Below are positions 1 to 64,000 of a stretch of 64,000 nucleotides of DNA, in pieces. The notes beneath the pieces were generated by a model that did not search any database, was not told where the DNA came from, and worked only from the letters and a program-made list of their open reading frames with translations. Origin of the DNA: an uncultured Chloroflexia bacterium (lineage in GTDB: Bacteria > Chloroflexota > Limnocylindria > Limnocylindrales > CSP1-4); assembly GCA_963800795.1 (NCBI GenBank), contig CAWDCJ010000014.1:64942-128941 (forward strand). The letters are read 5' to 3'. The position numbers and the translations under genes were made by a program. How positions within the stretch are numbered: position 1 is the first letter of the stretch; each line of letters begins with the position of its first letter.

Positions 1-287
1 CGCGGGCTGCAGCAAACCGCCGGTACGTGGGTGATCGACGCCGCGGGCGATCTCCTCCCGGGACGCGGAGGGGCCCGATGAGGCGCGCACACCCGAATTG
101 CTGCGCGCTCGGCAACAGACGCAGCGAATGGACCCCGAATGCGGGCTGCCCGCGGGAATCGGGCGCCCGAGGTCGGGCTGCGAGCCAGGTTGGTTGCACA
201 GCCGGCAACAGGTCGCCGGACGGGCGGCACGATCGCGGCCGGCAACGGGCCGGCTGGCAGGTCGCGGCCGGCGTGTCTCGTGCTCTG

Positions 288-1001
288 CTACGGCAACGGC
301 ATCCGGACCGTGCGACGCGCCGCGCGGACCACCCGCACGAAGCTCGCAAGGTGCGCGACCGGCCGGATGTGGCTGGGCTCACCCGCGTAGATGGTGCGGA
401 TCGGGACCCACGCCATCGGCCAGCCGCCGCGGATGCAGGTCGTGATCATCTCAACCTCGAACGCGAACCCGCTCTCCCGGCTGGCCAGCAGCGCTCGCAT
501 CAGGCGCCGGTCGATCAACCGGTACCCGGACTGGTTGTCGGGGATGTCCCGGCCGACCGCCCACGAGAACGCGCGGCCACCGAGCGAGTTGGCCAGCCGT
601 CGCGACGGCGGCATCCGCCGGAAGTCGCGGCAGCCGATGACCAGGGCGTCGCCGGCGAGCGTCCGGGCGGTGAGGAACGCGGGGATCGCGGCGGGATCGT
701 GCTGGCCGTCCCCGTCGAGGGTGACGACGGCGTCGAAGCCCCGCTCGAGCGCCCAGCGGAACCCGGCCCGCAGCGCGGCGCCCTTGCCCTGGTTGGGGCG
801 CTGGACGACGACGGTGGCGCCGGCCGCCTCCGCCTCGGCCGCCGTGGATTCCGTCGACCCGTCATCGACCACGAGGACGGGAAGGTGGGCCATGGCTCCG
901 CGCACGACTGCGCCGATCCGCCCCGCCTCGTTGAAGGCCGGGACCAGGACCAGGACACGTCCCGGCAGCGGGACGTCGGCGCCAGCCTCGCGGAGACTCA
1001 T
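288..1001 (-). CDS. family-2 glycosyltransferase (dolichyl-phosphate-sugar synthase-like)
   Basis: 237-aa ORF, ATG at 1001. Motifs 'VLVLVPAFNEAGRIG', 'VVVDDGSTEST' and 'LDGDGQHDP' are typical of GT2 nucleotide-sugar transferases. Confidence 0.85.
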   Translation of the reverse strand: MSLREAGADVPLPGRVLVLVPAFNEAGRIGAVVRGAMAHLPVLVVDDGSTESTAAEAEAAGATVVVQRPNQGKGAALRAGFRWALERGFDAVVTLDGDGQHDPAAIPAFLTARTLAGDALVIGCRDFRRMPPSRRLANSLGGRAFSWAVGRDIPDNQSGYRLIDRRLMRALLASRESGFAFEVEMITTCIRGGWPMAWVPIRTIYAGEPSHIRPVAHLASFVRVVRAARRTVRMPLP

Positions 1002-1269
1002 CCGGGATGGGTCGCAAACGTCGATGGCATCCGGAACCCCCAGCGTCCCGGGGCCGGCGAATCCCGCCGACCGCGAGGAGGCGTCAGGGTACCGCGTGCG
1101 GCGACGGCCTCGACCCCGAGATCACCAGGAGATGCGGCGCCGGGACGCACGGGCGGCCGGGCGTGCGGCGCCGGGGCGTGCGGGCGGCAAGGTGGCATGG
1201 ATCGCGGCCGACCCCCGGGATGGAGTGGCCGGCCGCCCCGAGCGACGGGGCGTCACCGCCCCCGCGGTC

Positions 1270-1611
1270 CTACATCAGGCCGACGACGTGGCCCTCCGGA
1301 TCGGCGAAGAGCGCGATGGTGGTGCCCGGCGCGACCTCGGTGAGCGGCATGATCACCCGCCCGCCGAGCTCCTCTACCCGGCGGAGCGTGGCCTGGGCAT
1401 CGTCCGCGTGGACGTAGAACGTGACATGGCCCGAGCCGCCGTCCGCCGAGGTCCCGATCCCGCCGCCGATACCCTGGCCGCCGCCTTCGAACATCCCGTA
1501 CCCACCGGGGTTGTCCGTGTTGAGCTGCCAGCCGAACACCTTCCCGTAGAACGCCTGGAGCGCCGGGCCGTCCTTGCCGACGACCTCGACATGGATCACG
1601 TGGCTTGCCAT
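1270..1611 (-). CDS. VOC (glyoxalase/bleomycin-resistance fold) family protein
   Basis: 113-aa ORF. 'HVEVVGKDGPALQAFYGKVFGW' and 'IALFADPEGHVVGL' match the paired beta-alpha-beta-beta-beta pattern of small VOC proteins. Confidence 0.8.
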   Translation of the reverse strand: MASHVIHVEVVGKDGPALQAFYGKVFGWQLNTDNPGGYGMFEGGGQGIGGGIGTSADGGSGHVTFYVHADDAQATLRRVEELGGRVIMPLTEVAPGTTIALFADPEGHVVGLM

Positions 1612-1850
1612 GGCTTGACCTCCGGATCGCTGTGACGGGTCCCTGTCCCCCGTTCACCAGGACGACGCACGACCGGACCCGGAATCGACAGCATCGGCCG
1701 GCACATCGCGCCGGATTCGCCGGATCGAGGCCCCGGGCGCCGGCGACGGCACGGGCGACGCGCACGGCTCCGGCGTACGATCCCGCGACGCAGCCCGCGG
1801 CGTCAGATCGCCGACATCGGCCCGTCACAATCGCGCGCTAGGGTGCAGCC

Positions 1851-3470
1851 ATGGCAGAGAGTGGGCGTCCCCGCGCCGCGGCGAGAGCCACGGATGGGAT
1901 GAACGCGTCGAGCGGGATACCGGCCGGCTGGTGGGCGCCCGCTGCCGCCGGGGCCCTCGGCGCCGGCGTCGCGATCGCCGCGTCCGAGCTCGGGGCAGGC
2001 CTCGTGCCAGGCGCGCCGTCGCTCGTGACGGCGATCGGCTCGCTGGTGATCAGCCTCCAGCCGCCGGGCGCCAAGGAGCTCATGGTCAACCTGTTCGGCA
2101 CGAACGACAAGGTTGCCCTCAACATCCTCGTTCTCGTCGTCGCGCTGGTCGTCGCGGCGCTCGCCGGAATCCTGGCAGCGCGACGCCGCTGGCTGGGCGT
2201 GGCGATCTTCGTCGCGTTCGGGATCCTCGCCGCCGCTGCCGGGCTTCGCGATCCGCTCTCCGCGCCGGCGCTCGCGGTCGCCAACGCCGTGGTCGCCGTG
2301 GTCGCGGGCCTCGCGGCCCTGCTGGGGCTGCTCGGGCTCGCCGCCGCGAGCGGAGCCCGTGGCGCGTCCGACGATCCCGTTGCCGCGTTCCCGAGCGCGG
2401 AGTGGACCCGCCGCCGGTTCCTCATCGCGAGCGCGGGAACCCTCGGGGGCGTGATCGTCGCGGGCAGCGCCGGCAGGTCGCTCATCGACACGCATCATGC
2501 CGACGAGATCGTCAGCTCCTCGAAGATCCCGGCAGCGTTCCTCCCGGTGCCGCCGCTGGCGGCCGACCAGGCCCTGGCGATCCCGGGCCTCACGCCGATC
2601 GTCATCCCGAACGACGACTTCTACAAGATCGACACGACGCTGCTGGTCCCACGCGTGGACCCGGCGACGTGGAAGCTGGACGTGACCGGCATGATCGCCA
2701 ACCCGCTCACGTTCACCTACGACGAGCTCCTGGCGATGCCGCTGTACGAGCAGTACGTCACCATCGCCTGCGTCAGCAACCGGGTCGGCGACCACCTGGT
2801 GGGGAACGCCCTGTGGACCGGGGTGCGCCTCAAGGACGTGCTGGAGTCGGCCGGCGTGCAGCCGGGGGCGACGCAGATCGTGGGCCGGTCGGTGGACGGC
2901 TTCACGGTCGGGTTCCCGACGTCGTGGGCGATGGCGCCCGAGCGCGAGCCGATGATCGCGGTCGGGATGAACCGCCAGCCGCTCCCGGCGAACCACGGCT
3001 TCCCGGCCCGCCTCATCGTTCCCGGCCTGTTCGGCTACGTGTCGGCGACGAAGTGGCTCGCCGAGATCCAGCTGACGACGCGCGAGGCCGTCGACGGGTA
3101 CTGGGTGCCCCTCGGATGGGCCAAGGACGGCCCGATCCTCACGCAATCGCGGATCGACACCCCGGCCGACGGCGCAAGCGTCCCGTCAGGCATCGTGGAC
3201 ATCGCCGGTGTGGCCTGGGCGCCGGACCGGGGGATCACGCGCGTCGAGGTCCGTGTCGACAACGGGCCCTGGCAGGCCGCCCGGATCAGCCGCCCGATCT
3301 CGCCGGCGACCTGGGTCCAGTGGACGCTCCCCTGGACCACGACGCCCGGGGCGCACAACCTCGAGGTCCGGGCAACGGACGGCACGGGGAACGTCCAGAC
3401 GGACCAGGTCTCCGATCCGGCCCCGGACGGCGCCCGCGGGCATCATCGGATCCTCGTGATGGTGTCCTGA
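1851..3470 (+). CDS. molybdopterin-dependent oxidoreductase (sulfite-oxidase fold) with N-terminal multi-helix membrane domain
   Basis: 539-aa ORF. About 170 hydrophobic N-terminal residues are followed by an internal twin-arginine-like 'TRRRFLIASAG'. Then comes the Moco domain ('TIACVSNRVG', 'NHGFPARLIVPGLFGYVSATKWL') and a C-terminal Ig-like domain. An alternative ATG at 1899 is possible. Confidence 0.85.
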   Translation: MAESGRPRAAARATDGMNASSGIPAGWWAPAAAGALGAGVAIAASELGAGLVPGAPSLVTAIGSLVISLQPPGAKELMVNLFGTNDKVALNILVLVVALVVAALAGILAARRRWLGVAIFVAFGILAAAAGLRDPLSAPALAVANAVVAVVAGLAALLGLLGLAAASGARGASDDPVAAFPSAEWTRRRFLIASAGTLGGVIVAGSAGRSLIDTHHADEIVSSSKIPAAFLPVPPLAADQALAIPGLTPIVIPNDDFYKIDTTLLVPRVDPATWKLDVTGMIANPLTFTYDELLAMPLYEQYVTIACVSNRVGDHLVGNALWTGVRLKDVLESAGVQPGATQIVGRSVDGFTVGFPTSWAMAPEREPMIAVGMNRQPLPANHGFPARLIVPGLFGYVSATKWLAEIQLTTREAVDGYWVPLGWAKDGPILTQSRIDTPADGASVPSGIVDIAGVAWAPDRGITRVEVRVDNGPWQAARISRPISPATWVQWTLPWTTTPGAHNLEVRATDGTGNVQTDQVSDPAPDGARGHHRILVMVS

Positions 3471-3541
3471 GGGCGAGGGCCCGGCCCAGCCGGATCCCCC
3501 GCCCGCGGATGCTCGCCCCCCGGCCGGTCGCGGGCGCCTTC

Positions 3542-4919
3542 TCAGCTCCCGACGGCGCCCCAGGTGCGGCCGCCGTCACGCGTCATGTAGACGGTCGCGG
3601 GCCCGTTCCCGGAGGTGGCGATCACGACGCCCTGGGTCGCGCGTCGTGAACCCCAGGTCCGTGAGGCCGCCCGTCCCGAGTCGGGCCAGGACCGACCACG
3701 TCCGGCCTCCGTCGAACGTGCCGACAAGGGCGGCTCCGGTCGCGTCCGTGCCACCGACCACGGTCACGATCGGCGAGGCGGCGGCGATCGCCGCGGTCAT
3801 CGTGAGCGGGACCGCCGTGGGCGCCGCGACGAACGTGGACCCGCCGTCATGCGACACGAACAGGTGGCTGCCGGTGGGCGTGCTCCACAGTCCCACGTCG
3901 CAGGCGGCTGCCAGCTCGGTCGCGCTCGACGCGGCGAGGTAGGCCGGCCCGACGACATTCAGGCACGGCGGCTGCCAGGCGGCCCAGGAGCCGTTGACGA
4001 GGCGGGCACCGCCGACGACGGTCCGGTCGTTCTCCAGCAGCCAGCCCGCCGCCCCGGAGAGGACGAGCTGCACCGCAGGGACGGGACCCGCCCCGACCGC
4101 GACGCGGACCGCGGAGAAACGGAAGTCATCCGTCCCGACCGGGCTCGACGCGACGCGAAAGCCCTGGCCATCGAGCACGACGGCGTGCACCGACCCGTTC
4201 CCGGCCTCGAGCGCGACGATCGCGGAACCGGCCGAGACCCCGGCGATGGTCAGCCGAGTCCAGGTGGCCCCGCCATCATGCGTGGACCAGAGGTCGGGCC
4301 CGTACGCCCACCCGTCTTGCGCGTCGGCGAACCGAAGCCGGCTGATCCCCTGCGTGCCCTGGGCCGGCCCCGGGACGATCGACGCGGCGGGAGCCGCGAC
4401 CGACGTCCACGTGCGCCCGGCATCGGCAGTCCGGGAGATCGCCGCGCACGCCCCGCTCGGGCAGGTGCCCGTCCCCAGGACCCAGCCGTCGCTGGCCGAT
4501 GCAAAGGTCACCGACGCGGGGCTCAGCCCGAGGAGCGCCGCAGGGGCGGCCAGCGTCGCCGACGGCACCGGCGTCGCGGACCCGGCCGGCGACGCGACGA
4601 CGGGCGAGGCGGACGTTGCCGGCGTCGCCGTCGCGGTCGCAGTCGGAAGGCTTCCCGATCCGGCCGGCAGCCCGCCGGGCGGCAGGTTCCCGTTCCGCGT
4701 GACGATCAGCGCCGCGACCGCGATCACGACGACCGCAGCCGCGGCCAGGTTCACCGCCACGCGGCCGGCGAGGTGCAGCCCCCCGGTGCCGGCCCTCGGC
4801 ATCGGCTCGCGGTCCGGGATCTGGCCGATCCGCGTCGCGAGGCTGTCGGGGGCGCGCCCGGTCGCGGAGGCCACGAGCGAGGCGCGAACCTCGCGCTCGA
4901 AGGACTCGTCGCTCTTCAT
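3542..4919 (-). CDS. single-pass membrane protein with extracytoplasmic BNR/Asp-box beta-propeller (putative ECF anti-sigma/sensor partner); frameshifted as given
   Basis: ATG at 4919 overlaps the sigma-factor stop (ATGA). One TM helix ('VAVNLAAAAVVVIAVAALIV'), then a Thr/Ser/Ala/Pro linker. Five Asp-boxes: 'DAGRTW', 'DGGATW', 'DGGSTF', 'DGGRTW', 'DGGRTW'. The reading frame changes near 3636-3646: 'LGFTTR' continues as 'ATQGVVIATSGNG...' in another frame. Confidence 0.7.
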
Positions 4920-5485
4920 GGCCTGGCACTCCCCTGGTCTTCGGCGTCGACGGCCGCGCGTAGCTCGCGCAGCGCGTAATGGAGACGGGACTTGACCGTG
5001 CCGGCGCCGACCCCGATCCGGGCCGCGATCTGGTCGACCGTCAGGTCTTCGAAGTAGCGGAGAACGACGGCCTCGCGGTGGTCGGCGCTCAATGTCCGGA
5101 CGGCGTCCGCCAGGGCGTCGCGCCGGGCGAACCCGCTGTTCGGATCCGGGCCGGACAGCTCGGGGTCCAGGGCGACGTGGAGGGGCAGGCGGCGGCGTGA
5201 GCGGAGGCGGTCGCGGCACGCGTTGACGACGATCCGCCCGAACCATGCCTCGAACCTGGCCGGATCGCGGAGCTCGCCGAGGTGGCGCCATGCCGTCAGC
5301 GCGGCGTCGTGCGTGGCGTCCTCCGCGTCCTCGCGGTTGCCCATCATCAGCGTCGCGTATCGATAGGCGCCGTCGATCACGCGCCGATCCAGGAGCGAGG
5401 CGAACGTCGCCGCCCGCGCGCCCCCCGTTCGCTCGCGATCCGGGCCCGAGATGTTCACCACGGCAGCTCGCTCCACTCCGGTCAT
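4916..5485 (-). CDS. ECF-type RNA polymerase sigma-70 family factor
   Basis: ATG at 5485. Region 2 'DAEDATHDAALTAWRHLGELRDPARFEAWFGRIVVNACRD'. Region 4 HTH 'REAVVLRYFEDLTVDQIAARIGVGAGTVKSRLHYA'. Confidence 0.9.
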   Translation of the reverse strand: MTGVERAAVVNISGPDRERTGGARAATFASLLDRRVIDGAYRYATLMMGNREDAEDATHDAALTAWRHLGELRDPARFEAWFGRIVVNACRDRLRSRRRLPLHVALDPELSGPDPNSGFARRDALADAVRTLSADHREAVVLRYFEDLTVDQIAARIGVGAGTVKSRLHYALRELRAAVDAEDQGSARP

Positions 5486-5670
5486 GCTCACCTGACGATT
5501 GGCGCAGGCGAAACGTTCAATGGCGCATCCAGCATCGTCGAAACGAGCGACGGCCGGACGGGCGCCTGCCGGGCGGCGCCGGCCATCCCGAGCCGTGGGA
5601 GAGCGAGCCCATCCCGGCCCGGGATCCCCCGGCAAGGAATCCGGTCGCCGTCGCGTAGACTCGCGCCGAT

Positions 5671-7371
5671 ATGGCCACCCCACCAGCCCGGACCGCCGCC
5701 GCCCTCCTCGTCGAGTGCCTCGCCGCGGAGGAGTGCGAGTACGTCTTCTCCGTGCCGGGAGAGGAGACGATGGACATCCTCGAGGCGCTCAGCCGCCAGG
5801 ATGCCGTCCGCCACATCACGACGCGCCACGAGCAGGGCGCCGCCTTCATGGCGGACGTCTACGGCCGCCTGACCGGGCGGGCGGCGGTCGCGATGTCCAC
5901 GCTGGGTCCCGGCGCGACGAACCTCGTCACGGGGATCGCGGACGCCTTCCTGGACCGGGCGCCGATGGTCGCCCTGACCGGGCAGGCCGGCTCCGACAAG
6001 ATCCACAAGGAAGCCCACCAGTTCGTGGACATCGTCCGGATGCTGGAGCCGGTGACGAAGTGGAACCAGCGCGTCGGACAGCCGGGCGCGATCCCGGAGA
6101 TCGTGCGCAAGGCATTCCGGGTGGCCCAGCTCGCGAAGCCCGGCCCGACCCACGTGGAGCTGCCGGAGAACATCGCGGCGATGGAGGTGGACGCGGCGCT
6201 CCGGCCGATCGCGCCGTCGCTGGCGTACTTCCCGGAGCCCACCGACGAGGCGATCGCGCACGCCGCCCGGCTGCTGGCGGGATCGCGACGCCCGCTCGTG
6301 CTCGCCGGGAACGGCGTCATCCGCCGCCATGCCGCACCGGAGCTGCGGGCGTTCGCTCGCGGGCTGCACGTTCCGGTTGCGGCGACATTCATGGGCAAGG
6401 GCGCGATCGACGATCGGAGCCACCTGTCGCTCATGGCCGTCGGGCTGCAGGCGCGCGACCACGTGCTCTCGGGCTTCGACCGGGCCGACGTCGTGGTGTC
6501 GGTCGGATACGACCTCGTGGAATACGCGCCGGCCCGCTGGAACCCGGACGGGCACAAGCGGATCGTCCACATCGACACCCAGCCGGCGGAGGTCGACGCC
6601 TTCTACCAGCCGGAGGTCGAGCTCATCGGCGACATCGGCGGCACGCTCCGCCGGCTCCTCGCCGCGATCCTCCCGTACGGCATCGGCGGGCTCGACGCCA
6701 CCGCGCGCCACGCGGCCCGCGAGACGCTCGTCCACCAGGACCTGCGCACGGCGATGCTGGCCGAGCTGGGCGCCTACGAGCACGACGACGGGTGGCCGAT
6801 CCGGCCCCAGAAGGCGATCGCGGACCTGCGCCGGGCGCTCGAGCCGCCGGACATCGTCGTCAGCGACGTGGGCGCGCACAAGATCTGGGTGGCGCGGCTC
6901 TACCAGGCGTACGAGCCGAACACGGTCATCATCTCGAACGGCTTCGCCGCGATGGGGATATCGGTCCCCGGCGCGATCGCCGCGAAGCTGGTCCACCCCG
7001 ATCGGCGCGTGGTCGCCCTGTGCGGCGACGGCGGGTTCCTGATGAACTCGCAGGAGCTCGAGACGGCCCGCCGGATCGGCGCCAACATCACCGTGGTGGT
7101 GTGGCGCGACGACGGCTACGGGCTGATCGACTGGAAGCAGCGCACGGAGTTCGGGCACCCGTTCGGGGTGACGTTCACGAACCCCGACTTCGTCGCGTAT
7201 GCGCAGTCGTTCGGGCTGGCGGCCTTCCGGCCGTCGTCCGCCGACGATCTCTATCCCACGCTGATGCGCGCGCTGGCCCACGACGGCCCGACCCTCGTGG
7301 AGGTCCCCATCGACTATCGCGAGAACGTTCGGCTCACGGAGCGCCTCGGCGCCCTCGCGCATGGTGGATAG
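5671..7371 (+). CDS. thiamine-diphosphate enzyme, acetolactate synthase (catabolic AlsS-like) family
   Basis: 566-aa ORF. N-terminal Pyr domain 'RHEQGAAFMADVYGRLTGR', and ThDP/Mg motif 'GDGGFLMNSQELETA...N'. Its length and single-subunit layout resemble AlsS-type enzymes. Confidence 0.85.
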   Translation: MATPPARTAAALLVECLAAEECEYVFSVPGEETMDILEALSRQDAVRHITTRHEQGAAFMADVYGRLTGRAAVAMSTLGPGATNLVTGIADAFLDRAPMVALTGQAGSDKIHKEAHQFVDIVRMLEPVTKWNQRVGQPGAIPEIVRKAFRVAQLAKPGPTHVELPENIAAMEVDAALRPIAPSLAYFPEPTDEAIAHAARLLAGSRRPLVLAGNGVIRRHAAPELRAFARGLHVPVAATFMGKGAIDDRSHLSLMAVGLQARDHVLSGFDRADVVVSVGYDLVEYAPARWNPDGHKRIVHIDTQPAEVDAFYQPEVELIGDIGGTLRRLLAAILPYGIGGLDATARHAARETLVHQDLRTAMLAELGAYEHDDGWPIRPQKAIADLRRALEPPDIVVSDVGAHKIWVARLYQAYEPNTVIISNGFAAMGISVPGAIAAKLVHPDRRVVALCGDGGFLMNSQELETARRIGANITVVVWRDDGYGLIDWKQRTEFGHPFGVTFTNPDFVAYAQSFGLAAFRPSSADDLYPTLMRALAHDGPTLVEVPIDYRENVRLTERLGALAHGG

Positions 7372-8620
7372 GCCCGCGTTGACGACGGCGCGCGACCGGG
7401 GCGGGGCCCTTGCCGACGGCCGATCGGATCGCCTGGGTGTGGGCACGGGGCGGGCGGCAGCGACCCGGCGGCTGGCGGCGCTGGGGCTGGCGGCCCTCCT
7501 TGCCGCGTGTCAGGCGACGCCGCCGGCGGCGAGCCTGGCCGCGCCCGCCAGCATGGCCTCCTCGTTCGCCGGGAGCCCGTCGGCCGGGAGCCCGTCGGCC
7601 GCTGGCACGCCGTCGGCGGTCCCATCCGCCACGGCGTCCGGCGCGTCCGCGGCGTCGGCAGGCGCAACTCCGTCGGGGAGCACGCCGGGCGCCCGAGCGA
7701 CGAGCGCGCCGTCACCGAAGCCGACGCCCCCGCCGCCGTCCACGCTGGCCGCTGGTCCGTCCGCGACGCCGGCGCCCACTGCGAGGCCGACCGTCGCTCC
7801 CTCGCCCCAGCCATCCTCCACGACGGTGGGAACCGGGGCATCCGCGATCTCCCACGTGGTCGTCGTCTGGATGGAGAACCGGGAAGCCTCCGCGGTGACA
7901 GCATCCACGATGCCGTACCTCTACGGCATGTCGCAGACGTACGGGCGCGCCGACGCGTTCTACGCCGTCACGCATCCGTCGCTGCCCAACTACCTCGCCT
8001 TCTGGTCCGGCTCGACGCAGGGCGTCACCGACGACGCGATCCACGACCTGCCGGGGCCGAGCCTCTCCAACCAGCTCACGGCCGCCGGGCGGTCATGGCG
8101 GATCTACGCCCAGGACTACCCCGCCGGGGGATGCAGCACCGGCGGTGCGTACACCGGCGGCGTGGACGGCCCGGGCGTCGCGGGGACCTACGCCCGCAAG
8201 CACGACCCCGCGATGAGCTTCACGTACGTGTCCGGGAGCAGCCAGTGCGCGAACATCCAGCCGCTCGCGCGCTTCGACCCGGGCGTGAACGTCGCCTTCG
8301 TCGTCCCGAACATGTGCAACGACATGCACGACTGCTCGGCGGCGCAGGGTGACGCCTTCCTGCGCGCCTTCCTGCCCGAGGTGCTGGCGGCGCCCGACTG
8401 GCCGCGCACCCTGCTCGTCGTCTCGTTCGATGAGGGCGCCACGAGCGTGAACGGCGGAGGCAGGGTCTTCACGATGGTGGCACGCCAGGGCCTGTCCGGC
8501 GTCAGGTCGTCGACGGTCCACGATCACTACGGGCTGCTTCGGACCATCGAGGACATCTTCGGGCTGCCGTGCCTCAACGCGTCGTGCGGCGCGACCCCGC
8601 TCGACGAGTTCCTGCCGTGA
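7361..8620 (+). CDS. secreted phosphoesterase-family protein (PF04185-like, acid phosphatase/phospholipase C fold), probable lipoprotein
   Basis: Lipobox-like 'LAALLAAC', then a long Pro/Ser/Ala/Thr linker. Catalytic domain has 'VVVWMENR', 'HPSLPNYLAF', 'VVPNMCNDMHDC', 'DHYGLLRTIEDIFGL'. It is a paralog of 34081..35205. The start is uncertain because the ATG at 7361 overlaps the preceding gene. Confidence 0.8.
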   Translation: MVDRPALTTARDRGGALADGRSDRLGVGTGRAAATRRLAALGLAALLAACQATPPAASLAAPASMASSFAGSPSAGSPSAAGTPSAVPSATASGASAASAGATPSGSTPGARATSAPSPKPTPPPPSTLAAGPSATPAPTARPTVAPSPQPSSTTVGTGASAISHVVVVWMENREASAVTASTMPYLYGMSQTYGRADAFYAVTHPSLPNYLAFWSGSTQGVTDDAIHDLPGPSLSNQLTAAGRSWRIYAQDYPAGGCSTGGAYTGGVDGPGVAGTYARKHDPAMSFTYVSGSSQCANIQPLARFDPGVNVAFVVPNMCNDMHDCSAAQGDAFLRAFLPEVLAAPDWPRTLLVVSFDEGATSVNGGGRVFTMVARQGLSGVRSSTVHDHYGLLRTIEDIFGLPCLNASCGATPLDEFLP

Positions 8621-8638
8621 GTCGCGGGGCCGACAAGC

Positions 8639-9346
8639 GTGCCGATTGACCCGCGGGACGTTCTCGGCGACATCTCCGGCGGGCGCGTGCTCGACGTCGC
8701 GACGGGAGCCGGCGGGTTCGTCCGCTTCCTTCTCGACGGCCTCCGGGACCACGCGGAGATCGTCGGGATCGACGCCAACGCCGAACGCGCGGCGGCCTTC
8801 TCCGCGGCGTTCGCCAACACGCCCGGCATCCGGTTCGCGCAGATGGACGCCCACAACCTCGACTTCCCGGATCGATCGTTCGACACCGTCAGCATCTCCA
8901 ACTCGCTCCATCACTTCGCGGACCCGGACCCGGTGCTCGCCGAGATGCTCCGCGTCCTGCGTCGGGGTGGCCACGTCGTCATCAACGAGATGGTCCGAGA
9001 CGGCCAGTCCGACGAGCAGATGACGCACGTGCTCGTGCACCACTGGTGGGCGGCAGTCGGCCGCTCCCGCGGCGAGACGCACCGCGAGACGTACCTGCGA
9101 GCGGAGATCGTCGCGATCGTCGGGCGCCTGGGCCTCTCGGACGTGCGCGTCCTCGACCTCGCGGACCCCGACGAGGATCCGCACGACCCCGGCACGGTGG
9201 CGGAGCTCGAGGACGCGATCGACCGGCACATCGGGCTGGCCGCGGGCCACCCGGACCTCCAGGCTCGCGGCGAGGTCCTGCGCGCGCGGCTGCGCGAGGT
9301 CGGCGTCCGCGGACCGACGCAGCTCGTGCTGGTAGGGCGAGCGTAG
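8639..9346 (+). CDS. class I SAM-dependent methyltransferase
   Basis: GTG start. SAM motif I 'VLDVATGAGGF' and post-I/II 'FDTVSISNSLHHF...VLRRGGHVVI'. Confidence 0.8.
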   Translation: MPIDPRDVLGDISGGRVLDVATGAGGFVRFLLDGLRDHAEIVGIDANAERAAAFSAAFANTPGIRFAQMDAHNLDFPDRSFDTVSISNSLHHFADPDPVLAEMLRVLRRGGHVVINEMVRDGQSDEQMTHVLVHHWWAAVGRSRGETHRETYLRAEIVAIVGRLGLSDVRVLDLADPDEDPHDPGTVAELEDAIDRHIGLAAGHPDLQARGEVLRARLREVGVRGPTQLVLVGRA

Positions 9347-9451
9347 CGCGGGAGGCAGCCGGCCCGGGCGCACGTGGCACGAACTCGGGGCAGACCCGAA
9401 CCGAGGGCGCGCCGCGGAGCGCGCCGGTTTCGTGGGGCGGTCATGGCTGGC

Positions 9452-10009
9452 TCAGGATCGGGCGGCCGGCCGGTCCCGATCGTGGGCAGTGCCTCTGCGA
9501 TATCGGTCCATCGCGATGTCGATGACGGCCTCGAGCCCGCGCGCGATCTCCGCGTCGCGGCCCGCCTCGAGGGCACGCTCGAGCTCGGGGAGCAGCGCCG
9601 CCCGCGATCGGCCGGCGACGAAGACGCAGTAGCGGAACCCGAACCGCAATTCGTAGGCGGCGTTGAGGCGCTCCAGCTGCGCGGCGATCCGCTCCCCCTC
9701 CAGTCGCGCGGCCGCACCGGCCGCCTCGCGGTCGTAGCCCTGCTCGATGTACGAGTGGGCGGACACGGTTCCGGGGGGCGCGCCGAGCCGCGGGTGGGCG
9801 TCCAGGAGCTCGAGCTTCTCGGGTTCGGGCATCTCCCGCGCGATGCGGCGCGCCGTCGCGAACAGCCGCGTCGCATCCCCGAACGGCCGGGAGTCGCACA
9901 GCCGCGCCAGGAAGCGGGGAGCGCCCTCGAACAGCGGCGCGAGCGCGGCCCGGCACGCGTCCGGGTCGAGCGCGTCGAGCTCGGCGACGGTCGGTGGGCG
10001 GCCCGTCAC
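9452..10009 (-). CDS. uraD: 2-oxo-4-hydroxy-4-carboxy-5-ureidoimidazoline (OHCU) decarboxylase
   Basis: This is the C-terminal ~185 codons of the 842-aa track ORF. Motifs 'FEGAPRF', 'LLDAHPRLGAP', 'LNAAYELRFGFRYCVFVAGRS'. The most likely start is GTG at 10009, just after the uraH stop. The rest of the 842-aa ORF is a shadow ORF. Confidence 0.8.
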   Translation of the reverse strand: MTGRPPTVAELDALDPDACRAALAPLFEGAPRFLARLCDSRPFGDATRLFATARRIAREMPEPEKLELLDAHPRLGAPPGTVSAHSYIEQGYDREAAGAAARLEGERIAAQLERLNAAYELRFGFRYCVFVAGRSRAALLPELERALEAGRDAEIARGLEAVIDIAMDRYRRGTAHDRDRPAARS

Positions 10010-10014
10010 GAGGG

Positions 10015-10347
10015 TCAGGACCCGCGGTACGCCGTGAGCCCGAACGGCGCCAGCAGGAGCGGCAGGTGATAGCTCCGCGCGGCGTCGTCGACCCGGAAGT
10101 CCAGGGCGAGGCCGGTGAAGAACAACTCCCCTGGAAGCACGAACTCGAGGCGGTACGCCCCGGCCTCGAGGGTTCCGCCGGCGAGGAGATCGAGGATGCG
10201 GCCATCGACGTCGGTCACGCCCTCGCCGACGAGCGGCGCGCTGCCGTCCGCGGCCGGCCGCCGAAGCCGGATGGTGACGCCGGCCCGCGGCGTGCCCGCG
10301 GCGGTGTCCAGGAGATGGGTGGAGATCGTCGGCCGGTGCTGGGACAC
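10015..10347 (-). CDS. uraH: 5-hydroxyisourate hydrolase (transthyretin-like)
   Basis: 110-aa ORF, GTG start with GGAGGA RBS. 'ISTHLLDTAAGTPRAGV' and the diagnostic C-terminal 'YRGS'. Confidence 0.9.
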   Translation of the reverse strand: MSQHRPTISTHLLDTAAGTPRAGVTIRLRRPAADGSAPLVGEGVTDVDGRILDLLAGGTLEAGAYRLEFVLPGELFFTGLALDFRVDDAARSYHLPLLLAPFGLTAYRGS

Positions 10348-10363
10348 GCGCTATCCTCCGCCG

Positions 10364-10786
10364 ATGAGCGATCTGTCGATCCGGGTTGGCGACCTGCACT
10401 TTAGCGCCCGGTGGGAGCCCGACGCGCCGCGCACGATCGCCGTCGTCCGCGCCATGCTCCCCCTCCGCGCACGCCTGATCCACTGCCGGTGGAGCGGCGA
10501 GTCGACCTGGATCCCCTATGGCGACCTGCGGCCGGACGTCGGCTGGGAGCACCACACCTCGCACCCGGGCCCGGGGCAGCTGGCCTTGTATCCCGGCGGC
10601 ATCAGCGAGTGCGAGATCTTCGTCCCGTACGGCGCCTGCACGACGTCGTCGAAGGTCGGCCAGCTGGCGGCGAACCACTTCGCGACGATCGAGCCGGATG
10701 CAGGCTGGGCGGAGCGCCTCGGGGAGGTCGGGCGGCGCTGCCTCTGGGAGGGCGCCCAGGAGATCGAGATCGTCGAAGGCGCGTAG
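10364..10786 (+). CDS. DUF3830-family (cyclophilin-like fold) protein
   Basis: ATG at 10364, only 16 bp from the divergent uraH start. 'ARWEPDAPRTIAVVRAMLPLRARLIHCRWSGESTWIPYG' resembles DUF3830 proteins. The hydantoinase-type gene follows 3 bp downstream. Confidence 0.65.
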   Translation: MSDLSIRVGDLHFSARWEPDAPRTIAVVRAMLPLRARLIHCRWSGESTWIPYGDLRPDVGWEHHTSHPGPGQLALYPGGISECEIFVPYGACTTSSKVGQLAANHFATIEPDAGWAERLGEVGRRCLWEGAQEIEIVEGA

Positions 10787-10789
10787 GCG

Positions 10790-12188
10790 GTGATCGACCT
10801 CCTGGTCCGGGGCGGAACGGTCGTCACGCGCGAGGGCTCCACGCGGGCCGACGTCGCCGTCGAGGGCGGCCGGATCACGGCCATCGCGCCCGACCTCGGC
10901 GGCATGGCAGGGTCCGCGCGCGAGGTCGTCGATGCGACGGGCCTGCTCGTGCTCCCGGGTGTCGTCGACGTCCACACGCACGTGCGCGTCGCGACCGACG
11001 AGCGCCCGGACCGCTTCTTCGACGACTCCGTGGCGGCGGCGTTCGGCGGAACAACGACGTTCCTTGCCTTCAACAACCCGGGCACCGGGTCGTCGGATGC
11101 AGCCGCGCGCTCGCTCGAGACGGGCCTCCGCGAATGGCGCGCAGCCACGGCGAGCGACGCAGCGGTGGACGTCGCGCCGAGTCTCGTCATCACCGCGTCG
11201 AGCGAGAACACGGCCGCCGGGATCCGCGCTGCGATCGACGCCGGCGTCCCGACGTTCAAGGCGTTCATGGTCTACGACTTTGGCCTGGACGACGCGGCGA
11301 TCCTCGGGGCGCTCGAGGCGACCGGGCGCCACGGCGGCCTGCTGGAAGTTCACTGTGAGAACCGCGCGATCCTCGAGGCGCTGACGGCGCGCCACCTGGC
11401 CGCGGGCGAGGCGGAGCCCCGCTACCACGCGTCGTCGCGGCCGCCGTACGTGGAGGCGGAGGCGACCGGGCGCGCGATCGCGCTCGCCCGTGCCGCGCGG
11501 GCGCCGCTGTATGTCGTCCATCTCTCGTCGGCGGACGCCCTGGCGGAGGTGCGTGCCGCCCGTGACGAGGGACTCCCGGTATTCGCGGAGACGTGCCCCG
11601 TCTACCTGACCCTCACCGAGGACCGCTACGCCGGCGACCCCGAGACGGCGGCCCGCTACCTGATCTCGCCGCCCCTGCGCGAGCGCGGACAATCCGGACG
11701 CGCTCTGGGCCGGCCTCGCCGAGGGAGCGCTCTCGATCATCGCGACGGACCATGTGCCCGATCGCCTCGCGGTCGAGAAGCAGAGCTGGCGCCAGTCGTT
11801 CGACCGCATCTCGAACGGGGCACCCGGGATCGAGACGCTCCTTCCCGTCGTGTACGACGCCGGTGTCGCCTCGGGGCGGATGACCCTGGGACGGATGGTC
11901 GACCTCCTGTCAACGACGCCAGCGCGCCTCTTCGGGTTCGCCACGAAGGGCGCGCTCGCGGTGGGCCTCGACGCGGACATCGTCCTGTTCGACCCGGCGG
12001 CGCGCAGGACGATCCGCGGCGCCGACCTCCACCACTCGAGCGACTACACGCCGTTCGAGGGCCGCGAGGTCCGCGGCGCGGTCCGCTCCACGATCGTCCG
12101 CGGGGCGTTCGTCGTGCGCGACGGGCGGTTCGTCGGCCGAAGGGGCTACGGCCGATTCGTGGAGCGCGCGATCGAGCCGCTCGCCTGA
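10790..12188 (+). CDS. cyclic amidohydrolase (D-hydantoinase/dihydropyrimidinase/allantoinase family); frameshifted as given
   Basis: GTG start. Metal motif 'GVVDVHTH' and carboxylated-Lys motif 'PTFKAFMVY'. After 'YLISPPLRER' (~11685-11690) the homologous sequence continues in another frame: 'DNPDALWAGLAEGALSIIATDHVPD...NGAPGIE...'. That frame stops at 12188. Confidence 0.8.
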
Positions 12189-12232
12189 CGGCGTTGCTCG
12201 CCTGACGCGGTTCGTCGCCGGGCGTTGCCCGG

Positions 12233-13795
12233 TCAGTCGAGACGGCGGTACGCCTCGAGGGTGAGGAACTCGGCGAGACGGTCCGCGAGGACGAGGTCGT
12301 CGAGCAGCGCCGCGGCATCGGCGACACGCCCGGCATGCGCGCCGATCCGCGCGAGCTCATCGTCACGGATCTGCCGGTAGCGATCGGCCGTGAACGGCGC
12401 GCCGTCGTCGAGAAGGGTCGCGTGACGGCGCCACTGCCAGAGCTGGGTGCGCGAGATCTCGGCCGTCGCCGTGTCCTCCATCAGGTTGTCGATCGCGGCG
12501 GCGCCGTTTCCCTGCAGCCACGAATCCAGGTACCGCAGCGCCACGCTGACGTCCTGGCGGACGCCCGCCTCCGTCACTCGGCCGCCGGGCACCGTCACGT
12601 CGAGGAGCGCCCCCGCCGGGACCTCGCGGTCGCCGGGGGCGTCCTTCTGGTGCGGGCGGTCGCCGAGGACGCGGTCGAACACCGCGCCCGCGACCGGGAC
12701 GAGGTCCGGGTGGGCGACCCAGGTGCCATCGAAGCCGTCGCCCGCCTCGCGCTCCTTGTCCTCCCGGACCCGGACGAGCGCGTTCGCGGTGACCTCCGGC
12801 TCGCGGCGGTTGGGGATGAACGCCGACATGCCGCCGATGGCGTGGGCGCCGCGACGGTGGCAGGTCGCGACGAGCAGGCGCGTATAGGCGCGCATGAACG
12901 GGACCGCCATGGTCACCTGGCCCCGGTCGGGCATGACGAACCCGGCATTCCCCGCGAACCGCTTGATCACGCTGAACAGGTAGTCCCAGCGCCCGGCGTT
13001 GAGACCGGAAGCGTGCTCACGCAGCTCGAAGAGGATTTCGTCCATCTCGAAGGCCGCCAGGATCGTCTCGATCAGCACGGTGGCCCGGACGCTGCCGCGC
13101 GGGATCCCCGTCGCCGCCTGGGCGTGGACGAAGACGTCGTTCCAGAGGCGCGCCTCAAGATGGCCCTCGAGCTTGGGCAGGTAGAGGTACGGACCGGAGC
13201 CACGGGCCAGCGTCTCCGCGGCGTTGTGGAACAGGAAGAGGCCGGCGTCGAACAGGCTCGCCGACACGGGCCGGCCGTCGACGACGACGTGACGCTCCTC
13301 GAGGTGCCAGCCGCGCGGACGAACGAGCAGGGTCGCCGTCCGCTCCGCCAGCCGATAGGCCTTCTCGGGCGTTTCGAAGGCAAGCGTGCGTCGGACGGCC
13401 TGCCGCACCGCGAGCTGGCCGCCGATCACGTTCGCCCAGGTCGGGCTCAGCGCGTCCTCGAAGTCCGCCATGAAGACCCGCGCGCCGGAGTTGAGCGCGT
13501 TGATCATCATCTTCGGCTCGGCGGGGCCGGTGATCTCGACGCGGCGGTCGTCGAGGTCGGGCGGCGGCGGCGCGACCCGCCAGTCGCTCGCGCGGACGTC
13601 CGCCGTCTCGGCGAGGAATCCCGGCAGGACCCCGCGCTCGATCTCCGCATGGCGTGCCGCGCGTCGCCCGAGCAGGGCGCGGCGCTCGTTGCGGAACCGG
13701 CGCTCGAGGTCGGCGACGAACGCAACTGCGTCGGGCGTGAGGACGAGCTCCTGGCCCGGGACGGCGGGCCCGAGGATCTCGACGCCCGGCGCCAT
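12233..13795 (-). CDS. aceB: malate synthase A
   Basis: ATG at 13795 gives 520 aa. '[14 protein letters not shown]', '[17 protein letters not shown]', '[12 protein letters not shown]', 'AFIPNRR'. The size matches the A-type enzyme. Confidence 0.9.
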
Positions 13796-13800
13796 CGCGG

Positions 13801-14646
13801 TCACGACGCTGCCCGCCGGACGGTGGCCTCGATGAGGCCGTGCGGCTCGGTCGTCGCGACGAAGATCTCGCCCCGGTTCGTCCCGCCGAGCGGCGCCAGG
13901 TCGACCGGCCAGTGGTGGAGGTTCGGCAGCGACATGCGGACCTCGTCGATCTCCGCGTGCCGTTCGAGCATGGCGTTGGCCATGATCCAGATCGAGTGCT
14001 GGATCGACTCGCTGGCGTGCTCGGCAAAGACCTCCCGGAGCGTGGCCGAGATCGCCGCGTGGCTCGCGTCCCAATCGTCGGCGGGGCCGCGGTGGCGCCA
14101 GGTCGCCGTCACCTTCGTCGCCATGACCCGGTCGCGCGCATCGGCCAGCGTCGTGTAGCGGTCACGCGGGAAGCCCGAGAACGCGGATCGCGCCGTCTTC
14201 ATCACGACGAGGTCCGCGAGGCCCGACGCAACCATCGTGGCCTCCCGGGTCGCGACCACCTCCGCGGTCCGGGTCGCATCCCCGGCCCGTTGGAAGGCAT
14301 CCGGCGCGGGCGCGCCGTCGACGGGGATCGGCGTCCACTGATGCTCGCGGAGGGAGACGGTCGACCGCACGACCTGGGGGAAACCGAGGAAATGCTCGGC
14401 CAGGACCGCCCCGAACGCCTCGATGGCGCCGGTGAGCTGGTCCGCCGCGAGGGCGTAGACGGTGTTCTTCATCGTTTCTGTCGCGACGACCTGCGCGTTG
14501 TCGCCGGCCTTGAACGCGGTCGCGAAGTCCCCCTCGAGTGCGACGTCGACGGTGAGATCGCGGACCGTGTGTTCCTCGGGCCCACGAACAACCTTGACGA
14601 CCCGAATCGCGCGCTTGCCATATCGGTTCGGGCCGAGGTCGATCAC
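13801..14646 (-). CDS. uox: urate oxidase (uricase)
   Basis: GTG at 14646 preceded by AGGAGG. '[13 protein letters not shown]', '[10 protein letters not shown]', '[12 protein letters not shown]', 'SIQHSIW' fit the two-T-fold uricase family. The stop lies 5 bp upstream of the aceB start. Confidence 0.9.
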
Positions 14647-14708
14647 GGCGGTCCTCCTGGGACGGGCTGGAGTCGGGCAAGGGTGCCGTCGAGCGCCGCG
14701 GACGTCAA

Positions 14709-14820
14709 GGCGCCGTATCGCGGCGGCGCCGTATCGCGGCGGCGCCGTATCGCGGCGGCGCCGTATCGCGGCGGCGCCGTATCGCGGCGGCGCCATATCG
14801 CGGCAGCACCGTGTCGAGGC
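14709..14820. repeat. 16-bp tandem repeat (GGCGCCGTATCGCGGC): 5 perfect copies, one 1-mismatch copy and one degenerate copy
   Basis: Read directly. Units start at 14709, 14725, 14741, 14757 and 14773 (identical), 14789 (G->A) and 14805 (12/16 match). The array is intergenic, between the D-aminoacylase stop (14857) and the uricase start (14646). The period is not a multiple of 3. Confidence 0.95.
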
Positions 14821-14856
14821 GGCGCGCCGTCCGTTCGTCATCCCGTCGGTCGACGA

Positions 14857-16489
14857 TCAGTCGCGGCGTCCGCGGCGGAGCGCGCGGCCGGGCGTCGCGC
14901 CGGTGTGCTCGCCGCCGTCGACCACCAGGACCCCGTTCACCAGCACGTACGGGATGCCCTCGGGGTAGCGGCGCGGCTCGTCGTACGTCGCCAGCGCCCG
15001 CACGCGCGCCGGGTCGAACACGACCAGGTCCGCCTTGAAGCCATCCGCGAGGACGCCCCGATCGGCGAGACCGAGCCGAGCGGCCGGTGCCCCGGTCATC
15101 TTCCGGACGGCGTCCTCCAGGCCCAGCCAGCGCTCCTCGCGGACGAACTCGCCGAGGATGCGCGGATAGGTCCCGTAGGTGCGAGGCGCCGGCTTCGCCG
15201 CGATCATCACGCCGTCCGTGGCGATCATCGCCCGGGGATGCCGGATGAACGGCCGGATCCCCGCCAGGTGGGGCCCGGGCGTCACCTGGTTGATCCGCAG
15301 GTCCTCCGCGAGCAGCAGGTCGCAGATCGCGTCGACCGGGTCCAGCCCGGTCGCCTTGAGGTACGCGCCGAGCGTCCGGCCCTCCCATTCCGCGTTCTCC
15401 GGGCGGGCGAAGTACCCCAGCCTGACCTCGTCCCACGAGCGGTCGCCGGCAAAGAGGCGCCCGCGGGCAGCGGCCTCCTGGCGAACGCGCGCCCGCACCG
15501 TGCGATCGGCGAGGCGCTCCCGGAGCGGGCCTACCCCGCCGGCCTGGAGCCAGTTCGGCAGCATGATCAGCAGCCGGGTGCTCGCCCACTCGTAGGGGTA
15601 GAGGTCGAACGTGACGTCAAGGCCCGCGGCCCGCGCGTCGTCGACGAGGGCGAGCATCACCTCCGGCGAGCCCGGGAAGGTCGGCCGGTGGTAGAAGTGG
15701 GTGATGTGGACCGGGGCGCCGGACCGTCGCCCGATCTCGATCGCCTCGCGGTACGGGTCGAGGAACCCGTCGCCCAGCGGATACCGGACATGGGTGTGGT
15801 AGATCCCACCGAGCCCGGCGACAACGGCTCGCCAGCTCGGCCAGCTCGGCGGTCGTCGCGTACGACCCGGGCGGGTAGTCGAGGCCGGTGGACAGGCCGA
15901 AGGCGCCATCCTCCAGGGCCTCCCGGAGGCGCGACCGCTGGTCCGCCATCGCGCGGGTGTCCGCTTCCACCTCGTCCCAGCCAACCGATGCGATCCGGAG
16001 CGGTGAGTTCCCGACGACGTACGCGACGTTGACCGAGGTCGTCCCGTCGTACCGCGCGAGGTAGTCGGAGACCGTGGACCAGTCGTAGGCGATCTCCGGC
16101 CGGCCGTCGAGCCCGCCATTGAGGACGACGTAGTCAAGGAGGTCGCGTCGCGACGGGAACGGCGCGTAGGCGTTGCCGTCGACGCCGATCAGCTCGGTTG
16201 TGACGCCCTGTCGAACCTTGGGCTCGTGGAGCGGCTCGGCGAGCATCACCAGCCCGCCGTGGCTGTGGAGGTCGATGAACCCCGGCGCGATCACGAGGCC
16301 GCGGGCGTCGATCGTTCGGCCGGCCCGGATCCCGGAAGCGCCGCGATCGTCCGTCGCCGCCCGCCGATCGCCGTCCGGCAGGACGATCAGGCGGTCGCCG
16401 AGGACGGCGACCGAGCCCGGAAAGCCGGGCCGCCCGGTCCCGTCGACGATCGTGCCGCCGTCGACCAGGACGTCCGCGTCGATCGTCAT
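14857..16489 (-). CDS. N-acyl-D-amino-acid deacylase (D-aminoacylase) family amidohydrolase; frameshifted as given
   Basis: ATG at 16489. 'GFIDLHSHGG' lies in the N-terminal ORF (15617..16573 track ORF). 'GGIYHTHVRY' and 'VHITHFYH' lie in the C-terminal ORF (14857..16137). The junction 'YATTAELAELAS|AVVAGLGG' places one indel near 15826-15834. Confidence 0.8.
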
Positions 16490-16830
16490 GCGAGGCCCCA
16501 CGATCCGTCGCGGCGGACAGCGCCTGTCCGGGTGGCGAGCTCCCGGCGACGGCGAAGCGACAGTGACACGCACGGGATGCTACCCGCCGCGGCAGTCGAC
16601 CGGGCGCGCGTTGCAGATCGGACGGTGCCGTGGGGCAAGGACCGCCGGCGCGAGCGTCCCGGCCGATCGGGGCCGCCGCCTCCACGCGACGGGAGCGGGA
16701 GAGGCGGGCGTTCACGTGAGCCGGACCGGTGGTCATAATCGGGTCCCCACATGAACCCCCAGCTCCCCTCACGCGGCCCGCTCGCTCCCTCGCGGGACGG
16801 CTCCGGCCGGACCGGCCCTGGCCGCGAGCG

Positions 16831-17769
16831 ATGACCCGGAACAACGCGATGCACCCGCGGCACGGGCGGTTCTCTGGGAGGCGCACCCCGGTCGTCACGA
16901 CCGGTGGAAGCAGCCGGAGGCTGGCGCTGCTCGGCACCGTCTCGGCGCTCCTCGTCGCAGGCGTCTGGCTTGCCACGACCCAGTCGCTCATCGGCCAGCA
17001 GATCGCGGACCTGATCCTGTACGGGCGGGTCGCGTCCGACCCTGCCGTGCTGGGCGCGGCGGCCGATGCCCTGACCACGGTCAGCCTGGCGTTCGCCATG
17101 GCGGCCTCGCTCGGGCTCCTGGGCCTGGCGATCGTACGGGGCGGCTTCGGGCTGGCCGCGGCCGTGCTCGTGCTCCTCGCCGGGGCGAATCTCACGACGC
17201 AGCTCCTGAAGCAGGTCCTCGAGCGCCCGGACCTTCTCGCGGGAGCGGCATACGCCAGCGGGAACAGCTTCCCGAGCGGGCACGTCGCCATCGTCTCGTC
17301 GCTCGCCCTCGCAGGCGTCCTCGTCGTGCCCCGGCGGGCGCGCACCCTCGTCGCCGTCATCGGGGCGGGACTGGTCGCGACCGTGGGGGTCAGCACGATG
17401 ATCGCGGGTTGGCATCGCCTTGCCGACGTCGAGGGCGCGATCTTCATCTCCCTCGCCTGGGCCTCGTTCGTGACGGCCATCCTCGTCACCGTCCGGGGCT
17501 GGATGCCCAGGCGAACCTGGAGGCGTGGCGTCGGCGGCCCGCCGATACGGCTCCTCGGTGCCGCCGGGGCCGTCGCTGTCGTCGCCGGCACGATCGGGAT
17601 CGTCGTGTTCGGCGTGGATCCGTCGCCGCTGGCGGAGCTGGTGGCGACGAACGCGATCGCCCCGCGGACGTTCGTCGCGGCCCTCGCGGTCGCGGCGGGG
17701 ACGTCGCTCGTCGGGTGCGCCGGCTACGTGTGGGCGCTGCGGGGCGTCGCCTTCGAGCTGCCGGGCTGA
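16831..17769 (+). CDS. PAP2-superfamily membrane phosphatase
   Basis: Multi-TM ORF with PAP2 motifs 'KQVLERPD', 'SFPSGH' and 'GWHRLADV'. Start taken at ATG 16831; the track ORF begins at 16729. Confidence 0.75.
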   Translation: MTRNNAMHPRHGRFSGRRTPVVTTGGSSRRLALLGTVSALLVAGVWLATTQSLIGQQIADLILYGRVASDPAVLGAAADALTTVSLAFAMAASLGLLGLAIVRGGFGLAAAVLVLLAGANLTTQLLKQVLERPDLLAGAAYASGNSFPSGHVAIVSSLALAGVLVVPRRARTLVAVIGAGLVATVGVSTMIAGWHRLADVEGAIFISLAWASFVTAILVTVRGWMPRRTWRRGVGGPPIRLLGAAGAVAVVAGTIGIVVFGVDPSPLAELVATNAIAPRTFVAALAVAAGTSLVGCAGYVWALRGVAFELPG

Positions 17770-17825
17770 CTGCCGCGGACGCTCGGTCCGGGCGGGCGGC
17801 ACGGATGCCGCGGTGCGGAGGACCG

Positions 17826-18074
17826 CTACGCGGCCGCCTGGACCATGCCCTCATCCGGAAGGTCGATCTCGTGGCGGTCGTGGATGCGGGTTCCGAGGCG
17901 AAGGCGGATCCCACGGAGCGACCGCAGGGATGCGCATTCGATCCAGAGGCTGCCGCCGTGGACCTCGATCGTCATCGGCTGACCGCAGGCCCGGCAGAAG
18001 TCATATTCGCGCCACGCCAGCTCAATTCGTTCGCGGGCGAGGTCCTCGGTGGTCGGCATCGTCAGCAGGTTCAT
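17826..18074 (-). CDS. small hypothetical protein (82 aa)
   Basis: ATG at 18074 preceded by an AGGAG RBS. Codon third positions are GC-biased. Contains 'FCRACGQPM...WIEC'. No family recognised. Confidence 0.5.
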   Translation of the reverse strand: MNLLTMPTTEDLARERIELAWREYDFCRACGQPMTIEVHGGSLWIECASLRSLRGIRLRLGTRIHDRHEIDLPDEGMVQAAA

Positions 18075-18112
18075 GAGAGCTCCTGTTCGAGTTCGATCCG
18101 GTGCGATGTGGG

Positions 18113-18168
18113 TTCTGGATCGATCAAGAACATCGCCACTGTACACGAAGGGTCTGGATCGGTCAAGA
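18113..18168. promoter_or_regulatory. two copies of a 16-18-bp palindrome (TTCTGGATCGATCAAGAA / TCTGGATCGGTCAAGA), candidate LacI-type operators
   Basis: Sites at 18113-18130 and 18153-18168 share a core with one mismatch and have central CG symmetry. They are spaced 39 bp apart in the 101-bp divergent intergenic region upstream of the LacI-family gene. Confidence 0.5.
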
Positions 18169-18175
18169 TGACGCC

Positions 18176-19293
18176 ATGGACGACCGATCGAGCCCCCCGC
18201 GCCGGTTCACGCTCCGTGATCTCGCGAAATCCCTGGGCGTCTCGAAGACGACGGTCTCCAACGCGTTCAGCCGTCCCGACCAGCTCTCCCCTGCGCTGCG
18301 CGATCGCGTCCTCGAGGCCGCCCGCGCCGAGGGATACGCGGGCCCGGACCCGGTTGCCCGGATGCTCCGCACCGGCCGGGCCGGCGCGTTGGGCCTCATC
18401 CTCCCCGAGTCGCTCCCATTCGCGCTCGACGACCCATCGACCAGCGAGCTCATCCGGGGCATCGCCGACGCGTGCGAGGAGCGGCGGCTGGGCCTGCTCG
18501 TGATCCCGGGCGCCAGCCGCGTGCGCGACCCTCGCGCCATCACGGACGTCGCGGTCGACGGGTTCATCGCCTACTCGCTGCCGTCGGACACGGCGGTGCT
18601 GCACCAGGTGCTCGCGCGCGGCGTACCGGTCGTCGTTGTCGACGAGCCTCGCCTGCCCGGGGTCGCGACGGTCAGCATCGACGATCCGGGCGGCGCCCGG
18701 CTGGCGGCGCGCCACCTCCTCGAGCTGGGCCACCGCCGGCTCGGCATCGTGACCCTGCCGTTCAGGTCCGATGGGTACACCGGCCAGGGTGACGAGGCCC
18801 GCATCGAGGCGGCGACCTACGACGTGGCGGCGCGGAGGCTCGGCGGATACCGCGCGGCGCTTGCCGACGCGGGCCTGGCGGGCGATGACGTATCCGTCTA
18901 CGAGTGCGCACACAGCGACGAGGAGCTCGGTCGGCAGGCCGGGCGGGCCTCCTGGAGCGGGCCGTGCCACCGACGGCGATCCTCGCGATGAGCGACCGGC
19001 TTGCCCTCGGCGTGCTTGCCGCCGCACGGGAGCTGCGCGTCGACGTGCCGCGGTCGCTCGCCGTCGTGGGCTTCGACGACATCGCCGCGGCCGCGAAGAG
19101 CCGGCCGTCGCTGACGACGATCCGCCAGCCGCTCCGCCTGAAGGGCTACGCGGCGGCGCGGTTCCTGCTCGACGCCCCGCATGCGCGCCCCCGGGACTCG
19201 GCCGCGAGGACGGTCGCGGCCGGCAGCGACGAGCTGGACTTCCCGGTCGAGCTCGTGATCCGGCGCTCCACCGCGGCGGCCGCCGCATCCTGA
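18176..19293 (+). CDS. LacI-family transcriptional regulator; frameshifted as given
   Basis: ATG at 18176. HTH 'FTLRDLAKSLGVSKTTVSNAFS'. The periplasmic-binding-fold body continues after ~18940-18950 in another frame: 'GRQAGRA|LLERAVPPTAILAMSDRLALGVL...VVGFDDI'. Confidence 0.85.
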
Positions 19294-19430
19294 GGCGGCG
19301 CGGCCGCGCTCGCGCCTCGACCGCGCCCGTTCGGTATCGTTCATCCTGAGCGGGTCACGCCGCCCACCCGCGTGTCTCCACGATCACGGCCCGACACCGC
19401 GTGCTCCCCGCGGGCCGGAAGGAGAACCTC

Positions 19431-20835
<1,405 letters not shown>

Positions 20836-20917
20836 GCGATCCGGGCCCGGCCGGACTCGCGGCCGAGCCGATCGGGGCCCGCTCCGCCGTCGCGGACGAG
20901 CCCGCCACCGCGACGCC

Positions 20918-21997
20918 CTACAGGGATTCGGGCTCGATGGCGGGCAGCGTCTCCCCTGCCCGCTGGCTTGCGCCGAAGAGCCGGAGCCGCCGTGCGCACC
21001 AGAACCCGATCGCGACCGGGAGCCAGACGTTGAGGATGCGATAGGCCAGGGTGACCAGGATCGCCGCGGTCGCCGGCATCCCCAGCTGGACGAAGACGAG
21101 GGCCATCGCCCCCTCGACCGCGCCCACGCCGTCGGGCACGATCGCGATGATGAAGAACACGATGCTCATGCCGAATCCGGCCGCGAGCGCAGCCAGGTCC
21201 AGGCTCTGCCCGAAGGCGAGGAACAGGGCGCCGAGGCCCGCCAGGTTGGCGAGGTGGAGGAGCAGCCCATAGCCGGACGCGATCGCGATGTCGCGCGGAT
21301 GGCCGGGGATCGAGGTCACGGCCGCGGCGAGCGTCTCGGTGGTCCGGCGTGCCCAGCCGTCGGGCACGGGTGCGGGACGCCCAAGGACGACCGCCGCGCG
21401 GTCGACCAGGGCACCGCACGCGACCAGCAGCCGCTCGAGCACCCGGGGCATGCGAGCCGCGAGGACCAGCGTCGCCAGCACGCCGCCGATGAAGACCACG
21501 AAGACCGCCGTGCCCAGCAGCCCGAACGCGACGAGCCGATCCCGCATCACGAGGGCGACGGTGCCGGCGAGCACGAAGGGCAGCGCGGTCAGCAGGTCCA
21601 CGGCAAGCGTGACGACGACCCCGACCGCCGTCCGCGGGCCGGACTGGCCCCGCGCCATCGCGTCGTCGATGAAGACCGCGGCCGCGGGCGCCGCCGTGAA
21701 CGGGACGGCAGTCTTCGCGAAGATCGAGGCGAACATCACCGGGACCAGTCGCAGCGCGCCGCTGGACACCCCGACCGCGCGGAACCCCGCCGCGTAGAGC
21801 CCTCCGTAGAGGACGAAGAAGGCCCCGTGCAGGAGGACAGCGATCGTTACCCACACCGGGTCCGCCTTCGAGAGGTCCGCGCCGAGCGCCTCCGCCGAAG
21901 TGAACTGACTGGCCACGATCGCGACGACGATCACGCAGAGCACGATGAAGAGCGATCGCCGCCAGGCGAACCGAGGTCGCGTCGCGGGCGGGGTCAT
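20918..21997 (-). CDS. UPF0104 / lysylphosphatidylglycerol-synthase-TM-region-like (flippase-like) membrane protein
   Basis: 359-aa ORF with about 8 hydrophobic helices. The overall pattern ('PGGLGAVE'-like 'PDGVGAVEGAM') is typical of the PF03706 family. Confidence 0.7.
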   Translation of the reverse strand: MTPPATRPRFAWRRSLFIVLCVIVVAIVASQFTSAEALGADLSKADPVWVTIAVLLHGAFFVLYGGLYAAGFRAVGVSSGALRLVPVMFASIFAKTAVPFTAAPAAAVFIDDAMARGQSGPRTAVGVVVTLAVDLLTALPFVLAGTVALVMRDRLVAFGLLGTAVFVVFIGGVLATLVLAARMPRVLERLLVACGALVDRAAVVLGRPAPVPDGWARRTTETLAAAVTSIPGHPRDIAIASGYGLLLHLANLAGLGALFLAFGQSLDLAALAAGFGMSIVFFIIAIVPDGVGAVEGAMALVFVQLGMPATAAILVTLAYRILNVWLPVAIGFWCARRLRLFGASQRAGETLPAIEPESL

Positions 21998-22280
21998 GGC
22001 GCGAGTGGGTGCGCCGACATCGCCGCGGGCTGGAAGCCGGTCAGGCGCGGCTCGCAGCGGATTCCGCGCTCGGTACGAGAAGCGCCCAATGATCGTCCCA
22101 TGGCTCGCGGATCATGGCGCAAATCCGTCCGCGACCGTCACGCGCGCCCGGCGAGCGTGGCCCCGGGCGAGCGACCTCAAGCTGAGGGCGCCGCTGCTGC
22201 GATCGGCGCCGCGGCGGCGCGGGCACGGGCCCAGGGGCCATGTGCCCGTGCGGCTCGACCAGGTGCGGACGTCTCCTGCG

Positions 22281-25200
22281 CTAGATTCGCGCCTCGCCGG
22301 ACTCCGCGGCCCGCGCCGGCGCGATTCTCCGCTCGGCGTGGGAACGAGCCCGCGGTTCCGGCTGCGCCAGCGTGCGAAGGGAGCCATCCGCGAGCCCGTC
22401 GAGCCGGGCGAGAAGGGGCGCGGCCCGGAGCTGGTCGAGGATCTGCCGCGCCTCGGCGATGGCGGCCCCGACGGCCGGCGCCGACGGGTCGAGAAGCGCG
22501 GCCATGTCCACGCCCACCAGGGCGAGCTCGAACAGCGCCTTCCCGTCTCGCATCTGGTCGCGAGCCCGCTCAAAGAGACCGAGCGCCTCGCCAGCGCGGC
22601 CCTCGAGCGCGGCAATCCCGGCTGCAAGGGCGGTCCGGCGGGCCTCCACGAACGGGCCGTGAACGGACGTGGCGTCCCCGGCCTCGAACGCGGCGCGGGC
22701 GCCGGCAAGCTCACCCGCCCAGAGGTGGGCCCTGCCCGCCAGCGCCAGGGCGGACGGAGCGTTGAGCGGGCTTGCGTCGGCCGTCGACTCCCATTGCCGA
22801 CTGGCCTCCCGGAGGCGGCCGTCCAGGAGCGCGGACCATGCCTCCAGGTCGCGGATGTCGGTCTGTTGCACGGACTGGTCGAGGACGGGGGCCACGAGCC
22901 GGTCGAACTCGGCCTGCGCCTCCACCCGGGCCTCGCCCCGAAGACGCCCGATGATCAGCGCCTGGGCAAGGAGCCAGATCCGGTCCTCGCGATCGATGTC
23001 GGACGCGAGGAGGGCACCGGCCTCCGTCTCGGCCCAATCCCAGTCGCCCACGGTCCGCGCGGCCTCGGCGCCGTTGCCCACGACGATGATCGCCTGTGAG
23101 CGTAGGCCTGCCCGTCGCGATTCCTCGAGGAGGGTCCGGTTCATCGTGAGGGCCTCGAGCGGGTCCCGGTGCCCGAGACCCGCCGCGAGCGCGATCCGGG
23201 CGCGCATCGCGATCTCGGTCAGCCCGCGGGCTTCGGCCAGGCCGATGACCCCCCGGAGCGTGTTCATCCCCTCGTAGTTGTGGCCGCTGTTCATGAGCGC
23301 CGAGCCCTTCACGGCGAGGGCCCGGCAGATCGTCAAGACGAGGTCGAGCCGCTCTGCCGGCACGAGGACGCGATCGGCGATCTCGATCGCCCGCTCCAGT
23401 CGCTCGCCGACCAGGTACGCCCGCGCGAGCGTCACGTCGAGCTCGATCAGGACCGGGTCGCCCTCGAGGTCGGCGAGCTCGCCGACCACGGGCTCGAGCG
23501 CCTCGAGGGCGCTCTCCACCCGGTACGACTGGACGAGGGCCGCGCCCAGGGCGGTCGCGGAGCGGGCGATACCGTGCCGGTCGCCCAGGCCGCGCTGAAG
23601 GTCGAGCGCCCGTCGCGCCATCGCCTCGGCCTGGTCGTGGTGGGCCGCCTGGGAGGCCGCGTGGCTCGCGCGCTCGAGGAGGCTCGCCTCCTCGAGCCGG
23701 GTCGCCCGTGACGGTGATCGCCTGGCGGAGGAAAGCTGACCGCCTGGTCGAAGGAGCCCAGGGCCAGGGCACGATCGGCGGCCGCGGACAGCGCGATCCG
23801 GGCCTGGGCCGCCAGCGCGTCGGCCTCGGCGCCCGTCGGTGCGTTCTGCCAGGCGGCGAGGTAGTGGCCGGCGAGGGCCCCCGCCAGCTCGTCCGATCCG
23901 AGACCCTCGAAGTGGCGGGCGGCTGCAAGATGGCGCGTCTTGCGGTCCTGCCGGGCCAACCGGTTGTAGGCGACCTCCCGGATCAGCGCCTGGACGAAGC
24001 GGTAGTTGCCCCGCTCGGGCGAACGGGGCCCGGTCTCGAGCGACAGGATCTCCCGGCGAACGAGACCCCGCAGGCGGGGTTCCAGCTCGGCCGCGCTCAT
24101 CCCCGACACCGCAGCCAGGCCGGCTGGTGCGAAGCTCTGTCCGAGGACCGCGCCATCGTGGACGAGACCCCGGTCAGTGGCCTCCAGGCCATCGAGCCGG
24201 GCGGCGATGAGGGCGGTGAGCGTCTCTGGCACGGCAAGGGTCGCGAGGTCGTCGGTCGGGACGTAGACGTTCTCGCGGAGCGTCAGCCGGCCCTCCGCGA
24301 CCAGCATCCGGACCGTCTCCACGGCGTAAAGCGGGATCCCGTCCGCGCGGGCGACGATGGACCGGGTCGCCTCGGCGGGCAGGCCGGGCACCAGCCCTGC
24401 GAGCAGGTCGCGCATCGCGCGTTCCGGAAGGGGCTCCAGGTAGACGCTCGTGAAGTTCCGCTTGCCGGCACCCCAGTCCGCCCGCTTCTCCAGGAGCTCG
24501 GGGCGGGACAGGGTCATGACGAAGATCGGGACGTTCCGGCTCCACTCCAGCATATGGTCGACGAAGTCGATCAGCCCGCTGTCCGCGTGGTGGAAGTCCT
24601 CGAAGACCATCGCGACGGGGCTCTCCGCGGCCAGCCGCTCGAAGAAGGTTCGCCACGCGCCGAACAGCTGCTCCGAGCCGACGCGCGCCTCCAGGCCCAG
24701 CAGCGCGAGGAGGGCGGGCTGGATCCAGCGCCGCTCGTCCGCGTCGGGCACGAACCGCCGAACGGTCTCGGCGACCTTGGCCCGCGTTGTGGGCTCGTCG
24801 TCGCTCTCGAGGAGGCCGCAGCGCTGTCGGATCATCTCGCCCAGCGCCCAGAAGGTGACCCCGTCGCCGTAGGCGGGGCACCGGCCCTCGTGCCACCAGA
24901 CGCCCTCGAGCAGGCCATCGACGTACTTGAGGAACTCCCACGCGAGGCGCGTCTTGCCGATGCCCGCGGGGCCGATCACCGACACGAGCCTGCTCCGCCC
25001 TTCCCGGCCCGTCGCGTGGAAGAGCTCCTTGAGCAGTCGCAGCTCGTCCTGGCGACCGACGAACGGCGCCTCCATCGTCTCCGCCCGGTTCCGGCCGCCG
25101 CGCTCGGCAACAACGCGGACCGCCTGCCAGGCCGGCACGGGCGCCGTCCTGCCCTTGAGCACCTGCTCGCCGGCCGGATCGAACACGATCGCCTTGCTCG

Positions 25201-25849
25201 CCGCTCGCTGGGTCGCCTCGCCGACCAGCACCGTCCCCGGTCGGGCGACGGACTGCAGTCGCGAGGCGGTGTTCACGAGGTCGCCCGCGACCATGCCCTG
25301 GCCGACCGCCCCGAGGGTCACGGCGGCCTCGCCCGTCAGCACGCCGGCCCGGGCGCTGAGCGTGGCTCCAAGGGTCCGAACGGACTCCACGAGCTCCAGC
25401 GCGGCCCGCACGGCGAGCTCCGCGTCGTCTTCCCGCGCGGTCGGCGCCCCCCAGACGGCCATCACCGCGTCGCCGATGAACTTCTCGACGGTCCCGCCGT
25501 AGCGCTCGATCACCTCGCGCGACAGGTCGAAGTAGCGCGAGAGGAGCTCCCGTGTGTCCTCGGCATCCCGGGCTTCTGCGAGGGTCGTGAACCCGACCAG
25601 ATCCGCGAACAGGACCGAGACGAGGCGGCGCTCGGCCACCGGTGCCGGGACGGGCGCGGGCGACGGAACGCGGGCAGGCGCCTCGCGGGCGGCCGCCGTC
25701 GTCAGGTTCGCGCCGCACTCGCCGCAGAACTTGGCGTCCTCCGGGACCGGGGCTCCGCACGAGGGGCAGCCCGTCCCGAGCGAAGAACCGCACTCGATGC
25801 AGAATTTGCGGCCGGCCTCGTTGACCTTGCCGCAGCGTGTGCAGTGCAA
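22281..25849 (-). CDS. double zinc-ribbon + class III adenylate/guanylate cyclase + STAND/AAA ATPase + TPR protein; two frameshifts as given
   Basis: TTG start at 25849 with a GGGGGAGG RBS. 'CTRCGK...CIECG' and 'CPSCGA...CGECG' zinc ribbons. Cyclase domain 'VSVLFADLVGFT...KFIGDAVMAVWGAP'. Walker A 'GPAGIGKT'. C-terminal TPR-like repeats (22281..23621 track ORF). The frame changes near 23728-23736 and again near 23696-23704. Confidence 0.85.
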
Positions 25850-26038
25850 CGCGCCTCCCCCGAGCGTGATCCTTGAGTCGAGGAGAGTAGCGGAAGCGCC
25901 CGGCGCGGGCTAGTGGCCGGCCCGTTGCCGTCGCCATCCGGCTGCCGGGTTGCCGCCCGAGCCCTGGCGGCGCGCGTCCACGTTGGTGTCATAGTCCAGG
26001 AGTCGGGCGTGGCCCGGCCGAACGCGAGGGCCTCCGGA

Positions 26039-26320
26039 TCAGCCGGCACCCTCCTCGGTGGGGACGCCCTTTGCCAGCCGCACATCGGCCATGGCCTGCG
26101 AGGTCACGACCGGGAACGGGTCCAGGGGACCGAGCAGCTCGCGGACCTCGCTCGAGTCGACGAGGAGGTTCAGCCGAACGACGAAGCCATACCAGGTCGA
26201 TGCGCAGGGTTCCGCCTGGAATGCCGCAAGGCTCTCCATCACGAGGCTCGAGCTCGACGCCGGGGCATCCGGACGATGCTGGACTGCAGCCCACGTCCCG
26301 GCGGCGAGGTCAGGGCTCAC
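26039..26320 (-). CDS. hypothetical protein (93 aa)
   Basis: GTG start overlaps the stop of the upstream aminotransferase remnant (GTGA). Codon bias is moderate and no family was recognised. Confidence 0.35.
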   Translation of the reverse strand: MSPDLAAGTWAAVQHRPDAPASSSSLVMESLAAFQAEPCASTWYGFVVRLNLLVDSSEVRELLGPLDPFPVVTSQAMADVRLAKGVPTEEGAG

Positions 26321-26326
26321 GGTCCG

Positions 26327-26495
26327 GTCGCCGGCCGGCCCGGGCCGGCGCTGCCCGCCTCGTGCACACGCGCGTGCTCGAAGGCAGCCGCGAAGCCCGG
26401 AAGGGCACGATCGATCATGTCGTCGGCCTCCGTGAGGGAGAGCCGGAAGTAGCCGGGGATCTCGGCGACCGATCCGGGCAGCACCAGGATCTCAC
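26327..26495 (-). pseudogene. C-terminal remnant of a PLP-dependent (class I/II) aminotransferase
   Basis: The translation 'GEILVLPGSVAEIPGYFRLSLTEADDMIDRALPGFAAAFE' matches the conserved C-terminus of aspartate/aromatic-type aminotransferases. An in-frame TGA lies immediately upstream, and I could not trace the N-terminal ~330 aa. Confidence 0.45.
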
Positions 26496-26706
26496 CGGGG
26501 CGTCTCCGTCAGCTTCACGATGACCGTCGCGAACCGCGCCGTGGCCGGACGGTCCGAACCGGGCCGGCGAATGTCGGATCGAGCCTGCCGCTTGACGTCA
26601 AGCAACCGCTGCACTCCTGAAGACACCCGCGTTGTCGCGGGCGATCTGCTCGATCGATGGGGCGAGGTGCCCCGTCGGCCTCGCGACGTTGCCCGTGATC
26701 TGGCTG

Positions 26707-26742
26707 GAGGCCCTCCCGAATACGCCGAAACGGGAGGGCCTC
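26707..26742 (-). terminator. perfect 12-bp-stem hairpin (GAGGCCCTCCCG-N12-CGGGAGGGCCTC), possible intrinsic terminator without a U-tract
   Basis: Read directly. It lies ~90 nt downstream of the stop of ORF 26832..27086 and has no T-run on either strand. Confidence 0.35.
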
Positions 26743-26831
26743 AGGTCACCACTCGCGTGGCGATGCTCGCGGCGTTTGCTGGGACCTCGGCTGAAACGCG
26801 ACGACGGCCCGGTCGACGACCGGCCGCCCGT

Positions 26832-27086
26832 TCAGCCGCAGGTGACGCTGATCTTGTCGAATGTGACCGACATGGTGCCGTCTGGGAGCAGCGTGAAGTG
26901 TGCGTTCTCGTGATACGTGATGGTGCTTCCGTCCGATCCTGTCCCGCGCGCGTACTTCCACGGCGTGCAGCCGTTCACCACCGGGGATCCGTGCAGTGCC
27001 AAGCAGGAAGCGGTGCACCAGACCCCACTTCTGAGCGCATCCGCGCCCGGACCACGCGGGTCGGTCTCGCCATTGGCCCAGCGCAT
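26832..27086 (-). CDS. hypothetical small Cys-containing protein (84 aa)
   Basis: Tail of track ORF 26832..27662 from ATG 27086: 'MRWANGETD...WCTASCLALHGSPVVNGCTPWKY...ISVTCG'. Local GC is lower than in the surroundings. No signal peptide or family recognised. Confidence 0.3.
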   Translation of the reverse strand: MRWANGETDPRGPGADALRSGVWCTASCLALHGSPVVNGCTPWKYARGTGSDGSTITYHENAHFTLLPDGTMSVTFDKISVTCG

Positions 27087-27453
27087 CGGTTGGCGACCGA
27101 GTTGGGACGCTGCGCTGGAGGGACCTCGCGGTTTCCCTGCCCCCTGCCGTGGCGCGGATGATGCAACCATTTCCGGCGCGCGGCAAGCGGTCTGCATGCT
27201 CGGGATCGGGCTGGGCCTGCTCGTATCGGGTTCCCGCCGGCATGGCGTCCCCACACCTTCGCCGATACCGTCACGCAACGTCTGAGGCTCGACCGCGTCG
27301 GCCGAGCCGTTGAGCCGGGTGGCGCCAACACCGAAGGGCACGAGATGACGGACTGCTTTAGAACCTGGGCGGTGCCGGGCGAGACTCAGGGCGCGCTGAG
27401 TTGGACGTCGGCGGCACCCGCGGCTGCCTCGACGACCATGCCGACGGGCCTCC

Positions 27454-29871
27454 CTACGAGCCCTGACCACCCGACGTCTCGAGGGCGAGCACCTGCTTCC
27501 CTGTGACCTCGCTCGTCGCCTCGGATCGGAGCCGAGCCGTGATCTCGTCAGGCGGGACCGGTCGACCGATGAAGAACCCCTGGGCGTAGTCCGCCCCGAG
27601 CCGGTCGAGGTATTCGAGCGTGGCCTCGTCCTCGACGCCCTCTGCGACGACCTGCCTGCCAAGGCGGTGCGCGAGGCTCACGACGGACTCGACGATGGCA
27701 GCGTTCTGGCTCTCCATCAACGCATCGGTCACGAAGGATCGATCGATCTTGAGATAGTCCACCGGCAGGTCACGGAGGCGCCCGAGCGAGGAGAATCCCG
27801 TCCCGAAGTCGTCGATGGCCATGCGCACGCCCAGGTTGGCCGCCAGTTCGACGACCGTGCGCGCCTGTTCGGCGCTCTCCAGGAGTCCGTCCTCGGTGAC
27901 TTCGAGCACGATGGCGCGACCAGCGAGGCCGTGACGCCTAAGCGCCGATCGCAAGAGGTCGGGGTACAGGAGGTCCTGGATCGAGTCACGCGACACGTTG
28001 ACGTTCACCCATATGTCCAGCCCGGCGTCGCGCCAAGCACGAGCCTGCGAGCAGGCGAGTTCGAGCACCCGGGCGTCGAGGGCACGCATCAGTCCCATCT
28101 GGTTCGCGAGGGGCAGGAACTCGCTCGGCGAGAGCAGGCCGCGGCTGGGGTGGTTCCAGCGGACGAGTGCCTCGACGGCGGTCGTCGTCCTGCTCAGGCG
28201 TTCGCGGATCGGTTGGTACACGAGCATCAATCCGTCCCCGTCGATCGCCGCCCGCAACGTGGCCAGGGCTGACGCATCGGGTCCCACTTCGTCGAACGAC
28301 GGCTCGTACGATGTCGGTCCCTGGCGGCCGCGCTTGGCCCGGTACATGGTCGTGTCGGCCCGTCGCATGAGGCCGGCCTCGTCGACGGCCCCGCAATCGG
28401 GGAACGTCGCGAGGCCAAAGGCACCGCTGACGGCGATGTCTGTTCCCGACACGACGAACGGGCGTTCCAGGGCCACGTTCGCCCGTCCCACCACCTCGAG
28501 CGCGTGGGCGGCCGAGGTCCCCGGCAGGACGACGGCGAACTCATCGCCACCGAGCCGCGTGACCGTGTCGCTCTCCCGCGCGGACTTCTGCAGCCGCCGA
28601 CCGACCTCCACGAGCAGCGCATCTCCGGCTGCGTGGCCCAGGTTGTCGTTGATCGCCTTGAAGTAGTTCAGGTCCAGGAAGGCGAGCGTGACGGGTCGTC
28701 CGGTGAGCCGGGAGGCCGCGATCTCAACCTGGAGCAGCTCGTGGAGTCGCGTGCGGTTCGGCAGCCCCGTGAGCGGGTCGCGAAGTGCCTGGCGTGCCGC
28801 CCGCTCGGCCGCCTGGGCGTGCTCCCCGAGAAGCGTTGCCTCTGCCTCGCGCCGTTGGTTCTCGTCGACCAGCTGCCGGAACACCACGAGCCCGGTGAGC
28901 AGGGCGGTCAGCAGCGCGAGCGCGGTGATCTCGGAATTGTCGACGGCCGCGGCCGACACGAGCGTCACCAGTCCGAGCCCGAGCATCGCGTAGGGGCCGA
29001 AGCGGCCCAGCGTCAGGGTGTCGCCGGGGACATCGCGGTCCGTGTCGGGCAGCCTCGCGAGACTGGCCCGGGCGGCCAGGACGAAAGTCAGGTCCCCGGC
29101 GAGGTAGATGAGGTCGGACGGGCTGCCGGCGCCATACGACCCGTTGGCCGACTGGATGGCGAACACAACATCGGCAATGAACCACGCTGCGACCGCGACC
29201 ATGAAGAGCGTCAACGCAGCGCGATCCCCCGAGAACGGTCGCCGCGCCGTCACCGTCGCGATCGCGGCCAGCAGGGCGAGATCGCCCAGTGGGTACGCAA
29301 GGGAGATGAGCGTCGTGAGGGTGTCGCCGCCCAGCTGCGCAATCGTGGGCAGCAGCACGAAATGCACGAGCGCCATCCCGCCGCCCACCATGACGATCGC
29401 GACGTTGGACCAGACGCGCCAGGAAAGGAACTCCTTCCTGGCGCTCGCCGTCGGCAAGACCAGCAGCCCGAGGAGCAGGCACGGGTAGGAGGCAAGATAG
29501 AAGGGATCGGCAATCGATGGGAACGGCTGCTGCCCGCCAAGGTCGTACGCGCTGTAGAGGAGATTGCCGACCAGGTTGGCGGTGAGCGCCATCGCGAACA
29601 GGCTCCAGGCGAGCCGTGCCATCCGGCGGGGCTCGCGAGCCACTACCGCAAGGGCAAGCGCGACACCGATGACCTCGGGGGGGACTTCTCCTAGGTCGGA
29701 GAGGATCGTCGCACCTTGGTCGCCCGCGGGGCGAGCCAGGAAGATGCCCACGTAGACGAGCGCATACGCCACGCCGGCGAACGCAAGGACGCCGGTCCAT
29801 CCTCGCCACCACGCCGTGAAGGTGGGTCGATCGAGACGCGGAACCCGAAAGCGCGGTTCGGTCATCACCAT
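27454..29871 (-). CDS. membrane-bound diguanylate cyclase/phosphodiesterase (GGDEF-EAL)
   Basis: ATG at 29871. About 8 N-terminal TM helices. GGDEF domain 'RLGGDEFAV'. EAL domain 'EALVRW', 'EVTE', 'DDFGTGFSSL', 'KIDRSFV'. Confidence 0.9.
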   Translation of the reverse strand: MVMTEPRFRVPRLDRPTFTAWWRGWTGVLAFAGVAYALVYVGIFLARPAGDQGATILSDLGEVPPEVIGVALALAVVAREPRRMARLAWSLFAMALTANLVGNLLYSAYDLGGQQPFPSIADPFYLASYPCLLLGLLVLPTASARKEFLSWRVWSNVAIVMVGGGMALVHFVLLPTIAQLGGDTLTTLISLAYPLGDLALLAAIATVTARRPFSGDRAALTLFMVAVAAWFIADVVFAIQSANGSYGAGSPSDLIYLAGDLTFVLAARASLARLPDTDRDVPGDTLTLGRFGPYAMLGLGLVTLVSAAAVDNSEITALALLTALLTGLVVFRQLVDENQRREAEATLLGEHAQAAERAARQALRDPLTGLPNRTRLHELLQVEIAASRLTGRPVTLAFLDLNYFKAINDNLGHAAGDALLVEVGRRLQKSARESDTVTRLGGDEFAVVLPGTSAAHALEVVGRANVALERPFVVSGTDIAVSGAFGLATFPDCGAVDEAGLMRRADTTMYRAKRGRQGPTSYEPSFDEVGPDASALATLRAAIDGDGLMLVYQPIRERLSRTTTAVEALVRWNHPSRGLLSPSEFLPLANQMGLMRALDARVLELACSQARAWRDAGLDIWVNVNVSRDSIQDLLYPDLLRSALRRHGLAGRAIVLEVTEDGLLESAEQARTVVELAANLGVRMAIDDFGTGFSSLGRLRDLPVDYLKIDRSFVTDALMESQNAAIVESVVSLAHRLGRQVVAEGVEDEATLEYLDRLGADYAQGFFIGRPVPPDEITARLRSEATSEVTGKQVLALETSGGQGS

Positions 29872-30398
29872 CCGGTCGAGACCTCGGCGGAAACGGACTG
29901 GCGCAGTACGAGCACGAGGTGTGTCTCGCACCGGCCGGAACCCATTCCGGCCCCGCGGCACGGCCATTTGGCGTGAGTGTGCTCGCCCGACACGGGCGCG
30001 TCATGACGGCGCGTCATCCCGGCCGGGCTGCCAGCGAGGTGGAGTTCGTCCGCGCTGGTCAACGGCCCTGCAGCCCCGCCGCCCGGAGCGCAGCAGATCC
30101 GCTGGCGACGATCGTCTCGATCCGCGCCCGAAATCCACGCAAGCTCCTTGCGACCTGGAGTGGCCTCTCGAGGAGCAGGCGGGCGGTCGGCGCGGGCCGG
30201 GTCGCTCGTCCCGACTGCCAGGAGAGCGACTGGTCCATCCTCGCCCAGGGTCGGCGCATGCGCGGTCAGGGAACGATGAGGCGCGCACACGATGGTCATA
30301 CATGCGCACCGAGCGAGATCGTCCATGTCCGGATAGTGTCGGCGGCGCCCTGATCGCGGGCATCATGGAGTCGTCCGACATCCCACCCCGGGGGTCCC

Positions 30399-31352
30399 GT
30401 GGCCTATCTCGATGCCCTGTCGACGGTCCTGCCCGTCCTGCTCCTTTTCGGCCTCGGAGCCCTCCTTGGCCGGCGCGGGTTCCTGCGCCCGGCCACCACC
30501 GACGACCTTCGGCGGCTGGTCCTCGACGTGGCGCTCCCGTCGGCGCTCTTCCTGACCTTCCTGCGGGTGCAGCTCCAGCCCGAGCTGCTGCTCATCGTCG
30601 TGAGCATGTTCGCGGCCTGCGCCGCGGTGCTGGCCGCGGGACCGTTGATCGGTCGGCTGGTGGGCATCCGATCGCCGCTGCTGCCCCCGCTGCTGACCGG
30701 GTTCGAGGCCGGGATGCTCGGCTACGCCATCTTCGGCGCGGTGTTCGGGGCGCAGGAGCTCTACCGCTTCGCGATCGTGGATATCGGGCAGGTCGTCTTC
30801 GTGTTCTTCGTGCTCGCGACGGTGCTTGGGCGGCGATCGCGGAGCGCCCCGCCGACGCTCGGCGACACGGCGCGGGCCTTCATCCGCACGCCCGTGATCC
30901 TGGCGATCGCCGCCGGGATCGTCGGCGGCGCTGCCGGCGCCGGGCCGGTGCTGGACGCGGCGCCGCTGGGGCGGGCCCTGCTCGTGACGCTCGGCCTCCT
31001 CGCGGCCCTCACCACGCCGCTCATCGCCATCGTGATCGGATCGACGATCCGCCTGTCGCGCCGGGGCCTGACGATGCCCCTGCGGACCGTCGCGGTCCGG
31101 ATGAGCCTGTGGGTGGGCCTCGCCCTGGTGTTCACGACGGTCGTCATCGACGGCGTGCTCCACCTCGACCGCCTGTTCGGGGCGGCGGTCCTGACGATGG
31201 CGGTGCTGCCGCCGCCGTTCGTGATCCCGCTGTACCTGCCCGCGGACGCCGCGACGGACGAGGAGCGGGAGTACGTCCTCAGCACTCTCTCGCTCGCCAC
31301 GCTGGGAACGCTGGTCGCCTTCTCGGTGGTCGCCGTCGCCTACTCTGCCTGA
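30399..31352 (+). CDS. AEC (auxin-efflux-carrier) family transporter
   Basis: 317-aa polytopic ORF (GTG start) with the two-repeat architecture and N-terminal 'LPVLLLFGLGALLGRRG' typical of PF03547. Confidence 0.8.
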   Translation: MAYLDALSTVLPVLLLFGLGALLGRRGFLRPATTDDLRRLVLDVALPSALFLTFLRVQLQPELLLIVVSMFAACAAVLAAGPLIGRLVGIRSPLLPPLLTGFEAGMLGYAIFGAVFGAQELYRFAIVDIGQVVFVFFVLATVLGRRSRSAPPTLGDTARAFIRTPVILAIAAGIVGGAAGAGPVLDAAPLGRALLVTLGLLAALTTPLIAIVIGSTIRLSRRGLTMPLRTVAVRMSLWVGLALVFTTVVIDGVLHLDRLFGAAVLTMAVLPPPFVIPLYLPADAATDEEREYVLSTLSLATLGTLVAFSVVAVAYSA

Positions 31353-31416
31353 GCCCCGCCGTCGCCGTCCCTTGCCGGCAGCCACACTTCACTGCCGATC
31401 GTGTGATGCAGAAGCG

Positions 31417-33525
31417 TCACGGAGCAGCCGACGGCCCGGCCGGGAAGACCAGTGTCTGACCCCGGCCGGTGATGGTCGCGCTGGTGCCGTCAAAGGAGCC
31501 CGTATAGGTCCAGCGCCCCTGTTCGAGCGTGAAGGCGTGCCCGTCAAAGGTGCCGGCCGCGTCGATGGCGCTGAAGTTGGCGTTGGTGCATTCGGCCCAG
31601 AGCCCGACGGCGGCGGCCATTCTGGTCGGGCCGGCGCCGTTCGGGTCGCCGCCCGAAGGGGTGAAGGACAGGGTCACCTTGGCCGGGCAGGTCAGCTTCT
31701 CGCTGTCGCCGCCGATCGGGACGATGGCGTCGATGGTGATCTGTACCGGCTCACCGAATCTCGGGGCAGGTGGAGTCGGGGTCGGGCTTGGGGTCGGACC
31801 GATCACCGTCAGCCGGGCGAAATCGACGTACTGCCAGGCGTCCCCCTTCTTCGCGTAGATCAGCAGGCCGAAGGAGTTCTCGCCTGGGGCAAGATCGAGA
31901 GTCTGGAGCCAGCCCCAGTGCCCGCTCATGGTCGTGGCGGTCCCCGGGAAGACGGCCATGCTGGTGGCGGCGTCGTCGCCCAGCCTGGACACCTGGATCG
32001 GCAGGGACGCCTGGTCGGTCGCGAAGCCGTCGACCAGGGGCACCCACATGTCCTTGCCCACGGCGTCCCTGCCGGAAGAGGCGAGGAGACGGTAGCTCGC
32101 GAAGGTGGTGTTCCCGGCCGCGTTGGCTTCGAACTCTGCCCAGCGGGCTGCGATCGATGCCACCGTTCGGGCCGCCAGCCAGGGCACGTAGGCGAAATGG
32201 GTGTAGCTGGTGTCCCCACCGGCGGCGATGCTGGTGGCACTGTCCCCGGAGCTGTAGGGGCTCAGGTGGCCGCTGGATGCGTCGTAGACGATGGTGCGCA
32301 GGTGCCCGACATAGTTGGGATCGGCGACGTACAGGCGGCTCGGGCTGACCCGGTAGACCACCATGGTGTGTCCCCCGGCGATCCCGTCCGGGCTGATGCG
32401 GATCATCTGCGGCTCCCCGGAGAAGGCGATGGCCGCCCGGAAGGCCTCGTAGGTGAGGGACCCGTCGGCGCTGGCCCACTGGCTGTTGCGGAACTGCAGG
32501 TACGTGGCTCGGTCGACGATGGGGTCGGCATGGACGCTGGCCGCGAAGCGATAGCCCTCCGAGTCGTCCTGCCAGAAGGTCGGAGTCTTGTCGGGAGACC
32601 CGTTGTTGTCGTACACGCCGTAGAGCGGCGAGGCCCCGGCGCCCTGGCGCTGGGTGGCGTAATACCAGATCTCGCTGAGGCTCTGGCCCTCGCACTGCCC
32701 ACCCGGGGCCACATATGAGCCGTAGTTGTCGAACTCCCAGTCGTCGACCCCGGGCCGGAAGCCGGAATCGACCGTGGCCGGCAGGCGGCTCCAGTCGACC
32801 AGGCCGGCAAAGACATCGGAGAAATGGGTCGCCAGGGCGGTCAGGGTGCCGGACCCATCACTGACCGGGGAGAGCGGCGCAATGGCCCCGCTGTCCGGGT
32901 CGTAATAGAAGGCCAGCACAGAGGCTCCGGCCGGGGCGCCGGCCGGCAGGGTGTACGTGAGGTTCACGTTCGCCGGGGCGGCCAGGTCACCCCCGGGGGC
33001 CGCGACCGTGTAGAGCGGGCCCACGGGGGTGACGGCGCCGCCGTAATCGCTCGCGTTCGCGGTCCCGGTGATCGGGGTGGTGGTGACGGAAAAGGCGGTG
33101 TCGGCGGTGAGGGCCTGCGCCGGGATGCTGATCGCCAGCCCGTCGGCCGAGAGGCTCCCCCCGGTGGTCCCCACCTGGCTGGAGACCGGGACACCGGGTG
33201 ATCCGAGGGCCAGGTGCCCACCCAGGGGCGGGGTCGCCGGCTCGGCCGGCGGCACGTCGCCGGATTCCGGGTCGACCGGCGGAGCGGGCAGGTCACCCGG
33301 GTTGTCGACGGCATCGGCGGCGGCGGTCGAGATGTCCCGCGGCGCCAGGTTCGCGCCGCCCCCGGGGCCCGGGGAGTCGGACGCGCCCGGAGACCCGGCC
33401 GGGCTGGCGGCCGGCCCACCACAGGCTCCCAGCAGGGTTGCGGTCACCAGCAGTGCCGCAAACCGACGGACGATGGCACGTCCCGGGTCGGCCCGTCCAT
33501 GCAGCCGGGCAACCAGGGAGACCAT
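31417..33525 (-). CDS. large secreted lipoprotein with papain-like Cys/His/Asp signature (putative cysteine peptidase) and C-terminal beta-rich domains
   Basis: Start taken at ATG 33525. Lipobox 'LLGAC'. Candidate catalytic residues are 'GGQCEGQSLSEIWYY' (Cys), 'IAGGHTMVVYRV' (His) and 'YVADPNY' (Asp/Asn), in that order. A 'PTPSPTPTPP' linker precedes the last domain. Confidence 0.7.
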   Translation of the reverse strand: MVSLVARLHGRADPGRAIVRRFAALLVTATLLGACGGPAASPAGSPGASDSPGPGGGANLAPRDISTAAADAVDNPGDLPAPPVDPESGDVPPAEPATPPLGGHLALGSPGVPVSSQVGTTGGSLSADGLAISIPAQALTADTAFSVTTTPITGTANASDYGGAVTPVGPLYTVAAPGGDLAAPANVNLTYTLPAGAPAGASVLAFYYDPDSGAIAPLSPVSDGSGTLTALATHFSDVFAGLVDWSRLPATVDSGFRPGVDDWEFDNYGSYVAPGGQCEGQSLSEIWYYATQRQGAGASPLYGVYDNNGSPDKTPTFWQDDSEGYRFAASVHADPIVDRATYLQFRNSQWASADGSLTYEAFRAAIAFSGEPQMIRISPDGIAGGHTMVVYRVSPSRLYVADPNYVGHLRTIVYDASSGHLSPYSSGDSATSIAAGGDTSYTHFAYVPWLAARTVASIAARWAEFEANAAGNTTFASYRLLASSGRDAVGKDMWVPLVDGFATDQASLPIQVSRLGDDAATSMAVFPGTATTMSGHWGWLQTLDLAPGENSFGLLIYAKKGDAWQYVDFARLTVIGPTPSPTPTPPAPRFGEPVQITIDAIVPIGGDSEKLTCPAKVTLSFTPSGGDPNGAGPTRMAAAVGLWAECTNANFSAIDAAGTFDGHAFTLEQGRWTYTGSFDGTSATITGRGQTLVFPAGPSAAP

Positions 33526-34080
33526 GAGCCGGCCGGGCTGGCGGGGTCCCATCGACGTCACGGGCGTGCTCTCCACTTCCCCGAAGCCCCGGAACCCGGC
33601 GAACACCGGCTTTCCCGTGCCTCGACAGGCCGCCGAGAGGGACGTGGGAGCCGCACGACGAACGCCCGTTGGGCGGCGTCGGCGGACCCGTCCGACGACA
33701 CACCGTTGCCCGTCAACTATGCCCCATCACGACCAGTGCCCGTACCCTCGCGCGGCGGCGACGTCATGCGTCCGTTCAGCCGAGTGGATGCACAGTGCGG
33801 GTATCGGCCTGAGTGCGCCGCCCGGCCTCTCAGAGAGCCTCGACCCAGGCGGGTCGAGGCTCGTCCTTCCCCCAGCTCAAATCGGCGAGCAGGGATGGGC
33901 GAGCGAGACGGATCTGCGGCCGACACGATGGGTCCGCACCCCACGGGTACGTCCTCCCGAGCACGAAGGTCGCGGGTGAGAGCGGACGCGCGCCGGGTCT
34001 CAGCAGGTGGCCTCCGGGTTCCCAGCAGCGCCGCGCCGATGCACAATCCGCGGCTGTGTCCCCTTGTATGGAGGTGAGCC

Positions 34081-35205
34081 GTGCTCCTCGCATCCAAGCT
34101 CTCCCGCGTCGCGGCGGTGGCCGCGATCGCGGGCGCCACGCTCGTGCCGGCCGCGACGGTCGCTGCGCACAGTGACTCGAGCGGCGGTCACGCAGCCGTC
34201 AAGCGGATCTTCGTGATCATGCTCGAGAACCACAGCCAGTCGACCGTCATCGGCGACCCGAACGCCCCGTTCATCAACAGCCTCGCGAACACGTACGGAG
34301 AGGCGACCAACTACTACGGCGTCACGCACCCCAGCCAGCCGAACTACGTGGCCGCGATCACCGGCCAGCTCGATATCACCCGGATGAACGACGCGGCGAC
34401 CAACACGTATGCCTGGCCGAACCTCGTCGACCAGCTCGAGGCGAACGGGAAGACGTGGGGCGCCTACATGGACTCCCTGCCCTATGCCGGCTACACGGGC
34501 TACACGGCGCCCGGCACCACGGCCCTCTACACGAACAAGCACGACCCGTTCGTGCTCATGGACGACGTCCTGAACAATCCGGCTCGGCTGGCGAACATCA
34601 AGCCCTACACGAGCCTGGCCGCCGACCTCAACTCGGCGCACGCGCCCGACTTCGTCTGGATCAGCCCCAACCAGTGCAACGACATGCACGGTGGCGTTTA
34701 CTCGACGATCGCCGGGCACCCGGAGACGCCGTGCCCGTACGGCAACACCATCGACGACACGAACAATGCGGCGCTCAAGCAGAAGGCCGACGCCTTCGTC
34801 CAGGGCGCCGTCCAGACGATCCAGAGCTCGAAGGCATGGACCGGCAACAGCGTGATCTTCGTGCTGACCGATGAATCCGACTTCAGCGGCACGGCCACGA
34901 CGACGGACCTGTGGCTCGACGTGAGCGGCTGTTGCGACTCGCCGGGCTACGGCAGCACGCCGGGGCTTCCCTCCGGCACCATCCTGATCGACAACGGCTC
35001 GCACCCCTGGTCGGGCCCCTTCGGCGGTGGCAAGGTCCCCGCGATCGTGATCGCCCGCAACGGGGTCGGCGGGATCAAGGACGCCACGCCCTATAACCAC
35101 TACTCGCTGCTGCGGACCATCGAGGACGTCTGGGGCCTCGGCTATCTTGGCTACGCGGCCGACTCCGCCAACGTCTCGTCGATGACCCCGCTCCTCCAGC
35201 ACTGA
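34081..35205 (+). CDS. secreted phosphoesterase-family protein (PF04185-like), paralog of 7361..8620
   Basis: GTG start and a signal peptide '[19 protein letters not shown]'. '[10 protein letters not shown]', '[10 protein letters not shown]', '[11 protein letters not shown]', '[15 protein letters not shown]'. Confidence 0.85.
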
Positions 35206-35263
35206 CCTCGCGGCGCTTCGAGCGCACGTTGGAAGGGCCCGCTCGCGTGCCGACGAGCGGGCC

Positions 35264-35422
35264 CTCGTAGCCGCGCTCGTGGGCGTCGCGGGCCGCGCTC
35301 GCGACGCCCACGTTGGTTGCGATGCCGGCGAGCAGGATCGTGTCGATGCCGCGCCGACGGAGTTGGAGGTCGAGCTCGGTGCCAATCGCGCGGGCGCCCA
35401 ACACAGACTCGACCACGTTCAA
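35264..35422 (-). pseudogene. internal fragment of an isochorismatase/cysteine-hydrolase family gene
   Basis: '[40 protein letters not shown]' matches the conserved core of the family. A TGA lies directly upstream. The fragment is squeezed into the 328-bp gap between two intact genes. Confidence 0.5.
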
Positions 35423-35533
35423 GGGCGGTCGTCATTCTGTAGAGATGAGCCAGGCAGACCGGGGCCCGATGCGGCTCGACCGCGACGACAGGGCGCGAGG
35501 GCTCGATCGCCCACGCATCCCCAGGAGGTTGAC

Positions 35534-36382
35534 ATGGCCGTTGGCGGGTATCAGCGAACCTGTGCGCGGTGCCACCACACGTGGTTCGTCCCCACGGACA
35601 TCGCAGAGGAACGGCCGAACCTGAAGGCGACCACGAGCCAGTACCTGTCGGCTCTCGGGAGCGTCCAGGACCAGGCCGCGCTCCGCGCGCATTACCAACA
35701 GCTTGCGGCTGCCGCGAAGTGCCCCCAGTGCGGTGCCACGTCCTTCACCCAGGAGGAGGCCCCGGAGTCGCCCACGTCGCCCGAACCGCCATCCACGCTG
35801 GCTACGGGCGCTCCCCAGGCGTCAGCGGTGCCGGACGGCCAGACCCCCATCTACGTCCTCAACCAGAAGCTGATCTCGCTGACGGGCGATCTCTGGATCG
35901 AGGACGGCCAGGGGAACCACGCCTTCGAAGTCGATGGCAAGCTCCTCAGCCTGCGCGGCACCCACGTGCTCAAGGACCTGGGCGGCCAGGCGCTCTACGA
36001 GATCTCGAAGCCGCTCGCCCCGCACCTGCACAAGACCATCGTCATCACGAAAGGCGGCCAGACGGCAGCGACCGTCCAGGAGGCGATCCTTCACCTGGGG
36101 GGTGACAAGTTCAAGATCACGCTCGCCGGCGGTCAGGATCTGACGGTCCACGGCGACTGGTGGAACCGCGAGTTTCAGGTCAAGGACCAGGCAGGCCGGG
36201 TGGTCATCGATGCCTCCCGGGCCTGGTTCAGCATCCACGACGCGTACGGGATCCAGATCGCGCCCGGCTTCGAGGTGCCCCTCGGTCTCGCAATCGTTGT
36301 GGCCCTCGAGCGCGTCGAAGTCCAGGAGCAGGGTGAGCAGTCACCGCTTCGGAACCTGCTCGGAGGCATCGGTCCCTTCTGA
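35534..36382 (+). CDS. zinc-ribbon + LURP-one-related/DUF567 (tubby C-terminal-like) fusion protein
   Basis: ATG at 35534 after AGGAGG. N-terminal 'CARCHH...CPQCG' motif, then a Pro/Ser linker. C-terminal domain has 'IYVLNQKLISLTGDLWIEDGQGNHAFEVDGK...FKITLAGG...IDASRAWFSIHDAYGIQI', typical of PF04525. Confidence 0.7.
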   Translation: MAVGGYQRTCARCHHTWFVPTDIAEERPNLKATTSQYLSALGSVQDQAALRAHYQQLAAAAKCPQCGATSFTQEEAPESPTSPEPPSTLATGAPQASAVPDGQTPIYVLNQKLISLTGDLWIEDGQGNHAFEVDGKLLSLRGTHVLKDLGGQALYEISKPLAPHLHKTIVITKGGQTAATVQEAILHLGGDKFKITLAGGQDLTVHGDWWNREFQVKDQAGRVVIDASRAWFSIHDAYGIQIAPGFEVPLGLAIVVALERVEVQEQGEQSPLRNLLGGIGPF

Positions 36383-39068
36383 GCGTGGCTCCCGTGGTCC
36401 CGCCGAATGTGATGCATGCAGGCATTTGAGAACTGCGGGCGATCTCCCGTGCCATCCACGGCCGGAGCGTTCGCGTGGTCAGGTTGTTCTGGCGCGCCCG
36501 GAGGGCATCGGGCGCGCGAACAACAAGCGTGATCGGGCAGTGGAGAGTTCGTCGACGCTCTCTGGGCCGCACGGAGCCCGGGCGCCGGCTTCCGGCATGG
36601 GGAGATCTGGGCGGGGCGATGAGAGTCACCGTGTCGGGGCAAGAAGGCCCTCCGCCGTCAGGTCTGACGCCGGCGCGGCGGTCCGGTTCGCGCGGGTCAG
36701 CTCCCCGGAGCTCGATGCTCTCGTCGAGATCGCGAGCAGTTCGCGGCGTCACGGCGGCGCGGATGACGGGCGCGGGGTTTGGCGGCTGCACGATCAACCT
36801 CGTGGAGCGCGACGCCGTGGAATCGCTCGGGCGGCCGGCCCGGAGCAATACCCGGCCCGGACTGGCCCTCACGCGCCGGGTCCTCGCCGTCGACGAGGTG
36901 GCCGGTGCGGGGGCACTCGACAGTCGAACCGCCTCATCGACGCCGGCCGGGGCGCTCACACCCACGAGCTCAACATCTGCGTACAGATGGCGGGAGATCA
37001 CGTGATCCTGGTATTCGGGCGCCAGCTCGCAGAAGTAGCCGCTCCAGCCCCAGACTCGGACGATCAGGTCGCGGTGCTCCTCCGGATGCGCCCTCGCGTC
37101 GAGGAGCTGCTCCGCATTGAGGGCATTGAGTTGCAGCTGCTGGCAGCCGAGCCGGGCGAACGTGCGTACCAGCAGGGCGACCTTGCGGATCAATTCCGCG
37201 TCGGCGAAGAGCGCGGCGGATAGCTCCAACGTGATCGGACCCCCGTTGCAGACGCGCCGGTAGTCGATTCCGGCGTAGGACTGCAGGACGCTGATCGGTC
37301 CGCGCAGGTGGGTCCCCGGCGTGGGGGCGAGATTGGCCCCGAACGGGTCCCCCTTCCGGCGCCCATCGGCGGTCGCACCCACCATGGGCTCCGCGAGCGG
37401 CCCATCGTCGCGGCCGCGGGCGAGCCAAAGGTAGTACATCGCGGACCCGGTTCCGGGCCGCACGATCGCGCCGGATTGCGGATGCTCCCCCTCACAGGCA
37501 TCGGCCAGCCGATCGTACAGCCAACGCACGAGGTCGTCGGCGGCAGGCTCGTTCAGGCCGACTCGCGAGCTCTCCTCCGCAAGACGCCACCGAAGCACCT
37601 GATGGCCGACGAAGTCCGCCTCGAGCGCAGCGAGAAGCTCCGCACGGTCCACGTCGGCGAGCTCGAAGACGTGCCGGCGAACGGCCGCCAGGGCGTCGGC
37701 AGCGCTGGCGGCTGCCGCTCCGTGGATCCCCAGGTTCCGGTACCGAGCGCCCTGACCGTGATCGACGCCCGTCTCGAGCGCGTCGGTCATCAGCACCGAG
37801 TAGTACGGCGCCGGCGCCCACAGGATCCGATCGTACGGAGCGGTGCGTTCGTGAACCTGGCGCCCGATCTCGGCACCCGTGCGAGCCAGGATGGCGTCGA
37901 ACGAGGCGCCCTCTGCGAGTCCCGTCCGGACCGCGATGTCGGCGGCCGCCGGGAAAGAGACGGCGCCGATGTTGACGACGTCCATCCCGCGACCAGGAAT
38001 GATGAACTCCCAGCACGCCGCCACCGTGTAGTCGCGCGCGTCCTCGAGCGCATAGCCGTGCGCGGCAAGCGCGGGGATGACGACGTCGTCGTTGGCGTAC
38101 TGGGGGAAGCCGAGGCCCTTGCGGGTGAGGTCGCTGGCCAGCTCGAGGAGCGCAAGGTCCGTCTCGCCCGTGATCCGCAGGTTGACCTTCGGATCGATGA
38201 GCCCAACGTCGCGGGCGACCCGCAGCGCCATCCACGTGAGCGGGTTGACGGCCGAGCCGCCGTCGCGCGTCAGCCCCCCGAGCGTGATGGTCTGCCCGTT
38301 GTCGCCCTGCTGGATGCCGGGGTAGAGGTCGGCATCGCGATTGAGCGCGATGAAGAACTCCGCCAGCAGCTCCTCGGCGGCGGCGATCTCCAGCGCTCCC
38401 GCCGCGAGGTCGGCGGCAAGGAACGGCCACAGGTACTGGTCGAGGCGACCGAGGCCCACGTGATGGTGCCCGGACAGCCAGACCACGGCGTGCAGCAGGC
38501 GGAGCGCCTGCAGCGCTTCACGGAATGTTCGCGGCGGCTCCCCCGGGACGCGCTCGAGGACGCTGGCGACGTCGTCCCTGCCGAGCCTGCGCGCCTCCGT
38601 CGCGTAGCGGGCGGCGAGCGCGAGCACGGCGTCGATCGTCTCGATCGCGGCGTCGAGGAACTCGACCGCCGCGATGTTCCCCGCTGACGCCATCCGCGAG
38701 CGCGTCGCGCCTGCCACTCGACGCCGCCCACCAAGCCCCTGCCGAAGCGCCAGCTCCCAGTCGGCGCACACGTTGTTGATCAGGCCGCCTTCGTGGAGCG
38801 TTCGCCCCAGGGTCAAGGCAGCGTCGTCCGCGGGCGAGTGGACCGGGGGAACCGCCCGCAGAGTCCGCGTGAAGACGATCCGCTCGTCGGGCTCGATGAC
38901 CACGATCTCGGCCTCGCACATCCGGCGGGTCAGACGCGCCATGCGCCTCGGCCACGACAGCTGTTCGTGGTCGCATTCGGCCACGAGATCGGGCCCGCCG
39001 GCCTGGCGGTACCCGCGAAAGTGGCCTTCGCGGGTTCGGGCGCGGAGCCCTTCAAGTCGGTCGTTCAT
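36228..39068 (-). CDS. glycyl radical enzyme (PFL2/dehydratase-like class), short form; C-terminal boundary anomalous
   Basis: ATG at 39068 overlaps the activase stop (ATGA). Glycine-loop 'LIVRVWGWSGYFCEL...QDHVISRH' lies at ~36987-37060. The candidate thiyl loop is 'YTVAACWEFIIPG'. Homology ends about 10 codons after 'ISRH' (~36950-36980). The ORF has no stop until 36228 and runs antisense through the galK remnant. Confidence 0.85.
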   Translation of the reverse strand: MNDRLEGLRARTREGHFRGYRQAGGPDLVAECDHEQLSWPRRMARLTRRMCEAEIVVIEPDERIVFTRTLRAVPPVHSPADDAALTLGRTLHEGGLINNVCADWELALRQGLGGRRRVAGATRSRMASAGNIAAVEFLDAAIETIDAVLALAARYATEARRLGRDDVASVLERVPGEPPRTFREALQALRLLHAVVWLSGHHHVGLGRLDQYLWPFLAADLAAGALEIAAAEELLAEFFIALNRDADLYPGIQQGDNGQTITLGGLTRDGGSAVNPLTWMALRVARDVGLIDPKVNLRITGETDLALLELASDLTRKGLGFPQYANDDVVIPALAAHGYALEDARDYTVAACWEFIIPGRGMDVVNIGAVSFPAAADIAVRTGLAEGASFDAILARTGAEIGRQVHERTAPYDRILWAPAPYYSVLMTDALETGVDHGQGARYRNLGIHGAAAASAADALAAVRRHVFELADVDRAELLAALEADFVGHQVLRWRLAEESSRVGLNEPAADDLVRWLYDRLADACEGEHPQSGAIVRPGTGSAMYYLWLARGRDDGPLAEPMVGATADGRRKGDPFGANLAPTPGTHLRGPISVLQSYAGIDYRRVCNGGPITLELSAALFADAELIRKVALLVRTFARLGCQQLQLNALNAEQLLDARAHPEEHRDLIVRVWGWSGYFCELAPEYQDHVISRHLYADVELVGVSAPAGVDEAVRLSSAPAPATSSTARTRRVRASPGRVLLRAGRPSDSTASRSTRLIVQPPNPAPVIRAAVTPRTARDLDESIELRGADPREPDRRAGVRPDGGGPSCPDTVTLIAPPRSPHAGSRRPGSVRPRERRRTLHCPITLVVRAPDALRARQNNLTTRTLRPWMAREIARSSQMPACITFGGTTGATLRRDRCLRAGSEAVTAHPAPGLRRARGPQRLRDRGAPRSRARSGSRTRRGC
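36487..36920 (+). pseudogene. decayed C-terminal part of a galactokinase (GHMP kinase) gene
   Basis: Fragments in shifting frames: 'RRRSLGRTEPGRRLPAWGDLGGAM', 'VSSPELDALVEIA', 'AARMTGAGFGGCTINLVERDAVESL', 'VLAVDEVAGAGAL'. These follow the order of GalK motifs (HVVTEN / GDL..LM / PELD / GARMTGAGFGGC). There is no N-terminal half. Confidence 0.6.
36488..36654 (+). repeat. copy B of an imperfect ~140-170-nt dispersed direct repeat (partner at 47592-47733)
   Basis: Exact shared blocks are TCTGGCGCGCCCGGAGGG (36488-36505 = 47592-47609) and ACAACAAGCGTG (36520-36531 = 47626-47637). Collinear GCCGCACGG, GATGA(R)(W)GTCAC and CCCTCCG blocks follow, and copy B has a ~32-nt insertion. Copy B also folds as GTTGTTC-TG-GCGCGCCCG/CGGGCGCGC-GAACAAC. 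Confidence 0.8.
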
Positions 39069-39820
39069 GCCACTCGCACCTCGATACCCGCTCGCTGGAA
39101 AGGACGCACGTCCGCGTTCGGCGCCCGGTCCTCGTCGAACCCCGGCAGGAAGGTTCGCCCACAGGCGGCGTACTTCCCGCCGGCCGCGCGGTTGTACGGC
39201 AGGAGGTCGACTCGCACCAGGGTCGGCTGCGATGCCACCGCGGCGGCGATCGCCGCGAGGTTGGCGTCGGTGTCGGTCACTCCCGGCACGAGCGGCACGC
39301 GGGCCACGAACGGTCGTCGAAGCTCCGCCAGCAGCCCGAGGTTGCGCAGGATCGGCGCATTGTCCTGGCCGGTCCAGCGCCGGTGGGCGACCCGATCCAT
39401 CAGCTTCAGGTCGAAGTACACCAGGTCGGCGCGTCGGGCGAGCGCCACGAAATGGCCCCGCGTGCCGAAGCCGGACGTGTCGAGCACGATGTGAACACCC
39501 GGCAGGAGGTCGATGACCTCCGCCACGAAGGCGGCCTGGGCAAGCGGCTCGCCGCCGGAGAACGTCACCCCGCCCTCGTTGGAGGCCAGGATGCTCGCCT
39601 GCCGAGAGAGGAGCTCGGCGAGTTCCGCGGCCTCATAACGCCGGCCCACCGTTCGGTCGCCCGTCGACGAACGCATGACCTGCGGGGCAGGGTCCAGCCC
39701 CTCGGGGTTGTGGCACCAGGCGCAGGCCAGGGGGCAGCCTTTCAGGAAGACGGTCGTCCGCATCCCGGGCCCATCGTGGATCGTGAACTCGCGGACGTCG
39801 AAGACGATCCCGGCCGTCAT
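39065..39820 (-). CDS. glycyl-radical enzyme activating protein (radical SAM, PflA-like short form)
   Basis: ATG at 39820 gives 251 aa. 'FTIHDGPGMRTTVFLKGCPLACAWCHNPE' (CxxxCxxC) and 'GGVTFSGGEPL'. There is no additional Cys-rich ferredoxin-like insert. Confidence 0.9.
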   Translation of the reverse strand: MTAGIVFDVREFTIHDGPGMRTTVFLKGCPLACAWCHNPEGLDPAPQVMRSSTGDRTVGRRYEAAELAELLSRQASILASNEGGVTFSGGEPLAQAAFVAEVIDLLPGVHIVLDTSGFGTRGHFVALARRADLVYFDLKLMDRVAHRRWTGQDNAPILRNLGLLAELRRPFVARVPLVPGVTDTDANLAAIAAAVASQPTLVRVDLLPYNRAAGGKYAACGRTFLPGFDEDRAPNADVRPFQRAGIEVRVA

Positions 39821-39857
39821 GGCTGCCGGTCCCAGGAAGCACCCGGCGTCAGGTCGC

Positions 39858-41009
39858 TCACCGCCGGGGCGCTCCGGCCGCCGCTGGAAAGGTCCGACCC
39901 TGGATCGTCTCGACCATTGCCCAGAAGTTCTCCATCGGCGTATCCAGCTGGACGTGGTGGGTGGGCCCCAGGATGAGGCCACCGCGCCGGCCGATCGTGT
40001 CCAGTCGGGTCCGGACCTCGGCCTGCACGTCCGCGGGCGAGCCGAAGGGCAGGGTGTGCTGCTCGTCGAGCGAGCCCCAGAAGCACAGACGGTCACCGAA
40101 GCGGCGCTTCAGCTCGGCTGGATCCAGGCAGGCCGGTTGGACCGGGTTGAGGACGTCGAGGCCGATCTCGATGAGGTCCGGGATGACGTCCCAGATCATC
40201 CCGTCCGAGTGGTATGCAACCTTGACGGCGGGGTTGATCGACTTGACGCGGGCGATCAGCTCGGCCATCCGCGGCTTGAGGTGGCGGCGCCAGAGCGCCG
40301 GGGAGATCAGCATGCCCGTCTGCATTCCGACGTCGTCGCCGGTCCAGATCATGTCGACGCCCATCGACGTGAGGCGCTCTGCGGCCCGGAGGTGGTACCG
40401 GAACGGGATCTCCAGTATCGCCTCCGCGATGTCCGGCTCCGTCACGAGGTCGATCATCAGCTGCTCGAATCCGCGCAGCGCCCAGGCCGTCTCCCAGATG
40501 GTGGTGACCGTGACACCCACGATGTAGTACTCGCCGCCGAACTGCGCGATGACACGCCCGGCTTCCTGATAGAGCTCGGGCCGGTCGGGATCCGGAGCCC
40601 GGTAGGAGGCGATCGCGGCGTCGCTGGCAAGCGGCCTGCCGACCATCTCGGTGTAGTGGCCCAGGCCGAACGGGGTCTCGTAGGGCTGGGCGCGCCAGGT
40701 CACGCCCCATTCGTCCGTGTAGATGTCGGTGCCCTGGTAGTACGAGTTCGCCCAGCCGACCGAGGTGAGGAGGAGATCCTCGTCAAGGGCGAGCTCCAGC
40801 TCGTACGTGTTGCCGCCGCCGTGCGGGTTATGGCTGCCGGGACCGGACCGGGCAACCAGGCCGCGCGCCTCGAGGTCCGACCGCAATCGCACGGCGAACT
40901 CCGGCGTGAAGCTGATCTGCATCGGGCAGTGGTCGAGCGCTTCGTGATGGAGCGCGGCGATCACGCGATCGCGGTGTCGCACCGGGGTCGTCCACGGGTT
41001 GTCGTTCAC
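39858..41009 (-). CDS. uroporphyrinogen-decarboxylase (URO-D) family protein of unknown specificity
   Basis: 383-aa ORF. The TIM-barrel pattern 'DMIWTGDDVGMQTGMLISP...YHSDGMIWDVIPDLIEIGLDVLNPVQP...GGLILGPTHH' is typical of PF01208 members outside haem synthesis. Its stop lies 37 bp upstream of the activase start. Confidence 0.8.
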   Translation of the reverse strand: MNDNPWTTPVRHRDRVIAALHHEALDHCPMQISFTPEFAVRLRSDLEARGLVARSGPGSHNPHGGGNTYELELALDEDLLLTSVGWANSYYQGTDIYTDEWGVTWRAQPYETPFGLGHYTEMVGRPLASDAAIASYRAPDPDRPELYQEAGRVIAQFGGEYYIVGVTVTTIWETAWALRGFEQLMIDLVTEPDIAEAILEIPFRYHLRAAERLTSMGVDMIWTGDDVGMQTGMLISPALWRRHLKPRMAELIARVKSINPAVKVAYHSDGMIWDVIPDLIEIGLDVLNPVQPACLDPAELKRRFGDRLCFWGSLDEQHTLPFGSPADVQAEVRTRLDTIGRRGGLILGPTHHVQLDTPMENFWAMVETIQGRTFPAAAGAPRR

Positions 41010-41301
41010 CGCGTCAGTGTGGCAGCGTCAACCCGCGGCGTGGGTCCTGGCGGTGGCGTGACGCACGGAGCGGTGCCCGCGGAGCCGGGCAACGCCGTAG
41101 AGTGACCCCGGTACACGGCGAGTCCGCGGGCCGTCCGGGGACGCTGGAGAGCCCCTTCTGACCGCACGAGAGCGCATTCGGCGCGCCGTCGCCCACGAGG
41201 AGGCCGATCGCGTCCCGGTCGACCTCGGATCGTCGATAGGCGGCCGGTCCATGCATGCGTCGGAGAATCGCGCTCCTGCAGCAGGGCCGCCAGATCCATG
41301 C

Positions 41302-42418
41302 TCAGGCGCCCCTCTGCTGCGGCGACGCTCCATTGTGGCTCTCGAGCGGCCCATGCCGGGAGGCCGGTTCGAGATCGGTCGGACAGGCGGCGGTCGACTG
41401 CCGAACGACGAGCTCGGGCCGGAACATGCGCCCGCGTGCGGGCCCGCGTCCTGTGGTCTCGCCGCCCTCGATGTCGGTGTCGCCTTCGGCTCCGCCCGCC
41501 GCGCCGACCGCCAGGCCGACCGCCGCGGCTGCCATCTCGGCCATCGGCATTCGCACGGTCGTCAGCGCCGGCACCGTGAACGTGGCCATCGGGATGTCGT
41601 CGAACCCGACGACCGAGAGGTCATCAGGGACACGGATGCCCAGGACGAGGGCCCCACGGAGGATCCCGATCGCCAGGACGTCAGTCGATGCGACGATGGC
41701 CGTCGGCCGCGGCGAAAGGCGCATCAAGGCGCGGAACGCTTCTTCGCCGTCGCCCGGCGTGTTGGCCACCTGCTGGACGTAGCCGGGCGGAACCTCGCCG
41801 AGGAGGTTGGTCAGCGCCTCCGTGTAGGCCTCCTGGCGCTCCCGAATATCGCCGAGCAACCGACCTCCGACGAACGCGATCCGACGATGCCCGAGGGAGC
41901 CGAGGTGGTCCATGGCCGTCGCGATCCCGCCCCGGTTGTCCACGCTGACACCGGGAATGAGGTCGAGCTCCGAGCCCTGCCACAGGGCGACGACCGGCAC
42001 GTGCGTGTCGCGCAGGTCGTCAAGCAGACGCTGCTGGTCGCCCATGTCGCCCAGCAGCAGGATCGCGTCGCACTGGCGTGCCTCGAGCATGGCCGCCAGG
42101 GCGTGCGCCTCGGTGGCCTCCGCGTGCGCGTGGCCCAGGACGATGTTGTAGCCACGCGCCCGGGCCTCGGCCGAAACGGCCTCGATCGCCCCCGCGAAGA
42201 ACGGGTCCGTGATATCGCGGACGATGGCGCCGAGCAGCATCATCGGCGCACCGCGCAGGGCCCGGGCCAGCGGGTTGGGCCGGTAGCCCACCGCTCGGGC
42301 GGCGGCCAGGACGCGCTCGCGAGTCGCCGGCCGCGATCGGCACGCTCAACGGGGCGTCGCTGAGGATCCGCGAGACCGTGCTGCGCGAGACACCGGTCGC
42401 GGTCGCGATGTCCCGCAT
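41302..42418 (-). CDS. LacI-family transcriptional regulator; frameshifted as given
   Basis: ATG at 42418. HTH 'TMRDIATATGVSRSTVSRILSD' is in one frame. 'ATRERVLAAARAVGYRPNPLARALRG...' and the sugar-binding core are in another frame from ~42325-42334. Confidence 0.85.
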
Positions 42419-42525
42419 CGTGACCGGCCGGGCGCGGGCTCGCGGTTGGACGGATCGTTCGTCGAGCGACGCCCGAGTCGCCGCGTCGGCGCGTCGCCCG
42501 CTGGCCGTTTGTGCAGCCGCCATCG

Positions 42526-43530
42526 CTACTCGAACCGGCGCCGGAGCAGGGCGTGGACCGCAACCGCAGCGAGGATGACGGCGCCGTAGATGAAGTTGGT
42601 GTAGTAGTCGGTCAGGCCGACCGCAACAATCCCGGCCTGGATGGCGCCGATCATGAACGCGCCGAGGAACGTGCCATAGATCGTGCCTCGGCCCCCGAAC
42701 ACGGAGGTCCCGCCGACGAAGACGGCGGCCAGCGTCGGGAGCTGGAAACCGTCGCCCATCGTCGGGTAGAAGTTGACGATCTGGAAGCTGTTCATCAGGC
42801 CGGCCAGCGCCGCCGCCACCCCGGTGAGGACGAACAGGAGGATGCGAGTCCGGCGCATGGGGATGCCCATGAGCCCGGCAGCCAGGCCGTTGTCCCCGGT
42901 GACGTACGCGTTCTGCCCGAGCCGGTGGCGGTTGAGGAGCACCCACGCGACGACCGCGAGGGCCAGGAGCCAGACGAACTCCATCGGGACGACGCCCCCA
43001 AGCTTCCCGACGAGCAGGTCGTACGACGGGGCAGTGCTGGCCGTGACCAAGGCATAGCTCTTGCCGTTGACGAGCACGAGGGTCAGGCCGCGGAAGAGGT
43101 ACCAGCTGCCGATCGTCGCGACGAGCGCGGGGATGCCGATGTACGTGACGACGAGACCATTGAACAGGCCGGCCAGGGCACCGACGCCGAGCGCCGCGAC
43201 GATCCCGAGCTCGACGCTGCCGGTCGCCTGCCAGGTGAAGACGAAGCCGACCATGCCAAGGGCCATTTCCGACGGGAAGGAGAGGTCGATGTCGCCGGCG
43301 ATGACGACCATCGTCAGAAACAGGGCGACGATCGCGATGTACGGGACCGTCTGGGCGAAGGCCAGGTAGATGCGGTCGGACAGGAACGTGCTGGGAGCGA
43401 GGACGACGAACGCGATCCAGAGCGCGAGGAACGCGACGGTGATGCCGATCTGGGACGCCCAGGAGTTGGTGAACGCGGTGAGGCGACCGCGGGGTCGCGG
43501 CGGCGGCGTCGTGGCGACGGCGGGGTTCAT
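42526..43530 (-). CDS. sugar ABC transporter permease (CUT2/RbsC-like, BPD_transp_2)
   Basis: 334-aa polytopic ORF. 'IDLSFPSEMALGMV', 'GDNGLAAGLMGIPMRR', 'GGTSVFGGRGTIYGT'. The ATG overlaps the ATPase stop (ATGA). Confidence 0.9.
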   Translation of the reverse strand: MNPAVATTPPPRPRGRLTAFTNSWASQIGITVAFLALWIAFVVLAPSTFLSDRIYLAFAQTVPYIAIVALFLTMVVIAGDIDLSFPSEMALGMVGFVFTWQATGSVELGIVAALGVGALAGLFNGLVVTYIGIPALVATIGSWYLFRGLTLVLVNGKSYALVTASTAPSYDLLVGKLGGVVPMEFVWLLALAVVAWVLLNRHRLGQNAYVTGDNGLAAGLMGIPMRRTRILLFVLTGVAAALAGLMNSFQIVNFYPTMGDGFQLPTLAAVFVGGTSVFGGRGTIYGTFLGAFMIGAIQAGIVAVGLTDYYTNFIYGAVILAAVAVHALLRRRFE

Positions 43531-44477
43531 TCGTGCTCCTCGCCGGCCGCGGCCGTTGCCGTGGGTGGCTTGTCTGCCCCGCGGTAGCGTTCCTGTTCGG
43601 TGAAGGTTCCCTCGGCGGCGACCTCGCGCATGATGTCCAGGAGCTCCTCCAGCGAGTAGCGTGAGGTCGGGAACTGGCCGGCCACGCGTCCGCGGTCGAG
43701 GACGATGATCCGGTCCGCGACCGAGTAGACGTGGAAGATGTTGTGGTCGATGAAGATCGCCGATTTGCCGGCGGTCCGGATACCCTCCACGAACCGCAGC
43801 AGCTTCTCGGTCTCCTTGAGCGACAGGCCCATGGTCGGCTCGTCGAGGATGATGATGTCGGCCTGGAAGTGCAGCGCCCGCACGATTGCCAGGCCCTGCC
43901 GCTCACCGCCGGACAGCCCCTTGACCACGGTGTCCGGGGTCAGCACGGCGGAGGTGAAGCCCATCGACTCGCTCATGAGCTGGGCTGTCATCCGGCGCAT
44001 GTCGCCGACCTTGAGGAAGCCGAGCCGACCGGCGACGGCACGGCCCATGAAGATGTTGCGCCAGAGGGGGAGCTGGTCGGCGAGCGCGCGCTCCTGGTAG
44101 ACGGTCTCGACGCCGAGATCCCGCGCCTTCTGGACGGTCAGGCCATCGACCCGCTTGCCCCCGAAGAAGATCTCGCCCGAATCCGGGCGGTGAACCCCGG
44201 TGATGATCTTGATGAGCGTCGACTTGCCCGCGCCGTTGTCGCCGAGCAGGCCGACGACCTCACTCGCCCCGAGGTCGAGGCTGACGTCCTGGAGGACGTG
44301 GACACCCCCGAACAACTTCGAGATGTGGCGCAGCTCGAGCCGCTTCTCGCTCCCCGGCGGTGGCACCGCCGCGGGCTCGAGCGCGGCAATGATTGGGACC
44401 GCGGGTTGCGTCGGCGGGCGAGCGCTCCCGCGCTCGCCCGCCGACTTGCCGGACTCGGCGGCAGGCGGAACAGTCAT
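43527..44477 (-). CDS. sugar ABC transporter ATP-binding protein (single NBD)
   Basis: Walker A 'GDNGAGKST', signature 'LSGGERQ', Walker B 'IIILDEPT'. It starts 4 nt after the binding-protein stop. Confidence 0.9.
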   Translation of the reverse strand: MTVPPAAESGKSAGERGSARPPTQPAVPIIAALEPAAVPPPGSEKRLELRHISKLFGGVHVLQDVSLDLGASEVVGLLGDNGAGKSTLIKIITGVHRPDSGEIFFGGKRVDGLTVQKARDLGVETVYQERALADQLPLWRNIFMGRAVAGRLGFLKVGDMRRMTAQLMSESMGFTSAVLTPDTVVKGLSGGERQGLAIVRALHFQADIIILDEPTMGLSLKETEKLLRFVEGIRTAGKSAIFIDHNIFHVYSVADRIIVLDRGRVAGQFPTSRYSLEELLDIMREVAAEGTFTEQERYRGADKPPTATAAAGEEHE

Positions 44478-44480
44478 TGC

Positions 44481-45560
44481 CTAGCGGATCTGATCGGTCA
44501 CGAGCGGCGCGATGGCGTCGATGTTCGTCTTGTCAACGAAACCCGCGCCGGTGTTGATGAAGAGTCCGCCGAAGCCGAACTTCTTGCTCAGACAGAGCTG
44601 CTCGACGGCAAAGAAGCCCTGGAGGAACTCCTGCTGGTCGATGACCAGGCTGATGTAGCCGTCCTTGATGCCCTGGACCGTGGCCGGCGACATGTCGAAG
44701 CCGGCAGCGTAGATGCTACCGGGCTGGAGGTTCGCGGCCTTCATGAACGTCGGGATGGCCGAGGTGAGGTTGCCGTGGTCGATGAAGATCGCCTTGACGC
44801 CCGGGTGCGAGGAGATGTAGCCGGTGAAGGTCGGCACGCCATTGGCGGCGTCCTTGTTCGTGGCGTCGTCGATCTCGTAGTAGTCAACCTTCATGCCGGC
44901 AGCCGTGAGCGTGTCGGTGATCCCCAGGGTTCGCTCGCCGCGGCCCGGCTGAGCCTTGAGGCCCCAGACCATCACCTCATCACCCGACTTGAGGTTGCCG
45001 CGCTTGATCGCCTCGTTGGCGAGGGACGCGCCCGCGTCATGCAGGACCGCGCCGACGTAGCCCATGCCGCTGGACGCAAACTGGGCCTCGGCCTTCGGGA
45101 GCTCCGTGTTCATGACGGTGACGAGGATGCCCTGCTTCTCCGCGTCCTGGATGAGCGGATCGAAGGCGTCGTCACCCGGGTGACCCATGACGGCGATCCC
45201 GTCCGGCTTCGTGGCGACTGACTGCTGGAACTGGGTGATCATCTTGTTGGGGTCCCAGTCGGACCACTGGTATGTCACGTCGGGTCCGAAGGCCGCCTGG
45301 GCAGCCTTTGCACCGTTGTAGACGACCGTCTCAAAGCCACCGCCTGGGGTCCCGCCGGGGAAGAAGGTGATCTTCATTCCCGAGCAGAACTGGCCAGCCA
45401 CGGGCGCAGCCGAGCCGGCAGCCGCCGGCGATGCTGCGCCGGCCGCTGCACTCGCAGCGGGCGACGGGGTGCTGGATGAGTTGCAGGCGCTGATTACCAG
45501 CACCGCGGCAAACGCCAGCGCTGGCAACCGTCGCGGAACGTGCGTCCCAGATCGAGCCAT
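44481..45560 (-). CDS. sugar ABC transporter substrate-binding lipoprotein (type I periplasmic binding fold)
   Basis: ATG at 45560 after GGAGGAG. Lipobox 'LVISAC', an Ala/Ser linker, then an RbsB-like fold ('KITFFPGGTPGGGF', 'GIAVMGHPGD', 'AIFIDHGNLT'). Confidence 0.85.
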   Translation of the reverse strand: MARSGTHVPRRLPALAFAAVLVISACNSSSTPSPAASAAAGAASPAAAGSAAPVAGQFCSGMKITFFPGGTPGGGFETVVYNGAKAAQAAFGPDVTYQWSDWDPNKMITQFQQSVATKPDGIAVMGHPGDDAFDPLIQDAEKQGILVTVMNTELPKAEAQFASSGMGYVGAVLHDAGASLANEAIKRGNLKSGDEVMVWGLKAQPGRGERTLGITDTLTAAGMKVDYYEIDDATNKDAANGVPTFTGYISSHPGVKAIFIDHGNLTSAIPTFMKAANLQPGSIYAAGFDMSPATVQGIKDGYISLVIDQQEFLQGFFAVEQLCLSKKFGFGGLFINTGAGFVDKTNIDAIAPLVTDQIR

Positions 45561-45811
45561 CCGACTCCTCCTCGTGTCACCGACTCCCGCCCGGGCATCT
45601 CCCGGGGATCCTTCGCAGACATTCCTCGTCTCGGCAGAGACCTCCCTTCCGGCCTGGGATCTCGCGATCACCGGCAACCACTCCCGGAGGTCGTCACCGA
45701 ACCCGGGCCTGGCACTCGTGCCGGTCTTCTCGTCGTCCCGCCTCCTCCTCGGTTCCAACGTTCGCGGCGCAGAGGCATCCATCCGCGCCGCCATGGCGGC
45801 TCGCTCCGGGC

Positions 45812-47317
45812 TTACAGGCCCCGCGCGAGCTGGTAGTAGGCCTGGTTCCAGCGCAGCTCCTTCTTGATGCCCGCCACCGACGTGGTCTCGTCGATCGCCA
45901 CCAGCTCGATACCGGCCATCTCCGCGAAATCGTCGAGATGCTGGCGGCGGAGTGCCGTGCTGAAGCTCGTGTGGTGGGGACCCCCGGCCAGCAGCCATGC
46001 CTCGGCGGCGATCTTCAGGCTGGGGCGGGGCTCCCACAGAGCGCGCGCCACGGGCAGCCGCGGAAGGTCCTCGGGCGGGCTCACCACGTCCACCTCGTTG
46101 AGGACCATGCGGAAGCGCTCGCCCATGTCGAGCAGGCCCACGGCGACAGCAGGCCCCGGGCTCGCTGTGAAGACCAGGCGAACAGGGTCCGCCTTCCCAC
46201 CGATCGACAGCGGGTGGACCTCGCAGGACGGTATCTCGGTCGAGATCGAAGGACAGACCTCGAGCATATGGGCGCCCAGGACCTGGGGCCGACCCGGTAC
46301 CAGGTGGTACGTGTAGTCCTCCATGAACGAGGTCCCGCCCGGGAGCCCCGTGGCCATCACCTTCATGGCCCGGACAAGGAGCGCCGTCTTCCAGTCACCC
46401 TCCGCTCCAAAGCCGTAGCCCTCGGCCATCAGCCGCTGAACGGCGATGCCAGGCAGCTGCGCCAGCTCTCCCAGATCCTCGAACGTGTCGGTGAATGCGC
46501 CGAAGCCGCCCGCCTCGAGGAACGCGCGAAGGCCCACCTCGATTCGAGCGGCCTCGCGAAGGGCCGCGCGGTGCTCGCCGTCGGGCCGGAGCGGCGCAGC
46601 GAGCGCATAGCGTGACTCGTAGTCGGCGACGACGGCGTCCACTGCGTCCTCCGCCGCCGCCCGGACCGCGGCGACGAGGTCGCTGACGCCATACCCGTTC
46701 ACCTGGGCACCCAGGCGGATCTGCGCCTCCACCTTGTCGCCCTCGGTGACCGCGACCTGGCGCATGTTGTCGCCGAAGCGGGCGAGCTTCAGCGAGTTGA
46801 GCGCGTCCCAGCCGCAGGCGGCCCGGGACCAGGTCCCGATGCGCTCAAGAACCTCCGGATCCTCCCAGTGGCCCACGACGGTGGTCCGCGCCTTCCGCAT
46901 CCGGGTCTCGATGTACCCGAACTCACGGTCGCCATGCGCCGACTGGTTGAGGTTCATGAAGTCCATGTCGATCTCCGCCCAGGGGAGATCGCGGTTGAAC
47001 TGCGTGTGAAGGTGCAGGAGGGGCTTCTGGAGCGCCACGAGCCCGGCGATCCACATCCGTGCGGGCGAGAACGTGTGCATCCAGGCGATGACCCCGACAC
47101 AGGTCGACGATCTCGTCGCCTCGAGGCAGACCTCGCGGATCGACTCCGGGGTGGTGACCGGGGGCGTGGCGACCACGCGCACCGGGATCGCCGCCGCCTC
47201 ATCGAGCGCGCGGGCGATGCGTCGCGCGTGGTCCTCAACGGCCCGGAGCACGTCCGCCCCGTACAGATGCTGGCTGCCTGTGACGAACCAGACCTCGCGG
47301 TCCGCGAGCGCCTTCAT
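45812..47317 (-). CDS. araA: L-arabinose isomerase
   Basis: ATG at 47317 after GAGGAG gives 501 aa. '[13 protein letters not shown]', '[13 protein letters not shown]', '[10 protein letters not shown]', 'SFMEDYTYH', '[10 protein letters not shown]'. Confidence 0.9.
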
Positions 47318-47387
47318 CGAGTCTCCTCGTCGCCAAGGGCACAGGCCGTGCCCGCTTTCGCGCGCTATCCCCGGTCCACGGAGTTGC

Positions 47388-47415
47388 TGCACTCGAGTGT
47401 ATGCACTCGAGTGCA
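47388..47415. promoter_or_regulatory. tandem TGCACTCGAGTG(TA)TGCACTCGAGTGCA palindromes, candidate LacI-family operator upstream of araA
   Basis: Read directly. The second copy (47402-47415) is a perfect 14-bp palindrome with the TG...CG...CA layout of LacI/GalR operators. It lies 71-98 bp upstream of the araA ATG. A related GGCACTCGTGCC sits at 45711-45722, upstream of the binding-protein gene. Confidence 0.5.
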
Positions 47416-47591
47416 GCCACGTCAAGGCGTGGCGCGACATTCGTCCGGAGTCGGCGCCCCCGCGTGCCGAGCCCCAGATCAACGCGTCGATCCGCCGGAG
47501 ACAGCACTGACGCCGTGGCTGCAAACATGGCTGCAGTAGGGGTCTGCGGCTCCACCTCAAGGGGGGTCGAAGCCCACGATTGAGCACGAAA

Positions 47592-47733
47592 TCTGGCGCG
47601 CCCGGAGGGTTCCGAACGCGCACGGACAACAAGCGTGGAGCCGCACGGGTCCGAGCGGTACTCACGGCGTCACGACCGTCCGCTCGTGAAGATGAATGTC
47701 ACGGCCTGGCTGAGCAGAGGCGGGCACCCTCCG
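47592..47733 (+). repeat. copy A of the galK-derived dispersed direct repeat (partner at 36488-36654)
   Basis: See copy B. Identical 18-mer and 12-mer blocks plus three shorter collinear blocks. It lies in the 573-bp non-coding gap between the lipocalin-like gene and araA. Confidence 0.8.
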
Positions 47734-47890
47734 GAACCGGAAGCAGGCCCAGAACCGACCGAGACGAGCCCAAATCTCGTGTGTCGCAACCGTTGCTAGT
47801 CGCCGCTCGGACACGGCCGCGCCGACGTGACGATGAGCCGGCACCCCGCGGACGGTGGCGCGCAGCGTCTCGGAGCCTGGTCGCCCTGGG

Positions 47891-48331
47891 TCAGCCGGGA
47901 ACGCGCCCCCATATGAGGCGCTGGACACTCGGCCGGCCGCCGGCCACGATCGGGTCCGTGCTGAGCGTGAGGGTCCGGCCGTCCTTCGAGAGGGCGGCGT
48001 GGCGGCGCTGCGATCCTCCTACCCAATTGGGATACAGGCTGATCGCGATGTCGTGGATCACGTCGGAACCGTCGAGATGGTACGACCCAGAGTAGGCAAG
48101 GAATGTCCCCATTGCCGCGAGCCGCTGGTCGTCGGGGCCTCCGAACGGGTCGTTCCCATCGATCGGCGGACGGTCCGCCGCCGAGATCGTCACGATGACC
48201 GTGCCGTCGGCGGTGTAGACAAGGACGCCAACGGGCGCCACGCCCATGATGTTGCCAACGGACCCATCGTCGAAGGCGGAATCCCAGCTTCGGAGGCGCC
48301 AAACACCGACGAGCTCGGACCGATCATGCAT
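47891..48331 (-). CDS. lipocalin-like domain protein (PF13924-like)
   Basis: ATG at 48331 after GAGGAG. 'LVGVWRLRSWDS...GVLVYTADGTV...FLAYSGSYHLDGSDVIHDIAISLYPNWVGGSQRR' matches the Lipocalin_5 pattern. Confidence 0.75.
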   Translation of the reverse strand: MHDRSELVGVWRLRSWDSAFDDGSVGNIMGVAPVGVLVYTADGTVIVTISAADRPPIDGNDPFGGPDDQRLAAMGTFLAYSGSYHLDGSDVIHDIAISLYPNWVGGSQRRHAALSKDGRTLTLSTDPIVAGGRPSVQRLIWGRVPG

Positions 48332-48822
48332 GCGGCGCTCCTCTGCCGGCGGTGTGCTGCGACTGCTCGCGACGCCAGGCCGCACCACGGACGCCGCGGA
48401 GTGTACGGCAGGCAGTTGCCCCTGGACGCCTGGTGCGCCCTCCATCCTCCGGCGCACGCTCAAGGATCCGGGCTGGAACACCTACATCATCGACGGTGAC
48501 GTCGAGGCGGCGATCCGCGAGCCGGACCCGGGAGACCCGCGCCGCAGGTCTCGAGCTCACGGCCCTCGTGTCCCCGTCGGCAGGCCGCGGAGTTGGCAGG
48601 CAGCTCGCCGGCGCCGCTCGGCCGGCCGGCGGCCAGGGGCGATACGCCCTACAAGGATGGCCCGTGACGAGTCGCCCCGAAGGGTAATCTGGCCGCAGGG
48701 CGGGACGGCGAGCAGACCTGACGGACTGACATCGGCTGTCTGGGTGACCGGCTCCGACGCCCCGACCGTCAGGGAGAACCAGGAGCCGTAGCGCCGGACC
48801 TGGCAACGACTTCGGAGGCGGT

Positions 48823-49746
48823 ATGGCGGCAGCCGAATACAACGCGACCGTGGCCCAGAGGGTGGAGCTTGCGCCCGGGTTGATCATCCTGCGGATCGTC
48901 CCCGACACGCTCCGCCTCGAGTTCACGGCTGGCCAGTACGTTGTCCTTGGCCTCAAGGCGTCGGAGCCGCGGATCGAGGAGGCCGAGCCCGACCAGCTGG
49001 CGTACCGGCCGGCGGACATCGCCAGCCCGACGATCGGGGCAACCCCCGGCGACGGCGCGGCATTAGCAGAGGCGAACCCGGAGTCGGCCGCCGAACAAGC
49101 GATCACGACCGCGCTCCCGGACCCAGACAAGATGATCCGGCGAGCCTATTCGATCGCATCCGGCAGCCGGTCCGACGAGTTCCTTGAGTTCTACATCACC
49201 GTCGTCATGAGCGGCGATCTCACGCCGCGGCTCTTCAACCTCGGGATCAAGGACCGGATCTACGTCGGCCCCAAGGCCGTCGGGATGTTCACCCTGGCGA
49301 AGGCGCCACGGGACCACCACGTGATTCTCGTGGCCACCGGGACCGGCCTCGCGCCCTACATCTCGATGCTGCGCTCCGACCTGGATTGCGGCGGGACGCG
49401 CCGCATCGTCGTCCTCCACGGCGCGCGCTGTTCGTGGGACCTGGCCTACCGCACGGAGCTCACCAGCCTCGCCCGGCACTGCCCCAACCTGACCTATGTC
49501 CCGGTCATCACGCGCCCGCAGGAGGACCCCACCTGGCGCGGCCGCACCGGATACCTCCAGGACGTTCTCCTCTCGGGGGTCATCGAGGAGGCGACTGACC
49601 TGGAGCTCCTGCCCGACAACTTCCACGTCTACCTTTGTGGCAACCCCGGGATGATCGAGACCGTGATCGAACGGCTGTCGGTGCGCGGATTCGTTCGCGA
49701 TCACGGCCACGCCATCGGGACGCTCCACACGGAGGAGTACTGGTAG
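48823..49746 (+). CDS. ferredoxin--NADP(+) reductase (bacterial Fpr-type) with an internal insertion
   Basis: 'FTAGQYVVLGL', 'RRAYSIAS' (RxYS FAD motif), 'VATGTGLAPYISML', 'YLCGNPGMI' and a C-terminal 'EEYW'. About 58 extra acidic/Ala/Pro-rich residues separate the first two motifs. Confidence 0.85.
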   Translation: MAAAEYNATVAQRVELAPGLIILRIVPDTLRLEFTAGQYVVLGLKASEPRIEEAEPDQLAYRPADIASPTIGATPGDGAALAEANPESAAEQAITTALPDPDKMIRRAYSIASGSRSDEFLEFYITVVMSGDLTPRLFNLGIKDRIYVGPKAVGMFTLAKAPRDHHVILVATGTGLAPYISMLRSDLDCGGTRRIVVLHGARCSWDLAYRTELTSLARHCPNLTYVPVITRPQEDPTWRGRTGYLQDVLLSGVIEEATDLELLPDNFHVYLCGNPGMIETVIERLSVRGFVRDHGHAIGTLHTEEYW

Positions 49747-50058
49747 TCCGGTCCGGTCCGGCAGACGAACGCGCGCGAACAAGTCGGGAGGCTGGCCCGG
49801 AGTTCCACGAATGCGACCAAGAGCCCTTCATGCGGCGAGGGGCCACGAGGACAATCGCCCTCGTGACCGAGAGGGCGACTCCGGCGCAGGCGGCCGAGCC
49901 CGCCAGGACGGGATCCGAACGCTCCAGCACCGGGGAAACGCGAGACCTCCACGCCGGATCCGTTCGTCGGGCTGCTCGAATGCCGCTTCGGCGACGACCT
50001 CCGGCAGGTCGCGCCCACTCGGACTCCGCGCCGGTGTAGCCTCAGTGCGACCGGGTAG

Positions 50059-51483
<1,425 letters not shown>

Positions 51484-51644
51484 CCAGCCGCCTCATCGCA
51501 CGCGTCGAACACCCGGCGATCGGCGAGCTGGTGCCGGAGGGCGCCGAGGTCACGACGCGGAACCGTCTCCAGGTACGCGAGCGTCCCCAGTAGCGCATCA
51601 GGTGGCCGTGTGGCCGCCGGATGGACGGGACCTCAACCGCTAGG

Positions 51645-54401
51645 TCAACCCACGGCCGGTACGGCAACCCGGGCGAGGTCCAGCGCTTCCTTGACCGAAA
51701 GGCTTCGCCCGATCCCGGTGGCGCTCTCGAGATCGTTCCCTGCCAGCCCGGCCTTTGCCCGCTCGACGTATTCGCGTCCTGGATCATCGTCCGAATACAC
51801 GTTCATGATGCCTTCCTCGAGGGCAAAGACTTCGGCTGCTGCCGCGATCTGCACGGCCCGCAATGCCCGTCCCTCGGCCGTCTCGACTGCCGCCAGCCCG
51901 ATCATCGATGTCCCGACCCCGCGGACACTCCCGATATCGAGGTAGGCCGCTGCCGACTCGAAGAAGAACCGGCGCGCCGCCGTCGAATCGTCGAGCCCGA
52001 GATGTGTCCAGGCCATCTTGTTCAGGATCCGTGCCTCCTCGGCGCGGTCACCGATGGCCTCAAACGCCGCCAGCGACTCCTGATACAGCTTGATGGCCTT
52101 GCCGTGGTCGCCGCTCAGCGAGGCGAGTTGCGCCAGACCGCCCAGCGAGAGGCCTGAGCCCTCCTTGTCGTCGACTCGTCGTTGGATGGCCAGGGCCTCG
52201 GTGTATCTCGACGCGGCCATCGCGTTGTCACCCGACACGGCGTTGAGAATCCCGTCGAAGCTCAAGGCGAACCCCAACGCCAGCGGGTAGTTCTGCGCGC
52301 GGCTCCGGTCGATCGCCTCACGCGACCAGTGGACGGCCTGTTCCATGTCGACGGTCAGGTAGAAGATCACGAGGAGCCCTGCTGCGAGGGCCATCTCTGT
52401 GGCTGCGTCAAGGTCTCGCGCAATGCGGTAAGACTCCAGACCCTGTTCGATGGCTTCCTCGAAGTGGCCCAACGACCATGACGCCAAGCCGGCTGTGCGC
52501 AACGCGTTCGATCGGCCGATGGTCGGCCCGGAGTCGAGAGCTGTGCCGAGGAACCCGCGCACATAGTCACGAGCGCTCAGGTGCTTCGAGCGGATGTGCC
52601 AGTAGAGCCACAGCGACCCACACGTCCGCATGCCGAGCTCGGCCGACGTGGGTTCCTTCTCCCTCGCCCTGCGGAGCAGGAAGTCGAGCCCCGCCTGCAG
52701 ATCCGCATCTTCGACGACACCTCGCTCCATCGATCGGACCTGATCGTTGCCCTCGATCCCCGCTCGGATCTCCTCGGCGACCTGCACGTAGTGGGCCGCG
52801 TGTCTCAGGCCCACTTCGTCGGCTTGTCCCGAAGCCAGGAGTTCCTCGCGTGCATAGTCCTTGATCGTCTGGAGCATCTGGAACCGGTCTGCGGGGCCCG
52901 CGGCCTGGACCAGGGCCTTGTCGACCAGCGACTCCAGATCGTCGAGCACCGACTCCGAATGCTCCGAGCACACGGCTTCGATGCCGTCGAGCGAGCATCC
53001 ACCGGAGAATACCGACATCCTCCGGAAGAGCCGCTTCTCCGATTCCGTGAGCAACGAGTGACTCCAGTCGATCGTCGCTCGCAGGGTCTGCTGCCGGTCT
53101 GGACGGTCTCGCTGTCCGGTGGTGAGGACGTCGAGGGCATGGTCGAGTCGCTGAAGCAGGGCTTCCGGCGACAACAGGCGTATCCGGGCAGCCGCGAGTT
53201 CGATGGCGAGCGGCAGGCCATCCAGGCGCCGGCACATCGCCACGACCGCGGGAGCGCTCTCCGCGGTGAGTTCGAAGCTGCTCCTGGCCACCTTCGCCCG
53301 CTCGACGAACAAGGCGATGCCCGGATAGGCCATCAATGACTCCGGACCTTCAACCGTCGCCTGTTGCGGCAGCGCCAGCGGGCTGAGGGCATACCCTCGC
53401 TCGGCATCGATCCTGAGCAGCGTCCGGCTGGTGGTAAGGATCCGCAGCTCCGGGCATCCGCTCACCAGCGCGGCGATCTCGGGCGCCGCCGAGACCACCT
53501 GTTCCAGGTTGTCGAGCAGTAACAGGGCCCGCTTGTCCCCGATCAGCGCAACGACGCCCTCGGCCTGGCTCCTGCCTTCTGCCTCCTTGACGCCCAGCGC
53601 ATTGGCCAGGGCGGGCATGAGGTCGGAGGCATCGGTAACGGCGGCCAGCGACACGAAGGCGATCCCGTCGAGGAATCGTGACGCGAGGCGATGGCACACC
53701 TCGATCGCCGTCCTGGTCTTTCCGATGCCACCCGGACCCGTCACCGTGACCACGCGGTGTTGCTCGAGGAGGCCGATCAGCGCGGTGAGGTCAGCGTCTC
53801 TCCCAAGCAGTGGCGTTGCAGGATCGGGAAGGTTGCTCGGCAGGCTCGCGAATTGCTCACCCTTGCCCAGCAGGAGGTCCGCGGCCGGGACCGCCAACCC
53901 GCCGGCGGAGACCGCGTAGATCTCGAACGGGCGGCCGACGTTCTTGAGCTTGAACTTCCCTAGGTTCACGAACCCAAGTTGCGGTTGATTCCTGACCTGA
54001 TCGTGAACGGAATCGGACACCAGGACTCCACCGGCGACACCGAAGGACTCGATGCGAGAAGCGATGTTCACCGCGTCCCCGATCAGACCGGTGGGTTCGA
54101 CGATCACATTGCCCACGTGGATGCCGATCCGCACGGGGACGTCTGGAGGTTGGCGGAGCTCCTTCTGGATCTCGATGGCACAGCGGACGGCGTCCAGCGA
54201 GTTGGGAAAGATGGTCAAGGCGCCGTCCCCGTAGTACTGGACGATCCTCCCGCCGAACGCCTCGTGCTGCGCATTGAGCACGCTCGCGTACCTGGCACGT
54301 GCCCGCAGGGCGAGCTGCTCGTCCTCCTGCATCAAGGCGGTGAAGCCGACCATGTCGGCGAACATCACCGCTGCCAGCTGCCTGTCCAGGTGCTCACCCA
54401 T
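51645..54401 (-). CDS. class III adenylate/guanylate cyclase + NB-ARC/STAND ATPase + TPR protein
   Basis: Start taken at ATG 54401. 'LAAVMFADMVGFT...QYYGDGALTIF'. Walker A 'GPGGIGKT'. 'LLLLDNLEQV' (Walker B-like). Long C-terminal TPR region. It is a paralog of 22281..25849 but lacks the zinc ribbons. Confidence 0.85.
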   Translation of the reverse strand: MGEHLDRQLAAVMFADMVGFTALMQEDEQLALRARARYASVLNAQHEAFGGRIVQYYGDGALTIFPNSLDAVRCAIEIQKELRQPPDVPVRIGIHVGNVIVEPTGLIGDAVNIASRIESFGVAGGVLVSDSVHDQVRNQPQLGFVNLGKFKLKNVGRPFEIYAVSAGGLAVPAADLLLGKGEQFASLPSNLPDPATPLLGRDADLTALIGLLEQHRVVTVTGPGGIGKTRTAIEVCHRLASRFLDGIAFVSLAAVTDASDLMPALANALGVKEAEGRSQAEGVVALIGDKRALLLLDNLEQVVSAAPEIAALVSGCPELRILTTSRTLLRIDAERGYALSPLALPQQATVEGPESLMAYPGIALFVERAKVARSSFELTAESAPAVVAMCRRLDGLPLAIELAAARIRLLSPEALLQRLDHALDVLTTGQRDRPDRQQTLRATIDWSHSLLTESEKRLFRRMSVFSGGCSLDGIEAVCSEHSESVLDDLESLVDKALVQAAGPADRFQMLQTIKDYAREELLASGQADEVGLRHAAHYVQVAEEIRAGIEGNDQVRSMERGVVEDADLQAGLDFLLRRAREKEPTSAELGMRTCGSLWLYWHIRSKHLSARDYVRGFLGTALDSGPTIGRSNALRTAGLASWSLGHFEEAIEQGLESYRIARDLDAATEMALAAGLLVIFYLTVDMEQAVHWSREAIDRSRAQNYPLALGFALSFDGILNAVSGDNAMAASRYTEALAIQRRVDDKEGSGLSLGGLAQLASLSGDHGKAIKLYQESLAAFEAIGDRAEEARILNKMAWTHLGLDDSTAARRFFFESAAAYLDIGSVRGVGTSMIGLAAVETAEGRALRAVQIAAAAEVFALEEGIMNVYSDDDPGREYVERAKAGLAGNDLESATGIGRSLSVKEALDLARVAVPAVG

Positions 54402-54536
54402 CGAGACGGACCTCTGCCAGGGGAGATTGGCCCTGGCGCTGCGCCGGTGGAGATCCTCGTGATGACGGGCACCAGTATCGCAGGCAACAGTTCTGCGACG
54501 ACCGTGACTTGACGGCATCGTAACGTTTGGCGAACG

Positions 54537-55130
54537 ATGACCCCGCATGATGGCGGTATGTCGAGCCTGGCTCATCCGCCGCAGGCCAAGAGCATTGCGA
54601 GAGGGACCCTCCGACCCGAGCGAATCGCGGTCGGTATCGTCCTCGTCCTGGCCGGTGTCCTCTCCGGGGTGAGCCTCGTCGCCGACCCGACCTCGGCGCT
54701 GACCCTCTCGATGGCGGCGCTCTACGGCGCGGTGGGCGGTCTACTGGCCGTTCGCCGGCCGCGCAACACCATCGGCTGGATCTTCCTCGGCGTTCTGCTC
54801 GTGTTCGCGACAACGTCGGCCGCCGAAGGGCTCGGTGGCACTGCCACCAGGTCCGGCGGCCCATTGCCTGGCGGACTGCCGCTGGCGCTGATCTGGATCG
54901 AAACCTGGGCCTTCGCCGCCATGTTCGGCCTCTACTACGCGCTGACCGTCGTGTTCCCGTCTGGTGACCTGCCCGCCGGCCGCCTCGGAGGGGTCATCCG
55001 GGTCTCGCTCGCTGTGCCGGTCGCGGCGGTCGTGGTTTGCGCCTTCGGCCCGCACCTGGCAGGCAACTTCAGCCCCGACAACCTCGGCCGCTCCCTGGAC
55101 AATCCCGTGGCCCTGCCCCGAGCTGAGTAA
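54537..55130 (+). CDS. polytopic membrane protein resembling the N-terminal sensor module of an actinobacterial HisKA_3 histidine kinase; lacks a kinase core
   Basis: Five hydrophobic helices and the 'RRPRNTIGWIFLGVLL' motif common at the N-terminus of such kinases. The ORF ends with TAA at 55130 and no dimerisation or ATPase domain follows. Confidence 0.5.
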   Translation: MTPHDGGMSSLAHPPQAKSIARGTLRPERIAVGIVLVLAGVLSGVSLVADPTSALTLSMAALYGAVGGLLAVRRPRNTIGWIFLGVLLVFATTSAAEGLGGTATRSGGPLPGGLPLALIWIETWAFAAMFGLYYALTVVFPSGDLPAGRLGGVIRVSLAVPVAAVVVCAFGPHLAGNFSPDNLGRSLDNPVALPRAE

Positions 55131-55307
55131 GTCAGACGGCTGCGAGCTGATCACAGAGCCGAAGGTGGGGCCAGCTCAGAGCGACGCTGCAGCCGCCGTC
55201 TCTGCACGTTGCTGGAGACCCGGCCTTCGGCCGAGGTCTCCTCGTCGGTTGCGCCGGCATGTCCGGGCGGGTTCGATGAGATGGCCTACAGGACCTCGCC
55301 GGTGTCG

Positions 55308-55472
55308 AGGGCGACGAAGGCGCTGATCGGGGGCTCCCGCGAGGGATTCGCCTCAGTGATCGCGCACGCGGACACCGGCGCGGTCCTGGGCGTCCACGTC
55401 ATCGGCCCGTACGCAACCGAGCTCACCGCCGAGGCGTCGCACGCCGGGGCCCTGCTGCGCACCGCCGGGTAG
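55308..55472 (+). pseudogene. C-terminal remnant of a pyridine-nucleotide-disulfide oxidoreductase (dihydrolipoamide-dehydrogenase-like dimerisation domain)
   Basis: 'RATKALIGGSREGFASVIAHADTGAVLGVHVIGPYATELTAEASHA' matches the conserved 'GFvKli.d..tg.ilG.hivGp.A.Eli.E' interface motif. No FAD/NAD domains lie upstream. Confidence 0.45.
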
Positions 55473-55476
55473 GCGG

Positions 55477-55857
55477 TCACCCGCTGCGCCCCCGGCAGTG
55501 CTCTTCGACGGTCGCGAGGAGCTCATCGATGTCGAGCGGCTTCGAGAGGTAGCCGTCGAAGCTCGCCTCCTCGAACCGCTCACGATCTCCCTTCATCGCC
55601 TGGGCGGTGATGGCGAGTACCGGAATCGAGGCGGTTCGCTGGTCCATCCGTAGCCGCGTCAGGGCCTCCAGGCCATCCATGTCCGGGAGCCGAATGTCCA
55701 TCAGCACGAGGGCGGGACCATGCTCGGTCGCCAGTTTCAGCGCCTGTCCTGCAGTCGTCGCCTCCAACGTTCGATACCCGGTCGCTCGAAGCACGTCCCG
55801 AAGCAGCGTCATGTTCTTCGCGTTGTCCTCAACGACGAGGATCGTCTCGCCCGCCAT
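55477..55857 (-). CDS. single-domain (CheY-like) response regulator
   Basis: 126 aa. 'ILVVEDN', 'LVLMDIRLPDMDG', 'AITAQAMKGD', 'YLSKP'. The ATG is 3 nt after the kinase stop. Confidence 0.9.
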   Translation of the reverse strand: MAGETILVVEDNAKNMTLLRDVLRATGYRTLEATTAGQALKLATEHGPALVLMDIRLPDMDGLEALTRLRMDQRTASIPVLAITAQAMKGDRERFEEASFDGYLSKPLDIDELLATVEEHCRGRSG

Positions 55858-55859
55858 CG

Positions 55860-57734
55860 CTAGGCTGGCGGCACGGGTAGCGTGAACACGAACGTGCTTC
55901 CCTTCCCCAGCTGGCTCTCGACCCAGATCCGGCCGTCGTGCAGCTCGATCAGGCGCTTCGAGAGCGCGAGCCCGAGCCCCGTCCCCTCGCCTTGTCGCTT
56001 GCCCGCTGCAGCTTGCTGGAACTCCTCGAAGATCCGGACCTGGTCTTCCAGGGCGATGCCGGGCCCGTCGTCGCGGACGGAAACGCGCACCTCGCCGTCG
56101 ACCCGCGCGGCAGTGACGTCGATCGCGCCCCCGGCCGGTGTGAACTTGACAGCGTTCGAGAGCAGGTTGAAGACGACTTGTTTGATCCGGCGCTCGTCGC
56201 CCATGACCGTGCCCACGCCAGGATCCGACGAGAGCGAGATTCGGACACCTCCCCTGGTCGCTCGCTCGCGCACGATCACCACCCCGCGCGCCAGGGTGTC
56301 GGGCAGGGAGAACGGCGCGACGTCCAGCTCGATCTGGCCCGCCTCCACCTTTGATAGATCGAGCACGTCGTCGATCAGCGAGAGCAGATGCTGGGAGGAG
56401 GCGAGGATGTCGTCGAGATACTCGGCCTGCTTCTCGTTGATCTCGCCGAACAGCCCCTTGCGCAGGACCTGCGAGAAGCCGCTGATCGCGTTCAATGGAG
56501 TCCGCAGCTCGTGCGACATGTTGGCCAGGAACTCCGACTTGTTGTCGCTCGCGGCCTCCAGGTCGCGCCGCCTGTCGTCGAGCTCCGCCAATGCATCGGC
56601 CAGTTCGCGAGTCCGCTCCTGGACCTGCTTCTCGAGCCCGGCATAGGACGCCTGCAGCCGGGCAGCCATCTGGTTGAATTCGTCCGCGAGTGCGCCGAGC
56701 TCGTCGTGGCTGGAGACGTCGATCCGTTGATCGAGCGACCCGGAGCCGATGTTCGCAGCCGCGACCTGGATCGCCTCGATGGGCCTGGCAAGGTTCCGTG
56801 CGAGCAGCACGCTCGTCGCGATCGCCGCCAGAAGGAACACGACCAGGAGCGCCGCCGTACGCCAGATCGCCGCCTGGATCGGCGCGAACGCCTGGCTCAG
56901 CGGCTCCTCGACGAACACCCGCCATCCGGGCGGGTCGACGCTTTCGAACGCACTCAGGACCTCAGTTCCCTGGGGATCACGCCCGTTGGTCATCACCCCA
57001 TTCGCCGTCCCGGTGCTTGCCAGAGCGGCACGGACCTGCGGCAGCGACGCGAGGTTGGTGTCGGCGAGGACGAGGCTGATGTTCGTGGTGTGGGCGATGA
57101 CCTGGCCGCGGGCATCGACCGCGTAGGCGTAACCCGCGGTGCCGATCTGCGCCCGGCGAATCGCGTCGACGACCGATCCCAGGTCAACGTCGGCGACGAT
57201 GACGCCCGCGCCCGGCGGTGCCTCGGCCACCGCCATGATCATGTGCGGCCGGCCGTCGCTCTGGCTGAGGGCGACGTCCCCGAAGTACTCTCCCTCAGCC
57301 CTCGCGCCCTCGAACGCCTGTGTGTAGGAGCCGTCGCCCTCGCAGGTCAGGCTGTCGATCTTGTCGATCTCGTTGGAGTACGCATTCACGCACTGCGTGC
57401 GGGTTGCATCGAGGTACGTCAGCGCGCTGATCGCCTTCTGCCGAAGGAACAGGTTCGTGAATGACTGCTCACGCTCCGCTCCGGTGCGGTCGGCTGAGAT
57501 CGACTGGGCCACGCCCTGGAGGTCGCCTTCGAGCTCCTGGATGAACTGGCGGATCGAGATGGCGGCGGACGAAGCCTTGTCCGCTTCGCCCTCGGTCATG
57601 GCCCGCTTGCTGTCCTCGTACGAGAAGTAGAACTCGCTGATCCCAACGGAGATGATCGCCCCAGCGACGAGCATCCCGACGACCGCCACGTATTTCCAGA
57701 CGAGGCGCCGGTGCGGCCGTGTCGGCGTTGCCAC
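55860..57734 (-). CDS. sensor histidine kinase (extracytoplasmic Cache-like domain, HAMP, HisKA, HATPase_c)
   Basis: GTG at 57734. Two TM segments flank a ~270-aa sensor domain. HAMP 'ARPIEAIQVAAANIGSGSL'. H-box 'SHELRTPLNAI'. N-box 'NLLSNAVKFT'. G-boxes 'DDGPGI' and 'GTGLGLALS'. Confidence 0.9.
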   Translation of the reverse strand: MATPTRPHRRLVWKYVAVVGMLVAGAIISVGISEFYFSYEDSKRAMTEGEADKASSAAISIRQFIQELEGDLQGVAQSISADRTGAEREQSFTNLFLRQKAISALTYLDATRTQCVNAYSNEIDKIDSLTCEGDGSYTQAFEGARAEGEYFGDVALSQSDGRPHMIMAVAEAPPGAGVIVADVDLGSVVDAIRRAQIGTAGYAYAVDARGQVIAHTTNISLVLADTNLASLPQVRAALASTGTANGVMTNGRDPQGTEVLSAFESVDPPGWRVFVEEPLSQAFAPIQAAIWRTAALLVVFLLAAIATSVLLARNLARPIEAIQVAAANIGSGSLDQRIDVSSHDELGALADEFNQMAARLQASYAGLEKQVQERTRELADALAELDDRRRDLEAASDNKSEFLANMSHELRTPLNAISGFSQVLRKGLFGEINEKQAEYLDDILASSQHLLSLIDDVLDLSKVEAGQIELDVAPFSLPDTLARGVVIVRERATRGGVRISLSSDPGVGTVMGDERRIKQVVFNLLSNAVKFTPAGGAIDVTAARVDGEVRVSVRDDGPGIALEDQVRIFEEFQQAAAGKRQGEGTGLGLALSKRLIELHDGRIWVESQLGKGSTFVFTLPVPPA

Positions 57735-57758
57735 GGTTTGGCCCAGCTTCGCGCTCCC

Positions 57759-58865
57759 TTATCGATAGACGATGTCGGCCTGCGTGACGACAGCGTCCGG
57801 CACGACGATCCCCAACTCCGCAGCTCGGCGGAGACTGATCGCGAACTCGACCTTCGGCACCTCCTGGGGGGGCAGGTCGGCGGGCTGAGCACCCTTGAGG
57901 ATGCTGTCGACATAGCGCGCGCCGGCGGCCCCGACGGGTGCCAGGTCGACGCCGAGCGAGAAGAGCGCGCCATGGTCGATCTGTTGCGGGTCGACCCATT
58001 CCTTCCGATGGGCCTGGACGGGGAGGTCGCTCGCCGCCGCGAGCCCGAGGATCTTCGTGGAGAAGTTGAGCCGAAGGGTGGGCGACAGGATGAACGCGCC
58101 GTCGACCGCGCCCGGCCCAATCGATTCGAAGGCGGCTTCGAGATCAGCGTTGGTCGAAGCCTGACGTTCATCCAGCTCGATCCCAAGCTTGCTGGCGGCA
58201 TCGCGCGCCTCGGCGAGAAGAGGTGGCGTCGCGGTGTCGGTGGGATCGACCAGGGTGAGCAGGCGCAAGGGCTGCGGTTGGGGCAGGATCTCCCGGTAGA
58301 TCTCGAGCTGCTTGGCAACGGGATCTCGGGCGCCCCAGACTCCGGTCAGGTTCCCGCCGGGATGCGAGAGGCTTTGCACCAGGCCGTCGCGGACGGGATC
58401 CGACGGGTGCAGGAACACGACGGGGATCCGGTTGGCGGGGTCCGCGGTCGCGTCCTGGGCAGCGCGGATGGACGTGTCTTCGAAGGCGACGATCAGGTCC
58501 ACCCGCTGGGCAACGAATTCCCGCGCTTGCTCCTCGGCCTGGGCGGCGTCCAGCAGGTTGCGCCAGATCAGGCGGATCCGCTGGCCGTCGTACTCGCCCT
58601 GGAGCTGCTTCATCGTGCCTTGGGCCTTCGTCCCGTCGCCGATGAGCTGCTGCATCACCTGGGTTGGCGAGCCGTCGAACCAGCCAAGATCGCCGAGGCC
58701 GGCTACGAGCGTTGCCAGGGACGGAGGGTTGTGGTCCGTTCCGACGTGCATCAGGCCAACGCGTGGCACGGGCGGCTGCGTCGCATTCGAGCCCGAGCAG
58801 GCGCCGACGAGGCTGGCGCACACAATGAGGCTCAGCATCGTCAGAACAGGCGGCCACGTCTTCAT
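57759..58865 (-). CDS. ABC-type substrate-binding lipoprotein (PF04392 ABC_sub_bind family) heading the kinase operon
   Basis: Lipobox 'LVGAC'. 'RVGLMHVG', 'DLIVAFEDTSIRAAQ', 'IPVVFLHPSDPVRDGLVQSLSHPGGNLTG', 'VEFAISLRRAAELGI'. Confidence 0.85.
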   Translation of the reverse strand: MKTWPPVLTMLSLIVCASLVGACSGSNATQPPVPRVGLMHVGTDHNPPSLATLVAGLGDLGWFDGSPTQVMQQLIGDGTKAQGTMKQLQGEYDGQRIRLIWRNLLDAAQAEEQAREFVAQRVDLIVAFEDTSIRAAQDATADPANRIPVVFLHPSDPVRDGLVQSLSHPGGNLTGVWGARDPVAKQLEIYREILPQPQPLRLLTLVDPTDTATPPLLAEARDAASKLGIELDERQASTNADLEAAFESIGPGAVDGAFILSPTLRLNFSTKILGLAAASDLPVQAHRKEWVDPQQIDHGALFSLGVDLAPVGAAGARYVDSILKGAQPADLPPQEVPKVEFAISLRRAAELGIVVPDAVVTQADIVYR

Positions 58866-59129
58866 CGGAACCTCCCCCCATCAAGGCGCGGACGGAGACT
58901 ACTCCAACGTTCTCGATCCCAGCGAGAGACGAGCTCGTCGATCCCGACGTCGTCTCGCCACCGCTCGTCGGCGGCGTGTACACGCCCCCTGGAGGAGCTG
59001 TTGCCGGGAGCGGACGCGTCCTGCCGTCTCGTTGCGCCTGCCGGGATGGACCTCGAAGAGCGAGCGGCGGGCCGTGGGCCCGCCGCTCGCTGCCCCAAGC
59101 CTGGCCGCGTTGCCAGGGCTCGGGCGCCT

Positions 59130-59477
59130 CTACGGCGTCGCGGGGACGGGCCAGGTCGGTGGGATGGGGCCACAGCCGGGGTGGCCGAAGATCTCCGCGC
59201 CCTGACCGTTGTGAAGCCCTGGGGCCCCGCCGGGCGCATGGACGTTGTAATGGAAGTTGTAGAAGGCGAGCTTGATTGCCGGGTCCTCCAGGTTGTCGCA
59301 CCAGTCCGGTCCGACCGCCTGCGTTGATCCATCGGGCAACACGATGAAGTGTCGGTGGGGCGGGGGCATGGGCGGGTCCGACGGAACCGTGGGACCTCCC
59401 GCGAGGATGACGCCCGGGAGCGCCATAGCACCCACGAGGATCCCCGTGGTCAGGATGGTGAGCAGCAGCTTCCGCAT
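59130..59477 (-). CDS. small secreted hypothetical protein (115 aa)
   Basis: ATG after an AGGAG RBS. Signal peptide 'MRKLLLTILTTGILVGAMALPGVILA'. Pro-rich N-terminus of the mature part, two Cys. No family recognised. Confidence 0.6.
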   Translation of the reverse strand: MRKLLLTILTTGILVGAMALPGVILAGGPTVPSDPPMPPPHRHFIVLPDGSTQAVGPDWCDNLEDPAIKLAFYNFHYNVHAPGGAPGLHNGQGAEIFGHPGCGPIPPTWPVPATP

Positions 59478-59754
59478 CAGGCCAAACTCCTATTCCAAGC
59501 GTCGGGAACGTTGATGGATCTCGTCCTCGAGAACGTGGCGCGATCCATCAGAGCGGACGCGCGTCCCCCTCGCGTCGGCGCCTCGGCCGCCGATCCTCCC
59601 CCCGTGGCCGACGTTCCGGACCAGCAGCCCCGGAAGGCAACTTACGCATCCACCCTAAGGAGGATCTGACCGCGGGCCAACCGTGCCTGCCTGCATGTGC
59701 CGGGGATGCTGGCACCCCGCCCGTGGACGGCGAGCGTCCGCGTTGGGGAGAGCG

Positions 59755-60141
59755 TCAATCGGGCGTGCGGCCGGCGAAGCGTCGAACCAGATCGGGAAGC
59801 TCGTCGGCGTCGATCGGCTTGGCGATGTACCCGGCAAAGCCCGCGTCGGACAACCAGCCTGCGCGCGCCTCGAGTGCCAGGGCAGTCACCGCCACGACCG
59901 GTATGCGCGAGGTGCGCGGCTCCGCCCTGAGCGCTCGAACGGCCTCCGTGCCGTCCGCATCGGGTAGGCGCAGGTCCATGAGGACCACGTCCGGCAGGTG
60001 CTCGGACGCGAGCGCGATCCCCTCCGCGGCAGTCGCGGCCTCGAGCGTCCGAAACCGGGCCGCACGGAGCACGTCGCGAGCGAGCTTCCGGTTCATGTCG
60101 TTGTCGTCGACGATCAGGACGAGCGGGAGATCCAGCGTCAC
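59755..60141 (-). CDS. single-domain (CheY-like) response regulator, paralog of 55477..55857
   Basis: GTG at 60141. 'VLIVDDN', 'VVLMDLRLPDADG', 'VAVTALALE', 'YIAKP'. Colinear with the other orphan RR, for example 'RTLEA(T/A)TA(G/A)...'. Confidence 0.85.
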   Translation of the reverse strand: MTLDLPLVLIVDDNDMNRKLARDVLRAARFRTLEAATAAEGIALASEHLPDVVLMDLRLPDADGTEAVRALRAEPRTSRIPVVAVTALALEARAGWLSDAGFAGYIAKPIDADELPDLVRRFAGRTPD

Positions 60142-60158
60142 CGGCGTATTCTCCGCCC

Positions 60159-60854
60159 ATGGCGATTCGGATTGTGCTCGCCGAGGATCACTACCTCGTC
60201 CGAGAGGGCGTCCGGAGCCTGCTCGAGGCAGAGCCCGGATTCGAGGTCGCGGCGGTCTGCGGGGACTTCGACTCGCTGCTCGAGGCCGTCGATCGTGAGA
60301 GCCCGGACGTGGTGGTCACCGACATCCGCATGCCGCCGGGCAATTCGGACGAGGGAATCCAAGCCGCGAGGCGACTTCGGGAAACAAACCCGGACCTGGG
60401 CGTGGTCGTCCTCAGCCACTACGCCAACCCGAGCTACGCCCTCGCGCTGCTGGACACCGGCAGCGCCGGGCGCGCCTACGTGCTGAAGGAGCGCGTCGGT
60501 GACCTCGATCAGCTGGTCGCCGCCATCCGCGCGGTCGCACGGGGCGGCTCGCTGATCGACCCGAAGGTAGTGGAAGGGTTGGTGGCCGAGCGGGCGCGAG
60601 CGGCGGCGTCCCCGCTCGGCCAGCTGACCGCCCGGGAACGCGACGTGCTGCGGAAGATGGCCGAGGGCAAGAACAACGCGTCGATCGCCGAGGACCTTGT
60701 CCTGACCGAGCGGTCCGTGGAGAAGGTCATCAACTCGATGTTCATGAAGCTCGGGTTGACGTGGGAGCCGGCGGTTCACAAGCGCGTGAAGGCGGTCATC
60801 CTGTACCTCGCCGAGAGTGATCAGGGTCAGCGCGACAACGGCAGCCAGCCATGA
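60159..60854 (+). CDS. NarL/FixJ (LuxR-HTH) family response regulator
   Basis: 'IVLAEDHYLVREG', 'VVVTDIRMPP', and HTH 'LTARERDVLRKMAEGKNNASIAEDLVLTERSVEKVINSMFMKLG'. Confidence 0.9.
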   Translation: MAIRIVLAEDHYLVREGVRSLLEAEPGFEVAAVCGDFDSLLEAVDRESPDVVVTDIRMPPGNSDEGIQAARRLRETNPDLGVVVLSHYANPSYALALLDTGSAGRAYVLKERVGDLDQLVAAIRAVARGGSLIDPKVVEGLVAERARAAASPLGQLTARERDVLRKMAEGKNNASIAEDLVLTERSVEKVINSMFMKLGLTWEPAVHKRVKAVILYLAESDQGQRDNGSQP

Positions 60855-61489
60855 ACACGCAGGCCGCCATCCTTCGGATGTTCGACGGTGACGCGGCCGT
60901 CGAGCGCCTCGATGCGATCGCGCAGGCGCTCGAGGCGGCCGTCCGCGAAGTATCCGGCGATCGCGATCTCGAAGGTCAGCGCGTCCTCAACATCAAGCAC
61001 CCTGACGGTTGCGTAGGACCCGGGTGACGCCGACGACAGCGTCTCGATGAAGGACCAGTAGACCGCGGCAGTCAACTCCGCCGGGACTGCGGCACCCGTC
61101 CTGACGTCGACCACCGCCGTGACGTCAGCCTTCTGAGCCGCGGACCTTAGCGCACTGGCAAATCCACGCCCTTCAAGCAGCGGCGGATAGATCCTCTCCG
61201 CCAGCGCCGACGCTTCGTCCAGCGCCTCCCGCACGGTGGTCGCCATCTCGTCCAGGAGCGCTTTCGCGGCAGCCGGATCACTGTCGACCAGCCCGGCTAG
61301 CCGCCGCAGCTGGACGGCGACGGCGATCATCTGTTGCTGGACGCCATCATGGAGGGCGCGCTCGATCGCGCGCCGATCGTCAAGGGCGGCCTTGACCAGG
61401 CGCTTCCGCGACCGATGAAGCTCCGCCACCTCACCTTGCAGCCGGTCGACAACATCACGCAGCCGTTCGCCGGAGCTAGCGTTCGACAC
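60827..61489 (-). CDS. HisKA_3/HATPase_c histidine-kinase core without a sensor or TM domain
   Basis: GTG at 61489. It starts in the coiled coil, with H-box 'ERALHDGVQQQMIAV' and an ATPase region ending 'GGLRVHGWLPL'. Its 3' end overlaps the convergent NarL-type RR gene by 28 bp. Confidence 0.8.
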   Translation of the reverse strand: MSNASSGERLRDVVDRLQGEVAELHRSRKRLVKAALDDRRAIERALHDGVQQQMIAVAVQLRRLAGLVDSDPAAAKALLDEMATTVREALDEASALAERIYPPLLEGRGFASALRSAAQKADVTAVVDVRTGAAVPAELTAAVYWSFIETLSSASPGSYATVRVLDVEDALTFEIAIAGYFADGRLERLRDRIEALDGRVTVEHPKDGGLRVHGWLPLSR

Positions 61490-61527
61490 CGCCGCACCTC
61501 TTCTTCAAGCAGCCGCCGTGTGCGCCC

Positions 61528-62211
61528 TCACGCCAGCCGCCTGACAAGCGCGAGGGCCGTCCCAAGGCCATCGAGGATCAGATCGAGCCCGTACTCGAAC
61601 TCGTCCCCGTAGTCGTAGCCGGGCGTCATCGCGTGCTCGATCATCGCGACGAGGTTGGGGTACTCGTTGAGGGGGAATGGCCGGAGCATGGTCTCCGCCA
61701 CTTCTGCCGCTTCCTCCGACGTGTCGAACGGCAGGGTCATCTTCGTGAGCGCGAAGCCGTAGATGTAGCCGTCCAGAACCGAGTATGCGTGGGCGACCAT
61801 CGGAATGTCGAAGCCCCCCGCCCGAAGACTGCCGATCACCGCGTCGTGGTGGCGCAAGTTCGCCGGACCGCCGTTCCTCCGCGACTCCAATAGGCCGATC
61901 GCCCAGCGATGCCGGAGGAGGACGTCGCGGAGCGAGATCGCGCGCCCACGCATGGCAGCCTTCCAGTCGCCGTCGCTGGCCGGGAGCTCGATCTCGGCGA
62001 AGACGAGATCGACGATGCCGTCCACGATCTGGTCTCGGCTGGCGAAGTAGTAGTAGATCGCCATCGCCTCGACGCCGAGCTCCTGACCCAGCCTGCGCAT
62101 GGTCAGTGACGCGAGCCCGCCCTGATCGGCGAGCTTTAGGGCCGTCTGCAGCACGCGCTCGCGGCTCAACGGCTCGCGGCGCCGCGAAGCCTCCGTGGTC
62201 TGCCTTGACAT
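61528..62211 (-). CDS. TetR-family transcriptional regulator (TetR_C-type C-terminal domain)
   Basis: ATG at 62211 after AGGAGG. HTH 'LTMRRLGQELGVEAMAIYYYF'. C-terminal 'GYIYGFALTK...YDYGDEFEYGLDLILDGL'. Confidence 0.9.
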   Translation of the reverse strand: MSRQTTEASRRREPLSRERVLQTALKLADQGGLASLTMRRLGQELGVEAMAIYYYFASRDQIVDGIVDLVFAEIELPASDGDWKAAMRGRAISLRDVLLRHRWAIGLLESRRNGGPANLRHHDAVIGSLRAGGFDIPMVAHAYSVLDGYIYGFALTKMTLPFDTSEEAAEVAETMLRPFPLNEYPNLVAMIEHAMTPGYDYGDEFEYGLDLILDGLGTALALVRRLA

Positions 62212-62249
62212 ACGCCTCCTGCGACCCCGGACGGGCGTGATTCCTGTGC

Positions 62250-62305
62250 TTGACAACCCGGACTTTACACCGTACAGTCAACCCAGGCAACTTTACCTCG
62301 TAAAG
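62250..62305 (+). promoter_or_regulatory. candidate sigma-70-type promoter (TTGACA-17 bp-TACAGT) with two CTTTAC-N3-GTA(A/C)AG inverted repeats (candidate TetR operators)
   Basis: TTGACA at 62250-62255 and TACAGT at 62273-62278. Imperfect inverted repeat 'CTTTACACCGTACAG' at 62263-62277. Perfect 6-3-6 inverted repeat 'CTTTACCTCGTAAAG' at 62291-62305. All lie in the 109-bp TetR/DUF4386 divergent intergenic region. Confidence 0.45.
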
Positions 62306-62320
62306 CACGGAGACTGACAA

Positions 62321-63124
62321 ATGACCGCAATGCCGTTCCCCGCCACCCAGCCTGGATCGACCGACGAACCACGGACCTGGTCCGGCCGGGTTCGCCCAGC
62401 TCAGGAAGGGAGCGTGGCCTCACCCAGGCGCCTCGCGCAAATCGCCGGGCTCCTGTATCTGATCAACGCCATCGTCGCCGGCTTCGCCTTCGGGTTCGTG
62501 GCCACCAAGATGTACGCGGCGGGTGACGCCGCCACGACCGCCGCCAACGTCCTGGCGAACCCGGGACTCGTTCGCCTCGGGGTCGTCGCCGACCTGTTCC
62601 AGGCGACCGAGTGGATCTTCCTCGGGATGGCCCTCTACCTGCTGCTCCAGCACGTCAACGGGAATGTGGCCCGCGCGATGGTGGTCCTCGTCGCCATAGG
62701 AGCCGCCATCGTGTGCCTCAACGATGTCTTCGAGTTCGTGGCTGTGCGGGTCGCGACCGACGGCTCTTACGTGGCCGCCCTCGGCGCCGCGGGGTCGAAC
62801 GCGCTCGTGCTGCTCCTGCTCGACCTCCAGCATTACGGGTTCCTCATCGCCCAGATCTTCTTCGGCCTGTGGCTGCTGCCGCTCGGCTACCTTGCCTACC
62901 GGTCAGGGATGTTCCCCAAGGCGCTGGGCGTCGCGCTCATCGTGGCGGGTGTTTGCTACCTCGCGGACATGCTCGCGCTGTTCCTGGTCCCCGACTTTGG
63001 CAGGCAGGTCAACGCGTTCCTGGTCGTCCCGCCCACCATCGGGGAGACGTGGATGGCCATGTACCTGCTCGTCAAGGGAGTGCGGCCCTCGCGCCATACC
63101 GATCGCGCACTCGTCGCTGCCTGA
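62321..63124 (+). CDS. DUF4386-family membrane protein
   Basis: 267 aa, about 6 TM helices. 'AGLLYLINAIVAGFAFGFV...GDAATTAANVLANPGLVRLGVVADL' is typical of DUF4386. It is divergent from the TetR gene. Confidence 0.7.
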   Translation: MTAMPFPATQPGSTDEPRTWSGRVRPAQEGSVASPRRLAQIAGLLYLINAIVAGFAFGFVATKMYAAGDAATTAANVLANPGLVRLGVVADLFQATEWIFLGMALYLLLQHVNGNVARAMVVLVAIGAAIVCLNDVFEFVAVRVATDGSYVAALGAAGSNALVLLLLDLQHYGFLIAQIFFGLWLLPLGYLAYRSGMFPKALGVALIVAGVCYLADMLALFLVPDFGRQVNAFLVVPPTIGETWMAMYLLVKGVRPSRHTDRALVAA

Positions 63125-63275
63125 GGTCGCCGCGAGCGACAGCGACGGTCGCGAAGGCTCCACAATGCGTGCACACCTCGCGCACACCTTCGGCCCAGGA
63201 TTCCGCCATCGGCCCGAAACCCCCGGATGCTTGTGAGTAGGAAGCGCCGTTGACGACAGCAGGCAGATCGGTGGC

Positions 63276-63923
63276 ATGGCGATGACGCATCACTACACGG
63301 AACCATCACCTCTCATCCGGGTGGCCTACCGGCTCCTCTACGATCCGCTCCGGGCCGGCTACCTGCGCCGGCTCGTGGCGTCGCTGGATCTCTCGGGCAG
63401 CGAGCGTGTCCTCGACTTCGGCTCGGGAGCCGGCTCGGAGGCCGTCTATCTCGCCCGGGCCCTCGATCGCGGCGGCAGGCTGACCTGCCTCGACGTCTCG
63501 CCGACCTGGCTCGCCGAGGCGCGGCGCCGGCTGGGCCAATTCACAAACGTGGAGTTCCTCCTCGGCGAGGCGCCGACGGCCGCGCTGCCCGAGGCGACCT
63601 TCGACGTGATCCTTGCTCACTTCGTGCTCCACGACGTGGATCGGGAGGCGCTCCCGGCCGTGCTCGTCGCCCTCGCTCGCTCGCTCCGGCCGGATGGCCG
63701 GTTCGTCGTCGTCGAGCCCGACACCGCGTCCGGGTCGGGGAATCGGATCGTGCCGGCGCACCATCGACTCCCGGCGGGCGAGCTGCGCTCACAGATGGCC
63801 GCCGCTGGCCTGACAGAGCAGTCGCGCGAGATCGTCTCCGCCCCGGGCGGCTCGGCAGTCCGCAGCGTCTACGGGCTCGCCGCCAACCCATTGGCAGCGG
63901 TGACCGGGTCCTCACCGGTCTGA
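63276..63923 (+). CDS. class I SAM-dependent methyltransferase
   Basis: 'VLDFGSGAGSEAVYLA' (motif I), 'FDVILAHFVLHDV', 'LRPDGRFVVVE'. Confidence 0.8.
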   Translation: MAMTHHYTEPSPLIRVAYRLLYDPLRAGYLRRLVASLDLSGSERVLDFGSGAGSEAVYLARALDRGGRLTCLDVSPTWLAEARRRLGQFTNVEFLLGEAPTAALPEATFDVILAHFVLHDVDREALPAVLVALARSLRPDGRFVVVEPDTASGSGNRIVPAHHRLPAGELRSQMAAAGLTEQSREIVSAPGGSAVRSVYGLAANPLAAVTGSSPV

Positions 63924-64000
63924 ACCATGGTGGCGAGCGCGCCGGGCAGGCCCGGCTCAGAGCAGGATGTCACCCAGGCGCAGGCCTCGGCTGAGAGGAT

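Follow-up and report, generated by a model that had tools for sequence, protein, structure and literature searches.

Genes and assembly of the urate locus

We analyzed a window of 64,000 nucleotides from a soil/peat Chloroflexota genome, a metagenome-assembled genome (MAG). The genes that the first-pass annotation had named in it, namely uricase, HIU hydrolase (HIUase) with its YRGS tail, OHCU decarboxylase, malate synthase A, DUF3830, and two amidohydrolases, were all found in the places assigned to them (Table 1). Two tight spacings reported there were likewise confirmed in the sequence: the malate synthase A ATG lies 5 bp past the uricase stop codon, and 3 bp separate the DUF3830 stop codon from the GTG of the cyclic amidohydrolase gene (hereafter, the hydantoinase). 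Another gap of 5 bp lies between the OHCU decarboxylase gene and the HIUase stop codon. The DUF3830 and hydantoinase genes form a translationally coupled pair that diverges from the HIUase-OHCU decarboxylase pair over a spacer of 16 bp; in relatives this spacer measures about 14 to 43 bp in most of 80 loci and 14 to 17 bp in many. Strong family membership indicates that uricase, HIUase, and OHCU decarboxylase would make (S)-allantoin and that malate synthase A would consume glyoxylate. HIUase falls slightly below the cutoff of TIGR02962 (80.2 bits; cutoff, 87.45).

Table 1. Features of the urate cluster, in coordinates of the window
Feature	Position	Strand	Description
OHCU decarboxylase (UraD)	9452-10009	-	185 aa, GTG start; PF09349, 106.8 bits (cutoff, 24)
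HIU hydrolase (transthyretin-like)	10015-10347	-	110 aa, YRGS C terminus; PF00576, 75.5 bits
Divergent spacer between HIUase and DUF3830 start codons	10348-10363		16 bp, read from sequence
DUF3830	10364-10786	+	140 aa; PF12903, 83.3 bits
Cyclic amidohydrolase	10790-12188	+	GTG start; D-hydantoinase/dihydropyrimidinase type; frame split in assembly
Malate synthase A	12233-13795	-	520 aa; TIGR01344, 705.5 bits (cutoff, 594.5)
Uricase (cofactor-independent urate oxidase)	13801-14646	-	281 aa, GTG start; TIGR03383, 293.8 bits (cutoff, 168.4)
Tandem repeat	14709-14825		16-bp unit, 7.3 copies; Tandem Repeats Finder
Amh, D-aminoacylase-like (D-acylase-family) amidohydrolase	14857-16489	-	Frame split in assembly

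The tandem repeat is located between the Amh stop codon and the uricase start codon. Contigs of three peat metagenomes are missing 80 bp of it (5 units) between 14715 and 14796, so its copy number differs among strains.

Both amidohydrolase genes are split across two reading frames, the hydantoinase gene near 11680-11690 and the Amh gene near 15815-15830, which the first-pass annotation had not mentioned. We checked the two sites against short-read contigs from four independent peat metagenomes, which have a net loss of one base at 11680-11685 (3 runs) and one base fewer at 15830 (4 runs). Illumina-derived orthologs are intact, with a single hydantoinase open reading frame of 466 aa and one open frame of 580 to 586 codons, stop to stop, for Amh. 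Because the metagenome contigs lack one base at each site and the orthologs are intact, both splits are long-read assembly errors of one extra base each. A crude detector gave 125 frame-switch candidates across the host genome, or 47 per Mb versus 3.4 per Mb in the short-read loci of relatives.

Canonical ureide enzymes and co-occurrence with uricase

The window had been described as lacking recognizable allantoate and ureidoglycolate enzymes, and this holds for the whole host genome, in which searches found no allantoicase, AllC-type M20 enzyme, AllA lyase, or ureidoglycine aminohydrolase (UGlyAH). As the MAG is only 72% complete, we repeated the searches, six-frame and frameshift tolerant, in a set of 120 genomes from the same order with a completeness of 90% or more, of which 58 have uricase and 62 do not. 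Allantoicase, AllA, and AllC-like M20 enzymes were all missing from 56 of the 58 uricase-bearing genomes, and the same fraction had no AllB above the cutoff. Over all 120 genomes, the searches returned one allantoicase, two AllA, four AllC-like M20 enzymes (none above the cutoff), three AllB above the cutoff, no UGlyAH above the cutoff, and no PuuE. A canonical allB-alc-allC cluster was detected in G033, a relative without uricase that serves as an internal positive control, and the searches also gave matches in control genomes. The pathway hole is thus real and not a product of MAG incompleteness. That alc, allC, allA, and allE lie in the unassembled 28% of the MAG, or are masked by frameshifts, could be argued from its completeness and its 125 frameshift candidates; the frameshift tolerance of the searches, the same absence in 56 of 58 relatives at least 90% complete, and the recovery of canonical genes from G033 and the controls bring this explanation close to refuted.

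The association between DUF3830 and urate genes that the first-pass annotation had thought worth counting is pronounced. DUF3830 was found in 57 of the 58 uricase-positive genomes and in none of the 62 uricase-negative ones, and an Amh ortholog (at least 62% identity; paralogs have at most 42%) in 58/58 and 0/62, respectively, some of these orthologs lying 25 to 28 kb away or on a separate contig. The match to uricase extends to gains and losses within genera. Among 80 species-level loci, DUF3830 adjoins HIUase in all, and in nearly all of them the OHCU decarboxylase and hydantoinase genes are neighbors too; the loci without one of these two are mostly truncated at the end of a contig. Many loci have Amh, xanthine dehydrogenase subunits, and uricase in one run. 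These counts overstate the support: all three genes are in physical linkage with uricase, and relatives do not count as independent observations. Together with the absence of the canonical genes, this comparative evidence favors the earlier proposal that DUF3830, Amh, or both may carry out noncanonical steps of ureide hydrolysis.

Hydantoinase, Amh, and DUF3830

The cyclic amidohydrolase had been called hydantoinase/allantoinase type. The first half of this label stands: the intact ortholog scores 443.7 bits against TIGR02033 (cutoff, 393), which places it with D-hydantoinases and dihydropyrimidinases, while an identity as AllB was rejected, its 277.7 bits against TIGR03178 being under the cutoff of 357.85. 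The two families (TIGR02033, PDB 4KQN and 1K1D; TIGR03178, PDB 3E74) have the cyclic-amidohydrolase fold in common with the window protein and open a hydantoin or dihydropyrimidine ring hydrolytically, the reaction type predicted for it as well. Among solved structures, D-hydantoinases are nearest (348 bits), with allantoinases at 177 to 188 bits. Every residue aligned with the D-hydantoinase motifs is kept (His-x-His, the FKAFM lysine, the VHxEN/VVHxS histidines, and the DH aspartate), as are Phe152, Tyr155, and Phe159, which we take to be the hydrophobic gate residues of D-hydantoinases. Two substrate-gate loops of the Bacillus D-hydantoinase are each two residues longer. The gene context points to allantoin as the probable substrate.

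Amh retains His67, His69, His220, His250, and Asp366 of D-aminoacylase, five of the six residues that we assume to form its active site (the sixth being Cys96). Asp replaces Cys96 in 24 of 24 orthologs checked. Its closest solved relatives are D-acylases (Amidohydro_3 fold, 195 to 213 bits), and against NCBIfam PRK09061 it scores 191.6, short of the cutoff of 340. Amh and the D-acylases thus have the fold, the four His residues, and Asp366 in common, and Amh is predicted to share their reaction, cleavage of an N-acyl-type amide bond in an alpha-substituted acid. They differ in that Cys96 is a zinc ligand in the characterized D-acylases, in the central alpha/beta insertion, and in the substrate, an N-acyl-D-amino acid for D-acylases and, by prediction, a ureido acid (allantoate) for Amh.

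On these affinities, one could also read the three genes (hydantoinase, DUF3830, and Amh) as a module of their own, merely co-located with the urate genes and serving another substrate, such as dihydropyrimidines, 5-substituted hydantoins, or N-acyl/N-carbamoyl-D-amino acids; purine breakdown would then end at allantoin or run via unrecognized genes. The classical route for hydantoins or pyrimidines runs through a hydantoinase and then a decarbamoylase, the hydantoinase of the window passes the dihydropyrimidinase cutoff and is closer to D-hydantoinases (348 bits) than to allantoinases (177 to 188 bits), the solved relatives nearest to Amh are D-acylases, and urate genes are missing from proteobacterial DUF3830 clusters. 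We nevertheless consider such a module quite improbable. All three genes track the presence and absence of uricase in the 120 genomes, including the gains and losses within genera and the nonadjacent Amh genes; the coupled pair diverges from HIUase-OHCU decarboxylase over 16 bp; and Asp stands in Amh for the Cys metal ligand of characterized D-acylases. Malate synthase in the uricase operon implies that glyoxylate is produced. A separate module would also leave the cluster without any allantoinase, as 56 of 58 genomes have neither AllB above the cutoff nor PuuE.

No gene of the cluster is better conserved than DUF3830, with 74 to 94% identity over the 80 loci; Glu62 is invariant and Ser-Glu84 near-invariant. 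The invariant Glu, together with conserved polar motifs, resembles an active site. A literature search found no enzymatic or genetic study of DUF3830. The AlphaFold2 model (pLDDT, 96) is a cyclophilin-like barrel that best matches 3KOP, a structural-genomics DUF3830 protein (TM score, 0.81), followed by KslB and McbB (TM scores, 0.7 to 0.8); judged from this predicted fold, its closest counterparts among solved enzymes are Pictet-Spenglerases, which handle iminium intermediates and depend on a Glu. In KslB and McbB, one Glu (Glu274 and Glu97, respectively) is essential for iminium chemistry between an alpha-amino acid and a carbonyl (PMC12012969). The barrel is common to all four proteins, and a conserved acidic residue is a candidate general acid/base. 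The Pictet-Spenglerases have only 16 to 20% identity to DUF3830, are proteins of about 300 aa rather than a single 140-aa domain, and catalyze condensations, to which nothing points for DUF3830; Glu62 or Glu84 may be the counterpart of their Glu.

Outside this order, DUF3830 lies directly behind an M20 hydrolase gene in urate/allantoin-type clusters of haloarchaea (Haloferax volcanii pHV3, Halorubrum, Natrinema, and the metagenome contig L084, with the order uricase-DUF3830-M20), and in Halalkalicoccus DUF3830 follows a hydantoinase gene next to uraD-pucL-uraH. With M20 in haloarchaea and Amh here, DUF3830 is the constant element, and the decarbamoylase slot varies. Proteobacterial relatives are 45 to 54% identical and haloarchaeal ones 36 to 42%. 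The proteobacterial clusters have no urate genes, and their neighbors are formamidases, ring-opening/cyclic amidohydrolases, and DHDPS-like or FAD enzymes; the family is thus not exclusive to purine catabolism, and its substrates may be ring-opened ureides more broadly. Of 12 annotated plasmid loci from Proteobacteria and haloarchaea, 8 have a hydantoinase-type gene (33 to 43% identity) no more than 12 kb from DUF3830, and in several the two genes are immediate neighbors (Azospirillum, 15 bp; A. vitis, 77 bp; Halalkalicoccus, 100 bp).

This neighborhood, with the 3-bp gap and the adjacency in nearly all 80 loci, would also fit DUF3830 as a partner of the hydantoinase, the two together making up the allantoinase and Amh hydrolyzing allantoate. 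Such a partner could be a subunit, a specificity factor, a chaperone that handles the product, or a racemase of allantoin or hydantoin. Ureidoglycine is chemically unstable, so a further enzyme would not be strictly needed, and it would decay nonenzymatically to glyoxylate, urea, and ammonia. We regard a partner role as unlikely: in the H. volcanii, Halorubrum, and Natrinema clusters and on contig L084, the gene coupled to DUF3830 is instead that of an M20 hydrolase; H. volcanii has a permease gene between DUF3830 and the hydantoinase gene; and the rank of DUF3830 as the best-conserved protein of the cluster and its active-site-like Glu and polar motifs speak against such a role. To our knowledge, characterized hydantoinases and allantoinases need no such partner.

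A candidate urate-to-malate route and its known counterparts

Our main reading, to which we give even odds (a probability of about 0.5), is a complete noncanonical route from urate to malate, in which the hydantoinase would be the allantoinase, Amh an analog of allantoate amidohydrolase, and DUF3830 the protein that processes ureidoglycine or ureidoglycolate. The hydantoinase would form allantoate from allantoin by opening its hydantoin ring, in place of AllB or PuuE. Amh, with a mononuclear or binuclear metal site in which Asp takes the place of the usual Cys ligand, would do what the M20 enzyme AllC does elsewhere: it would hydrolyze a ureido (N-carbamoyl) group of allantoate, releasing CO2 and NH3 and leaving ureidoglycine. 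It might also decarbamoylate ureidoglycolate as UAH does. DUF3830 would turn the unstable aminal ureidoglycine into ureidoglycolate, or straight into glyoxylate, and thereby substitute for the cupin UGlyAH, the lyase AllA, or both. Two proteins would then cover three canonical steps, so that one step would be shared, spontaneous, or done by something unseen; the assignment of individual steps to individual proteins is what we infer from sequence comparison. Counting against the route, the hydantoinase passes the dihydropyrimidinase and not the allantoinase equivalog cutoff and keeps the D-hydantoinase gate residues.

A close described counterpart is the H. volcanii pHV3 cluster (HVO_B0299-B0310), which has uraD, pucL, and uraH as here, with xanthine dehydrogenase-like subunits close by. 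Its hydantoinase homolog, 38% identical to that of the window, was predicted to be an allantoinase, and the step from allantoate to ureidoglycolate, the same gap as here, was left unassigned (Pfeiffer and Dyall-Smith 2021, PMC8305020, Suppl. S9.g); its DUF3830 protein (gene HVO_RS01470), 42% identical, is not discussed in that paper. H. volcanii has DUF3830 after the M20 hydrolase gene amaB4 and no Amh-type gene, whereas the window has Amh, no M20, and DUF3830 coupled to the hydantoinase. Another noncanonical passage past allantoate, by ureidoglycine carbamoyltransferase, was proposed for Rubrobacter xylanophilus, a high-GC, Gram-positive-type genome (Barba et al. 2013, PMC4016543); it relies on an ATCase/OTCase-like transferase, for which the conserved window cluster has no gene.

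The canonical routes, AllB-AllC-AllE(UGlyAH)-AllA/AllD in Escherichia coli and PuuE-Alc-AllA of the Pseudomonas type, have the same entry as the window cluster (uricase, HIUase, and OHCU decarboxylase to (S)-allantoin), the same exit (malate synthase taking glyoxylate), and the same chemistry to perform in between, namely ring opening, loss of ureido groups, and release of glyoxylate. AllB, PuuE, Alc, AllC, AllE, and AllA are missing here, and a D-hydantoinase-type enzyme, a D-acylase-family amidohydrolase, and DUF3830 occupy their slots; if our reading is true, these three proteins would be replacements for the known middle enzymes.

The urate cluster and its reading frames

We worked out the layout of the cluster by GC3 frame analysis, translation, and family searches (see the table). 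The first-pass annotation had reported urate genes, malate synthase, DUF3830, and two amidohydrolases between 9452 and 16489, and every statement it made about them was borne out. The window comes from contig C14 of a 2.65-Mb, 15-contig MAG with a completeness score of 72%; its G+C content is 73%, and its genes have their nearest relatives in Limnocylindrales (Chloroflexota) MAGs of soil, peat, and groundwater.

Features of the urate cluster, with the family model or other basis of each assignment
Feature	Position	Strand	Basis
OHCU decarboxylase	9452-10009	-	PF09349
HIU hydrolase (YRGS end)	10015-10347	-	PF00576
Spacer, 16 bp	10348-10363		sequence
DUF3830	10364-10786	+	PF12903
Cyclic amidohydrolase Hyd; GTG start 3 bp past DUF3830 stop	10790-12188	+	TIGR02033
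Malate synthase A; ATG 5 bp past uricase stop	12233-13795	-	TIGR01344
Uricase	13801-14646	-	TIGR03383
Tandem repeat, 16 bp x 7.3, unit GGCGCCGTATCGCGGC	14709-14825		repeat between Amh stop and uricase start
D-acylase-like amidohydrolase Amh	14857-16489	-	family search

The uricase scored 293.8 bits on TIGR03383 (cut-off, 168.4) and has two PF01014 stretches, in keeping with the tandem T-fold domains of a factor-independent urate oxidase. The HIU hydrolase matched PF00576 with 75.5 bits against 25.3 and TIGR02962 with 80.2 bits, slightly below the cut-off of 87.45; its C terminus, AYRGS, carries the tetrapeptide that sets HIUases apart from transthyretins. The OHCU decarboxylase covers profile positions 8 to 154 of 155 in PF09349 (106.8 bits against 24), with the TIGRFAM equivalogs under their cut-offs. 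Malate synthase A reached 705.5 bits on TIGR01344 (cut-off, 594.5) and has all three Pfam domains (N-terminal, TIM-barrel, and C-terminal). A TPP enzyme at 5671-7371 was considered as a glyoxylate carboligase and rejected, as it scored 724 bits on the acetolactate-synthase model PRK08322, over the cut-off, and 279 on the Gcl model, whose cut-off is 791.

The reading frame of Hyd breaks near 11680-11690 and that of Amh near 15815-15830, so that each gene occupies two frames. In three short-read MAGs (loci L004, L028, and L034) the orthologue of Hyd is a single ORF of 466 aa and that of Amh a single open frame of 580 to 586 codons, and these orthologues align over both window frames of each gene. 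Contigs of four independent peat metagenomes, mostly 95 to 99% identical to the window where they cover it, are one base shorter, net, at 11680-11685 (3 runs) and one base shorter at 15830 (4 runs), which is exactly what restores the two frames. A conservative GC3 frame-switch detector found about 125 candidate switches without a stop codon in the 15 contigs of the whole genome (47 per Mb). Short-read loci from relatives gave 3.4 candidates per Mb and long-read loci from the same type of project gave 33; a density like that of the MAG is typical of an unpolished long-read assembly. Because of the intact orthologues, the peat contigs, and the high genome-wide indel rate, we ruled out that the two genes are real pseudogenes and attribute the frameshifts to assembly errors, and both are best regarded as functional genes of the living organism. 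The completeness score is probably an underestimate, since the many single-base indels may have broken marker genes.

Two other window genes look affected. A LacI-family regulator at 18101-19293 lies in two frames, with the HTH and N-terminal sugar-binding part at 18101-18991 and the Peripla_BP_3 C-terminal part at 18904-19293, which is probably a further assembly indel. A phosphoesterase-family ORF at 7361-8620 covers profile positions 103 to 356 only, with the match beginning at residue 180, and the atypical codon-position GC over its first third suggests an additional frameshift upstream.

The divergent start codons of the HIU hydrolase and DUF3830 lie only 16 bp apart (about 14 to 43 bp in most of 80 related loci), so the two promoters must lie inside the neighboring coding regions, or the mRNAs must be leaderless. 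The tandem repeat, which is 80 bp (5 units) shorter in contigs of three peat metagenomes, may represent a set of operator-like sites or a repeat of variable number in the promoter region of uricase. The convergent gap between the Hyd and malate synthase stops (12189-12232) has a 16-bp insertion at 12197 or 12203 in related strains, which may be a variable terminator hairpin.

Distribution of the canonical allantoin-to-glyoxylate enzymes

Purine and ureide catabolism belongs to textbook nitrogen metabolism, and the first-pass annotation had noted that the window lacks recognizable enzymes for allantoate and ureidoglycolate. Six-frame searches of the MAG gave no match to allantoicase (PF03561, TIGR02961), the M20 enzyme AllC (TIGR03176, E ≤ 0.001), the bicupin ureidoglycine aminohydrolase UGlyAH (TIGR03214), or the ureidoglycolate lyase AllA (PF04115). 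Since the MAG is incomplete, each search was run again on relatives, namely 120 genomes of its order with a completeness of 90% or more. Uricase was found in 58 of them. DUF3830 was found in 57, all within the 58; in the exception, G088, the uricase lies about 800 bp from a contig end. Orthologues of Amh (at least 62% identity; paralogues, at most 42%) were present in the same 58 genomes and in none of the 62 others. Canonical enzymes were rare: allantoicase occurred in one genome (G033, uricase negative), AllA in two (the uricase-positive one being G022), and an AllC-like M20 protein (E ≤ 1e-20) in four, none over the cut-off and only G104 uricase positive. No genome of the 120 had the allantoinase PuuE or a UGlyAH over the cut-off (best score, 30.5 bits versus 200), and the allantoinase AllB exceeded its cut-off in three, G033 and the uricase-positive G059 and G104. 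Thus, 56 of the 58 high-quality uricase-bearing genomes have no known allantoin-to-glyoxylate enzyme, the hydantoinase-type gene being the one partial exception, and the observation made in the window extends to the whole genome and to these relatives.

Canonical genes missed through assembly would make this hole unreal, an explanation that the incompleteness of the MAG invites and that we consider extremely improbable. In G033, which has neither uricase nor DUF3830, the AllC-like M20, allantoicase, and AllB genes stand side by side (contig C27:22330-26937). The searches therefore work in Limnocylindrales, an order in which the canonical pathway exists as an alternative. Several genera are mixed, with the cluster genes gained or lost together (g1, 1 of 10 genomes; g2, 4 to 5 of 14; g8, 4 of 5; g21, 2 of 8). 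As the genomes are related and the genes are physically linked, the counts represent a handful of events rather than 58.

Urease alpha had no match in the MAG. About 31 to 34 of the 58 cluster-bearing relatives have it, and so do several that lack the cluster; its distribution therefore does not tell a urea-releasing from an ammonia-releasing route.

Candidate replacement enzymes

DUF3830 adjoins the HIU hydrolase gene in 80 of 80 species-level loci that a search with DUF3830 brought up, nearly all of which also have the OHCU decarboxylase and Hyd; the few loci in which one of these two is not beside DUF3830 are mostly cut by contig ends. Over these loci no gene of the set is better conserved than DUF3830 (74 to 94% identity, versus about 45 to 85% for the HIU hydrolase), and ORF clustering gave no further conserved candidate gene. 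A 430-aa gene without a Pfam match lies directly downstream of uricase in 20 loci (L036:6908-8203 and 19 others). It was rejected as a fourth pathway gene because its product is soluble (one hydrophobic window only), its usual neighbors are Ku/LigD genes, and its orthologue in the MAG is on another contig (C11:590707-591912). By eye, the sequence shows a possible nuclease-like D...EAK motif, and the gene probably serves DNA repair rather than purine breakdown.

The intact Hyd orthologue of L004 scored 443.7 bits on TIGR02033 (cut-off, 393.25), and the two frames of the window copy gave 260.5 and 169.5 bits. On the AllB model TIGR03178 the same orthologue reached 277.7 bits, short of the cut-off of 357.85, and cluster-linked copies in relatives reached about 290. 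The closest solved relatives are D-hydantoinases (348 bits versus 177 to 188 for allantoinases). Enzymes of this type hold a binuclear metal with His-x-His, a carbamylated Lys, two further His, and an Asp; the Hyd motifs DVHTH, FKAFM, VHCEN, VVHLS, and TDH all align with 4KQN at positions that we take to be the metal ligands and the carbamylated lysine. Of the substrate gate, residues Phe152, Tyr155, and Phe159 are conserved, and each of two loops falls short of its 4KQN counterpart by two residues. The gene context points to allantoin as the substrate rather than dihydrouracil or 5-substituted hydantoins. The NCBI equivalog model would label the ring-opening enzyme a dihydropyrimidinase, a name that probably does not apply here.

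Within the amidohydrolase superfamily, Amh falls in the D-acylase branch, its closest solved relatives being 9G5M (KleDacyl), 1M7J, and 3GIP (195 to 213 bits). It passed no curated NCBIfam model (PRK09061, 191.6 bits versus a cut-off of 340). Five of six residues that we take from the 1M7J work to be the metal and catalytic residues of D-aminoacylase are conserved (His67, His69, His220, His250, and Asp366, Alcaligenes faecalis numbering). [quoted passage not shown] In many related loci, of which L007 shows the order, Amh and a further amidohydrolase follow uricase and three xanthine dehydrogenase (XDH) subunits, so Amh is embedded in a purine operon. The XDH genes of the MAG lie elsewhere than in the window, with Moco-subunit matches on C11 and C1.

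DUF3830 matched PF12903 with 83.3 bits against 26 over profile positions 2 to 141 of 143, and an exhaustive search gave relatives that cluster at 50% into 779 representatives. We found no paper mentioning DUF3830 in the searchable literature and none assigning a function to it or to the Amh clade. An alignment of 27 diverse members shows invariant Glu62, Gly71, Tyr89, and Gly99 and the near-invariant motifs R-W-S-G-E (42-46), S-E-x-E (83-86), and G-N-H-F (103-106). A single-sequence search of the PDB with DUF3830 found nothing; a profile of its relatives reaches 3KOP, a structural-genomics DUF3830 protein with a cyclophilin-like barrel, at an E value of 1e-8. The AlphaFold model (pLDDT 96, pTM 0.90) superposes on 3KOP with a TM score of 0.81, matches atypical cyclophilins, and resembles the bacterial Pictet-Spenglerases KslB and McbB (TM 0.7 to 0.8, 16 to 18% identity). 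Ureidoglycine is an aminal and ureidoglycolate a hemiaminal of glyoxylate, and their conversion may pass through an iminium species like that of these enzymes. One residue of KslB, Glu274 (Glu97 of McbB), is essential to its iminium chemistry, in which an alpha-amino group reacts with a carbonyl carbon (PMC12012969). Because this chemistry resembles the conversion of ureidoglycine or ureidoglycolate, the modeled fold of DUF3830 would fit the proposed reaction.

DUF3830 in other lineages and the proposed route

We examined DUF3830 in other lineages by protein search of plasmid records, annotated regions, and tblastn classification. Haloarchaeal homologues are 36 to 42% identical to the window protein. 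In Halalkalicoccus the order is Hyd, DUF3830, and then uraD-pucL-uraH; in Halorubrum a transporter, Hyd, M20, DUF3830, and a D-2-hydroxyacid dehydrogenase form an operon with overlapping genes; and in Natrinema an ABC transporter and a Hyd homologue come after M20, DUF3830, and the same type of dehydrogenase. The homologues of Haladaptatus and Natronorubrum (about 36%) have a different, SDR-linked context. Metagenome contigs with distant relatives were mostly too short to inform; on the one useful contig, L084, the order is uricase, DUF3830, and M20.

Proteobacterial DUF3830 proteins are 45 to 54% identical to that of the window, with no urate genes in the listed clusters. Azospirillum has a cyclic amidohydrolase and DUF3830 beside a formamidase and an amidohydrolase, and Skermanella has an "allB" gene and a ring-opening amidohydrolase-formamidase-DUF3830 series. 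In two cultivable hosts, on Agrobacterium vitis pAt (L094) and Paraburkholderia pBN1 (L088), the hydA-DUF3830 pair has amino-acid ABC transporters, a DHDPS-like enzyme, and a large FAD oxidoreductase as neighbors, a set that suggests the breakdown of some N-heterocycle or opine-like compound. The Rhizobium johnstonii pRL10 locus has two amidohydrolases, a racemase-family protein, and RidA. Among 12 annotated loci with DUF3830, a Hyd-type gene was found in 8 and an Amh-type gene in none.

DUF3830 might be a partner or racemase of the hydantoinase, as its frequent place beside Hyd-type genes would allow; complex prediction of Hyd (A2 alignment) with DUF3830 (A1) scored 0.00, which speaks neither way on binding, and on L084 the neighbors are uricase and M20. 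We consider this reading unlikely. Less likely still is an unrelated hydantoin or pyrimidine module, with which the D-hydantoinase affinity of Hyd and the proteobacterial loci would agree and the strict co-occurrence with uricase in the 120 genomes would not.

The simplest fit to all contexts, to which we give a probability of about 0.5, is a modular scheme in which a cyclic amidohydrolase would open the ring, a decarbamoylating hydrolase of a lineage-dependent family would follow (M20 in haloarchaea, Amh in Limnocylindrales, perhaps a formamidase-type enzyme in Proteobacteria), and DUF3830 would be the constant third element. In the window, Hyd would be the allantoinase and Amh an analogue of allantoate amidohydrolase, and DUF3830 would convert ureidoglycine to ureidoglycolate or straight to glyoxylate; these specific roles are tentative and less likely than not. 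Two proteins would then cover three canonical steps, and therefore Amh would also act on ureidoglycolate (AAH and UAH are paralogues), or DUF3830 would free glyoxylate directly, or one step would be spontaneous.

The cluster thus represents a well-known pathway with candidate non-homologous replacements of two or three enzymes. If the assignments hold, allantoate amidohydrolase and ureidoglycine/ureidoglycolate conversion gain non-homologous isofunctional enzymes. It is possible, though we would not bet on it at even odds, that DUF3830 constitutes a new family of enzymes, whose cyclophilin-like barrel would need no cofactor and would use a Glu as general acid/base to break down (S)-ureidoglycine or ureidoglycolate; that the Asp-variant D-acylase clade is a new, non-M20 allantoate amidohydrolase; and that with a recruited D-hydantoinase they make up a third, fully non-homologous allantoin-to-glyoxylate pathway, modular in Chloroflexota and haloarchaea. 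This would give DUF3830, with its hundreds of 50%-identity clusters, a first function. Many genomes are now annotated as urate degraders without a way to glyoxylate, and this annotation gap would narrow: metabolic models of Limnocylindria, which abound in soil and peat, would have them use purines as carbon and nitrogen source instead of excreting allantoin.

The same reading would close the gap in Haloferax volcanii, where XDH-like subunits on pHV3 are followed by M20 hydrolase, DUF3830, SLC23 permease, Hyd homologue (38%), uraD, pucL, and uraH. Pfeiffer and Dyall-Smith named no enzyme for the step from allantoate to ureidoglycolate and assigned the M20 enzyme to ureidoglycolate hydrolysis; the DUF3830 gene, 27 bp behind the M20 gene, was not considered (PMC8305020). 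They also predicted the Hyd homologue to be an allantoinase, although KEGG assigns it as a dihydropyrimidinase (PMC8305020, Suppl. Text S9.g).

Follow-up and report, generated by a model that had tools for sequence, protein, structure and literature searches.

A short glycyl radical enzyme of an uncharacterised family and its single-cluster activase at an L-arabinose locus in Chloroflexota

What does a glycyl radical enzyme (GRE) do beside sugar-uptake genes, and which of its neighbours does it work with? The question is raised by a window of 64,000 nucleotides from an uncultured Chloroflexia bacterium, the whole stretch of DNA that was analysed, in which genes for a URO-D-fold protein, a radical SAM activase and a GRE follow one another on the minus strand. 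The original prediction read this trio as a new GRE pathway acting on an imported, pentose-derived or similar substrate under anoxic conditions. Its account of the layout was borne out. The URO-D-like gene directly precedes the pair and is separated from the activase gene by a 37-bp gap on the same strand, the start of the GRE gene (39068) overlaps the activase end as ATGA, and a LacI-family regulator, a CUT2-type ABC transporter and araA lie upstream in the same orientation (Table 1). The four Pfam profiles proposed for the trio (PF02901, PF01228, PF04055 and PF01208) were all matched.

Table 1. Features of the GRE locus, in window coordinates.
Feature	Position	Strand	Evidence
Read-through tail, 247 codons + stop, not conserved as protein	36228..36971	-	codon-position GC, relatives
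Galactokinase remnant, C-terminal 82 codons with GAGFGGC motif	36679..36921	+	tblastn, L002 GalK 199-279/280
GRE, conserved 699 codons	36972..39068	-	PF02901, PF01228; 96% identical to 699-aa P0001
GRE-activating radical SAM enzyme, 251 aa	39065..39820	-	TIGR02494, PF04055
URO-D-fold protein, 383 aa, 'ae' paralogue type	39858..41009	-	PF01208 (E 4e-27)
LacI-family regulator, +1 frameshift near 42325	41302..42523	-	two tblastn pieces in different frames
CUT2 ABC permease, BPD_transp_2 type	42526..43530	-	88% identical to L001 permease, PF02653
ABC ATPase	43527..44477	-	90% identical to L001 ATPase, PF00005
CUT2 periplasmic monosaccharide-binding protein	44481..45560	-	96% identical to L001 protein, PF13407
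L-arabinose isomerase AraA	45812..47317	-	94% identical to L001 AraA

The conserved part of the GRE, predicted to be about 700 residues long, matched PF02901 with an E-value of 3e-80 and PF01228 with one of 3e-16. Both predicted loops were located: the glycine loop RVWGWSGYF, which fits the glycine-radical motif RVxG[FWY] with Gly674 (37047-37049) as the radical residue, and the cysteine loop AACWEF, with Cys352 at 38013-38015 and Glu354 at 38007-38009. The former is one of the signature motifs of the family, alongside QGDNGQ, RPGTGSA and NGGP(I/L)T. A single cysteine with glutamate at +2 (CXE) is the arrangement of GRE 1,2-eliminases and isomerases, being common to the 1,2-eliminases and the sugar isomerases YbiW and PflD (2026 GRE review). 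Cys352 and Glu354 aligned with the Cys and Glu of PflD (GCVE), and both were retained in at least 90% of a 100-sequence GRE alignment. An AF2 model was made from the 100-sequence alignment for P0001, which is 96% identical to the window GRE. The model (pLDDT 95.1) contained the ten-stranded β/α barrel of PFL type and matched CutC, glycerol dehydratase, PflD and HypD with Foldseek TM scores of 0.85-0.88 at 21-25% identity, so that the window GRE is about equidistant from these four enzymes.

Pfam and NCBIfam placed the GRE in the PFL2/glycerol-dehydratase branch, and none of the curated NCBIfam equivalog cut-offs for GREs (PflD, YbiW, CutC, HypD, HpsG, HpfG, IAD, HPAD and PFL) was reached. Scores against cut-offs were ~241 versus 1109 bits for PflD, 222 versus 1100 for HypD, 214 versus 1050 for CutC and 219 versus 1000 for HpsG; the PFL2-3 subfamily model gave 270 bits against 678. 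The family is likewise not covered in the 2026 GRE review, and literature searches on glycyl radicals in combination with URO-D, corrinoids or demethylation, arabinose isomerase, arabinofuranosidase or L-arabinose brought up nothing on it. It is therefore uncharacterised, as had been proposed, and without assigned function, and databases mislabel it as pyruvate formate-lyase. That the enzyme really is a pyruvate formate-lyase (formate C-acetyltransferase), the name carried by JGI and NCBI source annotations, is scarcely credible: it has a single cysteine (AACWE), with Ala-Cys in place of the Cys-Cys pair of PFL, it scores 50 bits against a cut-off of 994 for TIGR01255, and it is surrounded by sugar genes. 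With CutC, the glycerol and propanediol dehydratases, HypD and IslA it shares the fold and the CXE motif and, as would be expected, the ketyl-radical elimination chemistry. It differs from these enzymes in being ~100 residues shorter and only 21-25% identical, in its own signature motifs, in falling 4-5-fold short of the equivalog cut-offs and in lacking adjacent microcompartment and aldehyde-dehydrogenase genes.

As predicted, the 251 residues of the activase hold one CX3CX2C cluster (CPLACAWC, 39713-39736) among four cysteines in total and no Cys-rich insert. It scored 202 bits with TIGR02494 (cut-off 174), in a two-piece match that skips the insert, versus 148 bits with the PFLA model. The minimal form is general in the family: the ferredoxin-like insert with two [4Fe-4S] clusters (CutD, HypD-AE and PflC type) was absent from all 80 family activases compared, in which the 90 residues after CX3CX2C contain 0-2 cysteines (0-1 in 79 of them), versus four in PflC and six in YbiY. 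In the sister clade described below, half of the activases still have the insert. Like PflA, the window enzyme is about 250 aa long with a single CX3CX2C cluster and no ferredoxin-like domain, but it is closer in sequence to the activases with two extra clusters; it looks like a former member of that type which lost the insert.

Relatives of this ~700-aa GRE were found in at least 456 species genomes, mainly of Chloroflexota but also of Acidobacteriota, Planctomycetota, Verrucomicrobiota and others. Neighbourhoods were counted over 56 species-level loci spanning 15 kb of DNA or more, annotated by reference, with ORF clusters kept only where they did not overlap annotated genes. An activase was present at 55 of these loci (in a set of 80 loci it adjoins the GRE in 74), a CUT2 binding protein and permease at 36, and at least one of AraA, AraB, AraD, GH51 and GH127 at 34. 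The companions that stay constant across phyla are the activase, a monosaccharide transporter and L-arabinose genes, the last comprising araA/B/D, secreted GH51 and GH127 arabinofuranosidases and a mutarotase; GRE and activase adjoin genes of L-arabinose uptake or breakdown in at least six bacterial phyla. The signal peptides on the glycosidases imply that the imported substance is a free monosaccharide. Ten of the 56 larger loci had neither arabinose nor ABC genes, which counts against an arabinose role.

The arrangement of these genes varies between lineages. Planctomycetota and Verrucomicrobiota have an operon of the order LacI-GH127-SBP-ATPase-permease-activase-GRE-GH51-GH51. In about 20 loci of Anaerolineae type the order is activase-GRE-AraA, as a rule with AraB and/or AraD next (four have AraA, AraB and AraD complete), and a further Chloroflexota clade has AraA-SBP-permease-ATPase-activase-GRE. 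In Acidobacteriota the GRE is adjoined by GH51, a mutarotase, an MFS sugar transporter, an SDR and a Zn-ADH, and also by lactonase-like hydrolases and a homologue of 2-keto-3-deoxy-galactonokinase (DGOK). A sister clade, 42% identical and with the same motifs, comes from gut (including human gut), rumen and bioreactor metagenomes. Its 77 loci contained an activase (61), an MFS sugar transporter (29), aldose 1-epimerase (26), GH127 (14) and GH51 (14), in part as a compact mutarotase-activase-GRE-MFS module set between housekeeping genes. That L-arabinose genes recur across several phyla, and in this sister clade too, upholds the proposed link to an imported pentose. In the window itself, the PDB relatives of the CUT2 binding protein are ribose-, arabinose- and furanose-binding proteins, matches that do not pin down the bound sugar, and the L001 relative of AraA has the domains AraA_N, AraA_central and Arabinose_Iso_C. 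No riboswitch was found at the cassette with Rfam. The O2-dependent uricase that had been noted in the host was located at 13801-14856 and counts against an anoxic reading.

These neighbours also bear on two other activities suggested by the CXE motif. PflD, the top sequence match among solved structures (213 bits), and YbiW are GRE isomerases, C-O lyases of 1,5-anhydromannitol-6-P and 1,5-anhydroglucitol-6-P, respectively (2026 GRE review). They share with the window GRE the barrel, the Gly-radical motif, CXE, a carbohydrate substrate and a sugar-uptake operon, and the enzyme might by analogy be an ether-cleaving isomerase acting on an anhydro-sugar, such as an anhydro-pentitol, rather than on arabinose. 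We consider this improbable. The window GRE is ~75 residues shorter at its N-terminus, shows ~30% local and 24% structural identity, has Cys-Trp-Glu for Cys-Val-Glu, falls far below the PflD equivalog model and is no nearer to PflD in fold than to CutC or glycerol dehydratase. PflC and YbiY keep the Cys-rich insert that its activase lacks. A PTS, an anhydro-sugar kinase and an FSA-type aldolase are absent nearby, where arabinofuranosidases and AraABD are found instead, and import is of free sugar by ABC or MFS transporters rather than of phosphorylated sugar by a PTS. To our knowledge, anhydro-pentitols have no natural source.

GH127 enzymes strip β-L-arabinofuranose from hydroxyproline-linked arabinosides. 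Their co-location with the GRE, and a CXE motif in common with HypD-like enzymes, might thus point to a hydroxyproline-type dehydratase for the breakdown of extensin or arabinogalactan proteins. Such a role is very improbable given the HypD score cited above, the monosaccharide transporters (CUT2, MFS Sugar_tr) with LacI or GntR regulators, and the mutarotase and AraABD genes alongside; no proline-pathway genes were seen at the loci.

The proposal that the URO-D-like protein is a partner of the GRE fared less well. Its similarity is at the level of the Pfam family and falls short of a HemE equivalog (PDB UroD matches of 18-22 bits). Its best structural relative is MtaA (4ay7), with which it shares the URO-D fold; in alignment, His267-x-Asp269...His351 occupy the places of the MtaA Zn ligands His-x-Cys...Cys, and among 34 orthologues this H-x-D...H pattern was kept in at least 95%. 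It scored 60 bits with the MtaA/CmuA model TIGR01463, versus a cut-off of 235. Within 10 kb of the GRE, a URO-D gene was found at 29 of the 56 loci. At some 24 of these, three paralogues lie immediately upstream of the activase-GRE pair, in a stretch flanked by the sugar ABC genes and AraABD. A corrinoid protein accompanies most of these three-paralogue sets (at 20 of the 56 loci); overall, one with the DxHxxG motif was found at 26 of 80 relatives' loci, and no B12-binding corrinoid protein was found in the 64-kb window. The 'd'-type URO-D had no PDB sequence match.

If the three genes formed a single pathway, the URO-D protein would process either what the GRE consumes or what it makes. Their shared direction and close spacing, the frequent placement of URO-D genes directly upstream and purifying selection on the window copy (dN/dS 0.14-0.17) are consistent with this, but the distribution makes it unlikely. 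Activase and GRE occur without URO-D at 27 of the 56 loci, and URO-D was present at 3 of the 77 sister-clade loci and missing from 74. It is only in Chloroflexota that URO-D genes adjoin the GRE: in the mapped Planctomycetota, Verrucomicrobiota and Acidobacteriota loci there was none within 3.5 kb, and the sole case elsewhere, at a Kiritimatiellota locus (L053), lies ~4 kb off on the opposite strand. Conversely, URO-D genes of the same type are also found with a corrinoid protein and CUT2 ABC genes but no GRE, beside a Hox hydrogenase. One metagenome assembly (ERZ25039462), though not necessarily one genome, holds both a GRE-less URO-D locus and a GRE locus lacking URO-D. URO-D is thus not a general companion of the activase-GRE pair. 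The window's URO-D-like gene lies outside that pair and is all that survives there of a module with three paralogues. In Anaerolineae this module looks like a methyl-transfer system and possibly a sugar O-demethylating one, its three paralogues adjoining a B12-binding protein with a DxHxxG motif, much as in three-component methyltransferases. It differs from MtaA/CmuA and corrinoid O-demethylase systems in the His-x-Asp...His pattern of the window's URO-D type, in having sugar ABC transporter neighbours rather than aromatic or methylamine genes and, in the window, in the missing corrinoid protein. Likewise unlikely is a Chloroflexota variant of the joint pathway, in which URO-D and corrinoid proteins would demethylate an O-methyl pentose that GRE and AraABD then consume. 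Literature searches that paired corrinoid/URO-D systems with O-methyl sugars or with Chloroflexi also yielded nothing on this GRE family.

Analysis of the 3′ end of the GRE gene showed that its stop codon has been lost. All homologues end after residue 699 (...RHLYADV), whereas the window ORF reads on to 36228, for 946 aa; codon 700 is GAG in place of the TGA of relatives. The stop was put out of frame by what appears as a 13-nt insertion against the closest relative, L019, or a 1-nt deletion against L002. As a result, 247 junk codons are appended as the ORF runs into a truncated galactokinase gene (...MTGAGFGGCTINLV...), which is convergent with the GRE gene at the place where relatives have full galK-galT, so that the tail is antisense to the last 82 codons of the truncated galK. 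Codon-position GC is flat in the tail (0.71/0.72/0.69) versus 0.76/0.49/0.87 in the core. Relative to L019, a 1.87-kb deletion has removed araD and the paralogue URO-D_b; in all, araD, two URO-D paralogues (URO-D_b and URO-D_c), galT and most of galK are gone. The lacI gene has a 1-nt insertion between its HTH and sugar-binding domains compared with L001, L019 and L002, which could be a sequencing error. In the sister strain L174, the same stop was lost independently (TGA to CGA) and galK is frameshifted; the tails of the two strains differ by frame-shifting indels. An artefactual origin of the stop loss is partly rejected, because this independent assembly lost the stop by a different mutation and because a 13-nt insertion and kilobase-scale deletions are atypical of read errors.

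The lost stop, the lacI frameshift and the araD deletion mean that the GRE may be of no use in this strain. The locus might accordingly be dying, with a GRE that is non-functional now or soon, its pathway deleted and its C-terminus burdened with an unstructured tail of 247 residues. We regard this as possible but doubtful. All 699 core codons and every GRE motif are intact, and dN/dS was 0.14-0.17 in the GRE core (~0.15 even against the 96%-identical relative), indicating purifying selection, with similar values in the activase (0.16-0.18) and URO-D genes. Activity could survive a C-terminal extension, and long-read assembly errors could explain the single-base lesions. The suspicion that the GRE might be a decayed pseudogene is thus justified for the stop and the eroded surroundings, but not for the core, whose dN/dS rules out such decay.

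We therefore favour, with a probability of roughly 0.55, the view that activase and GRE are a working pair of a 'short ACWE' family that serves anoxic L-arabinose utilisation. The best reading of the GRE, drawn wholly from gene context and motif, is a radical C-O lyase of Cys-x-Glu type whose substrate would be L-arabinose, taken up from outside, or a compound closely derived from it. L-arabinose would be freed by secreted GH51 and GH127 arabinofuranosidases and in the window would enter through the adjacent CUT2 ABC system. The activase would cleave SAM and place a radical on Gly674, from where it would pass to Cys352. The Cys352 thiyl radical would take hydrogen from a hydroxyl-bearing carbon of the sugar while Glu354 deprotonates that hydroxyl, the ketyl radical would expel the oxygen substituent of the adjacent carbon (either a hydroxyl group or the oxygen of the ring), and the product radical would regain hydrogen from Cys352, giving a deoxy-keto or deoxy-lactone pentose. 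Our preferred version, in which hydrogen is abstracted at C1 of L-arabinopyranose and the 2-OH is lost to yield 2-deoxy-L-pentono-1,5-lactone, is a guess with a small chance of being right in this form; L-ribulose, the product of AraA, is an equally possible substrate.

The araA/B/D genes already form a complete, non-radical arabinose pathway, an observation that speaks against an arabinose role. That pathway shares locus, importer and regulator with the GRE but needs no radical enzyme, and the GRE must thus open a side or alternative route. The co-location could also reflect another sugar that accompanies arabinose in plant polymers.

GREs catalyse the difficult reactions of anaerobic metabolism, and the assignment of each new family has brought a new pathway to light, as for choline, hydroxyproline, sulfonates and anhydro-sugars. 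The arabinofuranosidase, arabinose-transport and araABD context of the present family provides a narrow, testable substrate hypothesis for a very abundant plant sugar, and the family offers a natural case of an eliminase-type GRE whose activase is minimal, with a single cluster. A second testable lead, towards anaerobic demethylation of O-methyl sugars, comes from the separate URO-D/corrinoid/sugar-ABC module. Tentatively, the short ACWE GREs may represent an unrecognised class that opens a new anaerobic L-arabinose route, and the URO-D/corrinoid module the first corrinoid-dependent methyl-sugar O-demethylase. If so, the GRE route, of which dehydration of the free sugar straight to a 2-deoxy-pentonolactone would be one example, would be used by bacteria as far apart as Chloroflexota and Acidobacteriota of soil and Bacteroidota of the gut.

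The cassette comprises a URO-D-like gene, a radical SAM activase and a glycyl radical enzyme (GRE), and its original description, including the upstream sugar genes, was correct in coordinates, Pfam domains, cysteine and glycine loops, activase motif and neighbours. PF02901, PF01228, PF04055 and PF01208 were all matched when the Pfam check was run. A 37-bp gap separates the URO-D gene from the activase, and the activase and GRE genes meet in an ATGA overlap. The GRE has one catalytic cysteine, in the loop AAC352-W-E354-F, and its radical glycine is G674 in RVWG674WSGYF; the activase contains a single CPLACAWC motif and just one more cysteine. The G+C content of the window is ~70%. Elsewhere, a urate/glyoxylate cluster spans positions 5659-16188 and bears out the O2-dependent uricase attributed to the host, which keeps this enzyme together with an O2-sensitive GRE. 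A c-di-GMP-II-GAG riboswitch match sits just downstream of a GGDEF-EAL gene (27454-30000, minus strand).

Table. Features of the window and of relatives' loci without a GRE (window positions unless a locus is named)
Feature	Position	Strand	Remarks
URO-D-fold gene	39858-41009	minus	383 aa; PF01208
Radical SAM activase	39065-39820	minus	251 aa; PF04055 + PF13353
GRE	starts 39068; ORF of 946 codons to 36228	minus	PF02901 + PF01228
lacI, CUT2 permease, ATPase, binding protein, araA	upstream of cassette	minus	same strand as cassette
LacI-family regulator	41302-42523	minus	+1 frameshift
Deletion junction vs L019	41237-41292		~50 bp in place of 1.87 kb
End of homology to galK-galT region	36695		vs L019
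Phosphoesterase	34078-35205		beyond 36695 junction
LURP-one-related gene	35186-36382		beyond 36695 junction
TPP enzyme	5659-7371	plus
OHCU decarboxylase domain	ORF ending near 9452	minus
DUF3830	10115-10786	plus
Malate synthase	12233-14161	minus
Uricase	13801-14856	minus
Amidohydrolase	14857-16188	minus
c-di-GMP-II-GAG riboswitch match (RF03169)	27050-27135	minus	40.6 bits vs gathering score 40
GRE-free URO-D/corrinoid loci, related Chloroflexota MAGs	L088 4419-11101; L089 3-3816; L091 4307-11119

NCBIfam placed the GRE in the PFL2/glycerol-dehydratase branch, although its score of 270 bits falls short of the cut-off (678), and its scores for the equivalogs PflD, HypD, CutC, HpsG, HpfG, IAD, HPAD and PFL were all at least fourfold too low. 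By sequence, the best match of solved structure was PflD (213 bits), compared with which the protein lacks ~75 N-terminal residues. A confident AF2 model (pLDDT 95.1), computed from an alignment of 100 sequences, matched CutC, glycerol dehydratase, propanediol dehydratase, PflD, HypD and HpzG equally well (TM 0.85-0.88, 21-25% identity), indicating that the family is a separate branch of Cys-x-Glu GREs. Among 1.8 billion cluster representatives searched, a broader clade of GREs of 640-710 aa emerged at 37-50% identity; its members have the motifs AACWEF, QGDNGQ, RPGTGSA, NGGP(I/L)T and RVWGWSGYF in common. No member of this clade is included in a 2026 review of GREs, and literature searches on GREs and on corrinoid/URO-D systems turned up nothing on the family. 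By these scores and comparisons the enzyme lies outside the characterised isofunctional families, in line with its original description as uncharacterised.

The activase had been described as devoid of a ferredoxin-like insert, and this holds across the family: the 90-residue stretch that follows the radical SAM motif contains 0-2 cysteines in 80/80 family activases and 0-1 in 79 of them. The best-scoring model, that of the eliminase-type activases (TIGR02494; 202 bits), matched in two pieces that bypass the insert. In contrast, cysteine-rich inserts are present in E. coli PflC and YbiY, and about half of the activases of a sister clade retain 7-10 cysteines. A minimal activase thus characterises the family, apparently through loss of the insert.

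All 120 homologues among the matches listed are shorter than the 946-codon ORF of the window. Full-length homologues end mostly after residue 694-699 (699 aa in the nearest), with the C-terminus ...R(H/S)L(Y/F)A-x-x in the five whose sequences were read. Relatives end their GRE with ...GTN TGA, a stop codon that is out of frame in the window. The change can be read as a 1-nt deletion relative to the relative's locus L002, or, relative to L019, the closest relative, as a 13-nt insertion and, after it, a 1-nt deletion. The 247 extra codons lack the codon-position GC signature and overlap, in antisense, the final 82 codons that remain of a truncated galactokinase gene. In an independent JGI assembly of a sister strain (L174 3786-7119), the same stop was lost by a TGA to CGA change, yielding an 853-aa product (P0402), and galK is frameshifted and split into two ORFs. 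Because a second assembly arrived at the same loss through another mutation, with read-through into the same downstream frame, the loss is probably real and recent; it falls in a lineage in which the convergent galK is decaying. The two tails are distinguished by frame-shifting indels and hence do not represent a conserved protein.

The possibility that the GRE is a decayed pseudogene was ruled out by a dN/dS of 0.15 over its 699-codon core relative to L019 (96% identical), and of 0.14-0.17 in comparisons with more distant relatives; purifying selection acts on this core. Corresponding values were 0.16-0.18 for the activase and 0.14-0.17 for URO-D. The surroundings are eroded, however. A 1.87-kb segment of L019, carrying araD and a second, divergent URO-D paralogue, is absent from the window, as are galT, the third URO-D paralogue and most of galK, which have been replaced by unrelated genes. 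In lacI, a 1-nt insertion near 42325, not found in L001, L019 or L002, splits the HTH from the ligand-binding (sensor) domain and could cause constitutive expression or else be an assembly error. The window's GRE has lost its stop codon and lies in a locus that is eroding.

A pattern scan covering a single genome for each GTDB species identified relatives of the GRE in 456 genomes. The best 80 of these are all MAGs, from Chloroflexota (Limnocylindria-like 'Chloroflexia' and Anaerolineae), Acidobacteriota, Planctomycetota, Verrucomicrobiota, Kiritimatiellota, Lentisphaerota and Treponemataceae; those nearest the window are soil Chloroflexota. Loci were annotated by BLAST against reference proteins of known Pfam content, additional recurrent gene clusters being assigned with Pfam. 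In the set of loci spanning 15 kb or more (n = 56), an activase was present in 55, a CUT2 binding protein (SBP) and permease in 36, at least one of AraA, AraB, AraD, GH51 and GH127 in 34, and a corrinoid protein in 20. URO-D occurred in 29, with at least three copies in 24 of them.

The predicted synteny of the triad was found in part. The window's clade has the order AraA-SBP-ATPase-permease-LacI-AraD-AraB-URO-D x3-activase-GRE-galK-galT, and Anaerolineae have LacI-SBP-ATPase-permease-(TGase)-URO-D x3-corrinoid-activase-GRE, followed in about half of the loci by AraA with AraB and/or AraD. URO-D is absent from a third Chloroflexota clade (AraA-SBP-permease-ATPase-activase-GRE). Planctomycetota and Verrucomicrobiota show the arrangement LacI-GH127-SBP-ATPase-permease-activase-GRE-GH51-GH51. 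In Acidobacteriota, GRE-activase adjoin GH51, an MFS sugar transporter, mutarotase, SDR, Zn-ADH, a metallo-beta-lactamase-fold or dienelactone-hydrolase-like protein and a 2-keto-3-deoxy-galactonokinase (DGOK) homologue. Nearly all loci of the Anaerolineae type also have a divergently transcribed gene for a transglutaminase-core protein (L003 3957-4874 and 24 other loci), located between the genes for the ABC permease and the three URO-D paralogues.

Metagenomes were also scanned with the sister clade, which is 42% identical, with matches from human gut, rumen, termite and bioreactor samples. Its 77 loci included an activase in 61, an MFS sugar transporter in 29, aldose 1-epimerase in 26, and GH127 and GH51 in 14 each. 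An AraC-type regulator-activase-GRE-MFS-mutarotase-GH127 operon recurs, and on three contigs a bare mutarotase-activase-GRE-MFS module lies amid housekeeping genes. Since the glycosidases bear signal peptides, the substrate reaching the cytoplasmic GRE should be a free monosaccharide. A conserved protein of ~1185 aa, lacking any Pfam match, is convergent to the GRE in 17 gut-metagenome loci (L100-L114, L168; e.g., L114 6670-10227), where it adjoins GH51 and mutarotase. The araA, GH51 and GH127 genes are each rare in a genome, and we therefore infer that their placement no more than 10 kb from the GRE, seen across several phyla and in two deeply split clades, far exceeds what chance would produce.

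The proposal that URO-D is the partner of the GRE was not upheld, given its distribution and the occurrence of the same type (~70% identical) in loci without a GRE. The window keeps just one of three paralogues, the 'ae' type, which is 64% identical to the middle member of the Anaerolineae trio. Its closest solved relative, at a weak match, is the methylcobalamin:CoM methyltransferase MtaA, whose His-x-Cys...Cys zinc ligands are replaced by His267-x-Asp269...His351, a pattern shared by 95% or more of 34 orthologues; in the 'bd' paralogue the residues are His-x-Cys...His. Both B12-binding domains and the DxHxxG motif are present in the Anaerolineae corrinoid protein, and no B12-binding protein is encoded within the 64-kb window. 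In the GRE-free loci (SBP-ATPase-permease-unknown-corrinoid-URO-D-HoxEFUYH...URO-D x2-EamA-DUF1638), a CUT2 ABC transporter, a 316-aa protein, the corrinoid protein and URO-D immediately precede a HoxEFUYH-like NAD-reducing [NiFe] hydrogenase, with two more URO-D genes, EamA and DUF1638 close by. Metagenome assembly ERZ25039462 contains one such locus and one URO-D-free GRE locus. URO-D is thus part of a separable methyltransferase-like module, placed beside the GRE in Chloroflexota; association with a monosaccharide ABC importer is common to both. Its fold, corrinoid partner and transporter suggest that the module may strip methyl groups from O-methyl sugars. The Hox-linked loci are candidates for encoding a demethylase of methylated sugars that depends on a corrinoid.

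The GRE/activase pair, of the type with a single catalytic Cys and Glu at +2, is complete, under selection and set amid genes for L-arabinose uptake and catabolism. Cys-x-Glu GREs all begin with H-abstraction beside a hydroxyl deprotonated by the Glu and then cleave a neighbouring C-O, C-N or C-S bond (2026 GRE review). In the proposed reaction, arabinose released by secreted arabinofuranosidases would be imported and the activase would install the radical on Gly674; Cys352 would take H from a carbinol carbon as the hydroxyl proton goes to Glu354, the ketyl radical would eject the oxygen substituent on the adjacent carbon, and Cys352 would give H back. Three versions fit. Abstraction at C1-H of L-arabinopyranose with loss of the 2-OH would give 2-deoxy-L-pentono-1,5-lactone and would account for the Acidobacteriota mutarotase, lactonase-like hydrolases and SDRs. 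Action on L-ribulose from AraA would account for the araA-transporter-activase-GRE operons, and radical dehydration of L-arabinonate to a 2-keto-3-deoxy acid for the DGOK-type kinase. The lactone-forming version is weakly favoured. A complete AraABD route, such as accompanies the GRE, needs no radical enzyme. Of the novel pathway originally envisaged, the new GRE, its link to sugar and its minimal activase stand, but URO-D is not its obligate partner, and the short-GRE family gives a sharply testable substrate hypothesis.
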